The notes below the pieces were generated by a model. That model had not been told where the DNA came from. It saw nothing but the letters and a program-made list of their open reading frames with translations, and made no database searches. 64,000 bases of DNA, from the IMG/VR virus record IMGVR_UViG_3300013800_000001, positions 22,065 to 86,064 of that record. One strand, 5' to 3'. Source of the DNA: a virus (taxonomy: Duplodnaviria > Heunggongvirae > Uroviricota > Caudoviricetes). The position numbers and the translations under genes were made by a program. Shown here piece after piece: positions 1-64,000 of this stretch (its first letter is position 1; each line of letters begins with the position of its first letter).

Positions 1-90
1 TATAGCCTTCCTTACATGAGATATTTCATTTTTTGTGTAACACTTTTTTCCACTACAATTCATTGCTTTTATAGGATTAGTAATGTATCT

Positions 91-120
91 AATATACACT
101 ATGATTTTCCATTTGTCAAG
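91..120 (-). promoter_or_regulatory. Conserved phage promoter motif (TTGACA-N17-TATATT), reads leftward out of the window
   Basis: Reverse complement reads cTTGACAaatggaaaatcatagtgTATATT. It shares the 17-nt spacer with the other copies. Confidence 0.6.
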
Positions 121-134
121 TGGAATAAAAATTG

Positions 135-207
135 CTCCAACGGAAGGACTCGAACCTTCAACCATCGCCTTAACAGGGCGCCGCTCTGCCAATTGAGCTA
201 CACTGGA
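135..207 (-). tRNA. tRNA-Asn(GTT)
   Basis: Hand-folded cloverleaf. Acceptor TCCAGTG/CGTTGGA, T-arm GAAGG-TTCGAGT-CCTTC, anticodon loop CTGTTAA. Confidence 0.75.
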
Positions 208-218
208 ATATTTCCCTG

Positions 219-289
219 TTCTCCCGCCTGGAATCGAACCAGAATCTCTCGGGCTTCAACCGAGCGCTCAACCACTGAGCTACAGAAGA
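219..289 (-). tRNA. tRNA-Phe(GAA)
   Basis: Cloverleaf with D-arm GCTCAGTGGTTGAGC, anticodon loop TTGAAGC and T-loop TTCGATT. Confidence 0.75.
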
Positions 290-297
290 TTAGACCT

Positions 298-1041
298 CTA
301 ATCGAGGTCAAGTTTTAAATATCTACCCTGACTGCCTTTTAGAGTAAGCGCCTGGACAAAATGGTACTTCACTCCATCTACTTCTTTTGTCTTATGCACA
401 ACATGGTAATCTCCACCTAGTACATGTTTTACATTCGTGTCCTTAATAGCCTCAAAAAACTTTTCATATGTAGGTTTCGGTGTGACCGTGTCCTTTCTAA
501 ATGGTGGCTTTGAGATAGCAATAACGATCTTCTTATCTGTATCTAACTTCTCTTTCAGCCACTTAATCTGCTCATCTGAGAAACCGCCGTCATTCTGTCC
601 TGTTGGATTATATGAGACTTCTTCAGAGTTCATAACAATTATACGCCAACCATCCTTATCTACACTATAATATTTTGATCCTGATAGATACTTAAACCCT
701 TTATCACAATCATGATTACCGAATCCAAAGTAAACCTGTTTCCCTGATTTATCTACTGCTTTTCGAAGTTTTTTATCATACTTTTTAGCGTCTTTACACT
801 TATTGGAATTGTCACCAAGTGCGATATAAATATCTCCTGGTTGATTCAAGAATGCACTAAAATAAGATACTCCCTTGCTAGGATAAATTATATTGCCCGG
901 CGTTGACTTGCTGTAATCACGCTTTTTTTGACTTCCTGCATGGATATCTGATGTTACGTTTAATGTAAAAGCTTCTACTGATGGTAGGCTAACAAATGCA
1001 AATAAGAGTAACGACATCAAGCCTGTGAATGCTATTTTCAT
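298..1041 (-). CDS. Secreted calcineurin-like metallophosphoesterase (signal peptide MKIAFTGLMSLLLFAFVSLPSVEA). The start is moved to the Met at 1041 because the track ORF runs into a tRNA.
   Basis: Motifs IALGDN, GNHD and GDYHVVH. The hydrophobic N-terminus ends in an AxA-like cleavage site. Confidence 0.6.
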   Translation of the reverse strand: MKIAFTGLMSLLLFAFVSLPSVEAFTLNVTSDIHAGSQKKRDYSKSTPGNIIYPSKGVSYFSAFLNQPGDIYIALGDNSNKCKDAKKYDKKLRKAVDKSGKQVYFGFGNHDCDKGFKYLSGSKYYSVDKDGWRIIVMNSEEVSYNPTGQNDGGFSDEQIKWLKEKLDTDKKIVIAISKPPFRKDTVTPKPTYEKFFEAIKDTNVKHVLGGDYHVVHKTKEVDGVKYHFVQALTLKGSQGRYLKLDLD

Positions 1042-1068
1042 ATAATTTTCGATAATATTTAAACTCTG

Positions 1069-1143
1069 TGAACCATGATGGATTCGAACCATCGACCTTG
1101 AGGTTAAAAGCCCCCTGCTCTGGCCGGACTGAGCTAATAGTTC
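1069..1143 (-). tRNA. tRNA-Lys(TTT)
   Basis: Acceptor GAACTAT/ATGGTTC, anticodon loop CTTTTAA, T-arm GATGG-TTCGAAT-CCATC. Confidence 0.75.
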
Positions 1144-1261
1144 ATATTGATTCACTGATGTGTGGCCGAGTTTTACTGACTTATACCAGTCGTGAGGTAA
1201 TTAGCCTCCTCGGTGCCCGTTAGGACTGCTTCACCCTGCCACGCATCAATGAACCATCTTG

Positions 1262-1334
1262 TGATCTGAGAAGGAATCGAACCTTCAACCTTCTGGTTAA
1301 GAGCCAGTTGCTCTGCCTATTGAGCTACCAGATC
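1262..1334 (-). tRNA. tRNA-Lys(CTT)
   Basis: Acceptor GATCTGG/TCAGATC, anticodon loop CTCTTAA, T-arm GAAGG-TTCGATT-CCTTC. Confidence 0.75.
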
Positions 1335-1340
1335 ATCTTG

Positions 1341-1427
1341 AGGAGAATGAAGGATTTGAACCTTCGTTGCTTTTACACAATACAGTTTTCAAGACTGTTG
1401 CCATCAACCAGACTCGGCCAATTCTCC
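1341..1427 (-). tRNA. tRNA-Ser(TGA), class II
   Basis: 87 nt. Perfect acceptor GGAGAAT/ATTCTCC, anticodon stem ACAGT/ACTGT with loop CTTGAAA, long variable arm. Confidence 0.75.
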
Positions 1428-1478
1428 TGGAGAATGTTCCTATTGGGTATCCCCTAATCGTCACAAACAACCGTTATG

Positions 1479-1562
1479 AGGAAGACAGACTATTCGAAAG
1501 CCATTCCTTGCGGAACCCTTCCCTTAGCACGGGAGTGCAGCGCCTTGCTGCTTTATCTTCCT
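1479..1562 (-). tRNA. tRNA-Ser(GCT), class II, weak T-stem
   Basis: 82 nt. Acceptor (A)GGAAGAT/GTCTTCC(T), D-stem GCAG/CTGC, anticodon loop GTGCTAA, variable hairpin TTCC-GCAA-GGAA, T-loop TTCGAAT on a 4-bp stem. Confidence 0.55.
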
Positions 1563-1623
1563 AAATGAGGGAGTGCTATTAAGCGTCACTCAATCGCTAA
1601 ACATGACAGTACTATCATATTTG

Positions 1624-1695
1624 TTCTAGAGGTACGGATCGAACATACTCATACAGGGTTCAAAGCCCCGTGCCTTCCCATTTGGCTACTCTAGA
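1624..1695 (-). tRNA. tRNA-Gln(TTG)
   Basis: Acceptor TCTAGAG/CTCTAGA, anticodon stem CGGGG/CCCTG with loop CTTTGAA, T-loop TTCGATC. Confidence 0.7.
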
Positions 1696-1730
1696 ATATT
1701 TACAGACTGGAGGTGGAGTACCCAGAGGCC

Positions 1731-1773
1731 GTCGCCTCGCCAGTTCGTCTCTTCCATACGTCTATGGCCGGAC
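1731..1773 (-). other. Two spacer hairpins that share a GACG tetraloop (GAGGC-GACG-GCCTC and CCATA-GACG-TATGG on the minus strand)
   Basis: Both are perfect 5-bp stems with identical 4-nt loops, in the 106-nt spacer between two tRNA-Gln genes. No cloverleaf fits. Confidence 0.4.
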
Positions 1774-1802
1774 TTATACTCCCCCTTCAATCTGCAAATT
1801 TG

Positions 1803-1873
1803 TTTCAGTCCAAGGATTCGAACCTCACTTAACAGCTTCAGAGGCTGCTGTCCTACCGCTAGACGAGACTGAA
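1803..1873 (-). tRNA. tRNA-Gln(CTG)
   Basis: Acceptor TTCAGTC/GACTGAA, anticodon loop CTCTGAA, T-loop TTCGAAT. Confidence 0.7.
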
Positions 1874-1886
1874 AAATGAACTCTGG

Positions 1887-1960
1887 GGTGATCGGAGGGG
1901 CTCGAACCCTCAACGGCTCGCTTCACAAACGAGTACTCTGCCAATTGAGCTACGAACACC
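1887..1960 (-). tRNA. tRNA-His(GTG)
   Basis: Anticodon loop TTGTGAA. Extra 5' G(-1) opposite a C73 discriminator, the His identity signature. D-arm GCTCAATTGGCAGAG. Confidence 0.75.
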
Positions 1961-2148
1961 CCAGAATTCACTTGTGGACAGTGTCGGTAACGATCCGACT
2001 CTTTCTGGTTGCAAACCAGATGTGCTGGCCTTTATCACTAACCGCCCATAAATTGAAGAGTGGCCATCTAGTCCATTCAGGAGCGACCTGAGTTATCCCT
2101 TCGCTCTGCTAGATACCATTGAGGAAGGTGTTCGGCGTCTTCAATTTG

Positions 2149-2229
2149 TGGAGATAGAGAGAATCGAACTCTCGTCCGATAGAGTGCCCTTTCGGGATTT
2201 AACTACCGTCGAAACCATTGCTTATCCCC
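2149..2229 (-). ncRNA. Atypical tRNA-like element (81 nt): acceptor and T-arm present, no canonical D/anticodon arms, contains a CCC-GAAA-GGG hairpin
   Basis: Acceptor GGGGATA/TATCTCC and T-arm GAGAG-TTCGATT-CTCTC are clear. The internal part folds as GGTTT-(11 nt)-AAATC plus a CCCGAAAGGG GNRA hairpin instead of a 7-nt anticodon loop. Confidence 0.4.
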
Positions 2230-2230
2230 G

Positions 2231-2301
2231 CATAGAAACCTGGATTTGAACCAGGACTAAAGGTTTTGGAGACCTTTGTGCTGCCGTTACACTATTTCCA
2301 C
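2231..2301 (-). tRNA. tRNA-Trp(CCA)
   Basis: Anticodon stem AAGGT/ACCTT with loop CTCCAAA, G73 discriminator, T-arm CCTGG-TTCAAAT-CCAGG. Confidence 0.75.
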
Positions 2302-2431
2302 GTATTGCTTTTGCTTCTCGAAAATCTTTAGACTAAAGAAATCTTTAGCATTCCACCTGTTCTGCCACTTCATTTTATGAGGCTTACAGAGTGCACATGA
2401 TCGCTTTTTCTTTTTTAGTCTCTTTCTCATA

Positions 2432-2611
2432 CTACTTTCTTAACTCTAACTGATTCTCATTGAATATATGTAGCAACCCGTCTTTATGCTCTGCTACTAT
2501 TCTCACATCACCCTTTGTGTTGGTAAAAATAGCTACAATAATCGAGTTGAACTTATATCCACTAACTTTCTTTGCTTTATCGCCTATCTTGAATTTTGAC
2601 TTTATCTTCAT
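2432..2611 (-). CDS. Small hypothetical protein (59 aa, MKIKSKFKIGDKAKKVSGYKFNSIIVAIFTNTKGDVRIVAEHKDGLLHIFNENQLELRK) inside the tRNA array
   Basis: Translated by hand. It is one residue under the ORF-track cutoff. It looks like a KOW/SH3-like small domain and sits in a 330-nt tRNA-free gap. Confidence 0.4.
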   Translation of the reverse strand: MKIKSKFKIGDKAKKVSGYKFNSIIVAIFTNTKGDVRIVAEHKDGLLHIFNENQLELRK

Positions 2612-2630
2612 ATATTTCTTTATTTATCTG

Positions 2631-2704
2631 TAATCCTAGTCGGATTCGAACCGACGATAACCTGTCTGAAAAACAGGGGGCTTGGGCCGCTTGCCTATAG
2701 GATC
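2631..2704 (-). tRNA. tRNA-Glu(TTC)
   Basis: Anticodon stem CCTGT/ACAGG with loop TTTTCAG, T-arm GTCGG-TTCGAAT-CCGAC. Confidence 0.7.
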
Positions 2705-2709
2705 ATCTG

Positions 2710-2792
2710 TGGGAGGAGTTGGATTCGAACCAACAATGTTTCCGTGTCACGGTTTTACAGACCGCTTGCTTCACCAATTTGCATATCCGCCC
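2710..2792 (-). tRNA. tRNA-Tyr(GTA), class II
   Basis: 83 nt. Anticodon loop CTGTAAA, long variable arm, T-arm GTTGG-TTCGAAT-CCAAC. Confidence 0.7.
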
Positions 2793-2900
2793 TTTTGGAA
2801 CCTATTGCTAGGCGGCCTTTCACCCTATTGCGTAATGGGACTTCAGTAACGGATATATACGCTAACCGTTAAACCGAAAATGGCTCTTATTAATATTCTG

Positions 2901-2972
2901 TTGGCTTAACTAGATTCGAACTAGTGACCTTAGGATTAGAAGTCCTGCGCTCTTCCGCTGAGCTATAAGCCA
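2901..2972 (-). tRNA. tRNA-Arg(TCT)
   Basis: Perfect acceptor TGGCTTA/TAAGCCA, anticodon loop CTTCTAA, D-arm GCTCAGCGGAAGAGC. Confidence 0.75.
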
Positions 2973-2973
2973 G

Positions 2974-3047
2974 TAGGTTATGAAGGAGTCGAACCTTCAC
3001 TGTATGCATTTTGAGTGCATTGCGTCTGCCAATTGCGCCAATAACCC
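2974..3047 (-). tRNA. tRNA with Leu anticodon CAA but class-I (74-nt) architecture
   Basis: Anticodon stem TGCAT/ATGCA with loop CTCAAAA. A73. No long variable arm. It abuts its neighbours on both sides, so it cannot be longer. Confidence 0.6.
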
Positions 3048-3048
3048 G

Positions 3049-3120
3049 TAGGCAATGTTGGAATCGAACCAACGACTTGAAGTATATAAGACTTCATTTC
3101 TTCCACTGAATTAATTGCCT
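3049..3120 (-). tRNA. tRNA-Ile(TAT), reads AUA
   Basis: Perfect acceptor AGGCAAT/ATTGCCT, anticodon stem GAAGT/ACTTC with loop CTTATAT. Confidence 0.7.
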
Positions 3121-3213
3121 GTACGCAAGTATTCCCCCTCTATCACGATTACCAATCGGGGTCTTTCGACCTAATCACGATAGCTTCACCCGAATAGGAG
3201 GAATACCTACATG

Positions 3214-3285
3214 TTGGTAAGGAAGGAGTTGAACCTTCGACCTTAGCCGTATCAGGACTCTGCTCTACCGTTGAGCTACTCACCA
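3214..3285 (-). tRNA. tRNA-Ile(GAT)
   Basis: Acceptor TGGTGAG/CTTACCA, D-arm GCTCAACGGTAGAGC, anticodon loop CTGATAC. Confidence 0.65.
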
Positions 3286-3455
3286 ATATGGTCATTAGAT
3301 AGGTAAGGATTTGACGAGATGTGAGGCTGTAAAACCTTCTTTAATCTATCCACAGATAGAGCATTACTCGTATAGTCACCTTACATGGATTTCCTACCAG
3401 TATCTTTATCCCAACTGGTTTCAGGCGTTACTATTCCGCCACTATCTAAATCCCG

Positions 3456-3528
3456 TAGTTCCCCTGGGATTCGAACCCAGACTTTAGACATTTTAAGTGT
3501 CTTGCCTCTGCCGTTGGGCTAGAGAACC
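3456..3528 (-). tRNA. tRNA with Leu anticodon TAA but class-I (73-nt) architecture
   Basis: Anticodon stem AGACA/TGTCT with loop CTTAAAA. A73. Short variable loop. Confidence 0.6.
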
Positions 3529-3626
3529 ATTGCAATACCTTTTAATCCTATGTGCGGGGCCTCGATAATATTTATATCCAACCATGGTAACCTCACAAAA
3601 CACATTAACGGAAAAAAAGGATTTTG

Positions 3627-3707
3627 TGCGTTAGGAGAGACTCGAACTCTCAACCCTTTCGGGCACGGTTTCTAAGACCGCTGTGTAAACCGTTCCACCA
3701 CCAACGC
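3627..3707 (-). tRNA. tRNA-Leu(TAG), class II
   Basis: 81 nt. Anticodon stem GCGGT/ACCGT with loop CTTAGAA. Variable arm is a CCC-GAAA-GGG hairpin. Confidence 0.7.
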
Positions 3708-3749
3708 ATAGACTTATCGACTTATCGGCCATCGACGTATTACCATCTG

Positions 3750-3823
3750 TACGCTCTGAGGGATTTGAACCCCCGACTTTCTGGTTCGAAGCCAGACACT
3801 CTAGTCCACTGAGTTAAGAGCGT
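3750..3823 (-). tRNA. tRNA-Arg(TCG)
   Basis: Perfect acceptor ACGCTCT/AGAGCGT, anticodon stem TCTGG/CCAGA with loop CTTCGAA. Confidence 0.75.
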
Positions 3824-3949
3824 ATGTTCCCAGGCTTTCATTGGTACCTGGAGTGAGCCTGACATTAAGGGGTATAGCCCCGCATCTGACGACGCAACGT
3901 ACAACCACAATCCCGTAGTAAGGAAATGTATTCTAGTTACTTAATTCAC

Positions 3950-4046
3950 TAGTGGGGAGGAGCGCAAAGTATTACCAGTGACGCCATTCAACAGGGTACT
4001 CTATTACGCATTTCGCCTGAAGGTTTCGTAATCCCTCCCCCCCACT
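3950..4046. other. Structured spacer element: G-run (GTGGGGAGG) pairs with a C-run (CCTCCCCCCAC) about 80 nt away, enclosing repeated CGTAAT/ATTACG motifs
   Basis: It lies in the longest (about 235 nt) tRNA-free spacer of the array. No cloverleaf fits. Confidence 0.3.
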
Positions 4047-4058
4047 AAAGAACTATTG

Positions 4059-4129
4059 AGCACGATACTGGAATCGAACCAGTATATCAGGGTTTGCAAT
4101 CCTGCACCTAGCCTTTCGGTCAACCGTGC
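4059..4129 (-). tRNA. tRNA-Cys(GCA)
   Basis: Anticodon loop TTGCAAA. U73 discriminator, the Cys identity element. Confidence 0.7.
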
Positions 4130-4151
4130 TTATTTTAAAATAACTTCTTTG

Positions 4152-4225
4152 TAGTCCGTGTAGGACTTGAACCTACAACCTTCGGTATGTAACACCGTTG
4201 CTCTAGCCAATTGAGCTAACAGACC
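4152..4225 (-). tRNA. tRNA-Val(TAC)
   Basis: D-arm GCTCAATTGGCTAGAGC, anticodon loop GTTACAT, T-arm GTAGG-TTCAAGT-CCTAC. Confidence 0.7.
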
Positions 4226-4407
4226 AAATCAGGCAGGAGGGCGGCAATCCCCATCATGACTTACAGTGGGAGGGCTGTATAAGTCCCGCAGTAGAGCCTT
4301 TCTGCATTTCAACCTGGAGCGTCGTCAGGGTAACGATCCCTGTCCTTCGGTTTGGAAAACCACTATGCGTCCATGAACACCTACAACGCTTATTTTTCTA
4401 TCTTGGG

Positions 4408-4481
4408 AGCCTCCACGAGGATTCGAACCCCGGACCTACGCATTACAAGTGCGCCGCTCTGGCCAACTGAGCTATAAAGGC
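4408..4481 (-). tRNA. tRNA-Thr(TGT)
   Basis: Anticodon stem GCGCA/TGCGT with loop CTTGTAA, D-arm GCTCAGTTGGCCAGAGC. Confidence 0.7.
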
Positions 4482-4602
4482 TTATTACTAGAAATCATGG
4501 TTATCAATATGCCGTATTAGAGTTACTGATTACCATGAGCTGTGCCTACACTGGCTGGCAAGGCACTCGGTAGGGCTTCGGAATATGATCATCTCTTCCT
4601 TG

Positions 4603-4675
4603 TTGCGATAGTGAGAATCGAACTCACGTACTCCTGCTTATGAGACAGGCCTGGGGCCACTCCAGATATATCGCT
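4603..4675 (-). tRNA. tRNA with CAT anticodon (elongator Met or Ile2-lysidine type). Position 1-72 is an A-A mismatch.
   Basis: Anticodon loop CTCATAA. It lacks the three G-C pairs of initiator tRNAs. Confidence 0.65.
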
Positions 4676-4861
4676 ATATGATGTGGGCGCCTCGACCGAG
4701 GACACACATCGACTTTATCTATCCCATAAGCTGGGCTACCAACAAAACTCCAAAACTAGTATGTGCCCACATTGGCTTCTGTTAGCTAGACAGCAGCGCT
4801 TGAAGACATGGAGTGAATGTTCGTAAACCCCACTTATGAGATAGATTTTAAAATAACTGAG

Positions 4862-4932
4862 TCAGAGTACTAGGAGTTGAACCTAGGCCGAATCCTTCCA
4901 AAGGACTCGTGCTACCGTAACACTTTACTCTG
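4862..4932 (-). tRNA. tRNA-Pro(TGG)
   Basis: Perfect acceptor CAGAGTA/TACTCTG, anticodon loop TTTGGAA. Confidence 0.75.
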
Positions 4933-5015
4933 AGAGACGGATAGTTGTTTTTTCCAAGCAAGCAGCTAGGTAGGGGCTGCGATCCGTCAATGGGGCTTAA
5001 ACGCCGATATACCTG

Positions 5016-5087
5016 TGAGTCAGCCGAGAATTGAACTCGGGCCTGCTCCTTGAGAGGGAGCCGTCTTCGCCACTTGACTACAGACTC
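5016..5087 (-). tRNA. tRNA-Glu(CTC)
   Basis: Anticodon stem GCTCC/GGAGC with loop CTCTCAA, T-arm CCGAG-TTCAATT-CTCGG. Confidence 0.7.
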
Positions 5088-5190
5088 ATTTTTGGAACCA
5101 GACGTTTATAGTCCGGCGGCTCGTCTGACTTACGTGCTATAGGATGTGCACACCCCAACACTGCCGACGATGCTCTTTGATCAATTCCTG

Positions 5191-5261
5191 CGGGACATGC
5201 GAGAATCGAACTCGCACTTACTGGTAGACAACCAGGCGCGCTGCCACTACGCCAATGTCCC
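5191..5261 (-). tRNA. tRNA-Asp(GTC)
   Basis: Perfect acceptor GGGACAT/ATGTCCC. G73. Anticodon loop TTGTCTA. Confidence 0.7.
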
Positions 5262-5289
5262 ATTTACTTTTTCAATTTACTACTCTCTA

Positions 5290-5319
5290 AGTGTACATGA
5301 TGATTTTCCATTTGTCAAG
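5290..5319 (-). promoter_or_regulatory. Conserved phage promoter (TTGACA-N17-TACACT) driving the minus-strand tRNA array
   Basis: Reverse complement is cTTGACAaatggaaaatcatcatgTACACT, about 30 nt upstream of the first tRNA. Confidence 0.65.
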
Positions 5320-5325
5320 TCCCCT

Positions 5326-5360
5326 TTGTATAAAAGAAAAACCCACCGTAAGATGGGTTC
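5326..5360 (-). terminator. Rho-independent terminator for the upstream minus-strand operon
   Basis: Hairpin AACCCA-ccgtaaga-TGGGTT followed on the minus strand by TTTTCTTTTAT. Confidence 0.55.
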
Positions 5361-5389
5361 GTTCAAAATCATGAAAACGGATTCCGCAT

Positions 5390-5665
5390 CTATTTTTTCT
5401 TTCCTATTGCTTTTTTAACGAGCATCTTATTATCGGTATTGCTACTATTCGGTGAAACGTATGCACCTTTTCCTCCCTTGATGGTCGGCATTGATGCTAT
5501 CGATGGCTTGCTTTTACCTAAGGTGGTCATACCACCGAGAGAACTTTTGGCAAGCTTGCGAGCCCCTTGGACGCCTTTATAGGCAGCCTGCACGGGATGT
5601 GTAGCTCCAAAAGCGGCAGCCTTGCCACCATTGATCATTGATTTGAGAATGTTTTTCTTGTCCAT
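5390..5665 (-). CDS. Hypothetical Gly/Lys-rich protein (91 aa)
   Basis: ORF track. Same strand as the operon. Similar in composition to the next ORF. Confidence 0.45.
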   Translation of the reverse strand: MDKKNILKSMINGGKAAAFGATHPVQAAYKGVQGARKLAKSSLGGMTTLGKSKPSIASMPTIKGGKGAYVSPNSSNTDNKMLVKKAIGKKK

Positions 5666-5703
5666 AATTGAAAGTGTATAAAAGTCCTATTAATTTGTCA
5701 ATC

Positions 5704-6084
5704 CTAACTAGCGTACATCTTGCTTCCTGTATTAGTTCCACGAGCAACTCTAAGGGTATTCTTGAGTGCACGTCTCTTAGCAACATTGGCGCTCATGCGT
5801 CCTAGCACACCACCGGCGGCTAGGCTTCCAATAGTGCCGAGGGTCTTAGCTCCACTGATGGCAGCCTTCTTCCCACTGACATTATCAGAAACATACTTCT
5901 TGGCTGAAGGTGCTACCATACGTTTTGCTATCTTTGAACCAGCGTATTCGGCCAAATCAGTAGCGCCAGATATCCTATTGATTCCTGTAGCTACATCAAA
6001 AGCGAGTCCCTTGCCGGAGGCTTTAACACGTGGGTCATTACTTTTCATGACCTTCTTTAATGCTGCTCTTTTCTGTTCAAACAT
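5704..6084 (-). CDS. Hypothetical Gly/Ala/Lys-rich protein (126 aa), a possible paralogue of the previous gene
   Basis: ORF track. The overlapping plus-strand ORF 5720-6139 is judged antisense noise. Confidence 0.5.
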   Translation of the reverse strand: MFEQKRAALKKVMKSNDPRVKASGKGLAFDVATGINRISGATDLAEYAGSKIAKRMVAPSAKKYVSDNVSGKKAAISGAKTLGTIGSLAAGGVLGRMSANVAKRRALKNTLRVARGTNTGSKMYAS

Positions 6085-6104
6085 AAAAAAAGTATATAAC
6101 AGTC

Positions 6105-6848
6105 CTAAGAATTGTTTTTGTCATAAAGCTCAGGCATGAACCTTCTCAAATATTCGTTAGAAGGATATACAGGAGAGTACAACAAATTCTTGGTAGCTGG
6201 AACGTATATATCTCTATAATCAGGTGCTAATGGTGATCTCATGACGCTACTGCCATTTGAACCATACTCAGCAAAGGACTCAGTGTCCCTCATTCTCTGA
6301 TCAGCATCCATGTAATTGCTAAGGAACTTCTTTAAATACTTGGCGTATTTAGGATCATTCTTTGCTACTTTGTCTTCAAATAAATAGCTATTCCCAGATG
6401 TTCTCCCTCTTTTCACATAGCTGGCATTAGGTTCATCTCTGTTATTAACGTTCTCATCAAGAGAGTGAGTGATCTCATGTCGGAGTGTCCCCACCACTCT
6501 ATCCCCTCTATTCTTTGGGTTTAGTCCATTAGGGTGTACTGTAATCCCACCTTTAGCAGAATTATACTGTCCCATCACAAAAGCCCCTTTGGCTGCGTTA
6601 GACCCTTTGGTGTCTTTTGCTGTTAGAAGCCTAAGAGGCATTTTCTTGATGTATTTCTCTGCCTGTGGGGTATAGGCTGTCTGGTCTAGGACATTTTTCC
6701 TTAGGGTTTCCAATTCAATTGGTTTAGCCTTATATGTCGGTTCTTCATAGGCGTCACTCTTTTTGCTATGCACAAAACCTTTGACGTCACCTTTGACCTC
6801 ATTAATAACTTTCTTCAGAAATTGCTTCTTACTGTCCCAGAAACCCAT
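6105..6848 (-). CDS. Hypothetical protein with an HExxH motif (HEITH), a possible zinc metallopeptidase
   Basis: ORF track. The motif is seen in the translation. No further family call. Confidence 0.5.
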   Translation of the reverse strand: MGFWDSKKQFLKKVINEVKGDVKGFVHSKKSDAYEEPTYKAKPIELETLRKNVLDQTAYTPQAEKYIKKMPLRLLTAKDTKGSNAAKGAFVMGQYNSAKGGITVHPNGLNPKNRGDRVVGTLRHEITHSLDENVNNRDEPNASYVKRGRTSGNSYLFEDKVAKNDPKYAKYLKKFLSNYMDADQRMRDTESFAEYGSNGSSVMRSPLAPDYRDIYVPATKNLLYSPVYPSNEYLRRFMPELYDKNNS

Positions 6849-6886
6849 AGAGTCTTGTTTGTATAACTCTAGGGTAGCAAAGTCCC

Positions 6887-7156
6887 TTAGTTTATAGGGG
6901 CTATTACACCAAGGTCTGAGAGAGTCTCAGCAATGGTATCAAGAAGCATGAGATCATCAGTCTTATCATACTCCTCAATAGCTTTCTGTAATTCAGGGGT
7001 ATCTTCTAATCTTTCAATGTTGTACTTCCCACATAGGTAGCCGATAGCGAATATGTCTTGCGCAAGAAGAATATACTTCTCTTCAGCAGCTTTGTGCACC
7101 ATCTTACGCATATCATTTGATAACTCTTCCTTGCTGCATCTTTGTTTCTTTTCCAT
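6887..7156 (-). CDS. Hypothetical protein (89 aa)
   Basis: ORF track. In the operon. Confidence 0.45.
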   Translation of the reverse strand: MEKKQRCSKEELSNDMRKMVHKAAEEKYILLAQDIFAIGYLCGKYNIERLEDTPELQKAIEEYDKTDDLMLLDTIAETLSDLGVIAPIN

Positions 7157-7248
7157 ATGTTTATATATTACTTAATTATTGGCTTAAATCACCGGGGATT
7201 TTTCTTATTTATCTGTCACACGGTTCAAAGTTTATAACTGTTTATAAC

Positions 7249-7470
7249 TTACTCGTGTGGCGGTTCAATACCTTCCAGCATATACCTCACCATCTCTTCT
7301 GCTTGTGTGTACGTAAAGAGGTTAGTGCCAATAGGTTTATATTCACGCTTATACTCTCCCACTCCCTCGTGGAATTGCTTGAAGCTTATACCTCCATCTG
7401 GGTTAAAGTTCTCAGGTAGTCTCCATTGAAGGAACCGATTTACCATCTTTGCTATTTGCTCTTCATTCAT
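7249..7470 (-). CDS. Hypothetical protein (73 aa)
   Basis: ORF track. In the operon. Confidence 0.45.
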   Translation of the reverse strand: MNEEQIAKMVNRFLQWRLPENFNPDGGISFKQFHEGVGEYKREYKPIGTNLFTYTQAEEMVRYMLEGIEPPHE

Positions 7471-7474
7471 AGTT

Positions 7475-8179
7475 TTATATCAACATTAATGCCTTAATTA
7501 TAGCCTCCTTAAATTCCTTCATATTCCCAGAATCAGAATAGCTCACACCAAGTCCATCGGCTATTTGCCTCAAATTGGCAATCCCCTCGGGAGTGGTCGG
7601 AGCCTTCATTATCTTTCGCCTATTCTCATCATGATCCCCAATGTACAGACAATGCGCATCTCCAAGGCTTTTAGACATCTTTCGTGTCGGGTCCTTAATG
7701 CTCATAATCCTAGGAGTCTCCGTGAGGATAGTTTTTGCAACTTTTTTGATGCCTAGCCTTTTGCAAGTCCTGCGGTAGAACTCCATGTGCTGAATCTGGT
7801 CCTCACCAACGATGACAGCATCACAGTCAGAAAGGATGATATCAGCGGCCATGAGGCAGGGGTACGTAAAGAGTCCGACGTTCCCCTCCCCCTTATCCTT
7901 GAATTGGGTCATCCTTCTGAGGTCTGACATAGGAGTCACACATTGGATTTTAAACGCTAATACCGCTGCGTCTGGATTCTGCATGTAAGCCTTGCCGCCT
8001 AACTCCTCAAGTGTTTCAAGCACATTCACGACATTAATGACCGTATTGCTACCGGTTGTCTCAGCATGGTATTGGGCTACAAGCACCCTTGATTTCTTTT
8101 CTAGAGCCAACTTTAGGCCTCCTAAGTAGTTACCTAGGTGTATGCGTCCAGTCGGTTGTATGCCGTATAAGTATTTCAT
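7475..8179 (-). CDS. trpS-like: Truncated class-I aminoacyl-tRNA synthetase, tryptophanyl-tRNA synthetase-like catalytic core without the C-terminal anticodon-binding domain
   Basis: HIGH-type motif GIQPTGRIHLGNYLG. LRRMTQFKDK and LMAADIIL...VGEDQIQHMEF line up with E. coli TrpRS. KMSKS motif present. Only 234 aa against about 330. Confidence 0.8.
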   Translation of the reverse strand: MKYLYGIQPTGRIHLGNYLGGLKLALEKKSRVLVAQYHAETTGSNTVINVVNVLETLEELGGKAYMQNPDAAVLAFKIQCVTPMSDLRRMTQFKDKGEGNVGLFTYPCLMAADIILSDCDAVIVGEDQIQHMEFYRRTCKRLGIKKVAKTILTETPRIMSIKDPTRKMSKSLGDAHCLYIGDHDENRRKIMKAPTTPEGIANLRQIADGLGVSYSDSGNMKEFKEAIIKALMLI

Positions 8180-8207
8180 ATGGGTATAGTTTCTTTATCT
8201 ATGCCTA

Positions 8208-8237
8208 ATGTTACAGGAACATTTGGTATTTGTCAAG
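8208..8237 (-). promoter_or_regulatory. Variant copy of the conserved promoter (TTGACA-N17-TAACAT) driving the trpS-like operon
   Basis: Reverse complement is cTTGACAaataccaaatgttcctgTAACAT, 30 nt upstream of the trpS-like start. Confidence 0.55.
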
Positions 8238-8239
8238 AG

Positions 8240-9140
8240 GAAAGTCCTATTTTTTGCGAAAAAAATTTTGGCTTATCTGAAGCAAATAATTCAAAAAAAT
8301 GGGGGGTTAAATTTGTAGGGGTGTATGGACTTTCAAAAAATAGAAAATCTCCGTGTTGGTACCCTTCCACCACCCTATTTTCCAGACGGGACTCAGTACC
8401 GAATCACCCCCCATACCCCTATCAGCCTCGTAGTGTCCCCACTGTCCACGCTGTGTGCCCACCCACACTGTGTGCCTCTGCCTCTCACGCCCTGCCACCG
8501 TGCTCTCTACCACTTGATTGGTGTATATAACTATTAACCATACACAAGAGTATGTACATATACAGAGATGAGGCTACAGGTCTCTATCATTGCGATCATG
8601 TGTTCGTTACCGTACGTGGGCGTTGCTACCTGGTGGGGGTAGAGTACGTGGGCGTCACAAGGATGGAGGTCATACGTCAGGTAGTAGGCAATGCATGGTT
8701 CAAGAGAATGCGTCTCAACCTTGCTTACTCTATGACAGTGGATAGGTGAGTGGCTCTGTTGAGGGATTTACCACTTGAGTGGTGTTATGATTTAGGTCGA
8801 TTTAAAATCATGACGAGTGTTTGTGTGTTAGAGAAAAGTTAGAGTCGGTTGCTCTGATAACAGAGAATATCCGACAAAATGCTTGTAATAGGTATTACAG
8901 AGTGGCTAATAAACGCCAGCTGAATCAATCAACTACTTACGAAAGCAAAGACCATATCCACAGCAAACGTGATACATCTCACGAAATATATAATATACAC
9001 TGTGTGACTCGTCTGCTAGATAAGTAAAGACTCAGAGAGCATAAGCCACTGTCAAATGCCTACTACAAGCAAATCTCGCTTTATGCGGGTTAAGCGCTTG
9101 CACCGTAACAACTGCAATATCATCAATCTAAAATAATCCT
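8240..9140. other. About 0.9-kb non-coding region with atypical C/pyrimidine-rich, strand-biased composition and short repeats
   Basis: Repeats: CACGCTGTGTGCC / CACACTGTGTGCC, GTACGTGGGCGT x2, CCACTTGA(T/G)TGGTG x2. Only short, odd-composition ORFs. It lies between divergent transcription units. Confidence 0.45.
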
Positions 9141-9656
9141 ATGCCATTGCATAAAACATATATCCTCATAAAAGACCAACCTAGAATTGGTAAAGAGGCT
9201 GGAGATTACTATAACCATGAGTACTCCAATAGTATTGAAGACCTGCTAGCTCGAGGGATTATTGAAGAAGAAATTGATGAGTCTAAAGAAGTAAATAATT
9301 TTAAAGATAATATTATGTCACAAGAAACAATGCAAGAAGTAACTCCAGTATCACAAAACGACGGACTCAAGAACTTTATCATCGGTAAAGTATGGGCTCA
9401 GTCACAAGACGGTTCACGAGCTGGTTCTATCAAGATTAACCGTTCTCTACCAGCAAAGCTCGTCATCACACCAGGTATGACTCTTTTCCTCACAGCCAAC
9501 AAAAAGCGTGAAGGAAAGCAGGATGCAGATTATAGCGTATCAGTGCTCCTTCCAAAAGAGACTGCTGACCGTCTTATCGCAGCCCAAAACTTGGCAGAAG
9601 CAAACATCAAGAATGTAGAATTTGAGAACCAGAGCCAGGCTCATGGTCAAGAGTAA
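9141..9656 (+). CDS. Hypothetical protein (171 aa)
   Basis: ORF track. First gene of the plus-strand block. Confidence 0.5.
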   Translation: MPLHKTYILIKDQPRIGKEAGDYYNHEYSNSIEDLLARGIIEEEIDESKEVNNFKDNIMSQETMQEVTPVSQNDGLKNFIIGKVWAQSQDGSRAGSIKINRSLPAKLVITPGMTLFLTANKKREGKQDADYSVSVLLPKETADRLIAAQNLAEANIKNVEFENQSQAHGQE

Positions 9657-9756
9657 TACATAACACTCAACATGGGGATTAAAACCTCATGTAGGTGGCA
9701 AATTCGCACTCTAGTAGTGCTTGAGCGTTCTATGGGCATCGTATAAGAGCCCTAAC

Positions 9757-9801
9757 TAAAGCTGTTTTAAGAATTCACCCTCTTTTAACAGCTTTTTTTA
9801 T
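9757..9801 (+). terminator. Rho-independent terminator
   Basis: AAGCTGTT ... AACAGCTT hairpin followed by TTTTTTATT. Confidence 0.5.
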
Positions 9802-9835
9802 TGTCCACAAATTAACAAAAATACGTTTCAAACAT

Positions 9836-10084
9836 ATGAAACTCAAATATATCATGACAGACCAGCGTTACTTCATCATGTTCCCAATCACTCTCAATCA
9901 CGATGAAGTAGCTGCTGCTAATCGTCGTTTGCTCCCAGGAGAAGTCAGAAGTGCTGGATTCGTCAACTTTCGCATGAATGATGATGAAATACTAGAAGCT
10001 GTGCCTTTTGGAAAAAGCATTTCACTCAAGATGGAAGCCCATCCTGATGATGAAGGAATAATCAACAGAGCCATGAATCTCTAA
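9836..10084 (+). CDS. Hypothetical protein (82 aa)
   Basis: ORF track. Confidence 0.5.
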   Translation: MKLKYIMTDQRYFIMFPITLNHDEVAAANRRLLPGEVRSAGFVNFRMNDDEILEAVPFGKSISLKMEAHPDDEGIINRAMNL

Positions 10085-10088
10085 TCAT

Positions 10089-10334
10089 ATGACATACGCA
10101 AAAGCCAAAGAAATGGCCTCAAATGCAGGATACAAACAACCAAAAGAAGTAGCTGAAGCATATGACCATTCTGAGTTCTGGAGATACTTCAGCAAAGCAA
10201 TGAAATGGCCAGAATATCTCCCAGGAACAGATATACCCACATGGTACGTCAAATACCTATCACATAAAGGCCACATACTCACCGGCAACTCTCCTGAAAG
10301 CTGGTTCAAATGGGTAGGATTAACTCAAAACTAA
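10089..10334 (+). CDS. Hypothetical protein (81 aa)
   Basis: ORF track. Confidence 0.5.
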   Translation: MTYAKAKEMASNAGYKQPKEVAEAYDHSEFWRYFSKAMKWPEYLPGTDIPTWYVKYLSHKGHILTGNSPESWFKWVGLTQN

Positions 10335-10345
10335 AATAATAAACT

Positions 10346-11038
10346 ATGGGACTACGATTCGACCACGGGAAGGTAATAATCATTAACATCACAACAAGAT
10401 ATCAATATGAATATCACTGCAAAGAATTAGAAAAACTAGGATACAGATGGCGTAGCAAAGAAAAAATGACAGAAAAGCCACTCTGCGAAGTCAGCCTTCC
10501 AATGGCTTTCTACATAGAAGCAAACAAAGAAGTTGGCTATGGAAGCAGACAATTAACAGAAAATTCTCTATTCAAGCCATTTACGATAGCTCAATTAAAA
10601 AACACTTATCATTCAACAAATAATATTATGCCTCCAAAAACAACACCAAAAGCTTCTGATATCAAAGTAGGAGCCACATTTATCAATCAATATGGACATC
10701 AGGTCACTGTTACAGAGATTTATTACACCCATAAAGAAGTAAGTGGATTCAAATTCAATGACGGTGAAACAGCTGGCCCAGGATGGACATTTAGAAACAT
10801 GAAATTCATCAAAAACCCAGGTCCTACACCAAAAGCACCCAAAGCAAACTTCCTCCTCAAATATGACCTTGATGAAGATCCTATCGAAGAATACGAGACA
10901 ATGAAGCAAGTTGATGACCGCATCAAATATCTTGTAGAAAACGTTCAAGAACTCAAAAAAGAATCAATTGTTATCTATGAAATAAAGAAAAAGCATAGAG
11001 TGACCATCTCTACCCGTATCACCAAAAGAAACGCTTAA
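10346..11038 (+). CDS. Hypothetical protein (230 aa)
   Basis: ORF track. The antisense ORFs inside it are rejected. Confidence 0.55.
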   Translation: MGLRFDHGKVIIINITTRYQYEYHCKELEKLGYRWRSKEKMTEKPLCEVSLPMAFYIEANKEVGYGSRQLTENSLFKPFTIAQLKNTYHSTNNIMPPKTTPKASDIKVGATFINQYGHQVTVTEIYYTHKEVSGFKFNDGETAGPGWTFRNMKFIKNPGPTPKAPKANFLLKYDLDEDPIEEYETMKQVDDRIKYLVENVQELKKESIVIYEIKKKHRVTISTRITKRNA

Positions 11039-11071
11039 ATCAAACAAATAATTAATATAATATATAAATTT

Positions 11072-11545
11072 ATGTCAAAAGCTTACAAAAACCTCACAAA
11101 GCTCCAAGTAGAAACAGCTGAACAAGTGCTTCGAGAAGCTCTCCGAAAAAGAACCAAAGAAATCGCAGACAAAAAAGAAGCAGAAGCTCGAAAGAAGCAC
11201 GAAGCGGCAATGAAGGCAATCATCACAAAAGTAAAGAAATTTACTGATGAAATCATGAAAGATAAGAAGAAAATCGAAAAAGATCCAAACTTCTACCTAA
11301 TACTCGGATCAAATGAATACAGCGATCCAATTCGTGACCTAGACCCAACAAGAGGAGCGCTCACATCAGAAAAACTACTTAATGTCAGAAAGAAAGACGG
11401 ACATCACTACAATGAGTCTGTTTTCACTCCAGACACAACCAAAGAAGAAGAAGTCATCAGAAACTTCATTCTTGAGCTCAAATTGGGTACAGCAGTCATG
11501 GAAGATATCAAGCAAATCATGAAAGTAATCGAATCAATCAAGTAA
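11072..11545 (+). CDS. Hypothetical Lys/Glu-rich coiled-coil protein (157 aa)
   Basis: ORF track. Confidence 0.55.
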   Translation: MSKAYKNLTKLQVETAEQVLREALRKRTKEIADKKEAEARKKHEAAMKAIITKVKKFTDEIMKDKKKIEKDPNFYLILGSNEYSDPIRDLDPTRGALTSEKLLNVRKKDGHHYNESVFTPDTTKEEEVIRNFILELKLGTAVMEDIKQIMKVIESIK

Positions 11546-11555
11546 TTATCCTTTA

Positions 11556-11590
11556 ACAGAGGGCTAGACTAACCTCTAGCCCTCTTAAAT
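11556..11590 (+). terminator. Stem-loop, possible weak terminator
   Basis: GAGGGCTAG-actaacct-CTAGCCCTC hairpin. The downstream tract is AT-rich rather than a clean T-run. Confidence 0.3.
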
Positions 11591-11598
11591 ATAAATAT

Positions 11599-11880
11599 AT
11601 GTTCACAATATTACTCACAGGATTAATCCTCCCTATCATAGTAGGAATAATCATCGGACTAACAATCATAGAAATAATAAAATTTGTTTTCAACAGAAAA
11701 AGTGAAGAAAACTCTTATTTCATAGAAATACAAACAGAAGACAAAAAATACAAAAACTGGATATCAATACACAGAACAACTGCATATGAAGCTATAGAAG
11801 CAGCCGAGAAGAAAGTAAGAGAAAAAACATACAACGAAGGAAACGGCCGATGGTTTATCAGTAAAATAACAAAACTATAA
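11599..11880 (+). CDS. Small membrane protein (N-terminal TM helix)
   Basis: ORF track. Hydrophobic N-terminus ILPIIVGIIIGLTIIEII. Confidence 0.5.
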   Translation: MFTILLTGLILPIIVGIIIGLTIIEIIKFVFNRKSEENSYFIEIQTEDKKYKNWISIHRTTAYEAIEAAEKKVREKTYNEGNGRWFISKITKL

Positions 11881-12123
11881 ATAAATATATGAAATGGCTA
11901 CAAAACTACCTTTGCTACTGGGATCTAAGACATAGACTCACAAAAATAGGCTTAGGAAAAGGTTATATATGTTTCCATTGCTACAAAAAGTTCCCTTACA
12001 AACATTAATCTAAAACTATGTTAATCGAAATAGGACCAAATCTATCAGTAGCACTACAAGGATTCGCTTTTGCTTTAGGATTCGTAGGATTCTGGTGGGC
12101 AATAACTCGCAATTAATAAATAT

Positions 12124-12651
12124 ATGTCAACACGATGCCAATTAGGAATATATCCTAAACAAGGAACACCTATCAAAGATTTTGAAACACTCATTTACAG
12201 ACACTCAGATGGTTATCCATCAGGAGTTTTGCCAGATATTATGCCATTTCTCGTTCACTTCAAAACAAACAGAGGACTTGATGACATTGAATACGCCACA
12301 GCCAGATTAATCCAATACATGACCAATCAAAGCGATGAATCACACCGAGAATGGCAAAAACAATGGATGAAAGAAAATCCTCAAGAAATAAAGAAAAACT
12401 ACGAGAAAGCATTAGAAATGAAAAAAACACAAAAGTTCGGAAATGTCACAGGATTTGGAATATCTAATGCATTACATGGAGATATTGAATATTTCTACTA
12501 TATAAGCCAAGAGACAGTTATCGTATACACAATGGATATATGGCATGGAATAAATAACCCAGCATCAAACATAAATCAAATTGGAACAATACCAATCACG
12601 CTTGACTGGGAAACAGATCCAACATACCTAAAATTAATTCAAAATCATTAA
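12124..12651 (+). CDS. Hypothetical protein (175 aa)
   Basis: ORF track. Confidence 0.55.
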   Translation: MSTRCQLGIYPKQGTPIKDFETLIYRHSDGYPSGVLPDIMPFLVHFKTNRGLDDIEYATARLIQYMTNQSDESHREWQKQWMKENPQEIKKNYEKALEMKKTQKFGNVTGFGISNALHGDIEYFYYISQETVIVYTMDIWHGINNPASNINQIGTIPITLDWETDPTYLKLIQNH

Positions 12652-12656
12652 AATAT

Positions 12657-13028
12657 ATGAAAAATAAGAATGGAGTTCACTACATCTCAAAAAATATCTG
12701 CAAGAAAATAGTCAGAAAACTAGGAAAAAACAGCCCAGATACGACATTTATATTCAATTTATCCAACAATGCAAAAGCAAAAATCGTATATTGCGGAGAT
12801 GTTTCAAATCCAGTATCAGTCTTCAATGAAGCATTTATCCCAGCATATACAGTCAATGACCTACTCATGCCAGACGGAATTTTTGCTCGCTTAATGGACA
12901 AAAAGCTAGAAGATCCAGAAGTTAAGTTCGTCGAAAAGACGTCTACACTCTGCAACATCTTCACCACACTCTGGCACGAAGCCTCATGGAAAGAAGCTGA
13001 AGCCTACCTTAATTCTCTAGTCTCATAA
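12657..13028 (+). CDS. Hypothetical protein (123 aa)
   Basis: ORF track. Confidence 0.5.
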   Translation: MKNKNGVHYISKNICKKIVRKLGKNSPDTTFIFNLSNNAKAKIVYCGDVSNPVSVFNEAFIPAYTVNDLLMPDGIFARLMDKKLEDPEVKFVEKTSTLCNIFTTLWHEASWKEAEAYLNSLVS

Positions 13029-13036
13029 ACATATAT

Positions 13037-13282
13037 ATGAAAGCAATAGTAACAGCAAAATTTGAATTTGATGTAACAGACTGGTACGAAGATGAAAAAC
13101 TAACACTAAAACAAAAAGAAAAACAACTAAAAGAAGATTTATCAGACTTTTCAGTATTCATGCCATTAGCTGAATACAACACACTAAAAGATGTAAATGT
13201 AGATGTAATCCATAAAGTAAAATGTATATGCATAGATAATAAACTAGACAGAAAATGCATAGCTAAAATACATAACTGGTAA
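13037..13282 (+). CDS. Hypothetical protein (81 aa)
   Basis: ORF track. Confidence 0.5.
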   Translation: MKAIVTAKFEFDVTDWYEDEKLTLKQKEKQLKEDLSDFSVFMPLAEYNTLKDVNVDVIHKVKCICIDNKLDRKCIAKIHNW

Positions 13283-13286
13283 TTCT

Positions 13287-13721
13287 ATGAACCAAACAGA
13301 AATCAACAAAAAAACTGAAGATGAAGTAATTAGCCTAAATCTCGCTCAGGAGCTTAAAACACTCGGAGTGACACAAATATCCTACTTTGGATGGATAAAG
13401 ACGTCAGAGGGCAAAATAATGCTCGTAGACGTACGCTACGCAACACCAAAGAATAGCCAAGAGGAATTACTTTGTGCTGCTTACACCAACAAAGACATTG
13501 ATGTATTCCTATCAAAATATCAAGACCAAAGAGAAACATACTACGAAGAAACAGAAATATTCTCAGGATATGAACAAGAAAATGGTTTCTTTTGTGGCAT
13601 GTACAGCCATGGAATTGATAGATTCGCCACAATGGAATACGCAGACAAACCAGGTGATGCTAAAGCTAAAATGCTCATCGAATTAATCAAAAAAGGCCAT
13701 ATTAAAGTAAAAGAACTATAA
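13287..13721 (+). CDS. Hypothetical protein (144 aa)
   Basis: ORF track. Confidence 0.55.
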   Translation: MNQTEINKKTEDEVISLNLAQELKTLGVTQISYFGWIKTSEGKIMLVDVRYATPKNSQEELLCAAYTNKDIDVFLSKYQDQRETYYEETEIFSGYEQENGFFCGMYSHGIDRFATMEYADKPGDAKAKMLIELIKKGHIKVKEL

Positions 13722-13725
13722 AATT

Positions 13726-14142
13726 ATGGAAGAAACAACAAAAAGCCCTGAAAATGAGGCAAAAGAATCAGCACAAACAATAAAAGATGCAGCAAAAATA
13801 CTTAAAGAAGCTGCTGACATAGCAGAAAAGATAAGAAAGGAAATAAATGAAGGAAAAAAAGAAACATTGAAGCTAATTGAAGAAGAAGCCCCTAAATTCG
13901 CTAGATTCATCATTGTCAAAGAAAATCTATTCCAATCAATTATTGCAGATATCCTTACATTCGGAGCTCTTATCGGTGTAATCGCTATCAACTACCAATA
14001 CTTCGAAAACAGCACATTCGGAGCATGGATGTTAGGAATAATGTTCTTTATCATGATTTCAGCAAAAGCTAAGCAAAGAAGCAAAGAAATTATAGGTAAA
14101 GAAAATCTCATTAAATACCTTGAACACCTAAAAAATCACTAA
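13726..14142 (+). CDS. Hypothetical protein with a C-terminal TM segment (138 aa)
   Basis: ORF track. Confidence 0.55.
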   Translation: MEETTKSPENEAKESAQTIKDAAKILKEAADIAEKIRKEINEGKKETLKLIEEEAPKFARFIIVKENLFQSIIADILTFGALIGVIAINYQYFENSTFGAWMLGIMFFIMISAKAKQRSKEIIGKENLIKYLEHLKNH

Positions 14143-14148
14143 AAACAT

Positions 14149-14586
14149 ATGCTTAGATTCAAAATAGGAGACGAAGTAATAGCAAACCATACCGCAACAG
14201 AAGAATACGAATACACAATAACAAAACCAGGATGGAAAGGAAAAGTAATAGACGTAGCAGTAGATGGAGACCCAGACATGATACAGGTTGAAGGAAAAAA
14301 TGATCGTGGAGAAATTGACGATTATCCAGTAAACCAAAACGCATTCGATTTAATTCACTCAACAACAGGAAATATGCCAGAAACACCACAAATCAGCGAC
14401 ATCGCAAAACAACTCAAAAGAAAAGGTCCAAAAAAACCATTCAAAATAACCTTTAAGTTCAATCTAGATGCAGAAGGTGTAGATGAAGAACATGCCTCAG
14501 AAGAAGCCTACAAAAACCTAGAAAGAGCTTTCCCAGGAATAAACACAGATAGATTCACAATAACTGACATACTAGAAGTAATCTAA
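14149..14586 (+). CDS. Hypothetical protein (145 aa)
   Basis: ORF track. Confidence 0.55.
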   Translation: MLRFKIGDEVIANHTATEEYEYTITKPGWKGKVIDVAVDGDPDMIQVEGKNDRGEIDDYPVNQNAFDLIHSTTGNMPETPQISDIAKQLKRKGPKKPFKITFKFNLDAEGVDEEHASEEAYKNLERAFPGINTDRFTITDILEVI

Positions 14587-14594
14587 AAAAACTT

Positions 14595-14954
14595 ATGGAA
14601 GCACAAAACATTAATCCAATAGCTGAAGCACTAAAAAAGAAAGAAGAAGAAAAACTAACAGCAAAAACAGGATTAGGAACTCAACAAATAAATCAAATAC
14701 TCTCAGCATCACAACCATTCACCCCAAACTTTGGAATGGTCAATGGAACATCAGTAAAACTAAATATTGAATTCGTAGCCAAGCAAATCAAAACCCTAAG
14801 AAACAATGCTGGAATGACACAAAGATCATTAGCAAAAATAGCTCATGTTTCACAAGGAACAATTGCTAGAGCCGAAAAAGGAAATGCAGAAGTATCATTC
14901 TACACATTCTGCAAAATAGCCACAGCATTAGGAAAGATAATTACATTAACATAA
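14595..14954 (+). CDS. XRE/Cro-type helix-turn-helix transcriptional regulator
   Basis: Segment LRNNAGMTQRSLAKIAHVSQGTIARAEKG matches the XRE HTH pattern. Confidence 0.6.
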   Translation: MEAQNINPIAEALKKKEEEKLTAKTGLGTQQINQILSASQPFTPNFGMVNGTSVKLNIEFVAKQIKTLRNNAGMTQRSLAKIAHVSQGTIARAEKGNAEVSFYTFCKIATALGKIITLT

Positions 14955-14959
14955 ATATT

Positions 14960-15382
14960 ATGAGCGTAAGAGGACTCGCAATGGGACAAGAAGGAACTGA
15001 AAAGCGAAAGCCTACAACACCTTCTTACTACCCAAAGTACACACCACCAGCGTATACACCAAAAACGGGAGGATGGGGAGGACAATTACTACCAGAAGTA
15101 GAAGAAACAAACTACTACACACCTAGTAAATATGCCTCAACAGACACAAAACAGATTGACATTCTCATCAGAATACCAATGAAAGATATGATTTCTGTAA
15201 CAGATTTCTACGATCCTAAATATGACTACCAAGCAGCTTCATTAGAAGCAGAAGAAATAGCTTACGACAAGCTAGTAGAACTATTAGGAAAAGAGTTTGA
15301 ATCAAAATACACCAGTACATTCGACACCATGGAAGGAGTAACCTTCTATGAAGTAACAGCATTTCTAGTACCAGTTAAATAA
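14960..15382 (+). CDS. Hypothetical protein (140 aa)
   Basis: ORF track. Confidence 0.55.
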   Translation: MSVRGLAMGQEGTEKRKPTTPSYYPKYTPPAYTPKTGGWGGQLLPEVEETNYYTPSKYASTDTKQIDILIRIPMKDMISVTDFYDPKYDYQAASLEAEEIAYDKLVELLGKEFESKYTSTFDTMEGVTFYEVTAFLVPVK

Positions 15383-15395
15383 ACAAAATAAACAT

Positions 15396-15566
15396 ATGAA
15401 TCAAGAGCAAAAAGATAGGAAAGAAATGGATAGAGACCCTCTAGAACGCTTAAATAAAGCAAGAACAAAGAGACTCGAAAAAGCATACTTTCAAAAGCTC
15501 AAAGATGAAGAACTATTCGAAGAAGATAGAGAGATATTAGACGAGCTAGGAATTAACCATTATTAA
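15396..15566 (+). CDS. Small hypothetical protein (56 aa), below the track cutoff
   Basis: Hand translation MNQEQKDRKEMDRDPLERLNK...GINHY. It fills the gap before the ATPase gene. Confidence 0.35.
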   Translation: MNQEQKDRKEMDRDPLERLNKARTKRLEKAYFQKLKDEELFEEDREILDELGINHY

Positions 15567-15581
15567 ATCAAAATATATATT

Positions 15582-16880
15582 ATGCCAAAAACAACAACAA
15601 CCAAAGAAGAAGCAGCAAAAGAAGTAGAATACAATGGAATCAAAGTAGAAAAAGGTGACGGACTAAGCCAATTTATCCCAAAATCAGCAAAAAAATACAT
15701 CGACCACGGTAATATTCTAAAAACTCTAGCAATCGGTATTCGTGATGATATGGCAGTGCTACTCATCGGAGAATCAGGAACAGGAAAAACATCAGCTATT
15801 CGTCACATGGCTCAAGAAACCAACAACGGACTCCGTCGTATCAACCTCAACGGTGGCACAACAGCTGATGAACTCGTAGGACGAATGCTTATCAATGATC
15901 AAGGAACATACTGGGTTGATGGAGTACTCACAGAAGCCATGCGATCAGGAGATTGGATTGTTTTTGATGAAATTAACGCAGCACTCCCAGAAGTTCTCTT
16001 TGTGCTTCAATCAGTCATGGATGATGACGGATATCTAGTTCTCACAGAAAAAGATGATAAAGAAATTGTCCACAAACACAAAAACTTCCGCATCTTTGCT
16101 ACCTGTAACCCACCAGAATATGCCGGTACAAAGGAAATGAACAAAGCATTGCTCTCTCGCTTCGGTATCTGTATCAATGCAGAATTCCCTAAGAAAGAAG
16201 TAGAGCTAGAAATCATTGAGCATCACCTAGGAAAATCAGTAGCCGAATCAGAAATGGCTATCAAACTCGTAGATATGGCTAACGAAACACGTACTCAGAA
16301 GCAAAATGGAAAAGCTGAATACGAAATCAACACACGAGATATCTTGAACATCCTAAAGCTCGCACAAACAATGGAACCAATCCAGGCGGTACAAATGGGA
16401 TTTAGCAACAAATTAGAGCCTACAGACTCAAAAGCATTCCAAACATATGCAACTCTTCATGTACCAAGTTCAAGACAGAAAGCAAAAGCTACACGAACAG
16501 CTATGACAGACACAAATGCTTTTGAAATTGGAAAGAAATATATCTTAGATGCTGATATGCAAAAATGCTACTTTGGCCTAGAAAAGTATACAATCTCTGA
16601 ATTTGACGCCCTAAAAAAGAAAGGACTACTAGAAATTGTTACAGAAAAAGACCAAGACAACGGAATCAAAGGAGATGAGTTCAAAGTAACAGCAACATTC
16701 TACGAGAATGAAGTCCAAGCATCAGAAAAAGACCTAGATATGACACAAGCTGGACAGAAAACAGGAAGTGCAATCACCATCACAGCTGGTGCAAACAAAG
16801 GAAAGAAAGCCATCATAATCCATAACCAAGGCATTCAGGATGCAACAGAACTCCTAGCAACAATCTTCCAAATCAGCTAA
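15582..16880 (+). CDS. MoxR/CbbQ-like AAA_5 (dynein-related) ATPase
   Basis: Walker A LLIGESGTGKTS. Walker B WIVFDEINAA. The CNPPE...LLSRF arrangement is typical of the AAA_5 MoxR subfamily. Confidence 0.8.
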   Translation: MPKTTTTKEEAAKEVEYNGIKVEKGDGLSQFIPKSAKKYIDHGNILKTLAIGIRDDMAVLLIGESGTGKTSAIRHMAQETNNGLRRINLNGGTTADELVGRMLINDQGTYWVDGVLTEAMRSGDWIVFDEINAALPEVLFVLQSVMDDDGYLVLTEKDDKEIVHKHKNFRIFATCNPPEYAGTKEMNKALLSRFGICINAEFPKKEVELEIIEHHLGKSVAESEMAIKLVDMANETRTQKQNGKAEYEINTRDILNILKLAQTMEPIQAVQMGFSNKLEPTDSKAFQTYATLHVPSSRQKAKATRTAMTDTNAFEIGKKYILDADMQKCYFGLEKYTISEFDALKKKGLLEIVTEKDQDNGIKGDEFKVTATFYENEVQASEKDLDMTQAGQKTGSAITITAGANKGKKAIIIHNQGIQDATELLATIFQIS

Positions 16881-16892
16881 CAAAAACTCATT

Positions 16893-18419
16893 ATGAAACT
16901 CGTAGAATTCCAAAAAATAGCAGAGATGCTAGCAAAACAGCATAAAATCACAATTCACGAGGGAGAAAAATGGGCAGCTAACATTGAGCAAAGAAAGATA
17001 TTCTATGTAAAAAACGATATCTATAACCTGCCTGAGGATCATATCCTCGGGCTCTTGCTCCATGAGATTGCTCACATCCACTACACAACCGATGTTAAAT
17101 TACCAGAAGAAAACAAAGAATTGCTGCACACAGCCCTAAATATGATCGAAGATATCGCTATCGAACATATAATCGGAGGAGATTATCCTAATGCAGCAGA
17201 AATCCTTAATTCAACAAAAGATGAAGTATTGGACACTCTCGTAAGATTGCTCCCAAAATTAGAACGATCAGTCCATGAAAAAGCCCTTCTCTATGCCGCT
17301 GCTAGATTTGAAGGAAGAGGATACAAAAACGGAATCGAAGATTATGAAGTACTTGGAAACAAAGTAGCAGACATCATGATTCCTAAAAAAGAAGAAATCT
17401 ACAACAGAGAAGAAACAGAAAGTCTCATGCCAATTGTAGACGAAATAGCCAAACTTCTCGTAAAAGAAGCAGGAGAGCCAACAGACAAGGAAAAAGAAGA
17501 AATGATGGGAGAAGAACAGCATGGACAAGCCAATCCGAACGGAAAGGAAAGTCATCAAAAAAAAGCCTGTCACGGAAATCCTGTAAAACAAGAGATAATC
17601 GATGAATTAAAAGCAGGAAATGGCTGGATAAAAGGCATAGCACAAGAACAAAGAATAGAATTCGTCGATGAAATAGCAGAACAATCAGAAAAAATAGGCA
17701 AAGAAATCAGAAATGTCCTAAAAAGAAACAATGCTATGGAATTTGGCGGAAGATATAGAACTGGAAAGCTAAAAACAAAAAGAATCGTTAAAATAGTTGC
17801 ACAAAAAGACAGAAATCCTTTCTCAAGAAGAATTGTCAAAAGCAACCAAAGCTATGCCTTTTCAGTTGTTATCGACGTTTCGGGTTCAATGTTCAATGAC
17901 TACACCGCACCTGGTGAATACGACAAAGGAAGCTATGCCCTATCTAGTATGTATATGCTAGGAGAAGCCCTTAAAAAAGCCTCAATTCAAAGAAGTCTCA
18001 TCATATTCGGAGAAATAGCAGTCAAAATAAATGACATGAACAAAAAAGAAGTAAGATGGGAAGAAATCTGTGATCAAAAGAAACATGATCAAGCAGAATA
18101 TGGAGGAACAGACATCGCCCAAGGAATGGCTAAAGGCATACTAGAACTAGAAAAAACCAGAGCAGAAAGGAAAATACTCATAGTTCTCACAGACGGAAGT
18201 AGCCATAAACCAGACATGGAAAGAGTCCATGAAATAGGAAAAAAAGCAGGAATAGAACAACTAGGAATAACAATATCTCAAAACGACCTACCAATAGAAA
18301 TCATGAATGAAGTCTTCGGAGAAGAAAAAAACACAATCATCAAAGATGTTCAAGACACAAAACTAATTGGTAAGGCATTTATTGATATCCTTAAAAGATC
18401 TGTAAAGAAATCAGTATGA
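16893..18419 (+). CDS. von Willebrand factor A (VWA) domain protein with an N-terminal HExxH motif, partner of the MoxR-like ATPase
   Basis: MIDAS-like VIDVSGSM...TDGS. HEIAH motif near the N-terminus. Classic MoxR-VWA adjacency. Confidence 0.7.
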   Translation: MKLVEFQKIAEMLAKQHKITIHEGEKWAANIEQRKIFYVKNDIYNLPEDHILGLLLHEIAHIHYTTDVKLPEENKELLHTALNMIEDIAIEHIIGGDYPNAAEILNSTKDEVLDTLVRLLPKLERSVHEKALLYAAARFEGRGYKNGIEDYEVLGNKVADIMIPKKEEIYNREETESLMPIVDEIAKLLVKEAGEPTDKEKEEMMGEEQHGQANPNGKESHQKKACHGNPVKQEIIDELKAGNGWIKGIAQEQRIEFVDEIAEQSEKIGKEIRNVLKRNNAMEFGGRYRTGKLKTKRIVKIVAQKDRNPFSRRIVKSNQSYAFSVVIDVSGSMFNDYTAPGEYDKGSYALSSMYMLGEALKKASIQRSLIIFGEIAVKINDMNKKEVRWEEICDQKKHDQAEYGGTDIAQGMAKGILELEKTRAERKILIVLTDGSSHKPDMERVHEIGKKAGIEQLGITISQNDLPIEIMNEVFGEEKNTIIKDVQDTKLIGKAFIDILKRSVKKSV

Positions 18420-18772
18420 AAAACATAGAAAGATTATCCAATCACATCACAAAGAATGGAACTGACGGAATGATGATTCATACAATACCAGGAACAAACA
18501 ATTGGGTAATCTGCCAAAAAATGGAAGAGGATAAATGGATGTTAACTCTTGCAGACCCAATGGGGAATACAACCTACAACCTGGGTACTGTATCAGACAA
18601 AGACCATATTGCACTCTGGGTAGAAATAACCCGCATGGGCATAGAAAACAAAACAAGCCAGATAAAACAGGTCAATGAACTAAAAAGAACCATCCAAAAC
18701 TTCAAAAGAAGAGAATCATATAGGCATAAAAAGCTTATAAAACTAGAAGATAATCCATTAATAAAGCAATAA
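18416..18772 (+). CDS. Hypothetical protein (118 aa)
   Basis: ORF track. Start overlaps the preceding stop. Confidence 0.5.
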   Translation: MKNIERLSNHITKNGTDGMMIHTIPGTNNWVICQKMEEDKWMLTLADPMGNTTYNLGTVSDKDHIALWVEITRMGIENKTSQIKQVNELKRTIQNFKRRESYRHKKLIKLEDNPLIKQ

Positions 18773-18773
18773 T

Positions 18774-19295
18774 ATGCCTAATTGGTGTCTAAACAACCTA
18801 AAAATTGTAGGAGAAGTAAAAGAACTAAAAAAGTTCGAAAAAAAAGTAGATAAAGAAAACTTCTTAGGGAGCTTCATCCCACTTCCAAAAGAATTAGAAG
18901 AAAGACAATCTCCATCAAAAACAACCAATACAGTCAATCCAACAAAAGAAGACCTAAAAGAAAACATTGAGAAAAATAGACTAAAAAAACTATATGGATC
19001 TGATAATTGGTATGATTGGTCAATAAAGAACTGGGGAACAAAATGGGATATGAACGAAGTATGCCGAGATGATGATGAAGAACTAGATGCTTATGAAGAA
19101 GATGAACAAGAAGAAGTACTAGAAATACAATATGCATTCTCTAGCCCATGGTCTCCACCAATAAAAGGACTAGAATCCATATCAAAACTATTTCCAAATC
19201 TCACATTTCATCTAGATTATTCAGAAGATGGAATGGGATACAGAGGAATATCCAGATTCCAAGACGGAAATACAGAAGATTATTGTATAGACTAA
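18774..19295 (+). CDS. Hypothetical protein (173 aa) with an acidic middle segment
   Basis: ORF track. Confidence 0.55.
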   Translation: MPNWCLNNLKIVGEVKELKKFEKKVDKENFLGSFIPLPKELEERQSPSKTTNTVNPTKEDLKENIEKNRLKKLYGSDNWYDWSIKNWGTKWDMNEVCRDDDEELDAYEEDEQEEVLEIQYAFSSPWSPPIKGLESISKLFPNLTFHLDYSEDGMGYRGISRFQDGNTEDYCID

Positions 19296-19315
19296 AAAAA
19301 CTAAATAGAAAAGAA

Positions 19316-19347
19316 TTAACCCTGCCTACAAGCAGGGTTTTTTTATT
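19316..19347 (+). terminator. Rho-independent terminator ending the plus-strand early block
   Basis: AACCCTGC-ctacaa-GCAGGGTT followed by TTTTTTATT. Confidence 0.65.
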
Positions 19348-19557
19348 GCCCTAAGAAATATAAAGAAACAATCAGTTTTTCTCAATATCCGCCCGAAAAA
19401 AAAGGCGCTCTCACCAAACTATGCGCTTTTTTAGGTTCGTACAACTTACAACCCTCGGAGCTATCTCACAGATATTTTTATAAAAATAAAACAGACCTAA
19501 ATATTTCAGGCCTGCATATTCTCAAAATGACTTTTTTTTCAAAAAAACAAAAGTGCT

Positions 19558-21294
19558 TTATTTCTGCCAGTAATTATTCTCAGATCCTGAATCGCTTGAC
19601 GAATCAGCAGTGTTCTTTGATGCGTCATAGTAATATCTACCGAAAACAAAATCAAAAGTAGCATTAACAGAAATACCCGTCTTACGGTTCTTAACTAACC
19701 AAAGTTTTGCTTGGTTTGTAGGAAGACCATAATCATCTTTTTCTCTCCCAATAAAAAACACTGTATCTGCCTCCTGCGCAATTCCTAAAGAATCTCTAAT
19801 ATCATTCAAATCTGGGTTTTTTGAAGCAGTTTTTCGTACATGAACTGGAAGCATGATAATCAAGCCATGCTTTACGGCTAGTTTTTTCAAAGCTCGAACA
19901 GTATGTGTCACAGAATCAGCTGCGTTAGAGTAATTTCCCTTTGGAGCTCTCAAGAAACCTAAATGATCAATACAAACGACTTTTATTCCCCATTTCAAAA
20001 TGGCCTTTTCAATCACCTGAATCACCCACTCGATATCACCCGTCTCATTGAATCGTGGCATGTATACAGGCGTGTTCAAATCAGCCCCCATTCCCATAAA
20101 CTTCTGCCAAAGCGGTTTTGCCAGAACTTCGTAAGAAAACCACAAAGAGGGCAGTTTTTCATATTGTTCTTGGTTTCCGGTTGAAAGAGTCACTGACCAA
20201 TCTTGAATCAGGGTTGTTTTTCCATGTCCGGATTGACCCGCCACAACGATAAGCTCACCGGCGGAAAAACCGCCTAACAAAGCATCATCAAAAGGCAACA
20301 TTCCTAAAGAATATGTATGATCCGAATCAATAGTTTGCAACTGAGCTACTTCTGACGCGTGAAGCGTTTCTTGTGAATCTTCAGCCTTTTCTTCTTCATC
20401 GTCGCTCAGAGAATCATTGTATTTTCTAGGCGCACTTGAATCGATAGGTGGTTTTTCTGGAGCTGGTCCCCAAGTTTTTGTAGATTGACCTCCCGTAAAA
20501 GTCCTTCCATTTGGATTTTGCGTTTGTTCTCGCTCACTTATCGAATTCCAAATAACTCGTAATTCATAAGAACTCAACGGCGGAATATTTTTTTGGTTAG
20601 CATTCTCAAACATCTGCCAGCCGATTGTCCCCCAAAGACTCGGATGCAGTTTCGCATGAACTTTTCCAGCAAATTTTGTCATCGAATCGTTACGACCACC
20701 TTCACCAACTCCATCATATTCCAAACCGTCTCCATCAACCTTCGGATAAATACTTGTTTCAACAGCAGTCGCAGACCACGGTAGAATATCGCTAGGGCTC
20801 ATTTTTGGTGCCTGGAAGAGTTTTTTCGTAGCATCTGGCATCTGCATATTACTCGCCTCGTAAATCACGCTGTAAGACCCTTTTTGTGTTTTGGAAAAAG
20901 GCGCCACAACATACCCACCTTCTGACCGAACATCGACGCTTGGAAGTATACGAACGGCGTTTTTGAAATCTTTATCGTATTGGAAATAGTAATGTCTACC
21001 GCCTCCACCAGTCGCTACAGTAAAAGTTTTATCTTTGATAAGGGAAAAATCGCCATCTGACTCAACATCAATGACCGTCAAATTAGAAATAGCTCCAGTC
21101 ACAATACCAATCTGGGCATCAGGATAAATCGTCCACCAATTCACCAATTCTTCAGGAGTGGCCTTTCTAGATTGAAATTCTTTCCAAGAAATCAAAGGTC
21201 GCTTATCAAGCCCAACAGGAATCACTGAATAACCCTTCAGCAACAGAAACGTCATGGCGATATTTAGCATTGATGTGTCTTTTTTTTCGCTCAT
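19558..21294 (-). CDS. Bifunctional primase-polymerase (Prim-Pol N-terminus) fused to a DnaB/RecA-fold replicative helicase
   Basis: N-terminal Prim-Pol-like segment (LLKGYSVIPVGLDKRPLISWKEF...VIDVESDGD). C-terminal Walker A GQSGHGKTTL and helicase C-terminal-like region. Confidence 0.75.
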   Translation of the reverse strand: MSEKKDTSMLNIAMTFLLLKGYSVIPVGLDKRPLISWKEFQSRKATPEELVNWWTIYPDAQIGIVTGAISNLTVIDVESDGDFSLIKDKTFTVATGGGGRHYYFQYDKDFKNAVRILPSVDVRSEGGYVVAPFSKTQKGSYSVIYEASNMQMPDATKKLFQAPKMSPSDILPWSATAVETSIYPKVDGDGLEYDGVGEGGRNDSMTKFAGKVHAKLHPSLWGTIGWQMFENANQKNIPPLSSYELRVIWNSISEREQTQNPNGRTFTGGQSTKTWGPAPEKPPIDSSAPRKYNDSLSDDEEEKAEDSQETLHASEVAQLQTIDSDHTYSLGMLPFDDALLGGFSAGELIVVAGQSGHGKTTLIQDWSVTLSTGNQEQYEKLPSLWFSYEVLAKPLWQKFMGMGADLNTPVYMPRFNETGDIEWVIQVIEKAILKWGIKVVCIDHLGFLRAPKGNYSNAADSVTHTVRALKKLAVKHGLIIMLPVHVRKTASKNPDLNDIRDSLGIAQEADTVFFIGREKDDYGLPTNQAKLWLVKNRKTGISVNATFDFVFGRYYYDASKNTADSSSDSGSENNYWQK

Positions 21295-21998
21295 ACGCTT
21301 GTTTTTTCAGCTCTTTTATCAACATCCTCAAATCTCACCAACTTGCAATATCCTAATAATCGGGAAGCAATTCGTTCACCAAAATGTGCCTTAAAATCCT
21401 CTGGTTTTACGTTTGTAGTAAGCAAAAACGGCATATAAGAGTTAAGTCTTTTTTCTAGAAATATCATAAACTTATCAATTTCAAAGTCAGTTAATTTCGT
21501 AGAAGACAAATCATCTAAAAATAACATTCCGTCGTACATTCCTGAACCATTCGTAATTTTGTCCCACGTAGAACTCATTTCTTCAAAAGCATTTCCACTG
21601 GAAAACTCTGTCCTTAGGTTTGAAACGACCTCTGGGTAACTAGCCATATAAGCCACCATCTCTGGGTTTTGCTCGATCAAAAATCTCATAACCGCATATC
21701 CAGCATGTGTTTTACCGCTACCTGCTGGGCCATAAAATATCAATCCAACAATCTTGTTTTTATCAGGTGAAGCAAAAACATCAGCCAAACCCTCGGTGAT
21801 ATTTTTTGTTACATACCCAAGCTCGCTCATCGTGGCATCAGCAAAACGCTCAGGTATCCTGGATTGAACCAGCTCCCGTTTCTTATCCCAAATACCATCA
21901 ACAACCGCTGTGCATAATTCAATCGGTCGTCCTGGATTGTCACGAAACATACGTTCAATCCTCTGGTCTCGTGTTTCAAATAAATAAGATGATGCCAT
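21291..21998 (-). CDS. DnaC/IstB-like AAA+ helicase loader
   Basis: Walker A FYGPAGSGKTH. Walker B MLFLDDL. The size and adjacency to the helicase fit DnaC. Confidence 0.7.
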   Translation of the reverse strand: MASSYLFETRDQRIERMFRDNPGRPIELCTAVVDGIWDKKRELVQSRIPERFADATMSELGYVTKNITEGLADVFASPDKNKIVGLIFYGPAGSGKTHAGYAVMRFLIEQNPEMVAYMASYPEVVSNLRTEFSSGNAFEEMSSTWDKITNGSGMYDGMLFLDDLSSTKLTDFEIDKFMIFLEKRLNSYMPFLLTTNVKPEDFKAHFGERIASRLLGYCKLVRFEDVDKRAEKTSV

Positions 21999-22004
21999 AT
22001 ATTT

Positions 22005-23099
22005 TTATTCTTGATTTTTCAATGCTTCTTGTTCTTTTTCCCATTCTTGCTTAGCAATTCTTGACTCTTCCTCCGCTTTGTCGATGATCGCCTGATATTG
22101 CTTATCTCGAACATCTGACTCTTCCTGGGTGCTGATAGATTTCTGGGCATACAAACCGCCTGACGATTTGGATACGTAGGCTTCAACCTTCGCCAGTTTG
22201 AAAGTGCAGAACTCATACACCGTTCCAACACTCGGTCGGTATGGGTCAGTTTTTCCAGCGTCGTATTTTTGAATCAGAATATTTAACTCTGCAAGTGAAT
22301 ATCTCTCCAGGAGGGCATCGACTGCTTCACGGGTCGGTTTGCGAGCATACGGGTTACTTTTCTTACTAGCAAAATCACCTGGGAATATTTCTTTGAATAA
22401 TCCGATAGCCGCATTTGTAACATTGCCAGTTTTGTCTTCTTCAACCAAAAGGGTAAACTCTTCATCAGTTTTCTTTTTCTTATCGTTTTTTTTACCCGAA
22501 GGGTAAACACTACTGCTATTGTCTACTGCTATGTCTACTGCTACTGTCTTATTAGATGGTTCTATTGTGGGACTCAGATGGTTCATATTCGGGACACTGA
22601 TGTCTGGATTGTGAACCATCTCTGTCCCATTTTTGACACTTCTGGATGGTTCACTTTTGACACTTCTAATTGGATGGTTCACTTTTGACACTTCTCTATC
22701 CTTTTTATCGCTAGAGAGATGTGTCATATTTGAGTCATCTGTATCCACTGAATCGGTAGAGAGATGTGTCATATTTGAGTCATCACTCGACTTCTTATTA
22801 AACCTTTTTTTAGCTTTCGTAATTACGATACAGCTACCGTATGGAGTGCGAAGTGTGGTGATGTACCCCCCAGATTTTAGAGTCTCTAGCCAACGGAAAT
22901 ATGTTGAACGTGAAATGCCTAAATCCTCTTTTACGTCCTCATATTTGATTGGCTTACCCCCCAAAACCTTCCCTTTTTCACTTGTAATTGTAGTGACTTT
23001 ATCTATGAACCACATAAAAAGCCAAACAGCATCGCCCATCTGCTTGCAATGTCTTGAATCTAAAAGATTGTTTGATACTTCAATATAGAATCCTTTCAT
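22005..23099 (-). CDS. Replication initiator / replisome organiser (N-terminal winged-helix, DnaD-like C-terminus) with internal iteron-like repeats
   Basis: N-terminal HTH-like region. Repeated peptides DDSNMTHLS. It sits upstream of the loader and helicase, like lambda O-P or DnaD-DnaC arrangements. Confidence 0.6.
   Translation of the reverse strand: MKGFYIEVSNNLLDSRHCKQMGDAVWLFMWFIDKVTTITSEKGKVLGGKPIKYEDVKEDLGISRSTYFRWLETLKSGGYITTLRTPYGSCIVITKAKKRFNKKSSDDSNMTHLSTDSVDTDDSNMTHLSSDKKDREVSKVNHPIRSVKSEPSRSVKNGTEMVHNPDISVPNMNHLSPTIEPSNKTVAVDIAVDNSSSVYPSGKKNDKKKKTDEEFTLLVEEDKTGNVTNAAIGLFKEIFPGDFASKKSNPYARKPTREAVDALLERYSLAELNILIQKYDAGKTDPYRPSVGTVYEFCTFKLAKVEAYVSKSSGGLYAQKSISTQEESDVRDKQYQAIIDKAEEESRIAKQEWEKEQEALKNQE
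22515..22790. repeat. Iteron-like tandem direct repeats inside the initiator gene (candidate origin of replication)
   Basis: TCTACTGCTA(T)G x3. TGGATGGTTCACTTTTGACACTTCT x2 plus a partial copy and an inverted GTGAACCATC. TAGAGAGATGTGTCATATTTGAGTCATC x2. Confidence 0.55.
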
Positions 23100-23252
23100 A
23101 TCATTTTTATTTTCATAAACAAAAGAGATCAGGGGACAACTCCTGGCCTACGACAGCCAAAAATCCCCTAATCTCTTATATTGATGAAACCTAAATTTTG
23201 TCGTAGTTTGGAGCATATTTTTTCATATTATCTTGAACACGTAACAAATAAG

Positions 23253-23282
23253 ATGTTACATGATTATTTTCTATTTGTCAAG
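23253..23282 (-). promoter_or_regulatory. Variant conserved promoter (TTGACA-N17-TAACAT) driving the minus-strand replication operon
   Basis: Reverse complement is cTTGACAaatagaaaataatcatgTAACAT, about 150 nt upstream of the initiator gene. Confidence 0.55.
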
Positions 23283-23308
23283 AGTCTGAAAAAACCGCTT
23301 TTATGAGC

Positions 23309-23605
23309 CTAATATCGGTTCATTGATGATGTCGGATTTTGAAACATATTCACAACCTCGCTCTTTAGAGACTGTAGGTTTGAAATAAACAGTTTTGGCT
23401 CTACAGAGAGCAAAGACTGGTTGTATTGGTTACGTGTATCACGCAATTCTTGAGTATCTTCGAACTTGAAATAGCCGATTGGTTTTGGCTTAATACCCTC
23501 TACTTGATAGTCTACTCCTAAGAGTGGAAAATGTAATGTCACCAGCGTGGATGCTAGATATAAATCTCTTGTTGAAAACACGGGAGCCTCGTTTTTTGGG
23601 TCCAT
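23309..23605 (-). CDS. Hypothetical protein (98 aa)
   Basis: ORF track. It lies upstream of the replication-operon promoter, so it needs its own promoter. Confidence 0.35.
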   Translation of the reverse strand: MDPKNEAPVFSTRDLYLASTLVTLHFPLLGVDYQVEGIKPKPIGYFKFEDTQELRDTRNQYNQSLLSVEPKLFISNLQSLKSEVVNMFQNPTSSMNRY

Positions 23606-23695
23606 ATAATTTCTCTTATAATATTTTTTAATGGCTATACCAAGCGGTATGCTTGTCTAAATATATATGAGTACCAGCTTTGGCGCTATTGGGGA

Positions 23696-23725
23696 CTTGA
23701 CAAATGGAAAATCATCATATACACT
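23696..23725 (+). promoter_or_regulatory. Conserved promoter (TTGACA-N17-TACACT), first of a tandem pair
   Basis: cTTGACAaatggaaaatcatcataTACACT. Confidence 0.6.
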
Positions 23726-23742
23726 GTAGATACAAATAGGTA

Positions 23743-23772
23743 CTTGACAAATAGAAAATATGGGTGTACGAT
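23743..23772 (+). promoter_or_regulatory. Variant conserved promoter (TTGACA-N17-TACGAT), second of the tandem pair
   Basis: cTTGACAaatagaaaatatgggtgTACGAT, about 30 nt upstream of the sigma region-4 gene. Confidence 0.55.
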
Positions 23773-23803
23773 AGATAGGCAAGTTAAGATGTAAGTATTA
23801 TGT

Positions 23804-24031
23804 ATGTTTCCAATTAAGATAAAGATAGAGGCCGAAAAGGTAGAAAAGGCCTTTAGAGAGCGAAAAGAAATGCTCACGGAAAAAGAAATTGAGGTTATTA
23901 CCCGTTTCTATGGTATAGACGATCGTGTACGACACACACTTGAAGAAATAGCAGCCATGTACCAGGTGACTCGTGAACGAATCCGTCAAATAAAATCGGG
24001 AGCATTGAAAAAGCTCGAAGTCAAGAAGTAA
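23804..24031 (+). CDS. Free-standing sigma-70 (RpoD) region-4 domain protein (75 aa)
   Basis: LTEKEIEVITRFYGIDDRVRHTLEEIAAMYQVTRERIRQIKSGALKKL lines up almost residue-for-residue with sigma-70 region 4.2 (RFGI...TLEEVG...VTRERIRQIEAKALRKL). Confidence 0.8.
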   Translation: MFPIKIKIEAEKVEKAFRERKEMLTEKEIEVITRFYGIDDRVRHTLEEIAAMYQVTRERIRQIKSGALKKLEVKK

Positions 24032-24057
24032 AAAACTCGAATTAACTACGACACATT

Positions 24058-24624
24058 ATGAACGATATCAACCTCACGCCAATTTTGATGAACAAAATGA
24101 AGAGTTATCCTCGCAAAAGAGGGCGTTATAACTCATCAGAACTGTATTTCATCAATAATGGCGATGTTACACCAGAAGAATGGCTTAATCCTAAGGAAAA
24201 AAGCCCTGAAGAAGTAATGAAAATGTGGAACGGTATCGGTGTACATAACCAGCTTGAGGATTTACTCGGCAGGCGTTTTTCGGAGCGCAAAAAAGAGGTG
24301 GTATACCGTGGGATTGTGCTTGTAGGAAAGGCAGATTATGAGCCAGCGCAATATCCAGATGAAGTATGGGAATTTAAGAGCTCTACTAGAAAGATGTCAG
24401 AACCGAAAGAATGGCATAAACACCAGACAAAGCTGTACACGACAATGTTTGATAAGAAAATAGGGAGAGTGTTTCAACCAGTTAAAAATAAGGATGGAAT
24501 GTATTTGAAAAATCTCGGAACGGTCGAACGAGATGACAGATGGTTTGAAGAAGAAATGGAGAAGTTATACCAGTTTCACCTGAAAGTTGAGAAACTTTGG
24601 GAGGAGAAGTTAAAAGAAACTTAG
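24058..24624 (+). CDS. PD-(D/E)xK nuclease-fold protein (putative)
   Basis: Core motif VLVGKADY ... EVWEFK (D ... ExK). Confidence 0.45.
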   Translation: MNDINLTPILMNKMKSYPRKRGRYNSSELYFINNGDVTPEEWLNPKEKSPEEVMKMWNGIGVHNQLEDLLGRRFSERKKEVVYRGIVLVGKADYEPAQYPDEVWEFKSSTRKMSEPKEWHKHQTKLYTTMFDKKIGRVFQPVKNKDGMYLKNLGTVERDDRWFEEEMEKLYQFHLKVEKLWEEKLKET

Positions 24625-24662
24625 AAAGTCAGAAAATATTAAATCGTTTAGCATAAAACTAT

Positions 24663-25091
24663 ATGAATAAGAACAAAGAAAAGGGAATCCGCAGACAGAC
24701 TCTAAAAGACAAGATTATCTTGCTTTTAACAGAGCGAAAAGACTTAACTCGCTTTGATCTAGCAGAAATGCTCAATAAAACACCATTGGAGGTTTCTATT
24801 GCGATTTCTTCACTGAGAAAAGATGGCTTCAAGATTTGGCCGTCAAAAGGTCCTGGAACTCCATATAAGATAGCTCGGTCAGCAAATGACGCTATAAAAT
24901 ACATCGCATGGCGCCGAACACGCTTCTTGGATGTATCACGTCGCATGATTATGACTGAATCAGAACTAGGAGAACAATTCAAAGAACTCGCAAAAAGCCA
25001 CGATGAACTCCTTAAACTCCTAGCACAAAATGATTATGAATTACCAGAAAGCACTCCTAAAAGACTTAAAACAGGACAAAAGTCAGCCTAG
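24663..25091 (+). CDS. Winged-helix DNA-binding protein (putative regulator)
   Basis: HTH-like segment FDLAEMLNKTPLEVSIAISSLRKDG. Confidence 0.45.
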   Translation: MNKNKEKGIRRQTLKDKIILLLTERKDLTRFDLAEMLNKTPLEVSIAISSLRKDGFKIWPSKGPGTPYKIARSANDAIKYIAWRRTRFLDVSRRMIMTESELGEQFKELAKSHDELLKLLAQNDYELPESTPKRLKTGQKSA

Positions 25092-26034
25092 ACAGTATTT
25101 TGATGACGAAGCCATCGCTAGAATGGCTGTATCAATCAAAAATGAGGGTGTCATCAATCCTATTGAGGTAGATGAGGACATGGTTATCATAACAGGAGAA
25201 AGACGTTATAGAGCATCAAAATTGGCAGGATTAACAGAAGTACCGATTAAAATCCTGCCTAAGATGTCTTATAAAGACCGATTTATCCGCCAGGTGCAGG
25301 AAAATATTCACCAGAATACTATGAGCACTTGGGACACAGCTAAAGCGTTCAAGAAAGTAATTGATCTTCTTGTTGCAGATGATCCGAGTATTCAGCCCAC
25401 GCGTAAGTCTGGGAATCCAAAGCAAGGTTACTTTTCTACAGGAGTAAAAGAACTAAATGAATTGTTTGGAATTAGTAAGAGATATATCGAAGAGCTCCTC
25501 GGGCTTATCGGAGAGACGAGTAAAATGAAAAAACTTCTCGATGAAGGTGCTAACACCCATTCTGCCAAAGTTGTCTTACTCCAAAGAGAAAAGGGTAAAA
25601 TGCCTCCTGAATACGAAAATGATATTCGAAACCTGGTTCTGAATCAAAAGGATTTGCCACGGGATGGACTTGGACACATCATTTACGGAGTCAAAAGGGC
25701 TTACAGGTATGGAGAGCATAATGCTATTAGAGAGCTTCTAAGCAAGGACTTTAATGGATTGACAGGAAAGCAAGTGCTTAAAATAGTGGAAAGCCTTATC
25801 CCTAGCGAAGAAAACCGTATTAAAGGCCCAGCCGATGCAGTAGATAATATCTCTAATAAAGTATCAGAACTAGTAGATTTGCTAGACAAATATCCGTTTG
25901 ATGGATTTGATCAATATCACAAACCATTAGCTGGAAGAAGTTTGATGTCACTAGGCCTGTATCTACAGGGGTATCTAAAGGAAATGGACATGTCAGATAT
26001 GCCGAATAAAGATAAGTCGAAACTCTTAAAATAA
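25030..26034 (+). CDS. ParB-like nuclease domain (ParB/Srx N-terminus plus HTH) protein. The start may instead be the Met at 25123.
   Basis: GVINPIEV...IITGERRYRASKLAGL...VP matches the ParB N-terminal domain. The track start overlaps the previous ORF by 62 nt. Confidence 0.65.
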   Translation: MIMNYQKALLKDLKQDKSQPRQYFDDEAIARMAVSIKNEGVINPIEVDEDMVIITGERRYRASKLAGLTEVPIKILPKMSYKDRFIRQVQENIHQNTMSTWDTAKAFKKVIDLLVADDPSIQPTRKSGNPKQGYFSTGVKELNELFGISKRYIEELLGLIGETSKMKKLLDEGANTHSAKVVLLQREKGKMPPEYENDIRNLVLNQKDLPRDGLGHIIYGVKRAYRYGEHNAIRELLSKDFNGLTGKQVLKIVESLIPSEENRIKGPADAVDNISNKVSELVDLLDKYPFDGFDQYHKPLAGRSLMSLGLYLQGYLKEMDMSDMPNKDKSKLLK

Positions 26035-26040
26035 AACTTT

Positions 26041-27162
26041 ATGGAAAATAGCACTACACCAAGAAAGGAGCCATATATAGAAAAGGATGATTTAGCCTTT
26101 TTTAATGGGGTTATTGAAGATTTCTTAGGGCAAAGAACAACCATTGTAATGCTTCCATTTTCCTTAAAGTCTATAGAAGGTTTTGAAGGAGATGATATGT
26201 GGAATGAGCTAAAGAAGCAAGCAGTTATCTATTATAGAGATGTAAAAGAAGAGCTTCCTAGCAACTCAAAACCACAGGATTATAACAGAGTAGGAGCTGC
26301 ATCAATCTCTGGGTATGAGGGTATCGTTAATATGGCAGAAAGGATTACATCTATCGTAGATGAGGTAGTTGAAGAAGAAGAAGAAATAAAAGTATTTGAC
26401 AATGCCTTTGACAAAATTGTCCTCCCTAAAGGATTTAAGGAAAAGATAATAGAAGTGACCTCACAGTTGAAGGAAAGCAAGAAGATATTCGAAGAATGGG
26501 GATTGAATGACAAGATTAAAAAAGGAAAAGGAGTCAATTTGTTATTCAGTGGAGAGTCAGGAACAGGAAAGACTTATTGCGGAGAAGTGATTGCTGAATA
26601 CCTAGGGACAAAAGCAGAGATTATCTCTGTGTCAGATATTGAAGATAAGTACGTAGGACAGTCAGAAAGGAACGTCAGTGGAATATTCAAAAGGCTAAAA
26701 GGAGGCAGTGTGGTCCTTATTCTAGATGAAGTAGATAGTTGGTTAAGCTCACGAAGCGGGTCAAAACAACACCATGAGAACAAGCTCACGAACCAGTTCT
26801 TAATTGAACTAGAGCGTCATAATGGTATCGTTGTTATGACTACCAACCGTCCAGTGAAGCTAGATAAGGCTCTACAGCGCCGAATTGACCTTAATATGCA
26901 CTTCCCGTTTCCGAATCAAGAAGCTAGAAAAAAGATTTGGGAATATATAATCCCAGAAAAGATGCCTAAAGATGGAGAGATTGACTTCGATAAAATATCA
27001 GAGGCTAGACTCAATGGAGGTAACATCAAGAATGCCATTCTCACGGCAGCCAGAAAGATGGTGATAAAAGATGTAAAGCTCACTACAGATATTATTCTAG
27101 AGTCAGTTAAAGAAGAAGTCGCAGAAATAGAACAAGTCGCTAATTCGAAAGATCATTCATAG
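26041..27162 (+). CDS. Classical AAA family ATPase (FtsH/Vps4-type ATPase domain) with a unique N-terminal region
   Basis: Walker A SGESGTGKT. Walker B LILDEVDS. Second region of homology (SRH) TTNRPVKLDKALQRRID. Confidence 0.8.
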   Translation: MENSTTPRKEPYIEKDDLAFFNGVIEDFLGQRTTIVMLPFSLKSIEGFEGDDMWNELKKQAVIYYRDVKEELPSNSKPQDYNRVGAASISGYEGIVNMAERITSIVDEVVEEEEEIKVFDNAFDKIVLPKGFKEKIIEVTSQLKESKKIFEEWGLNDKIKKGKGVNLLFSGESGTGKTYCGEVIAEYLGTKAEIISVSDIEDKYVGQSERNVSGIFKRLKGGSVVLILDEVDSWLSSRSGSKQHHENKLTNQFLIELERHNGIVVMTTNRPVKLDKALQRRIDLNMHFPFPNQEARKKIWEYIIPEKMPKDGEIDFDKISEARLNGGNIKNAILTAARKMVIKDVKLTTDIILESVKEEVAEIEQVANSKDHS

Positions 27163-27165
27163 TAT

Positions 27166-28863
27166 ATGAAAATAATCGCTGAAAAAACTAAATACCATCG
27201 TTTTGCCTTTTATTACGACTATTCTCCAGAAAGGGTTGAATTTTGCCGAAGCTTGAAAGAATCTTTTGGATGGGCAAAGTTCTCTTTTGAAACGGAAGGC
27301 GAATTAAAGAGATGGCTTTTCAGCGACTCGTTGTTTATTCCTGTTATCAAAGAACGGTTTCCAGAAGTACAGATAGACGAACAGGTTGAACAATTAGTAA
27401 TGCAAGAGCAGAAGTGGGCCAATGAGCTTATAAAGCAAGAGAAAAAGATAGATGAAATCAGAAAGAAAGTAGACACCAGATTTGACGTAAGAGGCCTGAA
27501 ACGGGACCTGTATGCTTACCAAAAGGTAGGAGTAGAGTTTCTTACAGCCTCTGGTGGTAGAGCCATCATTGCTGATGCTCCTGGCCTCGGTAAGACAGCT
27601 CAATCTTTGGCTTTTATTAAGCATTCTAAGTTCAAAAGAACGCTTATTGTTTGTCCTGCTTCTGTAAAATTCTCTTGGCAGAATGAAGTGTCTAAGTGGA
27701 CAAATCTATCATCTGTAGTGATTGACAGCAAAACTGATCTATCAAGTGTTGATACTGATGTGAACGTGTGGATTATCAATTATGACATCCTCAAAAAGCA
27801 TTACGGTCAGTTATCTAAAATACGTTTCGATTGCATGGTAGGAGACGAAGTGCAAATGATTAAAAGTACAAATGCCCTTAGGACAAAGGCTTTCCGATCA
27901 ATATCTCGTGACATTAAGTCTGTGGTATTGCTTTCTGGAACGCCATTGCTCTCAAGACCATCTGAACTATTCTCCCTTCTAAACATTGTAGACCCTAATA
28001 CATGGAATAACTGGTATGATTTCGCTCGTAGATATTGCGCTATGAAACAAACACACTGGGGAATGGATACGTCTGGTGCATCTAACATTGAAGAGCTACA
28101 CGCTCGTATCAAGCGTTATTTCATCCGCCGAGATAAGTCTCAGGTGCTCAAAGAGCTCCCTCCAAAGACATTTATTACTATTCCGGTTCAGCTAAGCTCT
28201 GAGTACAACAAACAATACAAAGAAGCATCAAAGAACCTCGCTACGTATCTTAGACTTTATGCGGGTAAACAGCCTGCAGATATCGCTAAAGCTATGGCAG
28301 CTGAGAAACTCACTCAGTTGAATGTTCTCCGCCATCTCAATGCTATGGGTAAGGTAAAAGTGGCTATAGAACTGATAGAGTCAATCCTAGAAGCTGGTGA
28401 AAAGGTTCTCATATTCTCTTCATTTGTTGAGCCATTGCTCGAATTGCAGGATAAGTTTTACAGCGAATCAGTGATGATAACTGGACAAACTCCTGTTCAA
28501 GATAGAGGCTTCATTGTTAATTCTTTTCAGAATGATCCAAACGTAAAAGTATTCTTAGGAGGAATCAAGAGTGCTGGTGTGGGTATTACCCTTACAGCCG
28601 CCTCTAATGTTATTTTCCTTGATTATAGCTGGAATCCAGCTGACCATCAGCAGGCTCAAGACCGTGTGCATAGACCAGGGCAAGTAGCTAATTCTGTGAA
28701 TATCTATCAGCTAACTGCTATTGATACGATAGATGAAGACTTGAAAGAAACGCTTGACCGAAAACAGGGCATATTTGACCAGGTTATAGAAGGAAAGAGG
28801 GCTGTTAAGAAAGAAAAGAACGCCATGGACTCAGCTGTGCAGCGTGTGCTGGATAATTACTAA
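27166..28863 (+). CDS. SNF2-family (Swi2/Snf2) helicase
   Basis: Motifs LYAYQKVGVEFL, ADAPGLGKT, DEVQMIK, and helicase C-terminal QDRVHRPGQ. Confidence 0.85.
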   Translation: MKIIAEKTKYHRFAFYYDYSPERVEFCRSLKESFGWAKFSFETEGELKRWLFSDSLFIPVIKERFPEVQIDEQVEQLVMQEQKWANELIKQEKKIDEIRKKVDTRFDVRGLKRDLYAYQKVGVEFLTASGGRAIIADAPGLGKTAQSLAFIKHSKFKRTLIVCPASVKFSWQNEVSKWTNLSSVVIDSKTDLSSVDTDVNVWIINYDILKKHYGQLSKIRFDCMVGDEVQMIKSTNALRTKAFRSISRDIKSVVLLSGTPLLSRPSELFSLLNIVDPNTWNNWYDFARRYCAMKQTHWGMDTSGASNIEELHARIKRYFIRRDKSQVLKELPPKTFITIPVQLSSEYNKQYKEASKNLATYLRLYAGKQPADIAKAMAAEKLTQLNVLRHLNAMGKVKVAIELIESILEAGEKVLIFSSFVEPLLELQDKFYSESVMITGQTPVQDRGFIVNSFQNDPNVKVFLGGIKSAGVGITLTAASNVIFLDYSWNPADHQQAQDRVHRPGQVANSVNIYQLTAIDTIDEDLKETLDRKQGIFDQVIEGKRAVKKEKNAMDSAVQRVLDNY

Positions 28864-28874
28864 AGAAAAAGCGT

Positions 28875-29483
28875 ATGGCTACTGCAAAACTAAATATGTC
28901 GAAAAAAGAAAAAATAGAGGAATTTAATAGATTGAGTACTTTCAAAGATCCTAGATATAAAGAACTGGTAGAGTATATTCTTTCTGACCTAGAAAGTAGT
29001 GTATCTGGTTCTGGTGAAGGTAAGTCTGAAAAACCTAGTGTTTCTTCTATTGCTGTTGCACTAAAAAGAAAGAATGGGGATGTACCCAGTATTGAATCAA
29101 TAAAAAAGGCTATAGAAGAAAAAACACATATTGTCCCTTCTAACATTTATGCCAGGAAGTTACAGAATGCTAATCAGAGGCATCCTCACTGGGGAATTCC
29201 TCAACCACCTAATAAGTTAACGATAAATGCTTATCAATCAGGTGGAAGTGGTGTGATGATGGGCACCACACAGGTTAAAAAACTTCAGTCTTATGATGAA
29301 CTGAAAAAGAAATACGAAAAGTTGGGGTTAGAGCCAAAAGGTAAGAAAATAAGTGCCCTTCACTATGATGAATGGGCAGAAATACCTTCTAAACCTTCAT
29401 ACATTGAAGATAAGGAAGTATTGAAAGATTTTATATTGAGGAAGGAAGGTAACTACGATAACTACGATGTAGCTAGTTTCTAG
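28875..29483 (+). CDS. Hypothetical protein (202 aa)
   Basis: ORF track. Confidence 0.55.
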   Translation: MATAKLNMSKKEKIEEFNRLSTFKDPRYKELVEYILSDLESSVSGSGEGKSEKPSVSSIAVALKRKNGDVPSIESIKKAIEEKTHIVPSNIYARKLQNANQRHPHWGIPQPPNKLTINAYQSGGSGVMMGTTQVKKLQSYDELKKKYEKLGLEPKGKKISALHYDEWAEIPSKPSYIEDKEVLKDFILRKEGNYDNYDVASF

Positions 29484-29485
29484 GC

Positions 29486-29515
29486 CTTGACAAATGGAAA
29501 ATCATCATGTACACT
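29486..29515 (+). promoter_or_regulatory. Conserved promoter (TTGACA-N17-TACACT) upstream of the LemA gene
   Basis: cTTGACAaatggaaaatcatcatgTACACT. Confidence 0.65.
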
Positions 29516-29546
29516 TAGGATGTTAAATAATTAAAAAAATAATGAT

Positions 29547-30134
29547 ATGAAAATATTAGGAATGGCTTTGGGAGGCATTTTTTCCCTTGTATTTGTAGTA
29601 ACAGCGATAGGAATACTTTGGTATATAGGAGCATATAATTCTTTGGTAAGCTCATATGAAAATGCAGATACAGCATATGCTGCTATTGAGACCCAGTATC
29701 AAAGACGTTTTGATCTAGTACCTAATCTTGCAACCGCCACTAAGGCTTTTCTACAGCAAGAAAAAGATGTGCTTGGAGAAATTGCAAGAGCTCGCACTCA
29801 ATATGCTGGTGCTAAGAGTGGTTCAGCAGACCAGATTGAGGCTATGGGAAGTTATAGCTCAGCTTTGGCCCGTCTGATGGTTATTGTAGAGAATTATCCA
29901 GAGCTTAAATCAGATCAGACTGTGCGTGACTTGATGACAGAATTAGCTGGAACTGAAAATAGAATCAATGTAGCACGAGATAGATATAATGAGGCTGTAC
30001 GTTCATACAACGTATCTATAAAGTCATTCCCTAAGAATATGATTGCTAAGAGATTAGGGTTTGAAGAGAAGCTTATGTTTGTATCAGAAAAGGGTGCTGA
30101 AAAAAGCGTTAATATCAATCTAGATACAAAATAA
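29547..30134 (+). CDS. LemA family membrane protein
   Basis: N-terminal TM helix and LemA-like core (YQRRFDLVPNL...ENYPELKSDQ...RDRYNEAV). Confidence 0.7.
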   Translation: MKILGMALGGIFSLVFVVTAIGILWYIGAYNSLVSSYENADTAYAAIETQYQRRFDLVPNLATATKAFLQQEKDVLGEIARARTQYAGAKSGSADQIEAMGSYSSALARLMVIVENYPELKSDQTVRDLMTELAGTENRINVARDRYNEAVRSYNVSIKSFPKNMIAKRLGFEEKLMFVSEKGAEKSVNINLDTK

Positions 30135-30135
30135 T

Positions 30136-30687
30136 ATGAATACCAGAATAACAATAATATCTATTCTGTGTGTCTCTATAATATTTCTTATTATAGCTTC
30201 AGTTGGTAACTCAACCCCAACTGTACCAGAGCACATGAAAATGGATGATAGACCAAAGTCTACAGATATCCTAGGGCAGAATATTCCAGACGTGGTTGGA
30301 TATGTGAATGATGAAGCAAAACTTATAGATGAAATCCAAGAAGTACAAATAAAGCATAAAATACAGGTGTTTTCAGAAGAATCAAGCAAAGGAGAAATGG
30401 CTGTAGTTACCGTTAATTCACTGAATGGTCTCTCGGTCGAAGAGTTTGCCATCAGGCTTGCAGAGAAGTGGCAAGTTGGGAAAGAAGGTAAAGACGATGG
30501 CATTATCATTATCATAGCCAAAGCAGAACGAAAGGTTCGCATTGAAGTTGGAAGAGGAACAAATATAACTGATGCTCAAGCAAAAGGGGTTCTTGATGAT
30601 GTAATGATACCGAAGCTTAAAGAAGGAGATTGGGCTGGAGCAGTAGACTCTGGTGTAGACGCACTAATTAATCTAGCTAGTGAATAA
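30136..30687 (+). CDS. TPM (TLP18.3/Psb32/MOLO-1) domain protein with an N-terminal TM segment
   Basis: TPM-like core (EMAVVTVNSLNG...IIIIIAKAERKVRIEVGRG...AQAKGVLDD). LemA-TPM adjacency is a known bacterial gene pair. Confidence 0.65.
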   Translation: MNTRITIISILCVSIIFLIIASVGNSTPTVPEHMKMDDRPKSTDILGQNIPDVVGYVNDEAKLIDEIQEVQIKHKIQVFSEESSKGEMAVVTVNSLNGLSVEEFAIRLAEKWQVGKEGKDDGIIIIIAKAERKVRIEVGRGTNITDAQAKGVLDDVMIPKLKEGDWAGAVDSGVDALINLASE

Positions 30688-31126
30688 ATATATGGAATAT
30701 AAATTTGGAGAAATATATACAGATAAGCCGATGGTAGATGATACTGTCCAGCTACAAAAAGGCCTTCCGCTTCCAGTGGTTCTTTGTGAAGAAACAGGAG
30801 TGAGAATGCTGAACATTGATGCAGATGAAATCCAAAGAGGAGATCTTCAATTCATAAAAAGCCTTGGTTTGACTATCTCTAACCCAGATACAGACAGGCC
30901 AATTGCACTCGGAGTTGATTTTCTAGAAGACTCATGGGGTGAGCGTATCAACGATTATTTGAACAACGAAGATGATGATGACGATAGTGACTTCTTCGGT
31001 GGAGATGACGATGATGATGACGATAGCTTCCTTGGCGGTTTCGGAAGTGGAGGCTTCAGTGGTGACTCATTTGGCGGATTTGGTGGCGGGTTATTCAGTG
31101 GAGGTGGCGCTAGCGGGGATTTCTAG
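30680..31126 (+). CDS. Asp/Gly-rich low-complexity protein (148 aa)
   Basis: ORF track. C-terminal DDDDDDSFLGGFGSGGFSG...GGGASGDF resembles the tails of YgcG/TPM partners. Confidence 0.4.
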   Translation: MNKYMEYKFGEIYTDKPMVDDTVQLQKGLPLPVVLCEETGVRMLNIDADEIQRGDLQFIKSLGLTISNPDTDRPIALGVDFLEDSWGERINDYLNNEDDDDDSDFFGGDDDDDDDSFLGGFGSGGFSGDSFGGFGGGLFSGGGASGDF

Positions 31127-31127
31127 T

Positions 31128-31337
31128 ATGTCGAAGAATATAAAAGACTTGTATGAACACAGTAGACTTGATTTCGTTTCTGAGGATGCACAACATAGAG
31201 TTTGCTGGAATCAGAAAGAAAAGAAATGCTGTGATTGTAAACCTCATGACAATTGCCTTCTTCCAGAAGAGGATGCAGAATCACGTAGTTTTTTAGAATG
31301 GCTTGAAATAGAGAGATTGAGAAAAGATAATAAATAA
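31128..31337 (+). CDS. Small Cys-rich protein (70 aa). It is the distal in-frame part of track ORF 30972-31337.
   Basis: ATG at 31128 avoids overlap with the previous gene. CCDCKPHDNC cluster. Confidence 0.3.
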   Translation: MSKNIKDLYEHSRLDFVSEDAQHRVCWNQKEKKCCDCKPHDNCLLPEEDAESRSFLEWLEIERLRKDNK

Positions 31338-31349
31338 TATGAAAATCAT

Positions 31350-32666
31350 ATGTTAACATTACCAATTATTTTAGCAATATGCGGTGGAGGAATAGTAGTC
31401 CTCATCTGGGCTTTCCTAGCCACATATAAAGTTGTCGGTACAAACGAGGCTCACGTTATAGTGTTTATGGGTCGTGGACGTAAGATTAAGTCGCCTGTAG
31501 CCAATGATGGTGTAGAGGGGAAGACTTCTTACTTCTACATTCCATTCTTGATGAAACGGTATATCATGCCTCTCACCAACGTGAAGCTTGATATCAACGA
31601 AATTCATCTAAATGATGTAGAAATGGCACCATTTAAGTGTGATGTAGTGACCTGGCTTCACATCGAAGACCCTGTCAAGGCAGCAGAACGTCTTGATTTT
31701 AGCGAAGAAAACGTATTTATTTCACTTCATCAAGATTTGTCAGCCATTGTTCAGGCCATTGCTCGTGCGTCAGCCATGAAACAAGAAATCCTTGATATCA
31801 TGCGTGATCGTGCCACTTTTGCTCAAGGTGTAAGTATAGAAGTAGATGGCGTTCTAAAGTCATGGGGAGTGCAGCTCGTAAACCTCGAAATTAACGAAAT
31901 TCGGGACCAAGACGACTCTCAGATCATAAAAGGGTACGAAAGTATTCGTAAAGCGACTATTGCGTCTAAAGCCCGTATTGAAGTTGCTACGCGTAATCGT
32001 GAAGCGATTCAAGCTGAACAGGAAAACCTGCAGTTGGCTGAGATTTCAAAGGCAGAAGCTGAAAAGGCTTTTATTACAAGCCAAATTCTTCGAGATAAGT
32101 CTATTGGTATCAGTACTCAGGAGAAAGATCAAGATATTGCTGTTGCTGAAGCTATCACAAATGCCAAGAAAGTGGCTGCTTTGAAGGTGACGACAGTTGG
32201 AGAAGCTAATGTTACCAAGGAGGCTGCTATTGTTGAGGCTGAAGGACGTGGAGAAGCAATCCGTATTCAGGGAGAAAAAGAGGCTAATGTTGTTGCCCTG
32301 AAGGGTAAGGCCGAAGCTGATGTTGTCTCTCTTACTGGTAAAGCCGAGGGAGAAGCAATTGAAGCTAAGGGTCTTGCTGAAGCTCTTGCAAAAGATAAGA
32401 TGGCAGATGCTCTTGTTAAATTCAATGAGGCAGCCACTGGTATTGAAAAGATCAAAGCATGGGTTGAAGTGCAGAAGTCATTTGCTGAAGCATACGGCCA
32501 GATGGCTAAAAATGCTGATATCAAGGTTGTTACTAGCGGTGAAGGCGGAAATATCCTCGGATTACCGATGAACGCTCAAACTGGAGGTGACTTAGGCCAA
32601 ATGATTGAGGCAATGGGTGGGTTTGGAAAGATTAAAGACATGTTCACAGGAACAAAGTCTGAATAA
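31350..32666 (+). CDS. SPFH/band-7 flotillin-like protein
   Basis: N-terminal TM helix, band-7 domain, then a long Ala/Glu/Lys-rich coiled coil with AEA/EAK repeats typical of flotillins. Confidence 0.75.
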   Translation: MLTLPIILAICGGGIVVLIWAFLATYKVVGTNEAHVIVFMGRGRKIKSPVANDGVEGKTSYFYIPFLMKRYIMPLTNVKLDINEIHLNDVEMAPFKCDVVTWLHIEDPVKAAERLDFSEENVFISLHQDLSAIVQAIARASAMKQEILDIMRDRATFAQGVSIEVDGVLKSWGVQLVNLEINEIRDQDDSQIIKGYESIRKATIASKARIEVATRNREAIQAEQENLQLAEISKAEAEKAFITSQILRDKSIGISTQEKDQDIAVAEAITNAKKVAALKVTTVGEANVTKEAAIVEAEGRGEAIRIQGEKEANVVALKGKAEADVVSLTGKAEGEAIEAKGLAEALAKDKMADALVKFNEAATGIEKIKAWVEVQKSFAEAYGQMAKNADIKVVTSGEGGNILGLPMNAQTGGDLGQMIEAMGGFGKIKDMFTGTKSE

Positions 32667-32681
32667 CAACAGATGTCTGTA

Positions 32682-32710
32682 TAAAGCCCACCATTCGGTG
32701 GGTTTTATAT
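32682..32710 (+). terminator. Rho-independent terminator
   Basis: AAGCCCACC-attc-GGTGGGTT then TTATATT. Confidence 0.65.
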
Positions 32711-32750
32711 TGGGCTTCTGGTAAGCTAAATTCATATTAAAAAATTCATT

Positions 32751-32963
32751 ATGAAGATAACATTTCAAGCAGATCCGGAGGATCCAGTGTACCCAATTAT
32801 GCACGGCAGGACTCCTGCTGCTAAAGAATTTAACAAAAGAATGAAAAAGTTTTGGAAGGACGGTGTCTTTGACAAAACAAACTTTTCAGAGTTCATCACT
32901 ACTTCTCTTATGGAGATGTTGATAGATGACTATAATTTAAGGCATAAAAAAGCCAATAAATAA
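32751..32963 (+). CDS. Hypothetical protein (70 aa)
   Basis: ORF track. Confidence 0.4.
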   Translation: MKITFQADPEDPVYPIMHGRTPAAKEFNKRMKKFWKDGVFDKTNFSEFITTSLMEMLIDDYNLRHKKANK

Positions 32964-32973
32964 CTTCAAAACC

Positions 32974-33210
32974 ATGAAGCCTAAAATGAAGCCGAAGCCA
33001 AAGAAGGATAATGTTTTCGGAACAACTAAGAAACTTAGCCCTAAGACTAAGAAGAAGATTGCTCCACTTGAATCATTTTGGAAGAAAAAGCTAAAGAAAG
33101 CCATGTTATCTGACAACTCAGATGTTTGGGTAGCTGGTTTTATTACAGGGTCATTCCTGGTGTTATCTATTGCCTTTGCCGTATTTGAATCAATAATAAG
33201 GAGTCGTTGA
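32974..33210 (+). CDS. Small basic protein with a C-terminal TM helix (78 aa)
   Basis: ORF track. Confidence 0.45.
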   Translation: MKPKMKPKPKKDNVFGTTKKLSPKTKKKIAPLESFWKKKLKKAMLSDNSDVWVAGFITGSFLVLSIAFAVFESIIRSR

Positions 33211-33236
33211 CTCGTGAACTGAATACTTAAAGACGT

Positions 33237-33533
33237 ATGATAGAAGAATTAACAGGGATTAAATTAACTCATGCTACAGCTGGTTTTCTAGGAGGTTTGA
33301 CAGCTTACCTCGTAAATCCACACATGCATTGGAGAGACGGAGCAGCATTAATGATTATTGGAGGAGTATCATCATATTATCTGATACCAGCCATTTCTGA
33401 ATATTTTACACTTTCTATAGCTACAGCTAGCTTTATTGGCTACGCTGTTGGGCTCATAGCTCAGGGTTTTATACTGAGAGCTAAAGAAAAGATTATAGAA
33501 AAACTCGTATCACGAGTAGAATCGCAGATTTAA
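33237..33533 (+). CDS. Small multi-TM membrane protein (holin-like topology)
   Basis: ORF track. Two or three hydrophobic segments. Confidence 0.45.
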   Translation: MIEELTGIKLTHATAGFLGGLTAYLVNPHMHWRDGAALMIIGGVSSYYLIPAISEYFTLSIATASFIGYAVGLIAQGFILRAKEKIIEKLVSRVESQI

Positions 33534-33586
33534 CGGTCTGACTTCTAGGCTTAAACGCTTAGAGTTAGTTCATTAAACCGGTTATA

Positions 33587-33652
33587 TGGGGGGATAGTTG
33601 GAAAACTCTTGACTCTTGTCACGAGTCGTAGGTTCGATCCCTACTCCCTCAA
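33587..33652 (+). ncRNA. Plus-strand tRNA-like element without a variable loop or a proper D-loop (anticodon-like loop TTGTCAC, GTC)
   Basis: Perfect T-arm GTAGG-TTCGATC-CCTAC. Stem-loop GACTC-TTGTCAC-GAGTC. Acceptor TGGGGGG/TCCCTCA with two G-U pairs. Only about 66 nt. Confidence 0.35.
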
Positions 33653-33677
33653 CCTAACCAACAACATAGAAAAGGAG

Positions 33678-33863
33678 ATGAGAATTGTGGAATGCCCTCG
33701 TTGTAGCGCAACCATGCTCTCATCTCAACACATAGAGACAGAGCAACTTGGTGCGGTAACTATCCGTACTGTTACTCATAAGGCAGAGTGTCCTAAATGC
33801 TCAGCCATGATAAAGACTATTCTGCCAACCGTAACTCCCATTTTAAGGATAAAGGGGAAATAA
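33678..33863 (+). CDS. Zinc-ribbon protein (CPRC...CPKC, 62 aa). Start moved to the Met with an AAAGGAG ribosome-binding site.
   Basis: Internal ATG of track ORF 33609-33863. A Shine-Dalgarno sequence lies 6 nt upstream. Confidence 0.45.
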   Translation: MRIVECPRCSATMLSSQHIETEQLGAVTIRTVTHKAECPKCSAMIKTILPTVTPILRIKGK

Positions 33864-33865
33864 AA

Positions 33866-34045
33866 ATGCTGATCTGCCCTAAGTGTGACCACCCAATGCA
33901 ACTGCGTGGAGGTATCGATGTCATCTGCGACGAATACGAGTGCGACTGTGGCCTGGAAATCAAGGCCCCCAAGAACACCGTCAAAGTCGGCGATCATCGT
34001 CAATTCAACCTCCCCCTGGTACAGGGTGCGAAAATCAACCCATGA
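33866..34045 (+). CDS. Zinc-ribbon protein paralogue (CPKC...CDC, 59 aa) in a GC-rich island
   Basis: Internal ATG of track ORF 33797-34045 with a ribosome-binding site AAAGGGGAAATAAAA. Local GC is about 55% against about 38% around it. Confidence 0.45.
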   Translation: MLICPKCDHPMQLRGGIDVICDEYECDCGLEIKAPKNTVKVGDHRQFNLPLVQGAKINP

Positions 34046-34079
34046 GCATCTCGAAAGGAGGTGATCCTTTTCTACGGCA

Positions 34080-34110
34080 GGGCGAGCCGTTAAATCGCCC
34101 CTTTTTCTTA
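34080..34110 (+). terminator. Rho-independent terminator
   Basis: GGGCGA-gccgttaaa-TCGCCC then CTTTTTCTT. Confidence 0.6.
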
Positions 34111-34195
34111 CTTGACCGTTTTGCTCCATGATGAGAAAATTAAGACACTAAAAGTACTTTGAAAACTGAGTGTCTAGTCATGTTATGTCACACAT

Positions 34196-34612
34196 ATGTC
34201 ACGTATTTCAAAAGTCAAGTTAATGTCATTATTAAAGGATAATATTAGAAGCATGATTGCTAATCACGAGCAACATCGTCTAGGTAAAGTCCTTACCATC
34301 ATTGATGCTTCCATCAGTGATCCAGAACAGAGAAAAGGTCTCAAAGACCTAGTGAAAGAAGCATTTTGGGCAGAAGTTTACTTCTCTCAACATCTTCCAA
34401 ACCTAATAGAGCAATTCGTAAATAGATTAGGTATCTATGATATATACCAATCTAGTAAACAAGAAAGAGATTTCAAACTGGGGTCACTTCGTGTATCAGA
34501 TGAAGATAGACTAAATCCGTCTTACATAGAGGATTTCTTCCCTGAACTACATATTCAAGAAGATCCAGGAGTTACATCAGGTGAGGCAAACTCACCGAGT
34601 AGCAAAAACTAA
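34196..34612 (+). CDS. Hypothetical protein (138 aa)
   Basis: ORF track. Confidence 0.5.
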   Translation: MSRISKVKLMSLLKDNIRSMIANHEQHRLGKVLTIIDASISDPEQRKGLKDLVKEAFWAEVYFSQHLPNLIEQFVNRLGIYDIYQSSKQERDFKLGSLRVSDEDRLNPSYIEDFFPELHIQEDPGVTSGEANSPSSKN

Positions 34613-34837
34613 TCTAATCAGTAGATTAGGCACTCAGCTTTAAGAGCTATTTTTATACAAGAAAGACATTTTTAAGAGTTAGTTAGAAGTTAAGACCCGT
34701 ATCACGGTATGGGCAGTAATATTTAACATCAACCTCTGAAACACAATGCATTTCACAAAAGGTTATTACATAGGTTAAGAAGAAAAAGGGCTAAGTTTAG
34801 GCTGTTTTTCGAACAAGGATTAGGATGCTTTGATTTA

Positions 34838-35056
34838 ATGGTGTTCTTTGCAATATTATCAGTGATTGTCATGTTTCTTACCCTTTTATTTCCAGAAGAA
34901 GCTATGGCAGACCCTAAAAGTCGTTTCGAGCTCTATCAACAAGAACATCCTATTGAGAGGAGGAAATATCAGCCTCCTACACCAAAAACTGAGGAAAGCA
35001 TATCCATTGATGAATATCATAAAAAGTTAGAAGAAAAACGCTTAAACAAGCAATAA
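34838..35056 (+). CDS. Small protein with an N-terminal TM helix (72 aa)
   Basis: ORF track. It lies directly upstream of the M23 peptidase gene. Confidence 0.45.
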   Translation: MVFFAILSVIVMFLTLLFPEEAMADPKSRFELYQQEHPIERRKYQPPTPKTEESISIDEYHKKLEEKRLNKQ

Positions 35057-35064
35057 AGTAGATT

Positions 35065-35736
35065 ATGTACCCACTGAATAAATGGCTTTTATACCCTAGA
35101 GGATATAGATTCGGACAACCGACTTTTTATAGTGACTTTCACCTTGGTTTGGATGTAGTATGTCCGTCTGGAACTGAAATTATTGCATGGGATGACTTAG
35201 TGGTTTCTAATGCTCTGGTTGGTGCACAAGGAGGAAATACTATATGGGTGAAATCAGATGGAAAGCTGTTTCGTCTGATGCATCTTTCAAAACCTGGTAA
35301 AACAGGAACATATAAAAAAGGACAGGTCATAGGATATACTGGTAACACTGGTGCAAGCACAGCTCCGCATTTGCACATAGATATATCTAAGAATGGCAAT
35401 CTAGAGCTTAATAATCACGCTAATTTCATAGACCCAGAGGAATACTTTAAACAACTCAATGACAATAATATGGAACTCACAAAAGATCAGAAGAATGAAT
35501 TAGCAAAGTTAGGCTTTGACTTTGGAAACAATCTTAACTCATCAGAGCTTGATAAGCTGATTAAGAAAGCTGTTGATCTTCAAGAAGAGCCTGATCCAGT
35601 TTGTCCACCTGCCGAAAACTGTGATATATACAAGCAGCAGATAATTGAGAAAGATGCCGAAATAGCTGGATTGAGACCAAAGGCAGACGTAGGGAATCGT
35701 TTTATCGAAGTATCTAAAATGGCAAATAGCCTTTAG
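35065..35736 (+). CDS. Peptidase M23 (LytM-type) family protein
   Basis: HLGLDV ... GNTG...APHLHID motifs. Confidence 0.75.
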   Translation: MYPLNKWLLYPRGYRFGQPTFYSDFHLGLDVVCPSGTEIIAWDDLVVSNALVGAQGGNTIWVKSDGKLFRLMHLSKPGKTGTYKKGQVIGYTGNTGASTAPHLHIDISKNGNLELNNHANFIDPEEYFKQLNDNNMELTKDQKNELAKLGFDFGNNLNSSELDKLIKKAVDLQEEPDPVCPPAENCDIYKQQIIEKDAEIAGLRPKADVGNRFIEVSKMANSL

Positions 35737-35757
35737 AAGAGAAAAATTATACACTAT

Positions 35758-36045
35758 ATGAATATACTAGGTACAAATAAGCCCGTTACTGAGCCTAGTT
35801 TCTTCGCACTTCTTGTCAAAACAATTAATGTTAAGTTCTTGCATCTCGGCGTTTACACTTCAGTAGACGCCGCTTTTAGTGCTGCAATCGACCAAATGAA
35901 GGATCTTCCTTTCTATAACAGTGCAGATGCCGTTGAAATAGAACTATGGAATAGTGTGTCATTAAGTGAAATTGAACCTCCAAAGGATATTAAAAAAAGT
36001 GAAAAAGTAGATTCTAAGATAATAGAAAGGTCAACAAATGGCTAG
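35758..36045 (+). CDS. Hypothetical protein (95 aa)
   Basis: ORF track. Confidence 0.45.
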   Translation: MNILGTNKPVTEPSFFALLVKTINVKFLHLGVYTSVDAAFSAAIDQMKDLPFYNSADAVEIELWNSVSLSEIEPPKDIKKSEKVDSKIIERSTNG

Positions 36046-36054
36046 AAATGGGGG

Positions 36055-36084
36055 CTTGACAAATGGAAAACTAGGGTGTACACT
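36055..36084 (+). promoter_or_regulatory. Conserved promoter (TTGACA-N17-TACACT)
   Basis: cTTGACAaatggaaaactagggtgTACACT. Confidence 0.6.
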
Positions 36085-36111
36085 TAATTTACATTTAAGT
36101 AGTAAAAAAGT

Positions 36112-36426
36112 GTGATTATGTTGGAGAACCTCTTTAGAAAAGAAACAAGAACAGTCAGAGACGTTGCTATAAGCAGTCTTTGTGAAGTGATTAAGGACTA
36201 CTCTGAGTGGTACGACGAGAAAGGTCTTTATTTGCCACCTAATTTTGCTACTGATCCTGCAGGTTGGTGTGAGGCCCTCCACAAAATGAAGGAAGCTTTT
36301 ATGCTACTTAGAAATGCAGAAGACATGGATGACATTGAAGGGTATGAAAAAGACATTGTTGAAGGCTTAACCCTGTTTGGTGAAAATCTCATGTATATGA
36401 ATGATCCTAAAAAAGAAAACAAATAA
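36112..36426 (+). CDS. Hypothetical protein (104 aa)
   Basis: ORF track. Confidence 0.5.
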   Translation: MIMLENLFRKETRTVRDVAISSLCEVIKDYSEWYDEKGLYLPPNFATDPAGWCEALHKMKEAFMLLRNAEDMDDIEGYEKDIVEGLTLFGENLMYMNDPKKENK

Positions 36427-36937
36427 CTCTATGTATAAAAACTACGACAACTGCATATGTGATCCACTCGAAGCGTGGGAAAACAAGTCATATTGTTATG
36501 CCAAGAACTGTAAGAATATTATTAGTGCCAGAGACAGAACTAATAACTCTATACGCCTTTTGATTGGAACATTTATAATTGCTTCATTCTTTGTATTTTA
36601 CCCCCTAATTCATAATTTCTTTATTCTAAATAAGAGTATTTCTGATTGTCTGTGTGATAAACCTCATTCTGTTGTTGTACCGGTTACTTTTGTATTAGGA
36701 GGAGTAACGATGACCTTATCTTTTGTGGCTATTATGGATCTTATGAATAAAAGAAGGGCGATAGCAATAAGGCTAAATGAGCTGAAAGAAGAAGAAACAG
36801 TAAATAATTCACCTAAGAAAAGAAAGCGTATGCCAAGGATATTTAGATACTCTCTATACACGATACTGGTGCTATCACTATGGAAAGTATACACCAATTT
36901 GGAGCCGATAGTAATTTATTTTTTTAACAGACACTAA
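36401..36937 (+). CDS. Membrane protein (several TM segments, 178 aa)
   Basis: ORF track. Confidence 0.5.
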   Translation: MILKKKTNNSMYKNYDNCICDPLEAWENKSYCYAKNCKNIISARDRTNNSIRLLIGTFIIASFFVFYPLIHNFFILNKSISDCLCDKPHSVVVPVTFVLGGVTMTLSFVAIMDLMNKRRAIAIRLNELKEEETVNNSPKKRKRMPRIFRYSLYTILVLSLWKVYTNLEPIVIYFFNRH

Positions 36938-36938
36938 T

Positions 36939-37091
36939 ATGAACTTCTCAGAAAAATTAACAAAAGTGGAGAGCGAGCTAAATGAAATAACAAATGGGTC
37001 TATGTCATTCATTAAAAATCACAAGAAGTTGCTTCTTACAGTTGCTGTAGTGTACCTGGTGTACAAGTTTCTTTTTGGAGAAGAGGAATAG
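36939..37091 (+). CDS. Small protein with a C-terminal TM helix (50 aa), below the track cutoff
   Basis: Hand translation MNFSEKLTKVESELNEITNGSMSFIKNHKKLLLTVAVVYLVYKFLFGEEE. Confidence 0.3.
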   Translation: MNFSEKLTKVESELNEITNGSMSFIKNHKKLLLTVAVVYLVYKFLFGEEE

Positions 37092-37092
37092 T

Positions 37093-37353
37093 ATGTCAAA
37101 AAGCCCTTATTACTCAGAAAAACAGCTAGAGATTGATAGTATTCTACGATCATCACTCAAAGAAGACGCACCAAGCGACGTGATAGACACTATTATGACC
37201 ATTGTTGGGGATGCTGAGAATAAGGGCTCAGTGAGCAGTGAGGTAGAAAAAGGCGAAACAATAGATTCAATAAAGCTTCGTCTTTTGGATGAGAAGGATT
37301 GGAGAAAGAGAGCAGCTTTATCTGCCATGATAATTTCTAAGTCGCTTGAGTAA
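37093..37353 (+). CDS. Hypothetical protein. The ATG at 37093 is in frame with the track's TTG-initiated ORF 37075-37353.
   Basis: ORF track. Start adjusted to the first ATG. Confidence 0.45.
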   Translation: MSKSPYYSEKQLEIDSILRSSLKEDAPSDVIDTIMTIVGDAENKGSVSSEVEKGETIDSIKLRLLDEKDWRKRAALSAMIISKSLE

Positions 37354-37576
37354 AGCAAAAAGTGAGTTTTGTTCTTTACCTTATAGGAGGATGAATGTCA
37401 ATATTAACTAGGGAATGGCGTTCCCGAGTGTCTAGGTAGTAGTTTAAACAATATACTATGAAGCAACATCAGTTTCAGCCAAATTGTGAGTGATGAATAG
37501 TGAGTTTGATGAAGGGAGGCAAGGCAAAGAGTCCTTTTGGGGTAAAGAGCAAAGCTCATTTTAGTAAAAAATTATT

Positions 37577-37876
37577 ATGAAAAAATTCGATAAGTACACA
37601 GAAGAGCAAGATGGGAGAGTAAAGCTGACAAGCGCTCAGAAAGAAGAAATAAAAATACGCTATGCGGCTGGTGGAGTCTCTTGGAAAAATCTTGCAGAAG
37701 AGTATCATGTGAGTAAGAGATTGATAGGATTTATAGTAAATCCAGCTACTCTTGAGAAGGTATCAGAAAGGGTAAAAACTAGCTGGAAAACCTATCAGGC
37801 TACTAAAGAGCAAAGGAAGCTCATAATGCGTAAGTACAGAGCGAAAAAGAGAAGTTTAGGGTTAGCGTCAGGATAA
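37577..37876 (+). CDS. Hypothetical basic protein, possibly HTH DNA-binding (99 aa)
   Basis: ORF track. Segment GGVSWKNLAEEYHVSKRLIG. Confidence 0.45.
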   Translation: MKKFDKYTEEQDGRVKLTSAQKEEIKIRYAAGGVSWKNLAEEYHVSKRLIGFIVNPATLEKVSERVKTSWKTYQATKEQRKLIMRKYRAKKRSLGLASG

Positions 37877-37988
37877 TTTGTATGTCCATTCATGCACAAG
37901 GGGAATATGAAAAGTTTTGAAACTTCTTTTCTATAGCCTTGTGCAGTAGTGGATATATCAGTATAAACAATCATTAAATCAAAAACAT

Positions 37989-38453
37989 ATGAAAGCATTA
38001 GGATATATTTTGTTAATAATAGGGGTATTCTTCGGAATATCAGTAGCAGCCCTTGGCTTAAAGGCTCTTTTCTTTCCACTTCATGTGGCTGAAAAAGAGG
38101 TTCAACTTGGACATGATGTTGTTGATAAAACATTGGACGCTGATAATGCCATCTATAACTACGAATGGTTCAAGAGGCAGAAAGAGCAAATTGATGCTAC
38201 TAACAAGAAGCTACAGATAGCAGATGAGGCTGCTGCATCTTTTAGCGAAGAAGCTGGACCACGTAAAGATTGGACATTTGAAGATAAGAATGAGTCTGCC
38301 CGTCTACATGCCATATCTCAAGGTATTGAGAGCCAGTTGAAAGATATGATTGCTGAATATAATGCTCGCACCAAGATGGCTAATCGTAATATCTTTGAGG
38401 ATGGGATTCTTCCTGATTTCATAGATGCTACAACCTTTATCTTTAAGCAATAA
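37989..38453 (+). CDS. Membrane-anchored protein (N-terminal TM helix, 154 aa)
   Basis: ORF track. Confidence 0.5.
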   Translation: MKALGYILLIIGVFFGISVAALGLKALFFPLHVAEKEVQLGHDVVDKTLDADNAIYNYEWFKRQKEQIDATNKKLQIADEAAASFSEEAGPRKDWTFEDKNESARLHAISQGIESQLKDMIAEYNARTKMANRNIFEDGILPDFIDATTFIFKQ

Positions 38454-38457
38454 CCAT

Positions 38458-39036
38458 ATGAAAAAGTATATATTTCGAGGAGGATTTCTTTTCCTATTAC
38501 TGGCCACATTAACTGGTTGTTCTGCAAATTCTGACGTAAAGCAGTCTTCAGGGAATATAGAGCAGAATCATACTGAAGAAAATCAAAAGAATCTTGTAAA
38601 GAATCAGCCTCCAGTAACATTAGATTGGTCATTGGAGAGAGAAAACATCAATAAGCGCACCAGTCTTTGGAACGATGCCAATAAGATCAGCTATATCTAT
38701 CTAGTGAATTATGGTAAAGTGATGGCTTTTTACACCCTAAAGGGGAAGGTATCATCAGTGAATAGTCATATTACTAATGACTCCCAACTAAGTTGGAAAT
38801 GTGTAAATGCAGACGGTACATATGCAACAAATGAGGGGTGTAGTGGTTTTGGGCAAAGACAAGTAGATGGGATTATTCCATCACCAGCAGAGGACGGTAG
38901 CTATGGAACGAATGGTGATGCTATTTTCTTTTTCACTACTGAAGGGGCATATGTTGAGTGGGCTGGAGATTACATGCTGGCTGATCAGCCACTGAAGCTT
39001 ACTACCCAACCAGAGCTCATTAGAGAGATTAAATAA
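38458..39036 (+). CDS. Lipoprotein (signal peptide with lipobox LTGC). Start moved to the Met at 38458.
   Basis: MKKYIFRGGFLFLLLATLTGCS. The track ORF began 33 nt earlier, inside the previous gene. Confidence 0.55.
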   Translation: MKKYIFRGGFLFLLLATLTGCSANSDVKQSSGNIEQNHTEENQKNLVKNQPPVTLDWSLERENINKRTSLWNDANKISYIYLVNYGKVMAFYTLKGKVSSVNSHITNDSQLSWKCVNADGTYATNEGCSGFGQRQVDGIIPSPAEDGSYGTNGDAIFFFTTEGAYVEWAGDYMLADQPLKLTTQPELIREIK

Positions 39037-39048
39037 TAATCTAATTAT

Positions 39049-39222
39049 ATGGATATAAAAGAAGCAAAGGAAAAACTAAGTAAGGCTCACGGAGATGATG
39101 ATGCCTACCACGCTCTTTTTGATAAAATTATCGAGATGAGACTTGAAGAGCTAGATAAAGAGTTTATGGATGAAATGAAAAAGATCTATGATGAGAGTAA
39201 TTGTTGCCGATTTTACGCTTAA
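39049..39222 (+). CDS. Small hypothetical protein (57 aa)
   Basis: Hand translation MDIKEAKEKLSKAHGDDDAYHALFDKIIEMRLEELDKEFMDEMKKIYDESNCCRFYA. Confidence 0.3.
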   Translation: MDIKEAKEKLSKAHGDDDAYHALFDKIIEMRLEELDKEFMDEMKKIYDESNCCRFYA

Positions 39223-39233
39223 TAGATAACTAT

Positions 39234-39524
39234 ATGGAGTGCATAACATGTGAAGGAAATGGATTTACGTCAGAACATGCCCCAGCTGGTGTGCACGGAG
39301 GAGATGGAGAGTGTTTGGTGTGTCCAATACAAGTTGGATGCGAAGATTGCCAAGGTACTGGTCATAAACCCATAGAGGATGTTGTAGATAACATGGTTCG
39401 TGACTTCACAAAAGTGCACCCTATGCCAAAAAGTGAGGCCAGAAGAAGGCTAAATAGTCTTATAGAGGCAGTTAGAGAAGAAAGAAAAGGGTGCTATGAG
39501 TGTGGGTCTGTAACCGGTAAGTAG
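39234..39524 (+). CDS. DnaJ-type zinc-finger (CxxCxGxG repeats) protein
   Basis: CITCEGNG ... CLVCP ... CEDCQGTG ... CYECG. Confidence 0.5.
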   Translation: MECITCEGNGFTSEHAPAGVHGGDGECLVCPIQVGCEDCQGTGHKPIEDVVDNMVRDFTKVHPMPKSEARRRLNSLIEAVREERKGCYECGSVTGK

Positions 39525-39534
39525 ATAAAAGCCT

Positions 39535-39849
39535 ATGACAATTAAAGAAACAATCGAGAAAGCTATTGAAGGAGGGTATTTAGGCGGTAAATCCTTTGCT
39601 AAATACAGAAACAAATCAGGTATTATCGTCTATGAGGTAGAAGATTATGTTACCCCAAAGCCTACTATGACTATATCCGAAGCATTTCTTGACCCACTTT
39701 TCTGGAAATCACTCGGTAAGGCCATGTCATGGGGTGAGGTCAGGCCAGACGGAGTAAACTACAAACCAGAATGGTTATGGCGTTGGCATCTTTTTATTGA
39801 CCACCTTGCTAAAGGAAAAAATCCTAAATCATTTTTTGAAAATCTGTAA
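39535..39849 (+). CDS. Hypothetical protein (104 aa)
   Basis: ORF track. Confidence 0.5.
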   Translation: MTIKETIEKAIEGGYLGGKSFAKYRNKSGIIVYEVEDYVTPKPTMTISEAFLDPLFWKSLGKAMSWGEVRPDGVNYKPEWLWRWHLFIDHLAKGKNPKSFFENL

Positions 39850-39867
39850 CCGGTAAATAAAAAATAT

Positions 39868-40392
39868 ATGTCTAAGAAATCATATAAAGAAATAGAAGAA
39901 AAAGCAGAGAAACTTCGAGGTAAGACTATCAGGGATTTTGTAAAAATAACTGAATGGAAAGACGTTGAGAGGGCTATGAAGTATTGGTATCCAGGAACAA
40001 GAAAATCTGTAATGGGACGTTATAAAGAAATATTCGAGTGGCTAAAGACAGTGCCTCGTATAACACCTAAAGATAAAAAGGACTTTCTTGAATTTCAGTT
40101 GTGTGATGAATTATTTTGGTCTGCTCAGAGGGGAAAGGTAGACGAAGATGACTTTCGCCAATGTTACCACGTAAACTCAACGAAGTTCTCTTGTTCATTT
40201 AGGCCTTGGAAAACAATTGCAAACTTAGAGGTTAAGCCTATCTATAGGGAAAATATTCCACGTCCTGATATGATTGCAATGATGCTTTGGGAGATTACAT
40301 TCTACGGATATCATGAAGAAGAAATTGATAAACTGGGTAAGGATCTCAATAAGTCAGTGAAGGATATTAAAAAATCGTTGTCTAAGAAGTAA
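39868..40392 (+). CDS. Hypothetical protein (174 aa)
   Basis: ORF track. Confidence 0.55.
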   Translation: MSKKSYKEIEEKAEKLRGKTIRDFVKITEWKDVERAMKYWYPGTRKSVMGRYKEIFEWLKTVPRITPKDKKDFLEFQLCDELFWSAQRGKVDEDDFRQCYHVNSTKFSCSFRPWKTIANLEVKPIYRENIPRPDMIAMMLWEITFYGYHEEEIDKLGKDLNKSVKDIKKSLSKK

Positions 40393-40412
40393 TAATCGAT
40401 AAACGTAACAAT

Positions 40413-41453
40413 ATGGCAAAACGAGAACAAATCGAAGAAGATGGCACATCATTAGAGGATGCCTTGAAGAAGCTTAGAAAAGAGTACGGCCCTGGTGTTA
40501 TCTTGAGTTCAAAAGATATTCCTACCAATATTGAGGCTATCTCAACTGGATGTTTTGCCTTGGATAACCTCCTAGGGTGTGGAGGACTCCCTAAAGGAAG
40601 GATTATCGAGATATTTGGAGAGCCATCCGAGGGCAAATCAACACTTTGCTTGTTTTTGACTGCTCAAGTCCAAAAATCAGGTGGAACAGTGCTCTATATA
40701 GACGCTGAGAACGCGTATGATGCGTTCTACGCCAAGAATATGGGTGTAGACACTGATAAGCTCCTTATCTCACAACCATCGACCTTAGAGGAGACTTTTG
40801 ACACGGTTCGTGCAATGGCTGAAACGAAGAAGATTGATCTCATTGTTGTTGACTCTGTAGCTGCATTGGTGCCGAAAAGTGAGTTGGAAGGTGAAGATAT
40901 GCTAAAAGAGACCATGGCACTGCAGGCTAGACTTCTTGGGAAAGCCCTTAGAATCGTCACAGGACCTATTTCTAGGAGCAATACAGTGGTTATCTTCATC
41001 AACCAGACCCGTTCTAAAGTAGGCATTGTATGGGGAAATCCAGAGACTACACCAGGAGGTAAGGCTTTGAAGTTCTTTGCATCTGTAAGACTTAAAGTCT
41101 CAAAGGGAGATAAGATCTTTGGAGCGAATAAAGATGAGCAGATAGGGAATACAGTCAAGATCACAGCGGTTAAGAACAAAGTAGGTCTCCCGTTTAGAAA
41201 AGCAGAGTTTGATCTGTATTACGGTTCAGGAGTAGACCTCGTAGCAGATACAATAGATACGGCTGAAGAATTAAAGCTCATCAAGAAAGAAGGAATGACT
41301 TATTTCTCAGGAGATACAAAGATAGCAGTTGGACGAGAGAAAATGATAGAAGCTTTAAGAAATGATAAAAAACTATATGCAGAAATCCGTAAAAGCGTCG
41401 AAAAAGCCCTCCAAGCCAAAAAAGAAGGTCCAAAAGAAACAGCCGGAGCTTAA
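40413..41453 (+). CDS. recA: RecA-family recombinase
   Basis: ALDNLLGCGGLPKGRIIEIFGEPSEGKSTLCL (Walker A). FINQTRSKVG (L2-like). Size fits. Confidence 0.9.
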   Translation: MAKREQIEEDGTSLEDALKKLRKEYGPGVILSSKDIPTNIEAISTGCFALDNLLGCGGLPKGRIIEIFGEPSEGKSTLCLFLTAQVQKSGGTVLYIDAENAYDAFYAKNMGVDTDKLLISQPSTLEETFDTVRAMAETKKIDLIVVDSVAALVPKSELEGEDMLKETMALQARLLGKALRIVTGPISRSNTVVIFINQTRSKVGIVWGNPETTPGGKALKFFASVRLKVSKGDKIFGANKDEQIGNTVKITAVKNKVGLPFRKAEFDLYYGSGVDLVADTIDTAEELKLIKKEGMTYFSGDTKIAVGREKMIEALRNDKKLYAEIRKSVEKALQAKKEGPKETAGA

Positions 41454-41550
41454 TCATATTCCAACAAAGCTGAGAAAGCTGATTGGTACGAGTGTCAATG
41501 ACTACATTAAAGTCCTTGGCATAGGGAACTATAAGGTCAAAACATTCTAT

Positions 41551-41859
41551 ATGAAAAAGGATGTTGAAGTACCTGGTGATAGCAGCGTATTGGCTTCAAT
41601 GAACGTTGATATGCGATATCTTAATGCCAATCTATACATTTACCCATCAATGATTAGGAATTGGAACCAGAAGATAATGGATGATGAGGATATCAAAGAT
41701 GCAATCGCCCATGAGATATCTCACATTGCCACTAATCATATGTATATGCTGGCTACATCAATCTATAAGGACGAAGGCGAGATGAAAGATGCTTGGGAGT
41801 CTCTAACTACAGTTATTGGGCGACTAGTCCATGAGATAGATTCACATAGAAAAAAATAA
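41551..41859 (+). CDS. Small HExxH-motif protein (AHEISHIATNH), a putative zincin-like domain. Start moved to the first ATG after the recA stop.
   Basis: Distal part of track ORF 41362-41859, which overlaps recA in another frame. Confidence 0.4.
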   Translation: MKKDVEVPGDSSVLASMNVDMRYLNANLYIYPSMIRNWNQKIMDDEDIKDAIAHEISHIATNHMYMLATSIYKDEGEMKDAWESLTTVIGRLVHEIDSHRKK

Positions 41860-41860
41860 T

Positions 41861-42415
41861 ATGACATTTGTTTCACTTCAACAATTATCTTACTTCCTCA
41901 ATAAGTACAAAATGACAGGCAGAATAGCCGATTTTGGAGGTACAGACAAAATAGGATCAGAAATAGTCAAACAAATGCTTAGTTTAAGGGATGTTACTGT
42001 CCGTCAAGGTGAGCCAGGAGCTGAGAAGAATTTACTATTGTCAGGAGAACCGAAAAAGAAGGTCCCTACATACCATGTTCTTGATTATGATAATGGTGTT
42101 GACCTGCTAAAGCCTATCCCTGGTGAGAAGTTTGACGGAGGTCTTTGTATGGACTTACTAGAACATACAAGCAACCCGTTCATAGTGGCAGATAATATTT
42201 CTGATTCATTAAAGAAAGGCGCTATTCTTTTTGTGACAGTGCCGTGGGTATGGGAGATTCACCACTATCCAAATGACTACTGGAGATTTGCTCCACAGGG
42301 ACTTGAAGAGATATTCCCTAAAATGAAGGTATTATCTATGGAAATGATTAGAGATAAGTCTGACATAGAAGAACTCCCGAGACATAGATTAGTAGCAGTA
42401 TTCAAAAAGAAGTAA
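41861..42415 (+). CDS. Putative class I SAM-dependent methyltransferase
   Basis: ADFGGTDKIGSE (motif I-like), LCMDLLEH and ILFVTVP segments resemble methyltransferase type 11. Call is weak. Confidence 0.4.
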   Translation: MTFVSLQQLSYFLNKYKMTGRIADFGGTDKIGSEIVKQMLSLRDVTVRQGEPGAEKNLLLSGEPKKKVPTYHVLDYDNGVDLLKPIPGEKFDGGLCMDLLEHTSNPFIVADNISDSLKKGAILFVTVPWVWEIHHYPNDYWRFAPQGLEEIFPKMKVLSMEMIRDKSDIEELPRHRLVAVFKKK

Positions 42416-42417
42416 TT

Positions 42418-42714
42418 ATGAAAGGTTACGATATTGATGGTGTTTTGAGTTTAGGCATAGAGCCATCAGGTGAATATGTTGTTATATCTGGGAGAACTAT
42501 GGCTGAGTATGATGAATTAGTGAAATATCTTGCTCAAAAAGCCCCTGTATACATAAGATGCACAGGTGAATATGGTGATAGGAAAGATGCTGGAAAATTT
42601 AAGGCAAAAATGATCAATATACTTGGAGTAACAGAGTTTCACGAAGACGATCCTATCCAGGCAGAAATCATAAAAAAAGCCTGTCCAAAGTGCCAAGTAG
42701 TTATGCACAAATAG
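42418..42714 (+). CDS. Hypothetical protein (98 aa)
   Basis: ORF track. Confidence 0.5.
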   Translation: MKGYDIDGVLSLGIEPSGEYVVISGRTMAEYDELVKYLAQKAPVYIRCTGEYGDRKDAGKFKAKMINILGVTEFHEDDPIQAEIIKKACPKCQVVMHK

Positions 42715-42718
42715 AAAA

Positions 42719-42748
42719 CTTGACAAATGGAAAATCATCGTGTACACT
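42719..42748 (+). promoter_or_regulatory. Conserved promoter (TTGACA-N17-TACACT)
   Basis: cTTGACAaatggaaaatcatcgtgTACACT. Confidence 0.65.
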
Positions 42749-42823
42749 AAAAAAGTAAGTATTGGTGTGGTCGATCCATCTAACAAAGTAAGAAAGTCTA
42801 ATTAAACGATAAAGTATAAATAT

Positions 42824-43558
42824 ATGAGCGACTTAAATATTTTCGATAGTGCAGCCCCACAGGCTGGTGAATTCTTCAAGTTCAAAGAAGTCGGTGATTC
42901 TCTTCAGGGTACATACATTGATGTCCGAAAAGTGATGGATAGCTTTGGTAATCAACAAACTATCTACGTGATTCAAGATAAGGATGGTAAAGTTTGGAAT
43001 GCAGGATTTCGTGATTCCCAAGTATTCATTCATGAAAGAATGAGTGGTATTCGCTTTGGGCAGATTATTGGATTTCGATTTGATGAAAACCGAGAAAGCA
43101 AGAAAAAGCCAGGTACAATGGCTAAGATTATTCGTGTATATGCTGACCCTAAATTCGTAAATACAGAGTGGTTGGAACAGCAAAAAGAGCTAGAGTCAAA
43201 GTTTGGTGCCACAGCTCCAGCTTATTCAGCTCCTGCTCCAGTTGCTGACGTACCATTCGAAAGCAATCACTTCGAGAAAAATGATACACCTTCAATCAAC
43301 ATGGACCCGTTTTCAGTCCCTGCTGATGCATCTCCTGTTTCAGGAGCATTGCCTACAGATAGCGCAGTTTCAGGTAGTGAACAGCCTAAAAATGATGCTC
43401 TCGATGCAGTTAGACAATTAGCTCTCACCAAGGGTCTCACTCATCAGGCCATGACTCCTATTGAGGCAGATGCTGCAATTGAAGGATTCGCAGAAATGGA
43501 TCTTAATGAAGAAAACCTCACTAAGATCATCATCAAGCTAACTAGCTTCAGTAAATAG
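42824..43558 (+). CDS. Hypothetical protein, possibly an OB-fold ssDNA-binding protein (244 aa)
   Basis: ORF track. It lies between recA and sbcD. The Ser/Pro/Ala-rich acidic tail is suggestive only. Confidence 0.5.
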   Translation: MSDLNIFDSAAPQAGEFFKFKEVGDSLQGTYIDVRKVMDSFGNQQTIYVIQDKDGKVWNAGFRDSQVFIHERMSGIRFGQIIGFRFDENRESKKKPGTMAKIIRVYADPKFVNTEWLEQQKELESKFGATAPAYSAPAPVADVPFESNHFEKNDTPSINMDPFSVPADASPVSGALPTDSAVSGSEQPKNDALDAVRQLALTKGLTHQAMTPIEADAAIEGFAEMDLNEENLTKIIIKLTSFSK

Positions 43559-43567
43559 GTTTTCTAT

Positions 43568-44566
43568 ATGAAGGTATTAATTCTAGGTGATCCACACTTC
43601 CGAGCTGAAATGCCTTATTCGTCCTCTCTTCCTGATGGGAGAAAGGACGAATGGGAGGGGGTTAAAAATACTCTCCTTGAAGAGGCAAAGAAATGTGATG
43701 CAATCGTCCTGATGGGTGATAACCTAAACTCAAGAAATAATCCTTCTATAGTGCTCAGGGAATTCGTCGAATTCTTAAACGGGTTCGGCGAAAAACCTGT
43801 GCATATACTCATAGGTAATCATGAAAGACAGGGCTCTAATACAGCATTAGATTTCCTAGATAGAGTCAACCATCCTAACTGGAATGTTTACTCAGAAATA
43901 TCAGAACGTCAGATTGGAGATGGAGTACATGCTACATTTGTCCCTTATATGACACCAGCCCTACTCGGTCTTGGAACGAAAGAAGAAGCAGAAGGTCACA
44001 TCAATGGTCTAAATCAATCAGATATAGCATTTTTTCATCATGCCATTACTGGTACGTCAAACACAGAATTTTTTGATGAGATAATGATAGATCAATCTAA
44101 GTTGAAGTTTGGATTCACGTTTGGAGGTCATGTCCATAAGCATGAAAAACTAGCTGACAATGTTATAGTGACTGGAAATTTAATGACTCATGAGGTTGGA
44201 GAACACGAGAAATTTGCATGGATATGGGATAGTAATACTAATAAGGCAGAGGAGATAAAACTCCCAGTCAGGGGTATATACAAATTCGTGTGGGAAGAAC
44301 AGACAGAACAGTCCACAGAAATACCGATGAATTCAATAGTAAAGTGCTATGTCACTGACAAGAAAACGAATATAGAAGACGTAAAAACATTCCTTGAACC
44401 GTTTGACGCATCACTGATAGTCGAGCAGTACCCTTCAGAAAGACAGAAGGTTCATGTGCAAGATGGAGCCTTAGATACATCTATAGAATCGATGTTAAAG
44501 GTATATGCTGAGGCAAAGGGAGTTGATTATGCAGATTTAATGGGTGGTTTAGAGTTAATAAAGTAA
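43568..44566 (+). CDS. sbcD: SbcD/Mre11-like metallophosphoesterase nuclease
   Basis: LGDPHF, MGDNLN and IGNHE phosphoesterase motifs. Size and a downstream SbcC partner. Confidence 0.8.
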   Translation: MKVLILGDPHFRAEMPYSSSLPDGRKDEWEGVKNTLLEEAKKCDAIVLMGDNLNSRNNPSIVLREFVEFLNGFGEKPVHILIGNHERQGSNTALDFLDRVNHPNWNVYSEISERQIGDGVHATFVPYMTPALLGLGTKEEAEGHINGLNQSDIAFFHHAITGTSNTEFFDEIMIDQSKLKFGFTFGGHVHKHEKLADNVIVTGNLMTHEVGEHEKFAWIWDSNTNKAEEIKLPVRGIYKFVWEEQTEQSTEIPMNSIVKCYVTDKKTNIEDVKTFLEPFDASLIVEQYPSERQKVHVQDGALDTSIESMLKVYAEAKGVDYADLMGGLELIK

Positions 44567-44570
44567 AAAT

Positions 44571-44900
44571 ATGTTTATTACAAAAGAGATTGTTATACCA
44601 GCCACTCCAGAAAAGACAATATCAAAGAGTGTCAGAATCTGCGATATATGCAAACAAGAGGGTAGTACTGTAGTATGTGTTCAGTGTAGAAGAGATGCCT
44701 GTAGTAATTACACCAAAGACTGCTCTACATACGATTCTAGAGATCATGGTGATTACCCTGATAGATACTGTAAAATCTGCCACAATATAAAATTCGAGAA
44801 GTACAAGCAAGAATATCTTGATATTGAGCAGGAAGCGGAAGATAAGTACCAAAAGCTGAATGAGAAAATAACTGAAGAATCATTATTAATTAATACATAA
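44571..44900 (+). CDS. Cys-rich zinc-finger protein (109 aa)
   Basis: CDICKQ...CVQC...C...YCKICHN. Confidence 0.5.
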   Translation: MFITKEIVIPATPEKTISKSVRICDICKQEGSTVVCVQCRRDACSNYTKDCSTYDSRDHGDYPDRYCKICHNIKFEKYKQEYLDIEQEAEDKYQKLNEKITEESLLINT

Positions 44901-44904
44901 TATT

Positions 44905-45144
44905 ATGCAACTCCCAAAAATAGACATTGACGGCGCCTACAAAGGTATTGACTCAGCTTTTAGAGAAAGACTCACAAAGAGCGATCTAAAGCATTTTCAG
45001 AATGGTTACAACCAAGCTGTAAGTGACATGGCAGAGCTTGAAAGAAAGGAATTCGATAAAAAAACTCCAGGAGATGGATGTTGTAATGATGAAAGAGCAG
45101 AAGAAGTCAGTGAAACAATTGCTATAAGAGTGATATTAGTATAA
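44905..45144 (+). CDS. Hypothetical protein (79 aa)
   Basis: ORF track. Confidence 0.45.
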   Translation: MQLPKIDIDGAYKGIDSAFRERLTKSDLKHFQNGYNQAVSDMAELERKEFDKKTPGDGCCNDERAEEVSETIAIRVILV

Positions 45145-45148
45145 TCCA

Positions 45149-45292
45149 ATGATAAAGAAACTCCTCAAAAAAATACTAGATATATTCTATGAACAGTGCC
45201 CTGAATGCGGGGAAAGATTATATCAAGAGTTTTACTCAGATAAGGTTTATATAGCTGTCTGTCTTGAGTGTGGTTACGAGAAAAGGATATGA
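45149..45292 (+). CDS. Small zinc-ribbon protein (47 aa, CPECG...CLECG)
   Basis: Hand translation. The ATGA overlap with the next gene's start is typical of phage operons. Confidence 0.3.
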   Translation: MIKKLLKKILDIFYEQCPECGERLYQEFYSDKVYIAVCLECGYEKRI

Positions 45293-45576
45293 AAAAAGAA
45301 AAAAACGTATTATATTCAAAAAAACCACAAGACTTCAGAGTAGATGGGTATTATAGATTTGTACCTACATGGTTTTCTTATGATAACCGTCCGGAAAAGA
45401 TAAGCCCTTTGATGTTTAAGTTTCTTTCTATGTTGCCCTCCTATCGGATAAATCCGTACAACGGATATCTGATCAAGAAGACTAAATACACTGGTCCTGA
45501 AGACTTTTCAGACTTCAAATATAACCCTCACGAGAAGACAGACTGGTTTCTTAAAAAAGAATTTGGATTTGAATAA
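45289..45576 (+). CDS. Hypothetical protein. The ATG at 45289 lies within the GTG-initiated track ORF 45268-45576.
   Basis: ORF track. Start adjusted. Confidence 0.45.
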   Translation: MKKEKNVLYSKKPQDFRVDGYYRFVPTWFSYDNRPEKISPLMFKFLSMLPSYRINPYNGYLIKKTKYTGPEDFSDFKYNPHEKTDWFLKKEFGFE

Positions 45577-46159
45577 TATGCAAAAAGAAAAAGAGATTTC
45601 ATCTCATCAGTTTAAAGACGTATACGAAAATCTTGGAATCAGTCTAGAAAGTCTAGGATGTATTATGTTGGAAGTAGAGCCAACTATTGAACTGCTGAGG
45701 ATAGGAAACAAGCTAGAACAAGAAAAATGCCTTTACTACGCCAAAAATAAGAAGCTTTTTTGGGTAGATGGTTTTGTAGGTAAGAAGCCCCATGTATCAT
45801 TACTATATGGGCTTCTTGGTGTTGGTGAAGATATAAAGCCATATGTAGACAGGGTTTTAGATGGATGGGATTTGAAAGAGGTTGAAGTTGAAAAGATAGG
45901 CTTCTTTCCATCACCATACCCAGATGAAGAATATAAGTGTATTGTGGCTCACGTTAAAATTACTCCGAAATTAATGGAGGGCCATGAGCGTCTTGAACTC
46001 TTGCCTCATATAAACACGTTCCCAGGATATAAAGCCCACTTTACTCTTGCTTACGTGAATAGTGATGACACCGGTATAGACGTGATAAAAGAGTTTTCAT
46101 CCCTTGAAGGAAAGAAGTTCTCTACCAAAGGTTTGAACTACGGAGGTAACAAAAAGTAA
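45563..46159 (+). CDS. 2H phosphoesterase superfamily protein (LigT / cyclic phosphodiesterase / Acb1-like)
   Basis: Two H-x-T/S-x motifs: PHVSLLYG and AHFTLAYV. Confidence 0.6.
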   Translation: MDLNNMQKEKEISSHQFKDVYENLGISLESLGCIMLEVEPTIELLRIGNKLEQEKCLYYAKNKKLFWVDGFVGKKPHVSLLYGLLGVGEDIKPYVDRVLDGWDLKEVEVEKIGFFPSPYPDEEYKCIVAHVKITPKLMEGHERLELLPHINTFPGYKAHFTLAYVNSDDTGIDVIKEFSSLEGKKFSTKGLNYGGNKK

Positions 46160-46170
46160 AAACAATCACT

Positions 46171-46470
46171 ATGGAGGTGAATAACAGCAGTCTAGATAAG
46201 TATAGGCTTTCGAAGCTATTAGATGAGATGAACAAAGACGAATACGATATGACTGATTACAAGTCAAAAGTGAAGGATGTTTGCTTTATTTGCGGTAAAA
46301 TATGCAATCCAAAGAAAGATTATAATTATTATGTGAGGAATGGAAATGCTTGTCAGGTTAGATGCTTTAATTCAAAAATAGCCAAGCATAACGAAGAAAT
46401 GCGGATCAAAAAGGAAATAAGAATAGGTGAGTGGAAGGATAATGCTAAAAAAAGAAAAATAAAGATATGA
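46171..46470 (+). CDS. Hypothetical Cys-containing protein (99 aa)
   Basis: ORF track. Confidence 0.5.
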   Translation: MEVNNSSLDKYRLSKLLDEMNKDEYDMTDYKSKVKDVCFICGKICNPKKDYNYYVRNGNACQVRCFNSKIAKHNEEMRIKKEIRIGEWKDNAKKRKIKI

Positions 46471-47009
46471 TAACAGTAGGATTAGACCTTTCACTAACAA
46501 AAACAGGATATGCGATTGTCGATTCAGATGGCAATGTTTTAGCATCTGGAGTCATAAAGTCGAAACCATCCGGTGACAAACCTATTAATGAGGTGAGACG
46601 TATTGTAGATATATCTGAGACTATAATGGAGAAAATAGATGAACACTGTCCGTCAGAAGACCCAGCAATGGTAGCTATCGAAGGGCTGGCATTCATGGCA
46701 AAAGGGACATCATTGGTACAGCTATCTGGCCTAAACTACCTAACTCGCATACTCTTGAGCCAGTTTGAATGGCCATTCATCATTGTTGCCCCGACATCTT
46801 TGAAAAAGTTCATCACTGGTTCAGGAAAGGGCGACAAAGATATGATGTCAATGCAGATATATAAAAGGTATGGCTTTGAAGCATTAGACAACAATGAAGC
46901 TGACGCATATTCTCTAGCTGTATGTGCATTAGCAGTACTAGATAAGCCATTAATAGAGCTAGGTGTCCCTCAAAAAGAGGTATCAACATTATTAAAAAAA
47001 CAATTATGA
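46467..47009 (+). CDS. RuvC-like Holliday junction resolvase
   Basis: N-terminus MITVGLDLSLTKTGYAIVD matches the RuvC/YqgF fold start. A downstream acidic residue lies in EADAYSLA. Confidence 0.65.
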   Translation: MITVGLDLSLTKTGYAIVDSDGNVLASGVIKSKPSGDKPINEVRRIVDISETIMEKIDEHCPSEDPAMVAIEGLAFMAKGTSLVQLSGLNYLTRILLSQFEWPFIIVAPTSLKKFITGSGKGDKDMMSMQIYKRYGFEALDNNEADAYSLAVCALAVLDKPLIELGVPQKEVSTLLKKQL

Positions 47010-47158
47010 ACGATCAACCAACCCCAGATGAGACAAATCTAGTGTTACCAATTATTTGCCCGTCTTGTTCGCATGAGATTGAACTTTCAATGCTATTTGA
47101 ACTCTTACCTCCTAAGACAAACAATGTTGAAGTAAAAGACGCTATTGTAGAAGCCTAA
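47006..47158 (+). CDS. Small protein (50 aa, CPSCSHE)
   Basis: Hand translation. ATGA overlap with the resolvase stop. Confidence 0.3.
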   Translation: MNDQPTPDETNLVLPIICPSCSHEIELSMLFELLPPKTNNVEVKDAIVEA

Positions 47159-47172
47159 AACAATAGAAATAT

Positions 47173-47619
47173 ATGAATAATGAAGAAAAAAATGTATATC
47201 CTAGGTCATTACAGCCTGATTTAAAGCCTGTTATTTCTGCGCCTGTAGTAGAAGAGGCTCCAAAAAAGGTAGAGAAAAAAGAGTTATGTTCTCATAATTA
47301 TGTTCCATATGAGCTTGTTTCATTTGAAGAACCTGATCGTTTTACCAAAAAGTATATAACAGAGTCTGCCGTATGTATTGACTGCGGATACTTTAAAAAA
47401 ATACTTAATAGTAAAAAACAGGCATTTTTTGTACAAGGATCTGAATCAGTAATAGGTTCATCTGGATCTGGAGGATCTGGAGGATCAGTAGGACATTCAT
47501 ACGGCGGTTATCCATATGGAGTTAGGATAGCAAATCCTGGAAATTCAGGTCAGTTGTCTAGATTATCATCAAACAGGACGAATTTTTCTTCACATAGATA
47601 TACGACTACAATATGGTAA
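47173..47619 (+). CDS. Hypothetical protein with a Gly/Ser-rich segment (148 aa)
   Basis: ORF track. Confidence 0.5.
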   Translation: MNNEEKNVYPRSLQPDLKPVISAPVVEEAPKKVEKKELCSHNYVPYELVSFEEPDRFTKKYITESAVCIDCGYFKKILNSKKQAFFVQGSESVIGSSGSGGSGGSVGHSYGGYPYGVRIANPGNSGQLSRLSSNRTNFSSHRYTTTIW

Positions 47620-49736
47620 CTCTAAAACACCTACAAATAAATGACTTTCTAAGTCACAAAGAAACAGAGATATCATTTGATAATAATGAGAAGATTCTTA
47701 TAGATGGAAACTCTGGATCAGGGAAAAGCTCTATCTTTGATGCAATTGTATGGGCTCTTTATGGTGTTGGAAGAGCTGATAACCGATCACTAGTCCGCAA
47801 GGGAGCAAAAGAGGCTAGAGTAAAGCTTTCTTTAAAAAAAGACGATGAAGTAATCGTTGTTTTTAGAAGCGTATCTGATAAAGGAAAGCACACTATTGCT
47901 ATCTTTACTGAACAGCCTGATGGGTCACTTCTTTCATACCCCCTTTCTGGTGTACGTGAAATACAAGCGTGGATAGAAAGAGACCTTATTGGTGCTAGCT
48001 ATCTACTTTTTGTGAATAGTATCGCCTATGTTCAGGGGAACTCAGATAGTTTTGTCTCTCAGGGAGCACCAAAAAGGAAAGAGCTTCTTTTAGAGATTGT
48101 TAAGGCTGATGACTACCAGAAATACTACGAAAAGTCACGTCAGACGCTTCAAAAACTAGAAAGTGAGCTTATGCTACTATCTGGACAGTATGGAGAGCTA
48201 GATAGGCATTTTAAGTCTATATTCAGTCGTCGTGGGGACAAAGTAGAACAAGAAAAGATAATAAGAAACTCTCAGAAGTATATTGATGGCCTAGAGCCTG
48301 AATTAAAGTCACTAGAAGATGAAAGATCATCATTACTGGTTGCTCTTTCAGAAGCAGAGTACATCGAAAGAGACATAGCCAGTATTCAGAGTGAAGGTGC
48401 TTATTTGAGGAAAGAATTAAGTGAAAGACTAGAAAAGATAAAAGAAAAGCCTATTCTTTTGCCTTTGCTTGAGCTTATACCAGAGAGGGAGAAAAATATA
48501 GAAGAAGCAAAAGATAGGCTTCTATATTTAAGGGATTCTTTGAAATTTGTTTCTGATATAGAAGCAAAAAGGAACGAGTTCTTGAGTCGTAAACCGAGTG
48601 TTGATGAATTTAACATAAAGGCGATAAGTGACATGTTAGATCAAGTTAAGGTACTAGAACAAGAACCTACTTGTCCTAGTGGAAATTCATGTCCATATTC
48701 TGGGAACCATGCTCCAAAGATAGCTAGTCTTAAAGAAGATATTAAGATTCGTAATGCCACGCTTTTAGAGCAAACAATGGCTCTCGCTAATTGGGAAGCT
48801 GATAAGGCCAGTCTTCCTCCTAAACCTGATATAGAGACCATTCTAAGCGACATAGATCACACCGAGAAGCTCATAAAAAAGCTAGAGGCAGAACTAGAGG
48901 ACGTCCTTTCTATCAGGAAAAAGATAGAAATGATAGACCAGGTTGCTACAGAGATACCTTCATTGAAGGCTGATATATCAGCTAACGAAATTAGGTATGC
49001 TGAATTGAAAGAAAAGCAAGAAAAGTCTGATTTAGAAACAAATAAAAAACAGTCAGATATAGTCTCTAAAAGGATAGATGAAATACGGTCATCAATAAAT
49101 GAGGCAAGCAACGCTATTACAATGGCAAAAGCTACTATTGAGACCATTACAAGGGATGAAGAGGAGATGAACGATATCAAAGGAAAGATTGATGATATCA
49201 AGAAGAACAGAATGCCAGTTCTTGGAGATAACATCAATAAAGTTCGTCTTGTTAAAGAAGCATTTGGAGAGAAAGGAATAAAAACTATGGTAATTGATTA
49301 CCTTCTTAGTTCTCTAGAGGACAAAGTTAACTCTATACTAAGCAGACTTTCTGACTTCCAGATAAGATTAGACACTCAGAAAAAGTCGGCTGACGGTGAA
49401 AGTATCATTGAAGGACTCTTTATTACAGTTTGCAATGAAATCGGTGAAGAAATGCCATTTGAGGCTTATTCTGGCGGAGAAAAGGTAAGAATAATATTTG
49501 CCATATCAGAGGCTCTTGCATCTCTAAGTAGTAAAAACATTGGATTTAGACTTGTAGACGAAGCTGTGTTAGCGCTTGATGATAATTCTTTAGAGTCATT
49601 CATGGATGTAGTTGGAACATTGCTCACAGATTTTGATCAAGTGATGTTCATTTCACATATTCAAGGTGTAAAAGACTTGTTTGAAAAGAGAATAAAAGTG
49701 AAAAAGCATAATGCTATTTCTAGGATAGAAAAATAA
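47613..49736 (+). CDS. sbcC: SbcC/Rad50-like ABC ATPase
   Basis: Walker A GNSGSGKSSIFDAI. Long coiled coil with a CxxC zinc hook (CPSGNSCPYSG). C-terminal signature/D-loop (SGGEKV...LVDEAVLALD). Confidence 0.85.
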   Translation: MVTLKHLQINDFLSHKETEISFDNNEKILIDGNSGSGKSSIFDAIVWALYGVGRADNRSLVRKGAKEARVKLSLKKDDEVIVVFRSVSDKGKHTIAIFTEQPDGSLLSYPLSGVREIQAWIERDLIGASYLLFVNSIAYVQGNSDSFVSQGAPKRKELLLEIVKADDYQKYYEKSRQTLQKLESELMLLSGQYGELDRHFKSIFSRRGDKVEQEKIIRNSQKYIDGLEPELKSLEDERSSLLVALSEAEYIERDIASIQSEGAYLRKELSERLEKIKEKPILLPLLELIPEREKNIEEAKDRLLYLRDSLKFVSDIEAKRNEFLSRKPSVDEFNIKAISDMLDQVKVLEQEPTCPSGNSCPYSGNHAPKIASLKEDIKIRNATLLEQTMALANWEADKASLPPKPDIETILSDIDHTEKLIKKLEAELEDVLSIRKKIEMIDQVATEIPSLKADISANEIRYAELKEKQEKSDLETNKKQSDIVSKRIDEIRSSINEASNAITMAKATIETITRDEEEMNDIKGKIDDIKKNRMPVLGDNINKVRLVKEAFGEKGIKTMVIDYLLSSLEDKVNSILSRLSDFQIRLDTQKKSADGESIIEGLFITVCNEIGEEMPFEAYSGGEKVRIIFAISEALASLSSKNIGFRLVDEAVLALDDNSLESFMDVVGTLLTDFDQVMFISHIQGVKDLFEKRIKVKKHNAISRIEK

Positions 49737-49766
49737 CTTGACAAAAGCCAACTTAAAAAATACACT
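49737..49766 (+). promoter_or_regulatory. Conserved promoter with a degenerate spacer (TTGACA-N17-TACACT)
   Basis: cTTGACAaaagccaacttaaaaaaTACACT, about 10 nt upstream of the deformylase gene. Confidence 0.55.
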
Positions 49767-49774
49767 AAAAATAT

Positions 49775-50479
49775 ATGGAAAAAGATCCCAACACATTAGA
49801 AGTCTTTGCTGCTGAAGACGTAAAAATGGAAGATGTGCCACCAGGCACTCCAACTTCAGCAACTCAAAATGAAGAGAAACTTCCTCAAGACGAGATAGAA
49901 AAGAGACAGAAGATAATGACTGAGTATACTCGCCTCATGGCCAGATACGTTGCTCCTCATAATAACAAGTCTCGATTTGTTAAAACAGAAGACCTAGATA
50001 GACTTCTAGCTGATGGGAAAGACCTAGTAGCTATGTGTGGATTACCTAGAGGTCTTTATGGAGGGATTGCTGCACTTGCGCACTCACAAATAGACGATAA
50101 AGATCCTCTTAGATTCTTCGTTCTCCCTAGTGGTATGGTTATTATTAACCCTATCGTGCTTAATCACACCAAAGTTACTGTAATGAAAGAAGAGGGTTGT
50201 CTAACATTCCCAGATAACGAAATAAAGAAAGATGTTCCAAGATACAACAAGATTACTGTTATTTACCAGACATTAGAGAAGCCTACAAACGTAGATGATC
50301 CTGTTATTTCTAAGCCAAAAGTTGAGGGTATGGCCGGAGGAATGGCTCATGTATTTCAGCATGAAATAAGCCATTTAAATGGATGTCAAGTATACGACGA
50401 AGATTTTAAACCAGAGTCTTGTGAGGGTCTTGGGGAAGGTCTCATTCCTGAAGAAGATGTAAAAAAATTATATGAGTAA
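49775..50479 (+). CDS. def: Peptide deformylase with an N-terminal extension of about 70 aa
   Basis: Motif II EEGCLTFP. Motif III QHEISHLNG. GIAALAHSQ resembles motif I. Confidence 0.8.
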   Translation: MEKDPNTLEVFAAEDVKMEDVPPGTPTSATQNEEKLPQDEIEKRQKIMTEYTRLMARYVAPHNNKSRFVKTEDLDRLLADGKDLVAMCGLPRGLYGGIAALAHSQIDDKDPLRFFVLPSGMVIINPIVLNHTKVTVMKEEGCLTFPDNEIKKDVPRYNKITVIYQTLEKPTNVDDPVISKPKVEGMAGGMAHVFQHEISHLNGCQVYDEDFKPESCEGLGEGLIPEEDVKKLYE

Positions 50480-50657
50480 ACGGCAAACAGTAGGAGAGTC
50501 AGATGTAGCAGTACATATAAGATACGCCGAGAAACAGATTATTGATCTTATAGGAGCAATACTATCAGATAAGGAGCAAAGAGATCATGCAAAAAAGGCT
50601 GCATCGTACATCTTTACAGAAACTCTAAGGACTTACAAAGGGATTGATAAAAAATAA
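50472..50657 (+). CDS. Hypothetical protein (61 aa)
   Basis: ORF track. Confidence 0.4.
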   Translation: MSKRQTVGESDVAVHIRYAEKQIIDLIGAILSDKEQRDHAKKAASYIFTETLRTYKGIDKK

Positions 50658-50669
50658 TGAAATAATTAT

Positions 50670-51047
50670 ATGAACAGCTCACAGTCAATAACGTACGATT
50701 ATATCGAAGAATACGATCAATTCATGAATAGCTTCAGAAAGACTGAAGTTAGCGGTGAAGAAGTAGGTGAGTTTATTATGAGAATGACTGGACATTACAT
50801 TCGATACAATATCCGGTACAGCGACTCTATCAGACTATTTTCAGCTGTTAAGTCAGACTTTCAGAATAGACTTGATAGTAATGGAAAGCCTATGTCTAGT
50901 GCCAAAGCTCAAATGTTGGCAGATTCAACACCAGAGGCTGCAACATATGAAATAGCTAGAATCCATGTACAGAACTTAGAGCAGATTATAAATAGTATGA
51001 AGTCACTTCAGAAAGGAGTTCTGACAGAATACGCAAACTCTAAATAA
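50670..51047 (+). CDS. Hypothetical protein (125 aa)
   Basis: ORF track. Confidence 0.5.
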   Translation: MNSSQSITYDYIEEYDQFMNSFRKTEVSGEEVGEFIMRMTGHYIRYNIRYSDSIRLFSAVKSDFQNRLDSNGKPMSSAKAQMLADSTPEAATYEIARIHVQNLEQIINSMKSLQKGVLTEYANSK

Positions 51048-51079
51048 AACCCCTTAAAGACGTATTAAGATTATCAAGT

Positions 51080-51586
51080 ATGAGGATTGATAGATCATGT
51101 AAGATTTGCGGTAGCGTTTTTGAAGCCATCAAAACAACCCAATTCTTTTGCTCTCGAAAGTGCTTTAAAAGAGACTATTATATTCGAACAAAGGCAATTA
51201 CGGTAAAGAAAAAGCAGAATCCAAGCTTCCCACAGAAAAAATGCGGATTTTGCCTGGAGATTTCTCAGCTTGATTTTGATCCTATGACACATCCAAGCCT
51301 GTATACAGGATGGTGTTGCCCGTTCTGCGGTACTCACAATAAGATAGTCTTGCAGTATCAAGGAAAGCCTGGATCAAGACAAAGTATAATAGATATATAT
51401 CTGCAATCCGAGTCAAACTTTCCGAACAATACTCTTGTACAGACTCATATAACAGAATACAAAACATACCATATACCGATTCATAATCCGGCAGAAGGTA
51501 ATGATTCTATACTGGTGTTAACGTGTGAGCTAATGAATATCCTAGAGATTCAGAAAGGAAACAGAAAAAAGATAGTGTTTTCTTAA
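51080..51586 (+). CDS. Zinc-ribbon-containing hypothetical protein (168 aa)
   Basis: CKICGSV...CSRKC and CCPFCG clusters. Confidence 0.5.
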   Translation: MRIDRSCKICGSVFEAIKTTQFFCSRKCFKRDYYIRTKAITVKKKQNPSFPQKKCGFCLEISQLDFDPMTHPSLYTGWCCPFCGTHNKIVLQYQGKPGSRQSIIDIYLQSESNFPNNTLVQTHITEYKTYHIPIHNPAEGNDSILVLTCELMNILEIQKGNRKKIVFS

Positions 51587-54500
51587 TACCACCCGTTCTC
51601 ATCATGGAATCTCAAAGCCATTGATGGTGAGCCATAGCGCTCTTTAATGTATCTCAAACCAGCGGCGATCTGAACATTAGGATCGTCGCTTTTTTGTGCT
51701 CCATATCCTCCCCATGTACTATCTAAGAATTGGAATAAACCGAAAGCTGTAGAGTTAGGATTTTTTACATTGTGGCGGAAAGAAGATTCTCTGTTTACAA
51801 GTTCAAGAAGAGCGTTAACCTCATTTTGTCCAAAGTAGTCTGCCCCAGACTGGGCTACTAGTATCTTGTTTCTTTCTATGTCAGAATTTCCAGTTGTCTG
51901 AACAGCAGCTGGAGCTGGCTTGATAGATTTAGCCACTGGCTCCATAGCATCAGCTATATTAGCGTAATCTCTAGGTCCTTTATATCCTTTAATAGGCACT
52001 GGGCGTGGCTCAAGTCGTAATGTACTTGGACCTGTCTTTTTTACAGGTTTAACTGGAGCAGGCTTATTCTCAACCTTTGGCTGAACTGGCTTAGGCTCCT
52101 GTGGTTTTGGTTTCGGCTTATTAAATGTTAATTCAGTTGTCTTTACCTCTGGTTTTGGCGAGTTTTGGTTCACAAAAACTGTTTGCTTTGGCTTAATAAA
52201 GCTACTAAGAGTGTCACTGACTTTATTTCCTATAGAATGGCCAATAGATGAGGCTTTCTGCTTAAACCAGTCTCCAAATCCTCCGGCACCATCATGATAT
52301 CCAGGCCCTCCTCCTCCATCGTTTTTACTTTGAGATAGAATAGCATCGTATTTCTTAATTTTATCAAGAATATCTTTGAAGTTACCCTGAATCATTTCTG
52401 GTGTTTGCCATGATGGGGCTGGGTTCTCTGGATCTGGATTGTCGATTTCTTGCTGTAGTCTCTCTATTTTAGCCTTTAATTCAGGAAGAACTACCTTTGC
52501 TTCTTCAACAGCTTGCATCTCCTTGCTCTTCTGCAAAGCAGACTTAACATCAGCTACCATAGCTTCTTTTTCAAGCTTCTCGAATATACTGAAAGGAATA
52601 GAAAGCTTCTTAGCCTTCGGGTTATTTTCAGTTAATCTCTTGTTCATGTATTGCAATAGACCTGGATTTTCTTTTCCAGCTCCAATAAACAAACGCTTGA
52701 TATCACGTACTGAAGCAGCTCCAGTCATTGGAAGATCTGATGCAACACCAGCTAGAAGATTTTCTCCCTGAGTAAGGTTTCCGATCATGTTGTCTTCTTG
52801 GTACCATGGGGTTACTCGCATTCCATTTGCAAGTTCTGGTGTTTCCAGTCCCAATGCTGCTTTTTCACTATCAGTCATTCCTCCACCTTCTTCGGTAGGA
52901 TTATCTTTCAATTGCTGTCTTCTTTCGCCGTAAGCCTTCATTTCTGCATCTCTATCTCCAGCAGAACGAGCATTAACAATATTCTTATTCTGCTTTATTT
53001 CACGTCCAGCAGCATTAACCTCACTGGCAAAGTAATTGTTCCAGAAATCATCCCCCCATGGATGAATAGTAGAGGTAAATTTAGCAAGAGTAGGGTTATT
53101 CTTGTATTTAGGTCCAAACATGTGGGTGAATACTTCATCCATAGTCTTGGCATTGTAAAAAGCTGGGAGATTTTCTTTGTCTTTAAGACCTTCTTCAATG
53201 CTACGGTAAAAGCTATTTGACTTAACAGCAGGCATTTCTATAGGAGCATCATTAGCTTTTAAGCCAACTCCAAGCATCTCTGAAGAACGCTTTTCCATTT
53301 CTCTTATAACATTCTCTTTTACATCTTTGATGATGTTACCAGGGACACCTTTTGCTGCAAGATCGAACTGAACCATCTTCTCTACATCTTGGATAGCCAT
53401 TTTGTGAGATTTGACGTTATCTTGCATATATCCACCCTTCGCATTTTCAATAGCAGAAACAGCTTCTGGGATGAAACTATCAGTTAATCTTGATATTTCG
53501 TCCAATTCTTTAGAAGAAACAACTCTCTGAGCCTTTGTATTACTATTCTTTTTGAGTGAGGGGAGCTCAACCTCTGCAGTAGCTGTAATTCTTTCTGTAA
53601 GGGGATCAACAACTGGAGGAGTAATAGTTTCCATCACTTTCTCCTGAACTGCCTGAGGAGCACTGATTTCAGCTGTTTTTTGAGCTGTAGGGCTCTCAAA
53701 CGGCAAAGTGTTATCAGATGTACTTTTAACTGGTAAAACTGCCTCCTGAGGCATAATATGCTCTTCTACACCACTTACAGGTGATTTCTTCAGCTTGCTA
53801 ACCAAAGGCATGTCTAAAACAGCATTTCCAGCTCCTTGAGCCTGTAATGCTCCACTTTCGAGGTATGTCTTAGTGAATTGAAGTTTTAGCTTTGTAGCAA
53901 GACTGGCTTCACCGCTATTTACAGCTTCTACTAGGATATTTAGACCGTCTCGCATGGTTAGATTATCCTTCTGCTTGAATATAGCCTGAGCCTGAGAATC
54001 CTGAAGGACAATTCCAAACTTTTCAAGGAATCCTTGTTTCAGGGTCTCTGGACTAGAAGTATCAATAACATCTTCAATATCCTTAACCAATGATCTTGTT
54101 GTCTGTTGAGGTACAGCAATCTTTTCTGTCTTCGGTGTTTCTTTTACAACAACCTTTGGTATATATTCAGATGCTGGATGAACAACATTCTTTCTCATCT
54201 GAGCAATTGCCTCAGACTTTTGTTTAGCACCCATAGCACTATTAACCTTAGCAATATGCATAGAAATGGGGCTTTTTTCTCCTTGATTTCTCATTCTGTC
54301 TCCTAAGTTCTTGCTATACTCCCAGTTTGAGTCTTTGACATTCAAAGGAATAAAAGGATTCTTGCTTTCTAATGTCTCCATTGTGGCTCTAGGGTCAAGG
54401 TTTGCCACCAAAACGCTAATATCATCCTTTTTCATAGCAGTAGCAAGCTGATCTTTGTGAAGATCAATTGGACGCATACCTTTCTTTCCGCCTGTTTCTT

Positions 54501-57216
54501 TGTATTGTTTTACTAATTCATGCTGGTTAAAGGCTGTATGTCCTTTACCTGTAGCAAGATTAAGACGGAAATCACTAGCTACCCATCCAAGTGGGACTAG
54601 TTCTTTTGCTCCTGTAGTAGGGTTTTTGACAACACCAAATGCCTGAAGAGCGTTTTCAGGATTAGGATCCGGTGCGTAGTTGCCAAGTTCAATGTCTTTT
54701 TGCTCTATGAGCTTGTTTTTCATGCTCCAAAGGGGAGCAGTATCTGTACGGTCAACCAATAGGATGTTTGGAGAAGCATTTCCAGCAGCACGTTGATCAA
54801 AGAAATACTTAGCATTTTCCTTGTTTATCTTCAAAGCGGCTCCAGTAAGGGCTATATCTCCATTCGGATATTTTCCTGATGCTGGTGTGCCATCATTATT
54901 GAAGGAGTTCTTCATGAATGACTCATCAATAGAGTCAACAGCCTGCTTAGCAATAGGTGGATTCATGAATCTTTCTTGTTCATTGAAGCGTCCCTGTATA
55001 TTGCTCTTGCTAAAAGATAACAAGTCATCCATATCAGCCTTATTGCGCAGCTCTTTTGATAATCCTCCCTTATAAAGCTGACGAGAAGCTACTGTAATTC
55101 TTTTTATCTCATTTAAGGCTGTCTGAAGATCCATGCCATCCCCATCAAACTCGACCTCAGTCGGATTCTTTCTCTCAGTAAAGCCTTTACCGAATTGTGT
55201 TTCTAATTCAGCATCCTTTTCTTTTAGCAGTCTACTTCGTGAACGACGAGCAGACATTGAAAGACGCTCTAGACCTTTTAGTTCAGGGACTTGAGCTGAT
55301 TCGATACCTGACTCAAGGTTACTTGAGAAGCTCTTAAAATCACCTAAAGTCTTTTGCTGAGCGAATTCTGGAGTTGTTTTACCAAAGAAGAACCTTTTCC
55401 AAACATTTTCTATAGCAGTTTCTTTAGCCTTCTGAATAAGTTCTGGTGAATGAGCAGATGCTGGTAGAGCAGCCCCTGGCTTTACAGCAGGAAGCAATTC
55501 TGGAGCATAATGGCTGAGTGAAGCATAAGATGCATTATTAACAGCCTCTTCAAAGGCCTTAATGCTTGGAGCTTCGTATTTCTTTCCACCTAGAGCTTTT
55601 ACATCATTAAAACCAGGTGCTTTATATGAACTAGCACCATGTAGAGCTCCGAAAATAACACCATTTGTAATGGCATCCAATGGATCATCTGGATTAGCTA
55701 GGTAAGTAAGTGTCAATGGCATCATTACTGCTCCAGCCGTTCCTTTTAGTGTTGATGGGAGAATACCTCCAGTTGCTCCAAGAGCGAGGTCTTTAAACAT
55801 GTTTCCGATAACACTCTCCTGGTCTGTTTCCATCTGTGTTCCACTGAGGGTACCTGGGTTGAACTTGTTAGCTACAAACTGGCTAGCTTGTCCAAAAGCT
55901 ACGTTACCTAGTCCGAACTTCCCAGCTCTTATAGCAGATTCTGGTGTAAGTAAGTTTCTAAGATAACTAGGTGCACTATTAAGAGATTTAAAGGTAGTTG
56001 CTTTTGGAGCAATATTAAGCGCTCCTTCAGCTGCTACTCCAGCTCCTTCTGTTAGTGAGGCGACTCCTTCTGCTGCTTTAAAACCATTAGCTAGAGCTTT
56101 TGTAGAAGATAGACCTTTATATGCTGTTAAAGCTCCTTTAGCCATCCCTACCCCTCTTAGAGCACTATTTACAAGACCATATCCAAGCATGAATGAGGCT
56201 GCTGTACCAGCAACTTGTCCAATCTTTCCTGTAAGCCATGCTGCTTTACCTTCATTATCGTCTTGTTCGTATGGAAGAAATCCGAGCGTTGCAGCAGAAC
56301 CAAATCCTTTGATAAATTCACGAACCGTATCAGGTAGGAACCCTTCTCCAAGATTCTTTGTAGCATTAGGAATCTCAGCCATAACATCCTTAAAACCAAC
56401 TGGCTTAGGCTTTGACCATCTATCTCTTGCTTCACGAGCAATTTCAATTCCTGATTTACCTTCCATATCAGAAACAAGCCCTATTTCATTTGGCTGTGGA
56501 ATATCTGTAAGGTCTCTGTTTTTCCACTGCATAGCCATTGCTCTAGCATCTGCAAGAGAAATATCTCCATGAGCATAAAGTGTGTATGGAATAGCCTGGG
56601 CTCTTGTCTTCTTATCGTTTTGGTCATAAGTCAAAAGCTGTCGGTTTGCAAGAGTATCAGCGCCTCCTAAAGAAAGAGGCATAATGTGATCAATCTGGTA
56701 CATGAATCCAGGACGTCCATTCTTTATAGCCTGGTCTGCTATGCTGTTGTTGCCACGTATTGTCTTTACTAGCTTCTTTGGATCAGTTAAATCTTGCACA
56801 AACTGTCCATTAGCGTCTCCTGATATGTTACGAATAACAGGCTTGTTTGGAGTTCCCCATGAAAGTTTCTCTTCTCCATTATTAATAGACATAGGTGGCA
56901 TAAACTCACCGTAATCAGATGGAATCTGGATAACATTCTTAAAACTGGTATCTTCTGGTGGTAAAAATGACTGTCCAGTCTCTACACCCATTCCATCATT
57001 CAGAAGTCTTCCATATTGTGATATTCCAGCATTTTTTGCAATTCCATATTGAGGTGTACCTGGGATAGCTGGTGCTGCTGGCGCAAACGGTGAAGCACCA
57101 CTAGATCTTAGTTGAGCTAGATTTTGGTAAGTAGTGCTTGGGGTATATCTGTAGCTACTTTTTGGCATTACAGGCCCAGTGCTCTGATATTGGTCATTGT
57201 TTGCAATGTTTGCCAT
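51583..57216 (-). CDS. Giant virion-associated protein (1877 aa) with a C-terminal lytic transglycosylase (SLT-like) domain and an N-terminal HNH-like motif
   Basis: C-terminus RESSF...AFGLFQF..TW (SLT E-S / GLxQ motifs). N-terminus QIDHIMPLSLGGADTLANRQ. Length and position next to the structural genes. Confidence 0.75.
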   Translation of the reverse strand: MANIANNDQYQSTGPVMPKSSYRYTPSTTYQNLAQLRSSGASPFAPAAPAIPGTPQYGIAKNAGISQYGRLLNDGMGVETGQSFLPPEDTSFKNVIQIPSDYGEFMPPMSINNGEEKLSWGTPNKPVIRNISGDANGQFVQDLTDPKKLVKTIRGNNSIADQAIKNGRPGFMYQIDHIMPLSLGGADTLANRQLLTYDQNDKKTRAQAIPYTLYAHGDISLADARAMAMQWKNRDLTDIPQPNEIGLVSDMEGKSGIEIAREARDRWSKPKPVGFKDVMAEIPNATKNLGEGFLPDTVREFIKGFGSAATLGFLPYEQDDNEGKAAWLTGKIGQVAGTAASFMLGYGLVNSALRGVGMAKGALTAYKGLSSTKALANGFKAAEGVASLTEGAGVAAEGALNIAPKATTFKSLNSAPSYLRNLLTPESAIRAGKFGLGNVAFGQASQFVANKFNPGTLSGTQMETDQESVIGNMFKDLALGATGGILPSTLKGTAGAVMMPLTLTYLANPDDPLDAITNGVIFGALHGASSYKAPGFNDVKALGGKKYEAPSIKAFEEAVNNASYASLSHYAPELLPAVKPGAALPASAHSPELIQKAKETAIENVWKRFFFGKTTPEFAQQKTLGDFKSFSSNLESGIESAQVPELKGLERLSMSARRSRSRLLKEKDAELETQFGKGFTERKNPTEVEFDGDGMDLQTALNEIKRITVASRQLYKGGLSKELRNKADMDDLLSFSKSNIQGRFNEQERFMNPPIAKQAVDSIDESFMKNSFNNDGTPASGKYPNGDIALTGAALKINKENAKYFFDQRAAGNASPNILLVDRTDTAPLWSMKNKLIEQKDIELGNYAPDPNPENALQAFGVVKNPTTGAKELVPLGWVASDFRLNLATGKGHTAFNQHELVKQYKETGGKKGMRPIDLHKDQLATAMKKDDISVLVANLDPRATMETLESKNPFIPLNVKDSNWEYSKNLGDRMRNQGEKSPISMHIAKVNSAMGAKQKSEAIAQMRKNVVHPASEYIPKVVVKETPKTEKIAVPQQTTRSLVKDIEDVIDTSSPETLKQGFLEKFGIVLQDSQAQAIFKQKDNLTMRDGLNILVEAVNSGEASLATKLKLQFTKTYLESGALQAQGAGNAVLDMPLVSKLKKSPVSGVEEHIMPQEAVLPVKSTSDNTLPFESPTAQKTAEISAPQAVQEKVMETITPPVVDPLTERITATAEVELPSLKKNSNTKAQRVVSSKELDEISRLTDSFIPEAVSAIENAKGGYMQDNVKSHKMAIQDVEKMVQFDLAAKGVPGNIIKDVKENVIREMEKRSSEMLGVGLKANDAPIEMPAVKSNSFYRSIEEGLKDKENLPAFYNAKTMDEVFTHMFGPKYKNNPTLAKFTSTIHPWGDDFWNNYFASEVNAAGREIKQNKNIVNARSAGDRDAEMKAYGERRQQLKDNPTEEGGGMTDSEKAALGLETPELANGMRVTPWYQEDNMIGNLTQGENLLAGVASDLPMTGAASVRDIKRLFIGAGKENPGLLQYMNKRLTENNPKAKKLSIPFSIFEKLEKEAMVADVKSALQKSKEMQAVEEAKVVLPELKAKIERLQQEIDNPDPENPAPSWQTPEMIQGNFKDILDKIKKYDAILSQSKNDGGGGPGYHDGAGGFGDWFKQKASSIGHSIGNKVSDTLSSFIKPKQTVFVNQNSPKPEVKTTELTFNKPKPKPQEPKPVQPKVENKPAPVKPVKKTGPSTLRLEPRPVPIKGYKGPRDYANIADAMEPVAKSIKPAPAAVQTTGNSDIERNKILVAQSGADYFGQNEVNALLELVNRESSFRHNVKNPNSTAFGLFQFLDSTWGGYGAQKSDDPNVQIAAGLRYIKERYGSPSMALRFHDENGWY

Positions 57217-57219
57217 ATT

Positions 57220-59991
57220 CTATCTAAATGATTGGCTGAGAATGTTAGATGCGTACATAGATCCTATATTTCTAGCAAATTGATCTGGTGTAAATGCTAC
57301 TGGATTAGCTCTATCTGATGTAGAACTAGTTGGGTAAAGAAGAGCATGAACTGCATTTGTAGGTGAGTCTGGAGTATTTCCTTCATCTTGAATATATCTT
57401 AGATACACAGCATAGATAGCTCTAGCGATTGATTCGTCTAGCGAGTTATCAGTCTTAGTCGCTACTGTCTTCAAGAACTCCTGTTCAGATGGAGCAGCTT
57501 TTGGTCCACCAAACCAGCCTCTTGGTGCCAGTGTCTGTACAGCTTCAATAATCTGAGGTGACTTGCTAGAGATATTTGAGCCTACTTGTTCAGCTAATCT
57601 ATCAGCGATTTCACTTGCTGAAGACTGTCCGAGCATTACTGTATTAGGGTTATTTGCTCCAGTTAGAGATAGGTTAGCAAACTGTCTAATAGCCTCTTCA
57701 GCTATTTTCTTCTTTCCTTCAAATGTAATTCCTGGATTTGCGTCTGTACCTGGTGTAATAGGGGCGCTTAGGTAATTTGAAACGCCAGCCGTGTATGCTT
57801 GGATGATATTAGCTGGTGAAATAGATGGGTCAAGAACAGCAAACTTTTGAATAGTATCAACCAAGTTTGTACCTGGCATTACCATGTTGTTATTATCTAC
57901 TACATGACCTTTCAACTTCTGGTATTGCTCAATATATCCACCCTGAGCTAAGGCTTTTGCATTATCTGTCACAACCTTAGTGTGAGCATCAATCATTTCT
58001 TGTTCCATAGCCTGCTTCTGCAGAGCTTTTAGAGGGGCTTGCTCTACAGCTGTATACATATCTGCCAAAGCTGCTGAGTACATCTTATACTGCTCTTCAG
58101 TAATAGCATTTTGTCCTTTGAGGTCATTTTCGTATGAGGTAAGCGCTGTCTGGTAAAGGTTTGATACATGATCAAGTCCTGTAGCGTGTTGAGTAACAGC
58201 ATCATTCAAATATCCGATGTAGGTCTGATTCTGACGTCCTCTCAATGTATATAGGTAATTCAACTGAGCATTTGCTTTAGAGGCATTTGCTGGATCTGAC
58301 ATATCAGTATTATCCATTGATTCTTCAATGAATCTATCAATTTCCTTATCTGTCTGATTCAAATACTGGTCACGTGCCTTTATATAGGCAGTAACATTTG
58401 TTGGGAGCATAGCGCCTTCTTCACGAAGTCTAGACTCTTCTTTCTGTAGATCCCCAACATCATATTTATCCCATAGACTTTTCTGATTTTCAACCATTGC
58501 TTGCGTCATTGATTTACCCTTTGTTAGAGGGTTATTTGGGTCCATTATCTGATTCATGGCAAACATTCCAGCACCCGTGTTGGCATTAACAGCTGCCTGA
58601 GCTGCTGCAGCAATGCCTGAGTATCCAGCCGGTGAACCAGATGGTGAATAATATCCAGCTACTTGACCCTGCCCGATAGTATGTCTGTTAACCTTTTCGT
58701 CTTTGCCCCAGTTACTATCAACAACTGTTATTGACCCGTCTGGGTTAATAGATTCTACAATAGCAACGTGACCATATGGGTCATTTGTAGGAATAACAGC
58801 AATAGAACCGACTGCTGGAACATTTGAATTTATCTGACTTACTTTTTGTTCGTAAGAATCTCCAAATACACCTACTCCTAGGTAATCATTAACAAAGGCT
58901 CCGCATTGTCCTCCTAAAGCTCCAATTGGAACATCTTTTAATGATTTTGCAGCTGCAAATAGGTTATTAGCCTGGTTTTGTTGCTGAAGTGCAATATCTT
59001 GTGCTGGAAGTTCTCCTCCCTGTTGCTGAGATGGATTTGATGGATCTGGGACTGATTCTGGAGTTGGTTGATTTAGGTTTATTGGAGCAGCTGGTTTTGG
59101 AGCTGGATTAGATTGGGCAACTGAAAAAGTCCCCGTAGCTCCTCCTGGATTTCCTCTTGTGATAAGACCCACACCTGAATTATTTTTTGGAAATAGCGAT
59201 TCGTATGTCGGTACGTTTTTTGTGACACTCAGACCAGGGATAATCTTGCTAGCTTGTGGCGCTGGAAGTGGCTTCAAGAGTGTAGGTGTAGTAATTTGAG
59301 CCGGTTGACGTGTCTGAGCAATAGTCATCGGCTGGTTCATAACAGGAATAAGCGGACCCTGTGGACTAACACCGGCGGCTGTATTCTGTGTCGGAAGTCC
59401 TTTAAAAAGACCCTGTATATCAACTGGCTGATAACCTGTTGGAGCAGCTGGTGTTGCTGGTTTTGGTGCAGAGCCACTCTTCATAGCATTAAGCAACGCT
59501 ACGTTCTGAGAAGCGGTCCCTGAGTAGTTAGAAATACCCTTCTGGGCGGCCAATTTTGCTCGACTGCTATAAGAACTATCTTGTCCAGTACTATTCAAGA
59601 ACTCAACAATTCCACCACTTCCTCCTGCTCCATCGTGGTATCCAGGGCCTCCTCCACCATCTGCTGGAAGTCTTTTTCCATACTTAATACGAGGGGTAGG
59701 TATTCTTTTAAATACTACTATTGGACGTGATCCTTCTGGAGTAATCTGTATAGGTTCTGATTCTCCTGACGGCATCATATTATATGACGAATCCATCATC
59801 CCTGGGCCACCAGCACCATCACTATTGGCTATATTCAGCTTATTTACAATACTAAAAATCTTCTTCGCTTTTGCACGAGAAGTACTTCCTACTGGTGAAG
59901 TTAGGGCCTCTTGTATTAACTTTGCGGTTTCTGGTCTCCGCATCATTGATTTCAGAACTTCGCCCTTAGTTGTCTGGAAAAAATCACTCAT
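57220..59991 (-). CDS. Large virion-associated protein (923 aa) with a central CHAP (cysteine/histidine amidohydrolase/peptidase) domain
   Basis: GQCGAFVNDYLG ... GHVAIVESI ... DSNWG matches the CHAP Cys/His core. Confidence 0.75.
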   Translation of the reverse strand: MSDFFQTTKGEVLKSMMRRPETAKLIQEALTSPVGSTSRAKAKKIFSIVNKLNIANSDGAGGPGMMDSSYNMMPSGESEPIQITPEGSRPIVVFKRIPTPRIKYGKRLPADGGGGPGYHDGAGGSGGIVEFLNSTGQDSSYSSRAKLAAQKGISNYSGTASQNVALLNAMKSGSAPKPATPAAPTGYQPVDIQGLFKGLPTQNTAAGVSPQGPLIPVMNQPMTIAQTRQPAQITTPTLLKPLPAPQASKIIPGLSVTKNVPTYESLFPKNNSGVGLITRGNPGGATGTFSVAQSNPAPKPAAPINLNQPTPESVPDPSNPSQQQGGELPAQDIALQQQNQANNLFAAAKSLKDVPIGALGGQCGAFVNDYLGVGVFGDSYEQKVSQINSNVPAVGSIAVIPTNDPYGHVAIVESINPDGSITVVDSNWGKDEKVNRHTIGQGQVAGYYSPSGSPAGYSGIAAAAQAAVNANTGAGMFAMNQIMDPNNPLTKGKSMTQAMVENQKSLWDKYDVGDLQKEESRLREEGAMLPTNVTAYIKARDQYLNQTDKEIDRFIEESMDNTDMSDPANASKANAQLNYLYTLRGRQNQTYIGYLNDAVTQHATGLDHVSNLYQTALTSYENDLKGQNAITEEQYKMYSAALADMYTAVEQAPLKALQKQAMEQEMIDAHTKVVTDNAKALAQGGYIEQYQKLKGHVVDNNNMVMPGTNLVDTIQKFAVLDPSISPANIIQAYTAGVSNYLSAPITPGTDANPGITFEGKKKIAEEAIRQFANLSLTGANNPNTVMLGQSSASEIADRLAEQVGSNISSKSPQIIEAVQTLAPRGWFGGPKAAPSEQEFLKTVATKTDNSLDESIARAIYAVYLRYIQDEGNTPDSPTNAVHALLYPTSSTSDRANPVAFTPDQFARNIGSMYASNILSQSFR

Positions 59992-60016
59992 AACCTCAAT
60001 ATTAACAGGGTACTAT

Positions 60017-60448
60017 CTATTTTTTATTTAAATACATCATTGGGTTCATATATCTGCCGTACGCATCAACTATTCTATAATCTAAGTGCGTTCCATCACC
60101 ATGGCCACTCTGGCTGTATGTCGCTCCAGTATTACCCATCGTTGCTATCTGTGTCCCAGTCCCAACCTGCTCCCCTGGTCTTACACCAATGTTTTGGAGG
60201 TGGTGAAACTGGTGGGTATTGCCATCAGCGTCCTTTATTTCTACAGTGTTACCGAAGTTATTCTCACCATGTGCGTGGCCATCATCTACTTTAGTAACGA
60301 CTCCATCGGTACTTGAAGGTATAGGAGTACCCATGTCATTTGCAAAGTCAACACCTTGATGATGTTGTTCCATTGAAGTAGGATCTCCATAATTAACAGT
60401 TAAGTTACCTAATTTTTTAAATACCTCTTTTGGGTTAGGCCCTCTCAT
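60017..60448 (-). CDS. Peptidase M23 family protein
   Basis: HQGVDF ... GTHLDYRIVD (HxxxD / HxH motifs). Confidence 0.75.
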   Translation of the reverse strand: MRGPNPKEVFKKLGNLTVNYGDPTSMEQHHQGVDFANDMGTPIPSSTDGVVTKVDDGHAHGENNFGNTVEIKDADGNTHQFHHLQNIGVRPGEQVGTGTQIATMGNTGATYSQSGHGDGTHLDYRIVDAYGRYMNPMMYLNKK

Positions 60449-60452
60449 ATTT

Positions 60453-61805
60453 TTATAGACTACCAGGGAGTTTTATTTTTCCTGTCTTGTAATTTAAGCT
60501 ACCACCTTTTTGCTTTGCTGCGTACTCTCTCTTTGATAGACCTCCTCGGCCACTGCTCGAAGATGATGAAGAGCCTCCACTTGATGCTCCAGTTCCGTAT
60601 TTTGCATCATATTCTCTTTGTGATAAACCACCCCTATCAACTTTTTGAGGAACTGGATTTGTGAGGCTTGATGTTGTTCCTGTAGGAATACTTCCTACAC
60701 TAGGGTCTGGTGTTATCTGATTGAATTGTGTTCCGGCAGAAGTGCCTGAATCTGCCCCAGAAGTAGGCTTAATAGCCCCTAACTTTACTAGAGCACTATA
60801 GTTAGCTGATTGAGCTTTTAGAGGTGTATTTAAAGACTGATACTGTTCTTTAGCGGCTTGAATATCTAGAACTCCAGTATCTGAAGGCTTAACTGGCATA
60901 GCAATTTCGTTACCGTATTGGTCACGGACAATATTGGCTGTATCAACATTACCCTGATTAGCACCTAAGTTATTACCAGTCATATATTTCTGGTAAAGAC
61001 TACTACGATAGTTTCCGTTCTCGTCTAGAACACTAGCAATATTCTTTTGAATATCAGCATCAGACATTGTAGGGTATTTTGCTTTTAATGCAGCAACGCT
61101 CATATTGTTTCTTATCTCATCTGAAGGCAATAATCCCCACCCTTTAGCTTTTTCTGGATCAGATGCGACAAGAGCCTTAATCTGCTCTGGAGTAGCAAAC
61201 TTCATGTAGTAATCCTGCATAGAAGCATCCTCCTTTGTTTGGCCTTCTGTCCGAATAGCCTCATCAGCTCTACGGGCTTTAGCAAGATATGAGTCTATAG
61301 CTTCATTCTGAATACCACTTCCTTCTATTCCTTGCTGATTATACTGATTTCTCATGCTTTGAACCTGGTCCCATGCCTGAAAAGCATCATCAGAAAGAGA
61401 AACATTTAGATTTGTCTCCAGGGCTTTTTTAAGGTTTTGCCAGTTATAATTTGCAGCTTCCTGTTCTTGCTGTGTACTAGCATTTACTTGCTGTTGAATA
61501 ACGTCAAAATAGGCTGTACTAAGCTTATCCATAGCCGCCTGATACTCTGGTGTCCCTGGCACTAACTGTGGTGTGAGCTGTTTAAAAGCCTCATCTGGAA
61601 GATTATAAACAGTAAGATTCTGCATACTAGCAGGAAGCATACCATTAGGGATGGCATGAGTACGGCTCTTATTATATTTTTCTAGAATAGTCTTGGCCTC
61701 ACCTGAATTGATCTTGCTACCATAGCCTTTTAAAAAGTCACTAGTAACACCTTGATCTTTCAGGTATTTGATATTTGCCTTACTTTCTTCTTTTGAGACA
61801 GCCAT
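60453..61805 (-). CDS. Virion structural protein (450 aa) with a C-terminal Gly/Ser-rich tail carrying a tandem GGLSxREYxAK repeat
   Basis: ORF track. RGGLSQREYDAKYG / RGGLSKREYAAKQKG repeat. Confidence 0.55.
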   Translation of the reverse strand: MAVSKEESKANIKYLKDQGVTSDFLKGYGSKINSGEAKTILEKYNKSRTHAIPNGMLPASMQNLTVYNLPDEAFKQLTPQLVPGTPEYQAAMDKLSTAYFDVIQQQVNASTQQEQEAANYNWQNLKKALETNLNVSLSDDAFQAWDQVQSMRNQYNQQGIEGSGIQNEAIDSYLAKARRADEAIRTEGQTKEDASMQDYYMKFATPEQIKALVASDPEKAKGWGLLPSDEIRNNMSVAALKAKYPTMSDADIQKNIASVLDENGNYRSSLYQKYMTGNNLGANQGNVDTANIVRDQYGNEIAMPVKPSDTGVLDIQAAKEQYQSLNTPLKAQSANYSALVKLGAIKPTSGADSGTSAGTQFNQITPDPSVGSIPTGTTSSLTNPVPQKVDRGGLSQREYDAKYGTGASSGGSSSSSSSGRGGLSKREYAAKQKGGSLNYKTGKIKLPGSL

Positions 61806-61810
61806 ATTTT

Positions 61811-62485
61811 TTATTGCATGAAATTCTGAGCCATATCATCTCTGACCATGGTCGGGTGGATAATATCTTCACTATCATCATCGTGGTATCTACGGGCTAT
61901 ATCTGAATATATATCTTCCATCATATAATTTCCGTATGCTAGAGAAGAGATATAAAAAGCCATCAGTTGGCTATCTTTTTTCAACTGATCTATAAAGCTA
62001 GCAGGTATACCAGTCTGGTCTGCGTTTTTTTTCATTAGAGATAGAAACCCATCAGTCACCTCAGTTGCGAGGTCTTCTGCTTTTTCATCTATAGGTTTTC
62101 CATAACGACTCTTGAGTTGGTGTGAGCTAAAACGTAAAGGCTTGCTTGTACCATCGTCATGGATTGCATATTCTGGACCTAAAATTGAAAAATCAGCTAG
62201 AATACCCTCCATAATATTTCCACTTTTATCTGTAGATGGGGTTGAAATTACCATTGCGCTCCTTAGGGCTTGTTCAAGTTCATCTCCAAATGCAGCGTCT
62301 AAAGCCATCTCAGACTCAAAAGGCCTAATTGTATGATCATTTTTATCCAAAAGCCAATAGTTTTCACTATCTCCTCCGTCAGAGAACTTTACTAAAGCAT
62401 GATCTCCCATAAAATAAGGAGAACCATCCTGAATTGGGGTGGAATTAGGCATCATTGGAGTATTTTCTAGAGAATTTTGTTCCAT
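61811..62485 (-). CDS. Hypothetical structural-module protein (224 aa)
   Basis: ORF track. Confidence 0.55.
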   Translation of the reverse strand: MEQNSLENTPMMPNSTPIQDGSPYFMGDHALVKFSDGGDSENYWLLDKNDHTIRPFESEMALDAAFGDELEQALRSAMVISTPSTDKSGNIMEGILADFSILGPEYAIHDDGTSKPLRFSSHQLKSRYGKPIDEKAEDLATEVTDGFLSLMKKNADQTGIPASFIDQLKKDSQLMAFYISSLAYGNYMMEDIYSDIARRYHDDDSEDIIHPTMVRDDMAQNFMQ

Positions 62486-62513
62486 AATTGTTTCTATAGT
62501 ATCATCGTCCTAT

Positions 62514-62897
62514 TTAGACTATCGATTTTGCAAAGTTTTCACTAATTGTTGCTGTATCAGAAACACTAATGTATTTAGTGCCAGTCATAGTAACTGATTC
62601 TGAAACGGTAACGGCATCAAACAAATCTATTCTTGTTCTCTTATCTATAGTAACTCTTTCAGTAACGTGAATAGTTTCAAAAAGAGTATTGGCAACGCCT
62701 AGAAATACTATAGCAGAACTATAAATGAGCTGCGAACCTTGATAAACAGTTAAATCACCAGAGGTTAAATCGGCATCAAAACTAAGCCTATAAGTGTTGC
62801 CTGAAACAATACCTAGACTAGTCTGATATAAGGCAGGTGGAAAAACATGTATGAAATGTTCTGTTACCGCAATTGATTCGTATACTGAAAGATTCAT
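62514..62897 (-). CDS. Hypothetical structural-module protein (127 aa)
   Basis: ORF track. Confidence 0.5.
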   Translation of the reverse strand: MNLSVYESIAVTEHFIHVFPPALYQTSLGIVSGNTYRLSFDADLTSGDLTVYQGSQLIYSSAIVFLGVANTLFETIHVTERVTIDKRTRIDLFDAVTVSESVTMTGTKYISVSDTATISENFAKSIV

Positions 62898-62902
62898 ATA
62901 TT

Positions 62903-63418
62903 TTATTCAGGAGAGTCCATATTGCCTGGTATAAAGACAATAGCAGTCTGGTTTAATCTACAAAGCTGTTTTGATGAATCACGCCATGATACTCGTATTT
63001 CTCTCGCAATAGGAGGACTTGGGTTGCCTTTTCTGTCATTAGAGTGGACTTTTAGTATAGATACGCCCTTTGTGACTGTTCCTTCTAGTTCATAGAAGTC
63101 TTCGTCATCAAGAGCTACAAAACACTTCATCAGAGAACCTCTCTGAGTACGTGTTGCTATCGCAATAGGATTTGAATAGTTCTCAAACTCTTCGCTGAGA
63201 AGCAACTGCTGGGTATCAGCTCGAAAGAATATAGGCTCTCCTTCATCGGTATTACCGGTGAGGAACTCTTTTACAGGATAATTGTCTACAGTCTCCTGAG
63301 AAGTAATTGGTTTTAAACTGACATTATCAATAGCTAAAGATGCAGAAACACCGCTTCCTTTGAAAACAAGGACGTCTCCTGAACTATCTGCTACGAAATT
63401 AATGTCTATATTTTGCAT
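62903..63418 (-). CDS. Hypothetical structural-module protein (171 aa)
   Basis: ORF track. Confidence 0.5.
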   Translation of the reverse strand: MQNIDINFVADSSGDVLVFKGSGVSASLAIDNVSLKPITSQETVDNYPVKEFLTGNTDEGEPIFFRADTQQLLLSEEFENYSNPIAIATRTQRGSLMKCFVALDDEDFYELEGTVTKGVSILKVHSNDRKGNPSPPIAREIRVSWRDSSKQLCRLNQTAIVFIPGNMDSPE

Positions 63419-63420
63419 AA

Positions 63421-63987
63421 TTATGATGTATATTCTACTTGTCCATTATCATATTCCCACCCAGTTCCAACTTCCCATGAATCTGCACTGCCTACGAAAC
63501 TCCCATTTGTAACCATTTCTGATCCAAGTACAGCATCTCTAGCTACAGAGAAAGATGTTGATGTCAGCTTTTCTGAATCGTCAGACATATATCGCTGAAA
63601 TTTGGTAGCAACTACATTTGTGTGAACATAGAAGTTTTCATCAGCAATAGAATATTCTATACATACATCAGGAAGAACCTTCCACAGAGATCCATCATTA
63701 TTATAAAGCGTTACATCACCTATAGTAGCAAAGACACTTAATCCTTTTGCACCCATAGCACATGCCTCTAATCCTGCTCTTGTTGCTCCGTTAATATATC
63801 TCTCGACTTTTCGTGACAAAAGCTCTGGAGTCTTTCCGCTAGTAGAGTACATTCCTGAGTAATGCATGAAGAAAAGCGACCCTTTTAGCTTTGTATAGCC
63901 ATTTACAGAACAACATCCTATTCCCATATCGAATCCTTCTAAAGTGAAGTCATTCCATGTCATCATGTTGTTTCTGTTGGCTATCAA
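63421..63987 (-). CDS. Hypothetical structural-module protein (188 aa)
   Basis: ORF track. Confidence 0.55.
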   Translation of the reverse strand: MIANRNNMMTWNDFTLEGFDMGIGCCSVNGYTKLKGSLFFMHYSGMYSTSGKTPELLSRKVERYINGATRAGLEACAMGAKGLSVFATIGDVTLYNNDGSLWKVLPDVCIEYSIADENFYVHTNVVATKFQRYMSDDSEKLTSTSFSVARDAVLGSEMVTNGSFVGSADSWEVGTGWEYDNGQVEYTS

Positions 63988-64000
63988 AAGGATATTTCCA

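Follow-up and report, generated by a model that had tools for sequence, protein, structure and literature searches.

A phage operon joins two apparently independent membrane cassettes, a LemA-TPM-ORF3 trio and a flotillin-type protein

We analysed a 64,000-nucleotide stretch of viral DNA (the window) that carries an operon of five genes, encoding LemA, TPM-domain, Asp/Gly-rich (ORF3), Cys-rich (ORF4) and flotillin-type SPFH proteins. Comparison with about 45 related metagenomic loci shows that, as judged from gene content and sequence divergence, two phage membrane cassettes that evolved separately are combined in this operon. An earlier note on this DNA had described a single module; among related phages, however, the flotillin and the LemA-TPM-ORF3 trio are distributed independently, which corrects the 'one raft module' reading. 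Only about five phages have the two side by side, whereas the trio is missing from about 18 flotillin loci with 2.5 kb or more of upstream sequence and the flotillin, which in related phages usually stands alone, from at least six trio loci. Close relatives carry one unit without the other at this site, with absence of the partner cassette judged over a span of about 6-7 kb around each anchor gene. Locus L011, whose SNF2 gene product is 75% identical, has the trio and other genes in the flotillin slot; in L001 the trio is only 49/41/36% identical against 70-72% for its flanks, pointing to a swapped trio, and a -42 kcal/mol hairpin precedes the flotillin; and a cellular contig (L052) has a flotillin homologue alone (55% identity). 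Because the flotillin is distributed independently, the LemA-TPM unit does not need it, and we infer that the joining of trio and flotillin in this lineage is a convenient co-expression and no obligate partnership. The five genes are real and fairly unusual, and their function can be deduced only indirectly; by analogy with known systems, the most likely role (a probability of roughly 35-40%) would be to organize or stabilize the host membrane before lysis.

All five ORFs lie on the plus strand where the earlier note had placed them, with intergenic gaps of 1, 4, 1 and 12 nt, and their bracketing by a promoter and a terminator also held up. The promoter, TTGACAAATGGAAAATCATCATGTACACT (29487-29515, plus strand), comprises a -35 TTGACA, a conserved 17-nt spacer and a -10 TACACT. 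Generic promoter-like matches showed no excess over shuffled sequence (17 versus 16.8 expected); the 29-nt extended motif occurs in 11 near-identical copies in the window against 1.17 expected, a count reached by 0 of 100 shuffles. The operon copy is identical to that at 5290-5318, which heads the tRNA array, and in loci L032, L011 and L016 LemA is likewise preceded by a TTGACA-17 site. At the other end, an A-tract, a GCCCACC-AUUC-GGUGGGU stem-loop and a U-tract (about 32680-32711, plus strand) form an intrinsic terminator whose hairpin has a folding energy of -29.5 kcal/mol (z = -8.0; none of 200 shuffles equally stable); an automated terminator scan made no call for this hairpin. Read together, these sequence signals show a five-gene operon in this sublineage that runs from its own repeated phage promoter to a strong terminator. 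The setting is that of a phage, as the earlier note had it, with 26 tRNAs, phage replication genes and, downstream, holin-like and M23 genes; this large phage and its host are both uncultured, and a cultured-phage collection contains nothing closely related to the phage.

The replication blocks and the tRNA array have promoters of the same 29-nt class as the operon, which should therefore be expressed before the lysis genes, and the identity of the genes that these promoters head suggests an early/middle-type temporal class. A holin-like ORF (33237-33533; phrog_2359, 7.8e-9) and an M23 peptidase gene (35065-35736) nevertheless lie 0.6-2.4 kb downstream of the operon, SLT-domain genes lie downstream in L009 and L011, and the Kayvirus SPFH protein MbpS is encoded between lysK and tgl (PMC7150955). 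The flotillin, with or without the trio, might then be an accessory of lysis timing that forms microdomains for holin build-up or Sec-dependent lysin export, as proposed for MbpS. We consider this improbable: the strong terminator (z = -8) stands between the flotillin and the holin-like ORF, the holin block is preceded by none of the 11 copies of the motif, which serves replication genes and the tRNA array, a holin-like gene beside the flotillin is conserved only in the nearest relative, and in most flotillin-bearing relatives the gene sits among those for replication and repair. Promoter class and terminator thus argue against co-transcription with holin and endolysin, which would put the operon outside the lysis cassette.

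Pfam profile matches above cut-off bore out all three domain calls (LemA, TPM and flotillin) made in the earlier note. The LemA gene (29547-30134, plus strand, 195 aa) matches PF04011 with E=6.6e-47 and 159.5 bits (cut-off 26.2) over 147 of 149 profile positions. A predicted N-terminal transmembrane (TM) helix (residues 3-21) is followed by a helical bundle of the 2ETD type (residues 31-187 match PDB 2ETD_A, 3.1e-41, phmmer), which together with the profile match makes the protein a member of the LemA family: it crosses the membrane once and carries a scaffold domain built as a four-helix bundle. Its closest named homologues are found in MAGs. The match to the MamQ model NF040966 is partial (2e-28, 99 bits, under the 250-bit cut-off); MamQ shares the LemA fold and the single N-terminal TM helix but has an extra N-terminal region and an MTB-specific insert, and the phage gene lies outside any magnetosome context. 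As of 2016, MamQ was the only LemA-family member linked to a known process, with a genetic role as a hub in membrane patches that organizes membrane proteins before magnetosome invagination (PMC4902198). In one model, a LemA-like domain serves as a membrane scaffold on the cytoplasmic face (bioRxiv 10.64898/2026.07.15.738315), a source with which PMC3905215 disagrees on LemA topology.

The TPM-domain protein (30136-30687, plus strand, 183 aa) matches PF04536 with E=2.6e-34 and 118.4 bits (cut-off 22.1), carries a predicted N-terminal hydrophobic signal-anchor (residues 5-23) and matches PDB 7TBR, 2KW7 and 5ANP. BLASTP aligned it to the bacterial YgcG ectodomain (1e-16) and gave no match to the DUF477-type TPM. 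The protein stops directly after its domain, at residue 183, so that the C-terminal TM segments and Gly-rich tail that YgcG has on one polypeptide are missing; the tail is found on ORF3.

ORF3 (30692-31126, plus strand, 144 aa; alternative GTG start 30680), previously described as a low-complexity ORF, turns out to be a conserved third subunit of the LemA-TPM unit. The protein is soluble, has a net charge of -26 and comprises a conserved N-domain of ~90 aa, a DDDDSxFF acidic patch and a Gly/Phe tail ending GGGASGDF. Its orthologues (46-65% identity) always lie directly 3' of LemA-TPM, and wherever a locus includes upstream sequence, ORF3 is preceded by LemA-TPM (the window, L001, L009, L011, L013, L014, L016, L018, L020/L032, L021, L022 and L069). 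On this synteny, ORF3 is a conserved family and, as far as these loci reach, the obligate third gene of the unit, no filler. The family, which has no Pfam domain, comprises about 361 clusters, with only 57 relatives among 1.84e9 representatives; when 1.84e9 proteins were searched, five of the six long matches to the tail only were TPM proteins. Bacterial YgcG ends in a comparable ...GGGGASGSW, although BLASTP did not align the ORF3 tail to a YgcG-type tail and the likeness is one of low complexity. The N-domain was modelled with an AF2 pLDDT of about 85 and found no PDB fold match, and divergent family members show a CxxC...CxxC pattern.

LemA and TPM form a widespread bacterial pair, as had been claimed, and one of the loci (L067) carries the canonical LemA-YgcG-DUF477 operon. 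Like that LemA-YgcG(TPM)-TPM(DUF477) arrangement, the phage trio is a three-gene unit with LemA first, then an exported TPM protein, and a Gly-rich tail ending GGGASxx[WF] within the system. It differs in that the tail belongs to a soluble protein of its own, together with a novel N-domain and a poly-Asp patch, and that the TPM protein has neither tail nor C-terminal TM segments; in addition, the third gene encodes no TPM/DUF477 protein, and the ORF3 family was found in no confirmed cellular context. Because the YgcG tail is on ORF3, the trio reads as a re-partitioned bacterial operon specific to phages; it is, by sequence comparison, a phage-specific three-gene version of the bacterial LemA-TPM membrane system. 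Few bacterial membrane-protein families of unknown function are as widespread as LemA and TPM, and a compact obligate trio with a relocated YgcG tail marks which parts must cooperate and offers a simpler system to reconstitute. A bolder, distinctly unlikely proposal is that the trio is a phage-invented membrane-remodelling device in which ORF3 supplies in trans a tail of the YgcG type and takes over or replaces host LemA/TPM, in a large tRNA-rich phage of Patescibacteria (CPR) or similar hosts without Shine-Dalgarno-dependent initiation. If true, it would offer a first functional handle on LemA-TPM, ubiquitous in bacteria, and show how phages handle the membranes of ultra-small bacteria.

The earlier note had also raised a host-derived moron absent from related phages. 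For each unit there are indeed close relatives that lack it at this site (within about 6-7 kb), and this patchy presence, the cellular flotillin homologue at 55% identity and the MAG origin of LemA's closest named homologues would suit neutral or nearly neutral host-derived genes with no role in the phage cycle. The claim of host origin fared less well, since ORF3 is seen only on viral-looking or too-short contigs: it gave 3 matches in 185,579 species genomes, all on Patescibacteria-MAG contigs, of which L018, which was inspected, looks viral and L016 and L017 are too short to judge. With ORF3 found in no confirmed cellular context, the trio is no recent acquisition from a host. It is also intact, with invariant residues, across lineages with only 29-45% SNF2 identity, the operon comes with a phage promoter and terminator of its own, and divergence in ORF4 is biased towards synonymous changes; functionless morons are therefore a very improbable explanation.

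The second cassette, the flotillin gene (31350-32666, plus strand, 438 aa), encodes a protein that matches Band_7 (PF01145; E=1e-13, 52.2 bits, cut-off 23.6), with a TM helix at residues 4-25, an SPFH domain at 26-186 and a C-terminal region beyond the helices. The long AEAK coiled coil seen by the earlier note corresponds to A/E/K-rich helices at 191-278 and 286-360 in an AlphaFold model (mean pLDDT 72.8). Foldseek matched the AF2 model at full length only to the human flotillin-1/2 cage subunits 9L3G_A and 9BQ2_B (441 aligned columns, E about 2e-12), whereas the alignments to stomatin, prohibitin and HflK/C cover about 280 columns. By anchor, coiled coil and full-length alignment, all beyond the SPFH core, the modelled protein is of the flotillin type. 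Its best NCBIfam model is FloT NF058507 (3e-22, 79.3 bits, below the 700-bit equivalog cut-off), and phmmer found no match among PDB sequences. It shares with FloT/YqiK and the eukaryotic flotillin-1/2 cage an N-terminal anchor, an SPFH domain, long Ala/Glu-rich helices and the full-length structural alignment, and by that analogy should form an oligomeric membrane-attached cage on the cytoplasmic face. It differs in being phage-encoded, about 20% identical and without an adjacent NfeD/YuaF/YqiJ partner: no NfeD domain was present in ORF4, o70, o78 or any neighbour, nor did the relatives have one.

Phage flotillins are unusual, as had been suggested, in that, out of 50,697 phage records, 56 gave matches, those of Brevundimonas, Xanthomonas and Vibrio phages among them; they are not new, having been recorded and annotated already, with Kayvirus MbpS described (PMC7150955). 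Metagenomes hold 267 clusters of homologues at 50-90% identity. Kayvirus MbpS, the flotillins of Brevundimonas, Xanthomonas and Vibrio Thalassavirus phages (the last also in a tRNA-rich region) and Schiekvirus LemA resemble the present proteins as accessory membrane proteins of large lytic phages, but identities to the present proteins are only 25-31% (flotillin) or 32-45% (LemA). None of three inspected phage-collection records (Schiekvirus EfV12-phi1, Vibrio phage Pontus and a mislabelled 'Acinetobacter phage' contig) has the trio or adjacent LemA and flotillin genes, and no TPM gene lies beside Schiekvirus LemA.

The reading that we favour, membrane organization or stabilization before lysis, has its closest analogue in the Bacillus subtilis sigma-W PspA-YdjGHI/FloT membrane-stress machinery. 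There, PspA and the SPFH protein YdjI are held at the membrane by YdjH (TPM plus low-complexity tail) and YdjG (zinc ribbons) (PMC8581546, PMC11237479); the tail ends, read from primers, are SRGSF for YdjH and GGGF for YdjG. That operon co-transcribes a TPM protein, a Cys/zinc-ribbon protein with a Gly tail and a Band-7/SPFH protein, all acting at the membrane. The phage operon has the TPM and Band-7 members, and a zinc-ribbon origin of ORF3 is suggested only by the CxxC...CxxC of its divergent relatives. Unlike the B. subtilis system, however, the phage has LemA in first position and no PspA/ESCRT-III protein (no PspA/Snf7 domain in the five operon proteins or flanks), its SPFH protein is of the TM-anchored flotillin type rather than the soluble YdjI type, and the trio of phages can do without the SPFH gene. 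Because PspA/ESCRT-III is absent, the resemblance appears to be one of shared domain vocabulary, not whole-system homology. The recurrence of this set (TPM, Cys-rich Gly-tail protein and Band-7) still supports cooperation in membrane maintenance, and the view that large phages carry their own copy of membrane-maintenance families. In such a mechanism, the four main proteins would assemble at the host cytoplasmic membrane, with the TPM protein on the outer face of that membrane, LemA as a membrane-proximal hub, ORF3 as a cytoplasmic adaptor acting through its tail and the flotillin corralling membrane patches. They would organize or stabilize the membrane during infection, so that once the genome has entered, and despite envelope stress, it stays intact and energized up to programmed lysis, and trio and flotillin could each work alone.

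The same predicted membrane location of all parts, anchored or associated, and the probable early/middle-type promoter would also fit superinfection exclusion or counter-defence, in which early membrane proteins block DNA injection by rival phages or buffer against pore-forming abortive-infection effectors. The slot is variable and mosaic, with presence/absence and allele swapping in close relatives that are typical of accessory conflict genes. PADLOC-DB, however, returned no match (LemA was marginal against PDC-S06, E=0.005 and 13 bits, and the other seven proteins gave nothing), there is no likeness to known Sie proteins, and conservation of the flotillin (50-90% across its 267 clusters) looks more like that of a housekeeping scaffold than of a fast-evolving conflict gene. 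Such a role is possible but unlikely. The genes might otherwise provide a membrane scaffold for phage replication or assembly, tethering replication/recombination complexes or nascent virions to membrane patches, as the constant neighbours (SNF2 helicase, ParB, AAA+ ATPase, UvsX and SbcC) and a LemA match to PHROG 1383 (1e-21), labelled 'virion structural protein', could suggest. This we regard as quite improbable, since that label is a putative annotation, the five proteins contain no DNA-binding or virion domain, and both cassettes are missing at the site in close relatives with the same replication genes.

The Cys-rich ORF4 (31128-31337, plus strand, 69 aa, 5 Cys) lies between the two cassettes and carries the motif HRVCWNQKExKCCDCxPHDxCLLPEED. 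ORFs of other relatives in the same slot show no homology to it, and it is, on sequence evidence, a lineage-specific small protein conserved only in the nearest relative, L069; the earlier call of a Cys-rich gene thus stands, with conservation confined to that relative. An automatic gene caller had chosen a 47-aa frame in this gap, which we rejected, the ORF4 frame being the conserved one. In L069 that frame is retained (67% identity): codons differ at synonymous third positions and an indel leaves the frame intact, so ORF4 is a real gene.

Five closely packed ORFs on the plus strand (29547-32666) make up the operon, with intergenic spacings of 1, 4, 1 and 12 nt. Profile searches place the first in the LemA family (29547-30134; PF04011, E = 6.6e-47), the second among TPM-domain proteins (30136-30687; PF04536, E = 2.6e-34) and the fifth in the Band_7/SPFH family (31350-32666; PF01145, E = 1e-13; hereafter flotillin), bearing out the domain calls of an earlier note on this DNA. 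Between TPM and flotillin lie ORF3, an Asp/Gly-rich gene running from an ATG at 30692 (or a GTG at 30680) to 31126, and ORF4 (31128-31337), which encodes 69 aa with five Cys. Among solved structures, LemA hits Thermotoga LemA (crystal structure 2ETD, 3e-41) and the TPM protein hits the TPM domains 7TBR, 2KW7 and 5ANP. A single hydrophobic helix lies at the N-terminus of each of LemA, TPM and flotillin; ORF3 is a soluble protein of net charge -26.

We compared about 45 flotillin- or ORF3-anchored loci by gene neighbourhood and tblastn scoring, covering 6-7 kb on each side. LemA and TPM precede ORF3 in every locus having upstream sequence, an obligate trio found in the window, L001, L009, L011, L013, L014, L016, L018, L020/L032, L021, L022 and L069. 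Within the same scope, about 18 flotillin loci for which 2.5 kb or more of upstream sequence is available carry no trio (among them L004, at 75% identity, L024, at 69%, L026, L027, L028 and L006), and at least six trio loci carry no flotillin (L011, L013, L014, L018, L021 and L022). The two adjoin only in the window, L069, L009, L020/L032 and L001. What the earlier note took for a single membrane-microdomain module therefore separates into two units with differing histories. In L069, the nearest relative of the window, the flanking SNF2 helicase is 91% identical; in L011, second closest by that gene (75%), a coiled-coil ORF and a CxxC-rich ORF follow the trio in the place of ORF4 and flotillin. 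In L001 the trio is 49/41/36% identical to that of the window, whereas the flanking SNF2 and flotillin reach 70% and 72%. A flotillin standing alone, with 55% identity to that of the phage, also occurs at 6995-8302 of L052 (SWBW01001556.1), a 269-kb cellular contig with RuvA, FemAB, CDP-alcohol phosphatidyltransferase, BKACE and one tRNA (tRNA-Lys). Metagenomic homologues number 267 for flotillin (50-100% identity) and thousands for LemA. We hold this structural and evolutionary description (operon anatomy, obligate trio, independent flotillin) with high confidence; that the operon is a neutral moron is a rival account of what it does for the phage. Between ORF3 and flotillin, L001 also carries a 48-nt perfect-stem hairpin (7879-7926; -42.1 kcal/mol, z = -9.3) without a U-tract, which may represent a terminator, a processing site or a scar of recombination.

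ORF3, previously set aside as low-complexity filler, instead belongs to a conserved family of its own, with a fixed place behind LemA and TPM. The family comprises about 361 clusters of 125-165 aa, has no Pfam domain and shares invariant residues among orthologues that are 36-73% identical. Its N-domain of about 90 aa holds the invariant positions C32, M39, N41, D43, G50-D51-L52, K56, S63-N64-P65 and T67, and the CxxC...CxxC of divergent members suggests descent from a zinc ribbon. The DDDDSxFF patch in the middle is likewise invariant, and the protein closes with a Gly/Phe tail whose end reads GGFGGGxFxGGGAxxxF. When 1.84 billion representatives were searched exhaustively by HMM, only 57 relatives emerged, about 45 of which, all small standalone proteins, have the N-domain in common; among the long proteins matching the tail only, five of six are TPM proteins.

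The canonical bacterial operon, seen in L067, consists of LemA, then YgcG, then a DUF477/TPM protein, and its YgcG has a signal peptide, a TPM domain, TM segments and a tail (...GGGGGRFGGGGASGSW). In that operon the tail is on YgcG itself, whereas in the phage it is on the separate, soluble ORF3. The phage TPM protein aligns with the YgcG ectodomain (1e-16), gives no alignment with DUF477 and terminates directly after its domain. BLASTP of ORF3 against YgcG leaves the tails unaligned, so the link between them comes from the profile hits and from the terminal motif that both possess; on this low-complexity evidence, the ORF3 tail is probably of YgcG type. Together with the TPM proteins among the tail matches, the YgcG match and the TPM protein's end directly after its domain indicate that in the trio the LemA–YgcG system has been re-partitioned, the tail being provided in trans by a new soluble protein; this reading carries the same low-complexity qualification. 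L067 itself (CAKLQH020000003.1, 'Acinetobacter phage MD-2021a'), a 240-kb entry in the phage collection that encodes gltD and a prepilin gene beside the LemA-YgcG-DUF477 operon, looks like a mislabelled bacterial chromosome rather than a phage. In phages, LemA-like genes turned up in 40 records; Schiekvirus, unlike the trio-bearing phages, has LemA without a TPM gene. Our literature search found no publication on the LemA–TPM–ORF3 trio and no functional study of a LemA–TPM operon, and the trio is apparently a phage-restricted, new version of a known but uncharacterised bacterial operon.

ORF4 is a real gene in the sublineage of the window and L069, judged from its pattern of substitution: L069 (LemA 86% and flotillin 89% identical to the window) keeps its frame through synonymous changes at Cys, Asp and His codons and an in-frame 3-nt indel. 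A 47-aa frame called here by an automatic annotator (31153-31296) was rejected in favour of ORF4, whose frame L069 preserves. ORFs in the same slot of other phages have no homology to ORF4. Small Cys-rich or CxxC ORFs directly after ORF3 were also seen in L011 (7834-8787), L009 (8594-8974) and L013 (8146-8316), with no detectable homology to one another or to ORF4.

For the fifth gene, FloT is the best NCBIfam model (79 bits against a 700-bit cut-off), and a sequence-level PDB search returned no match. In the AlphaFold model (mean pLDDT 72.8), a TM helix (residues 4-25) is followed by an SPFH domain (26-186), helices at 191-278 and 286-360 and then a C-terminal region. End-to-end Foldseek alignments of this model were confined to cage subunits of human flotillin-1/2, 9L3G and 9BQ2 (about 440 columns, E ~2e-12, 18-21% identity); those with stomatin, prohibitin and HflK/C span about 280 columns. 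No NfeD-type partner gene lies beside it. The earlier note's view that phage flotillins are unusual holds, with matches in 56 of 50,697 phage records, though such genes are already known: the matches include Brevundimonas jumbo phages whose genes are annotated "flotillin", and Xanthomonas and Vibrio Thalassavirus phages with SPFH genes. Published mentions of flotillin-like phage proteins cover Kayvirus MbpS and a Schitoviridae lipoprotein (PMC7150955, PMC13239085), and our literature search found no functional study of any phage flotillin. The gene described here is thus a further member of a rare but already known class. One homologue, gp114 of Vibrio phage Pontus (Demerecviridae; 2992-4371, 31% identity), is annotated hypothetical and lies within that phage's tRNA array.

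The operon is bracketed by a promoter and a terminator, as first noted from the sequence. Generic sigma-70-like sites are no commoner in the window than in shuffled sequence. A 29-nt promoter motif, TTGACAAATGGAAAATCATCATGTACACT, occurs there in 11 near-identical copies against 1.17 expected, a count reached in 0 of 100 shuffles. Five copies are on the minus strand (91-119, 5290-5318, 5673-5701, 8208-8236 and 23253-23281) and six on the plus strand (23697-23725, 23744-23772, 29487-29515, 36056-36084, 42720-42748 and 49738-49766). The copy at 5290-5318 heads an array of 26 tRNA genes, and others lie in a divergent control region (23.25-23.77 kb) and at blocks starting at 36.06, 42.72 and 49.74 kb. 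Because the site at 29487 is one of this set, the operon is on the phage's own standard promoter, of the class that serves tRNA and replication/recombination genes; scaffolding of replication or assembly is a rival proposal for the operon's role. A TTGACA-17 site also stands upstream of LemA in L032, L011 and L016. No conserved promoter was found ahead of flotillin in relatives, and a 10/12 promoter-like site at 31303 in the window, which is not conserved, was not counted as part of the operon. The spacer of the 29-nt motif is nearly invariant, more so than recognition by sigma-70 would require, a hint of a regulator site or of a sigma factor belonging to the phage; Sigma70_r4 proteins are encoded in the relatives L004 and L009. 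At its far end the operon closes with an A-tract/GCCCACC-AUUC-GGUGGGU/U-tract hairpin (-29.5 kcal/mol, z = -8.0) that a terminator scan did not pick up. A Shine-Dalgarno core at -20 to -5 is absent from all 59 window ORFs of 120 aa or more, and translation initiation is therefore SD-independent, alongside sigma-70-type promoters. Such cores were seen in 6-15% in relatives (L009, L011, L013, L014, L018, L026 and L027) and in the cellular contig L052.

After the terminator comes a probable lysis block (32751-35736), which contains no copy of the 29-nt motif. It consists of a conserved 70-aa ORF (54-96% identical in L009, L011 and L069), a 78-aa Lys-rich ORF with a single TM segment, a 98-aa holin-like ORF with three hydrophobic segments (33237-33533; phrog_2359, 7.8e-9), an 84-aa ORF with four Cys and an M23 peptidase gene (35065-35736). 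Lysis timing is a rival role for the operon, yet the early/middle-type promoter would set its expression apart from lysis, and the terminator isolates it from the holin-like gene.

Precedents for these domains come from membrane biology. In Bacillus subtilis, the TPM protein YdjH, with a low-complexity tail and a C-terminus of SRGSF per a published primer, and the zinc-ribbon protein YdjG, ending GGGF, together tether PspA and YdjI, an SPFH protein, to the membrane during envelope stress (PMC8581546, PMC11237479). The window operon has this domain vocabulary in common with PspA–YdjGHI, with LemA standing in the position of PspA. MamQ, described as the sole LemA-family protein tied to a known process, forms mobile cytoplasmic-membrane patches and is a proposed organiser of proteins before magnetosome invagination (PMC4902198), and a mycobacterial LemA-like domain has been modelled as a membrane-proximal scaffold on the cytoplasmic face (bioRxiv 10.64898/2026.07.15.738315). 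By analogy with these systems, and given the promoter class and terminator, the best-supported reading is that the phage-borne operon would organise or maintain the host membrane ahead of lysis, to which we tentatively assign a probability of roughly 0.35-0.4. Superinfection exclusion or counter-defence, also raised in the earlier note, is a rival role against which stands the lack of a PADLOC match. With phage and host uncultured and the mechanism drawn by analogy, the trio could still offer a handle on the LemA/TPM problem.

As for the host, ORF3 relatives among 185,579 species genomes are confined to three Patescibacteria/CPR MAG contigs, assigned to Saccharibacteria, Colwellbacteria and 'Patescibacteria group' (L016, L017 and L018). 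Since nothing but ORFans and an SNF2 helicase is present on L018, that contig looks viral and was rejected as a genuine host locus; the short length of L016 and L017 precludes a viral-versus-cellular call. A CPR host is no more than a lead. Many related contigs were seen to come from groundwater 0.1-µm filter fractions.

The window derives from a large phage with 26 tRNA genes and replication/recombination genes for a primase-helicase, a DnaD-like loader, ParB, AAA+ ATPases, SNF2 helicase, UvsX and SbcC. At near-DNA level the module matched none of 50,697 phage records, and no backbone protein exceeds 35% identity to any cultured phage, which leaves no cultured relative available. The tRNA array (134-5261, minus strand) covers most amino acids. 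At 15582-18419, adjacent 432-aa CobS-like AAA+ (phrog_249, 2.9e-51) and 508-aa CobT-like (phrog_17276, 1.2e-7) ORFs form an AAA+/vWA pair. In the flotillin-bearing relative L006, genes at 10308-13329 encode radical SAM QueE-like and PTPS QueD-like proteins and a GTP cyclohydrolase I fused to HNH, a 7-deazaguanine/queuosine-type set that suggests DNA modification in that lineage. Two long ORFs follow one another on the minus strand of the window (51583-59991): the first, of 1877 aa, is probably a tail or tape-measure protein, and the second, of 923 aa and with peptidase/endolysin-like stretches (phrog_2307, phrog_5182), is probably a tail lysin.
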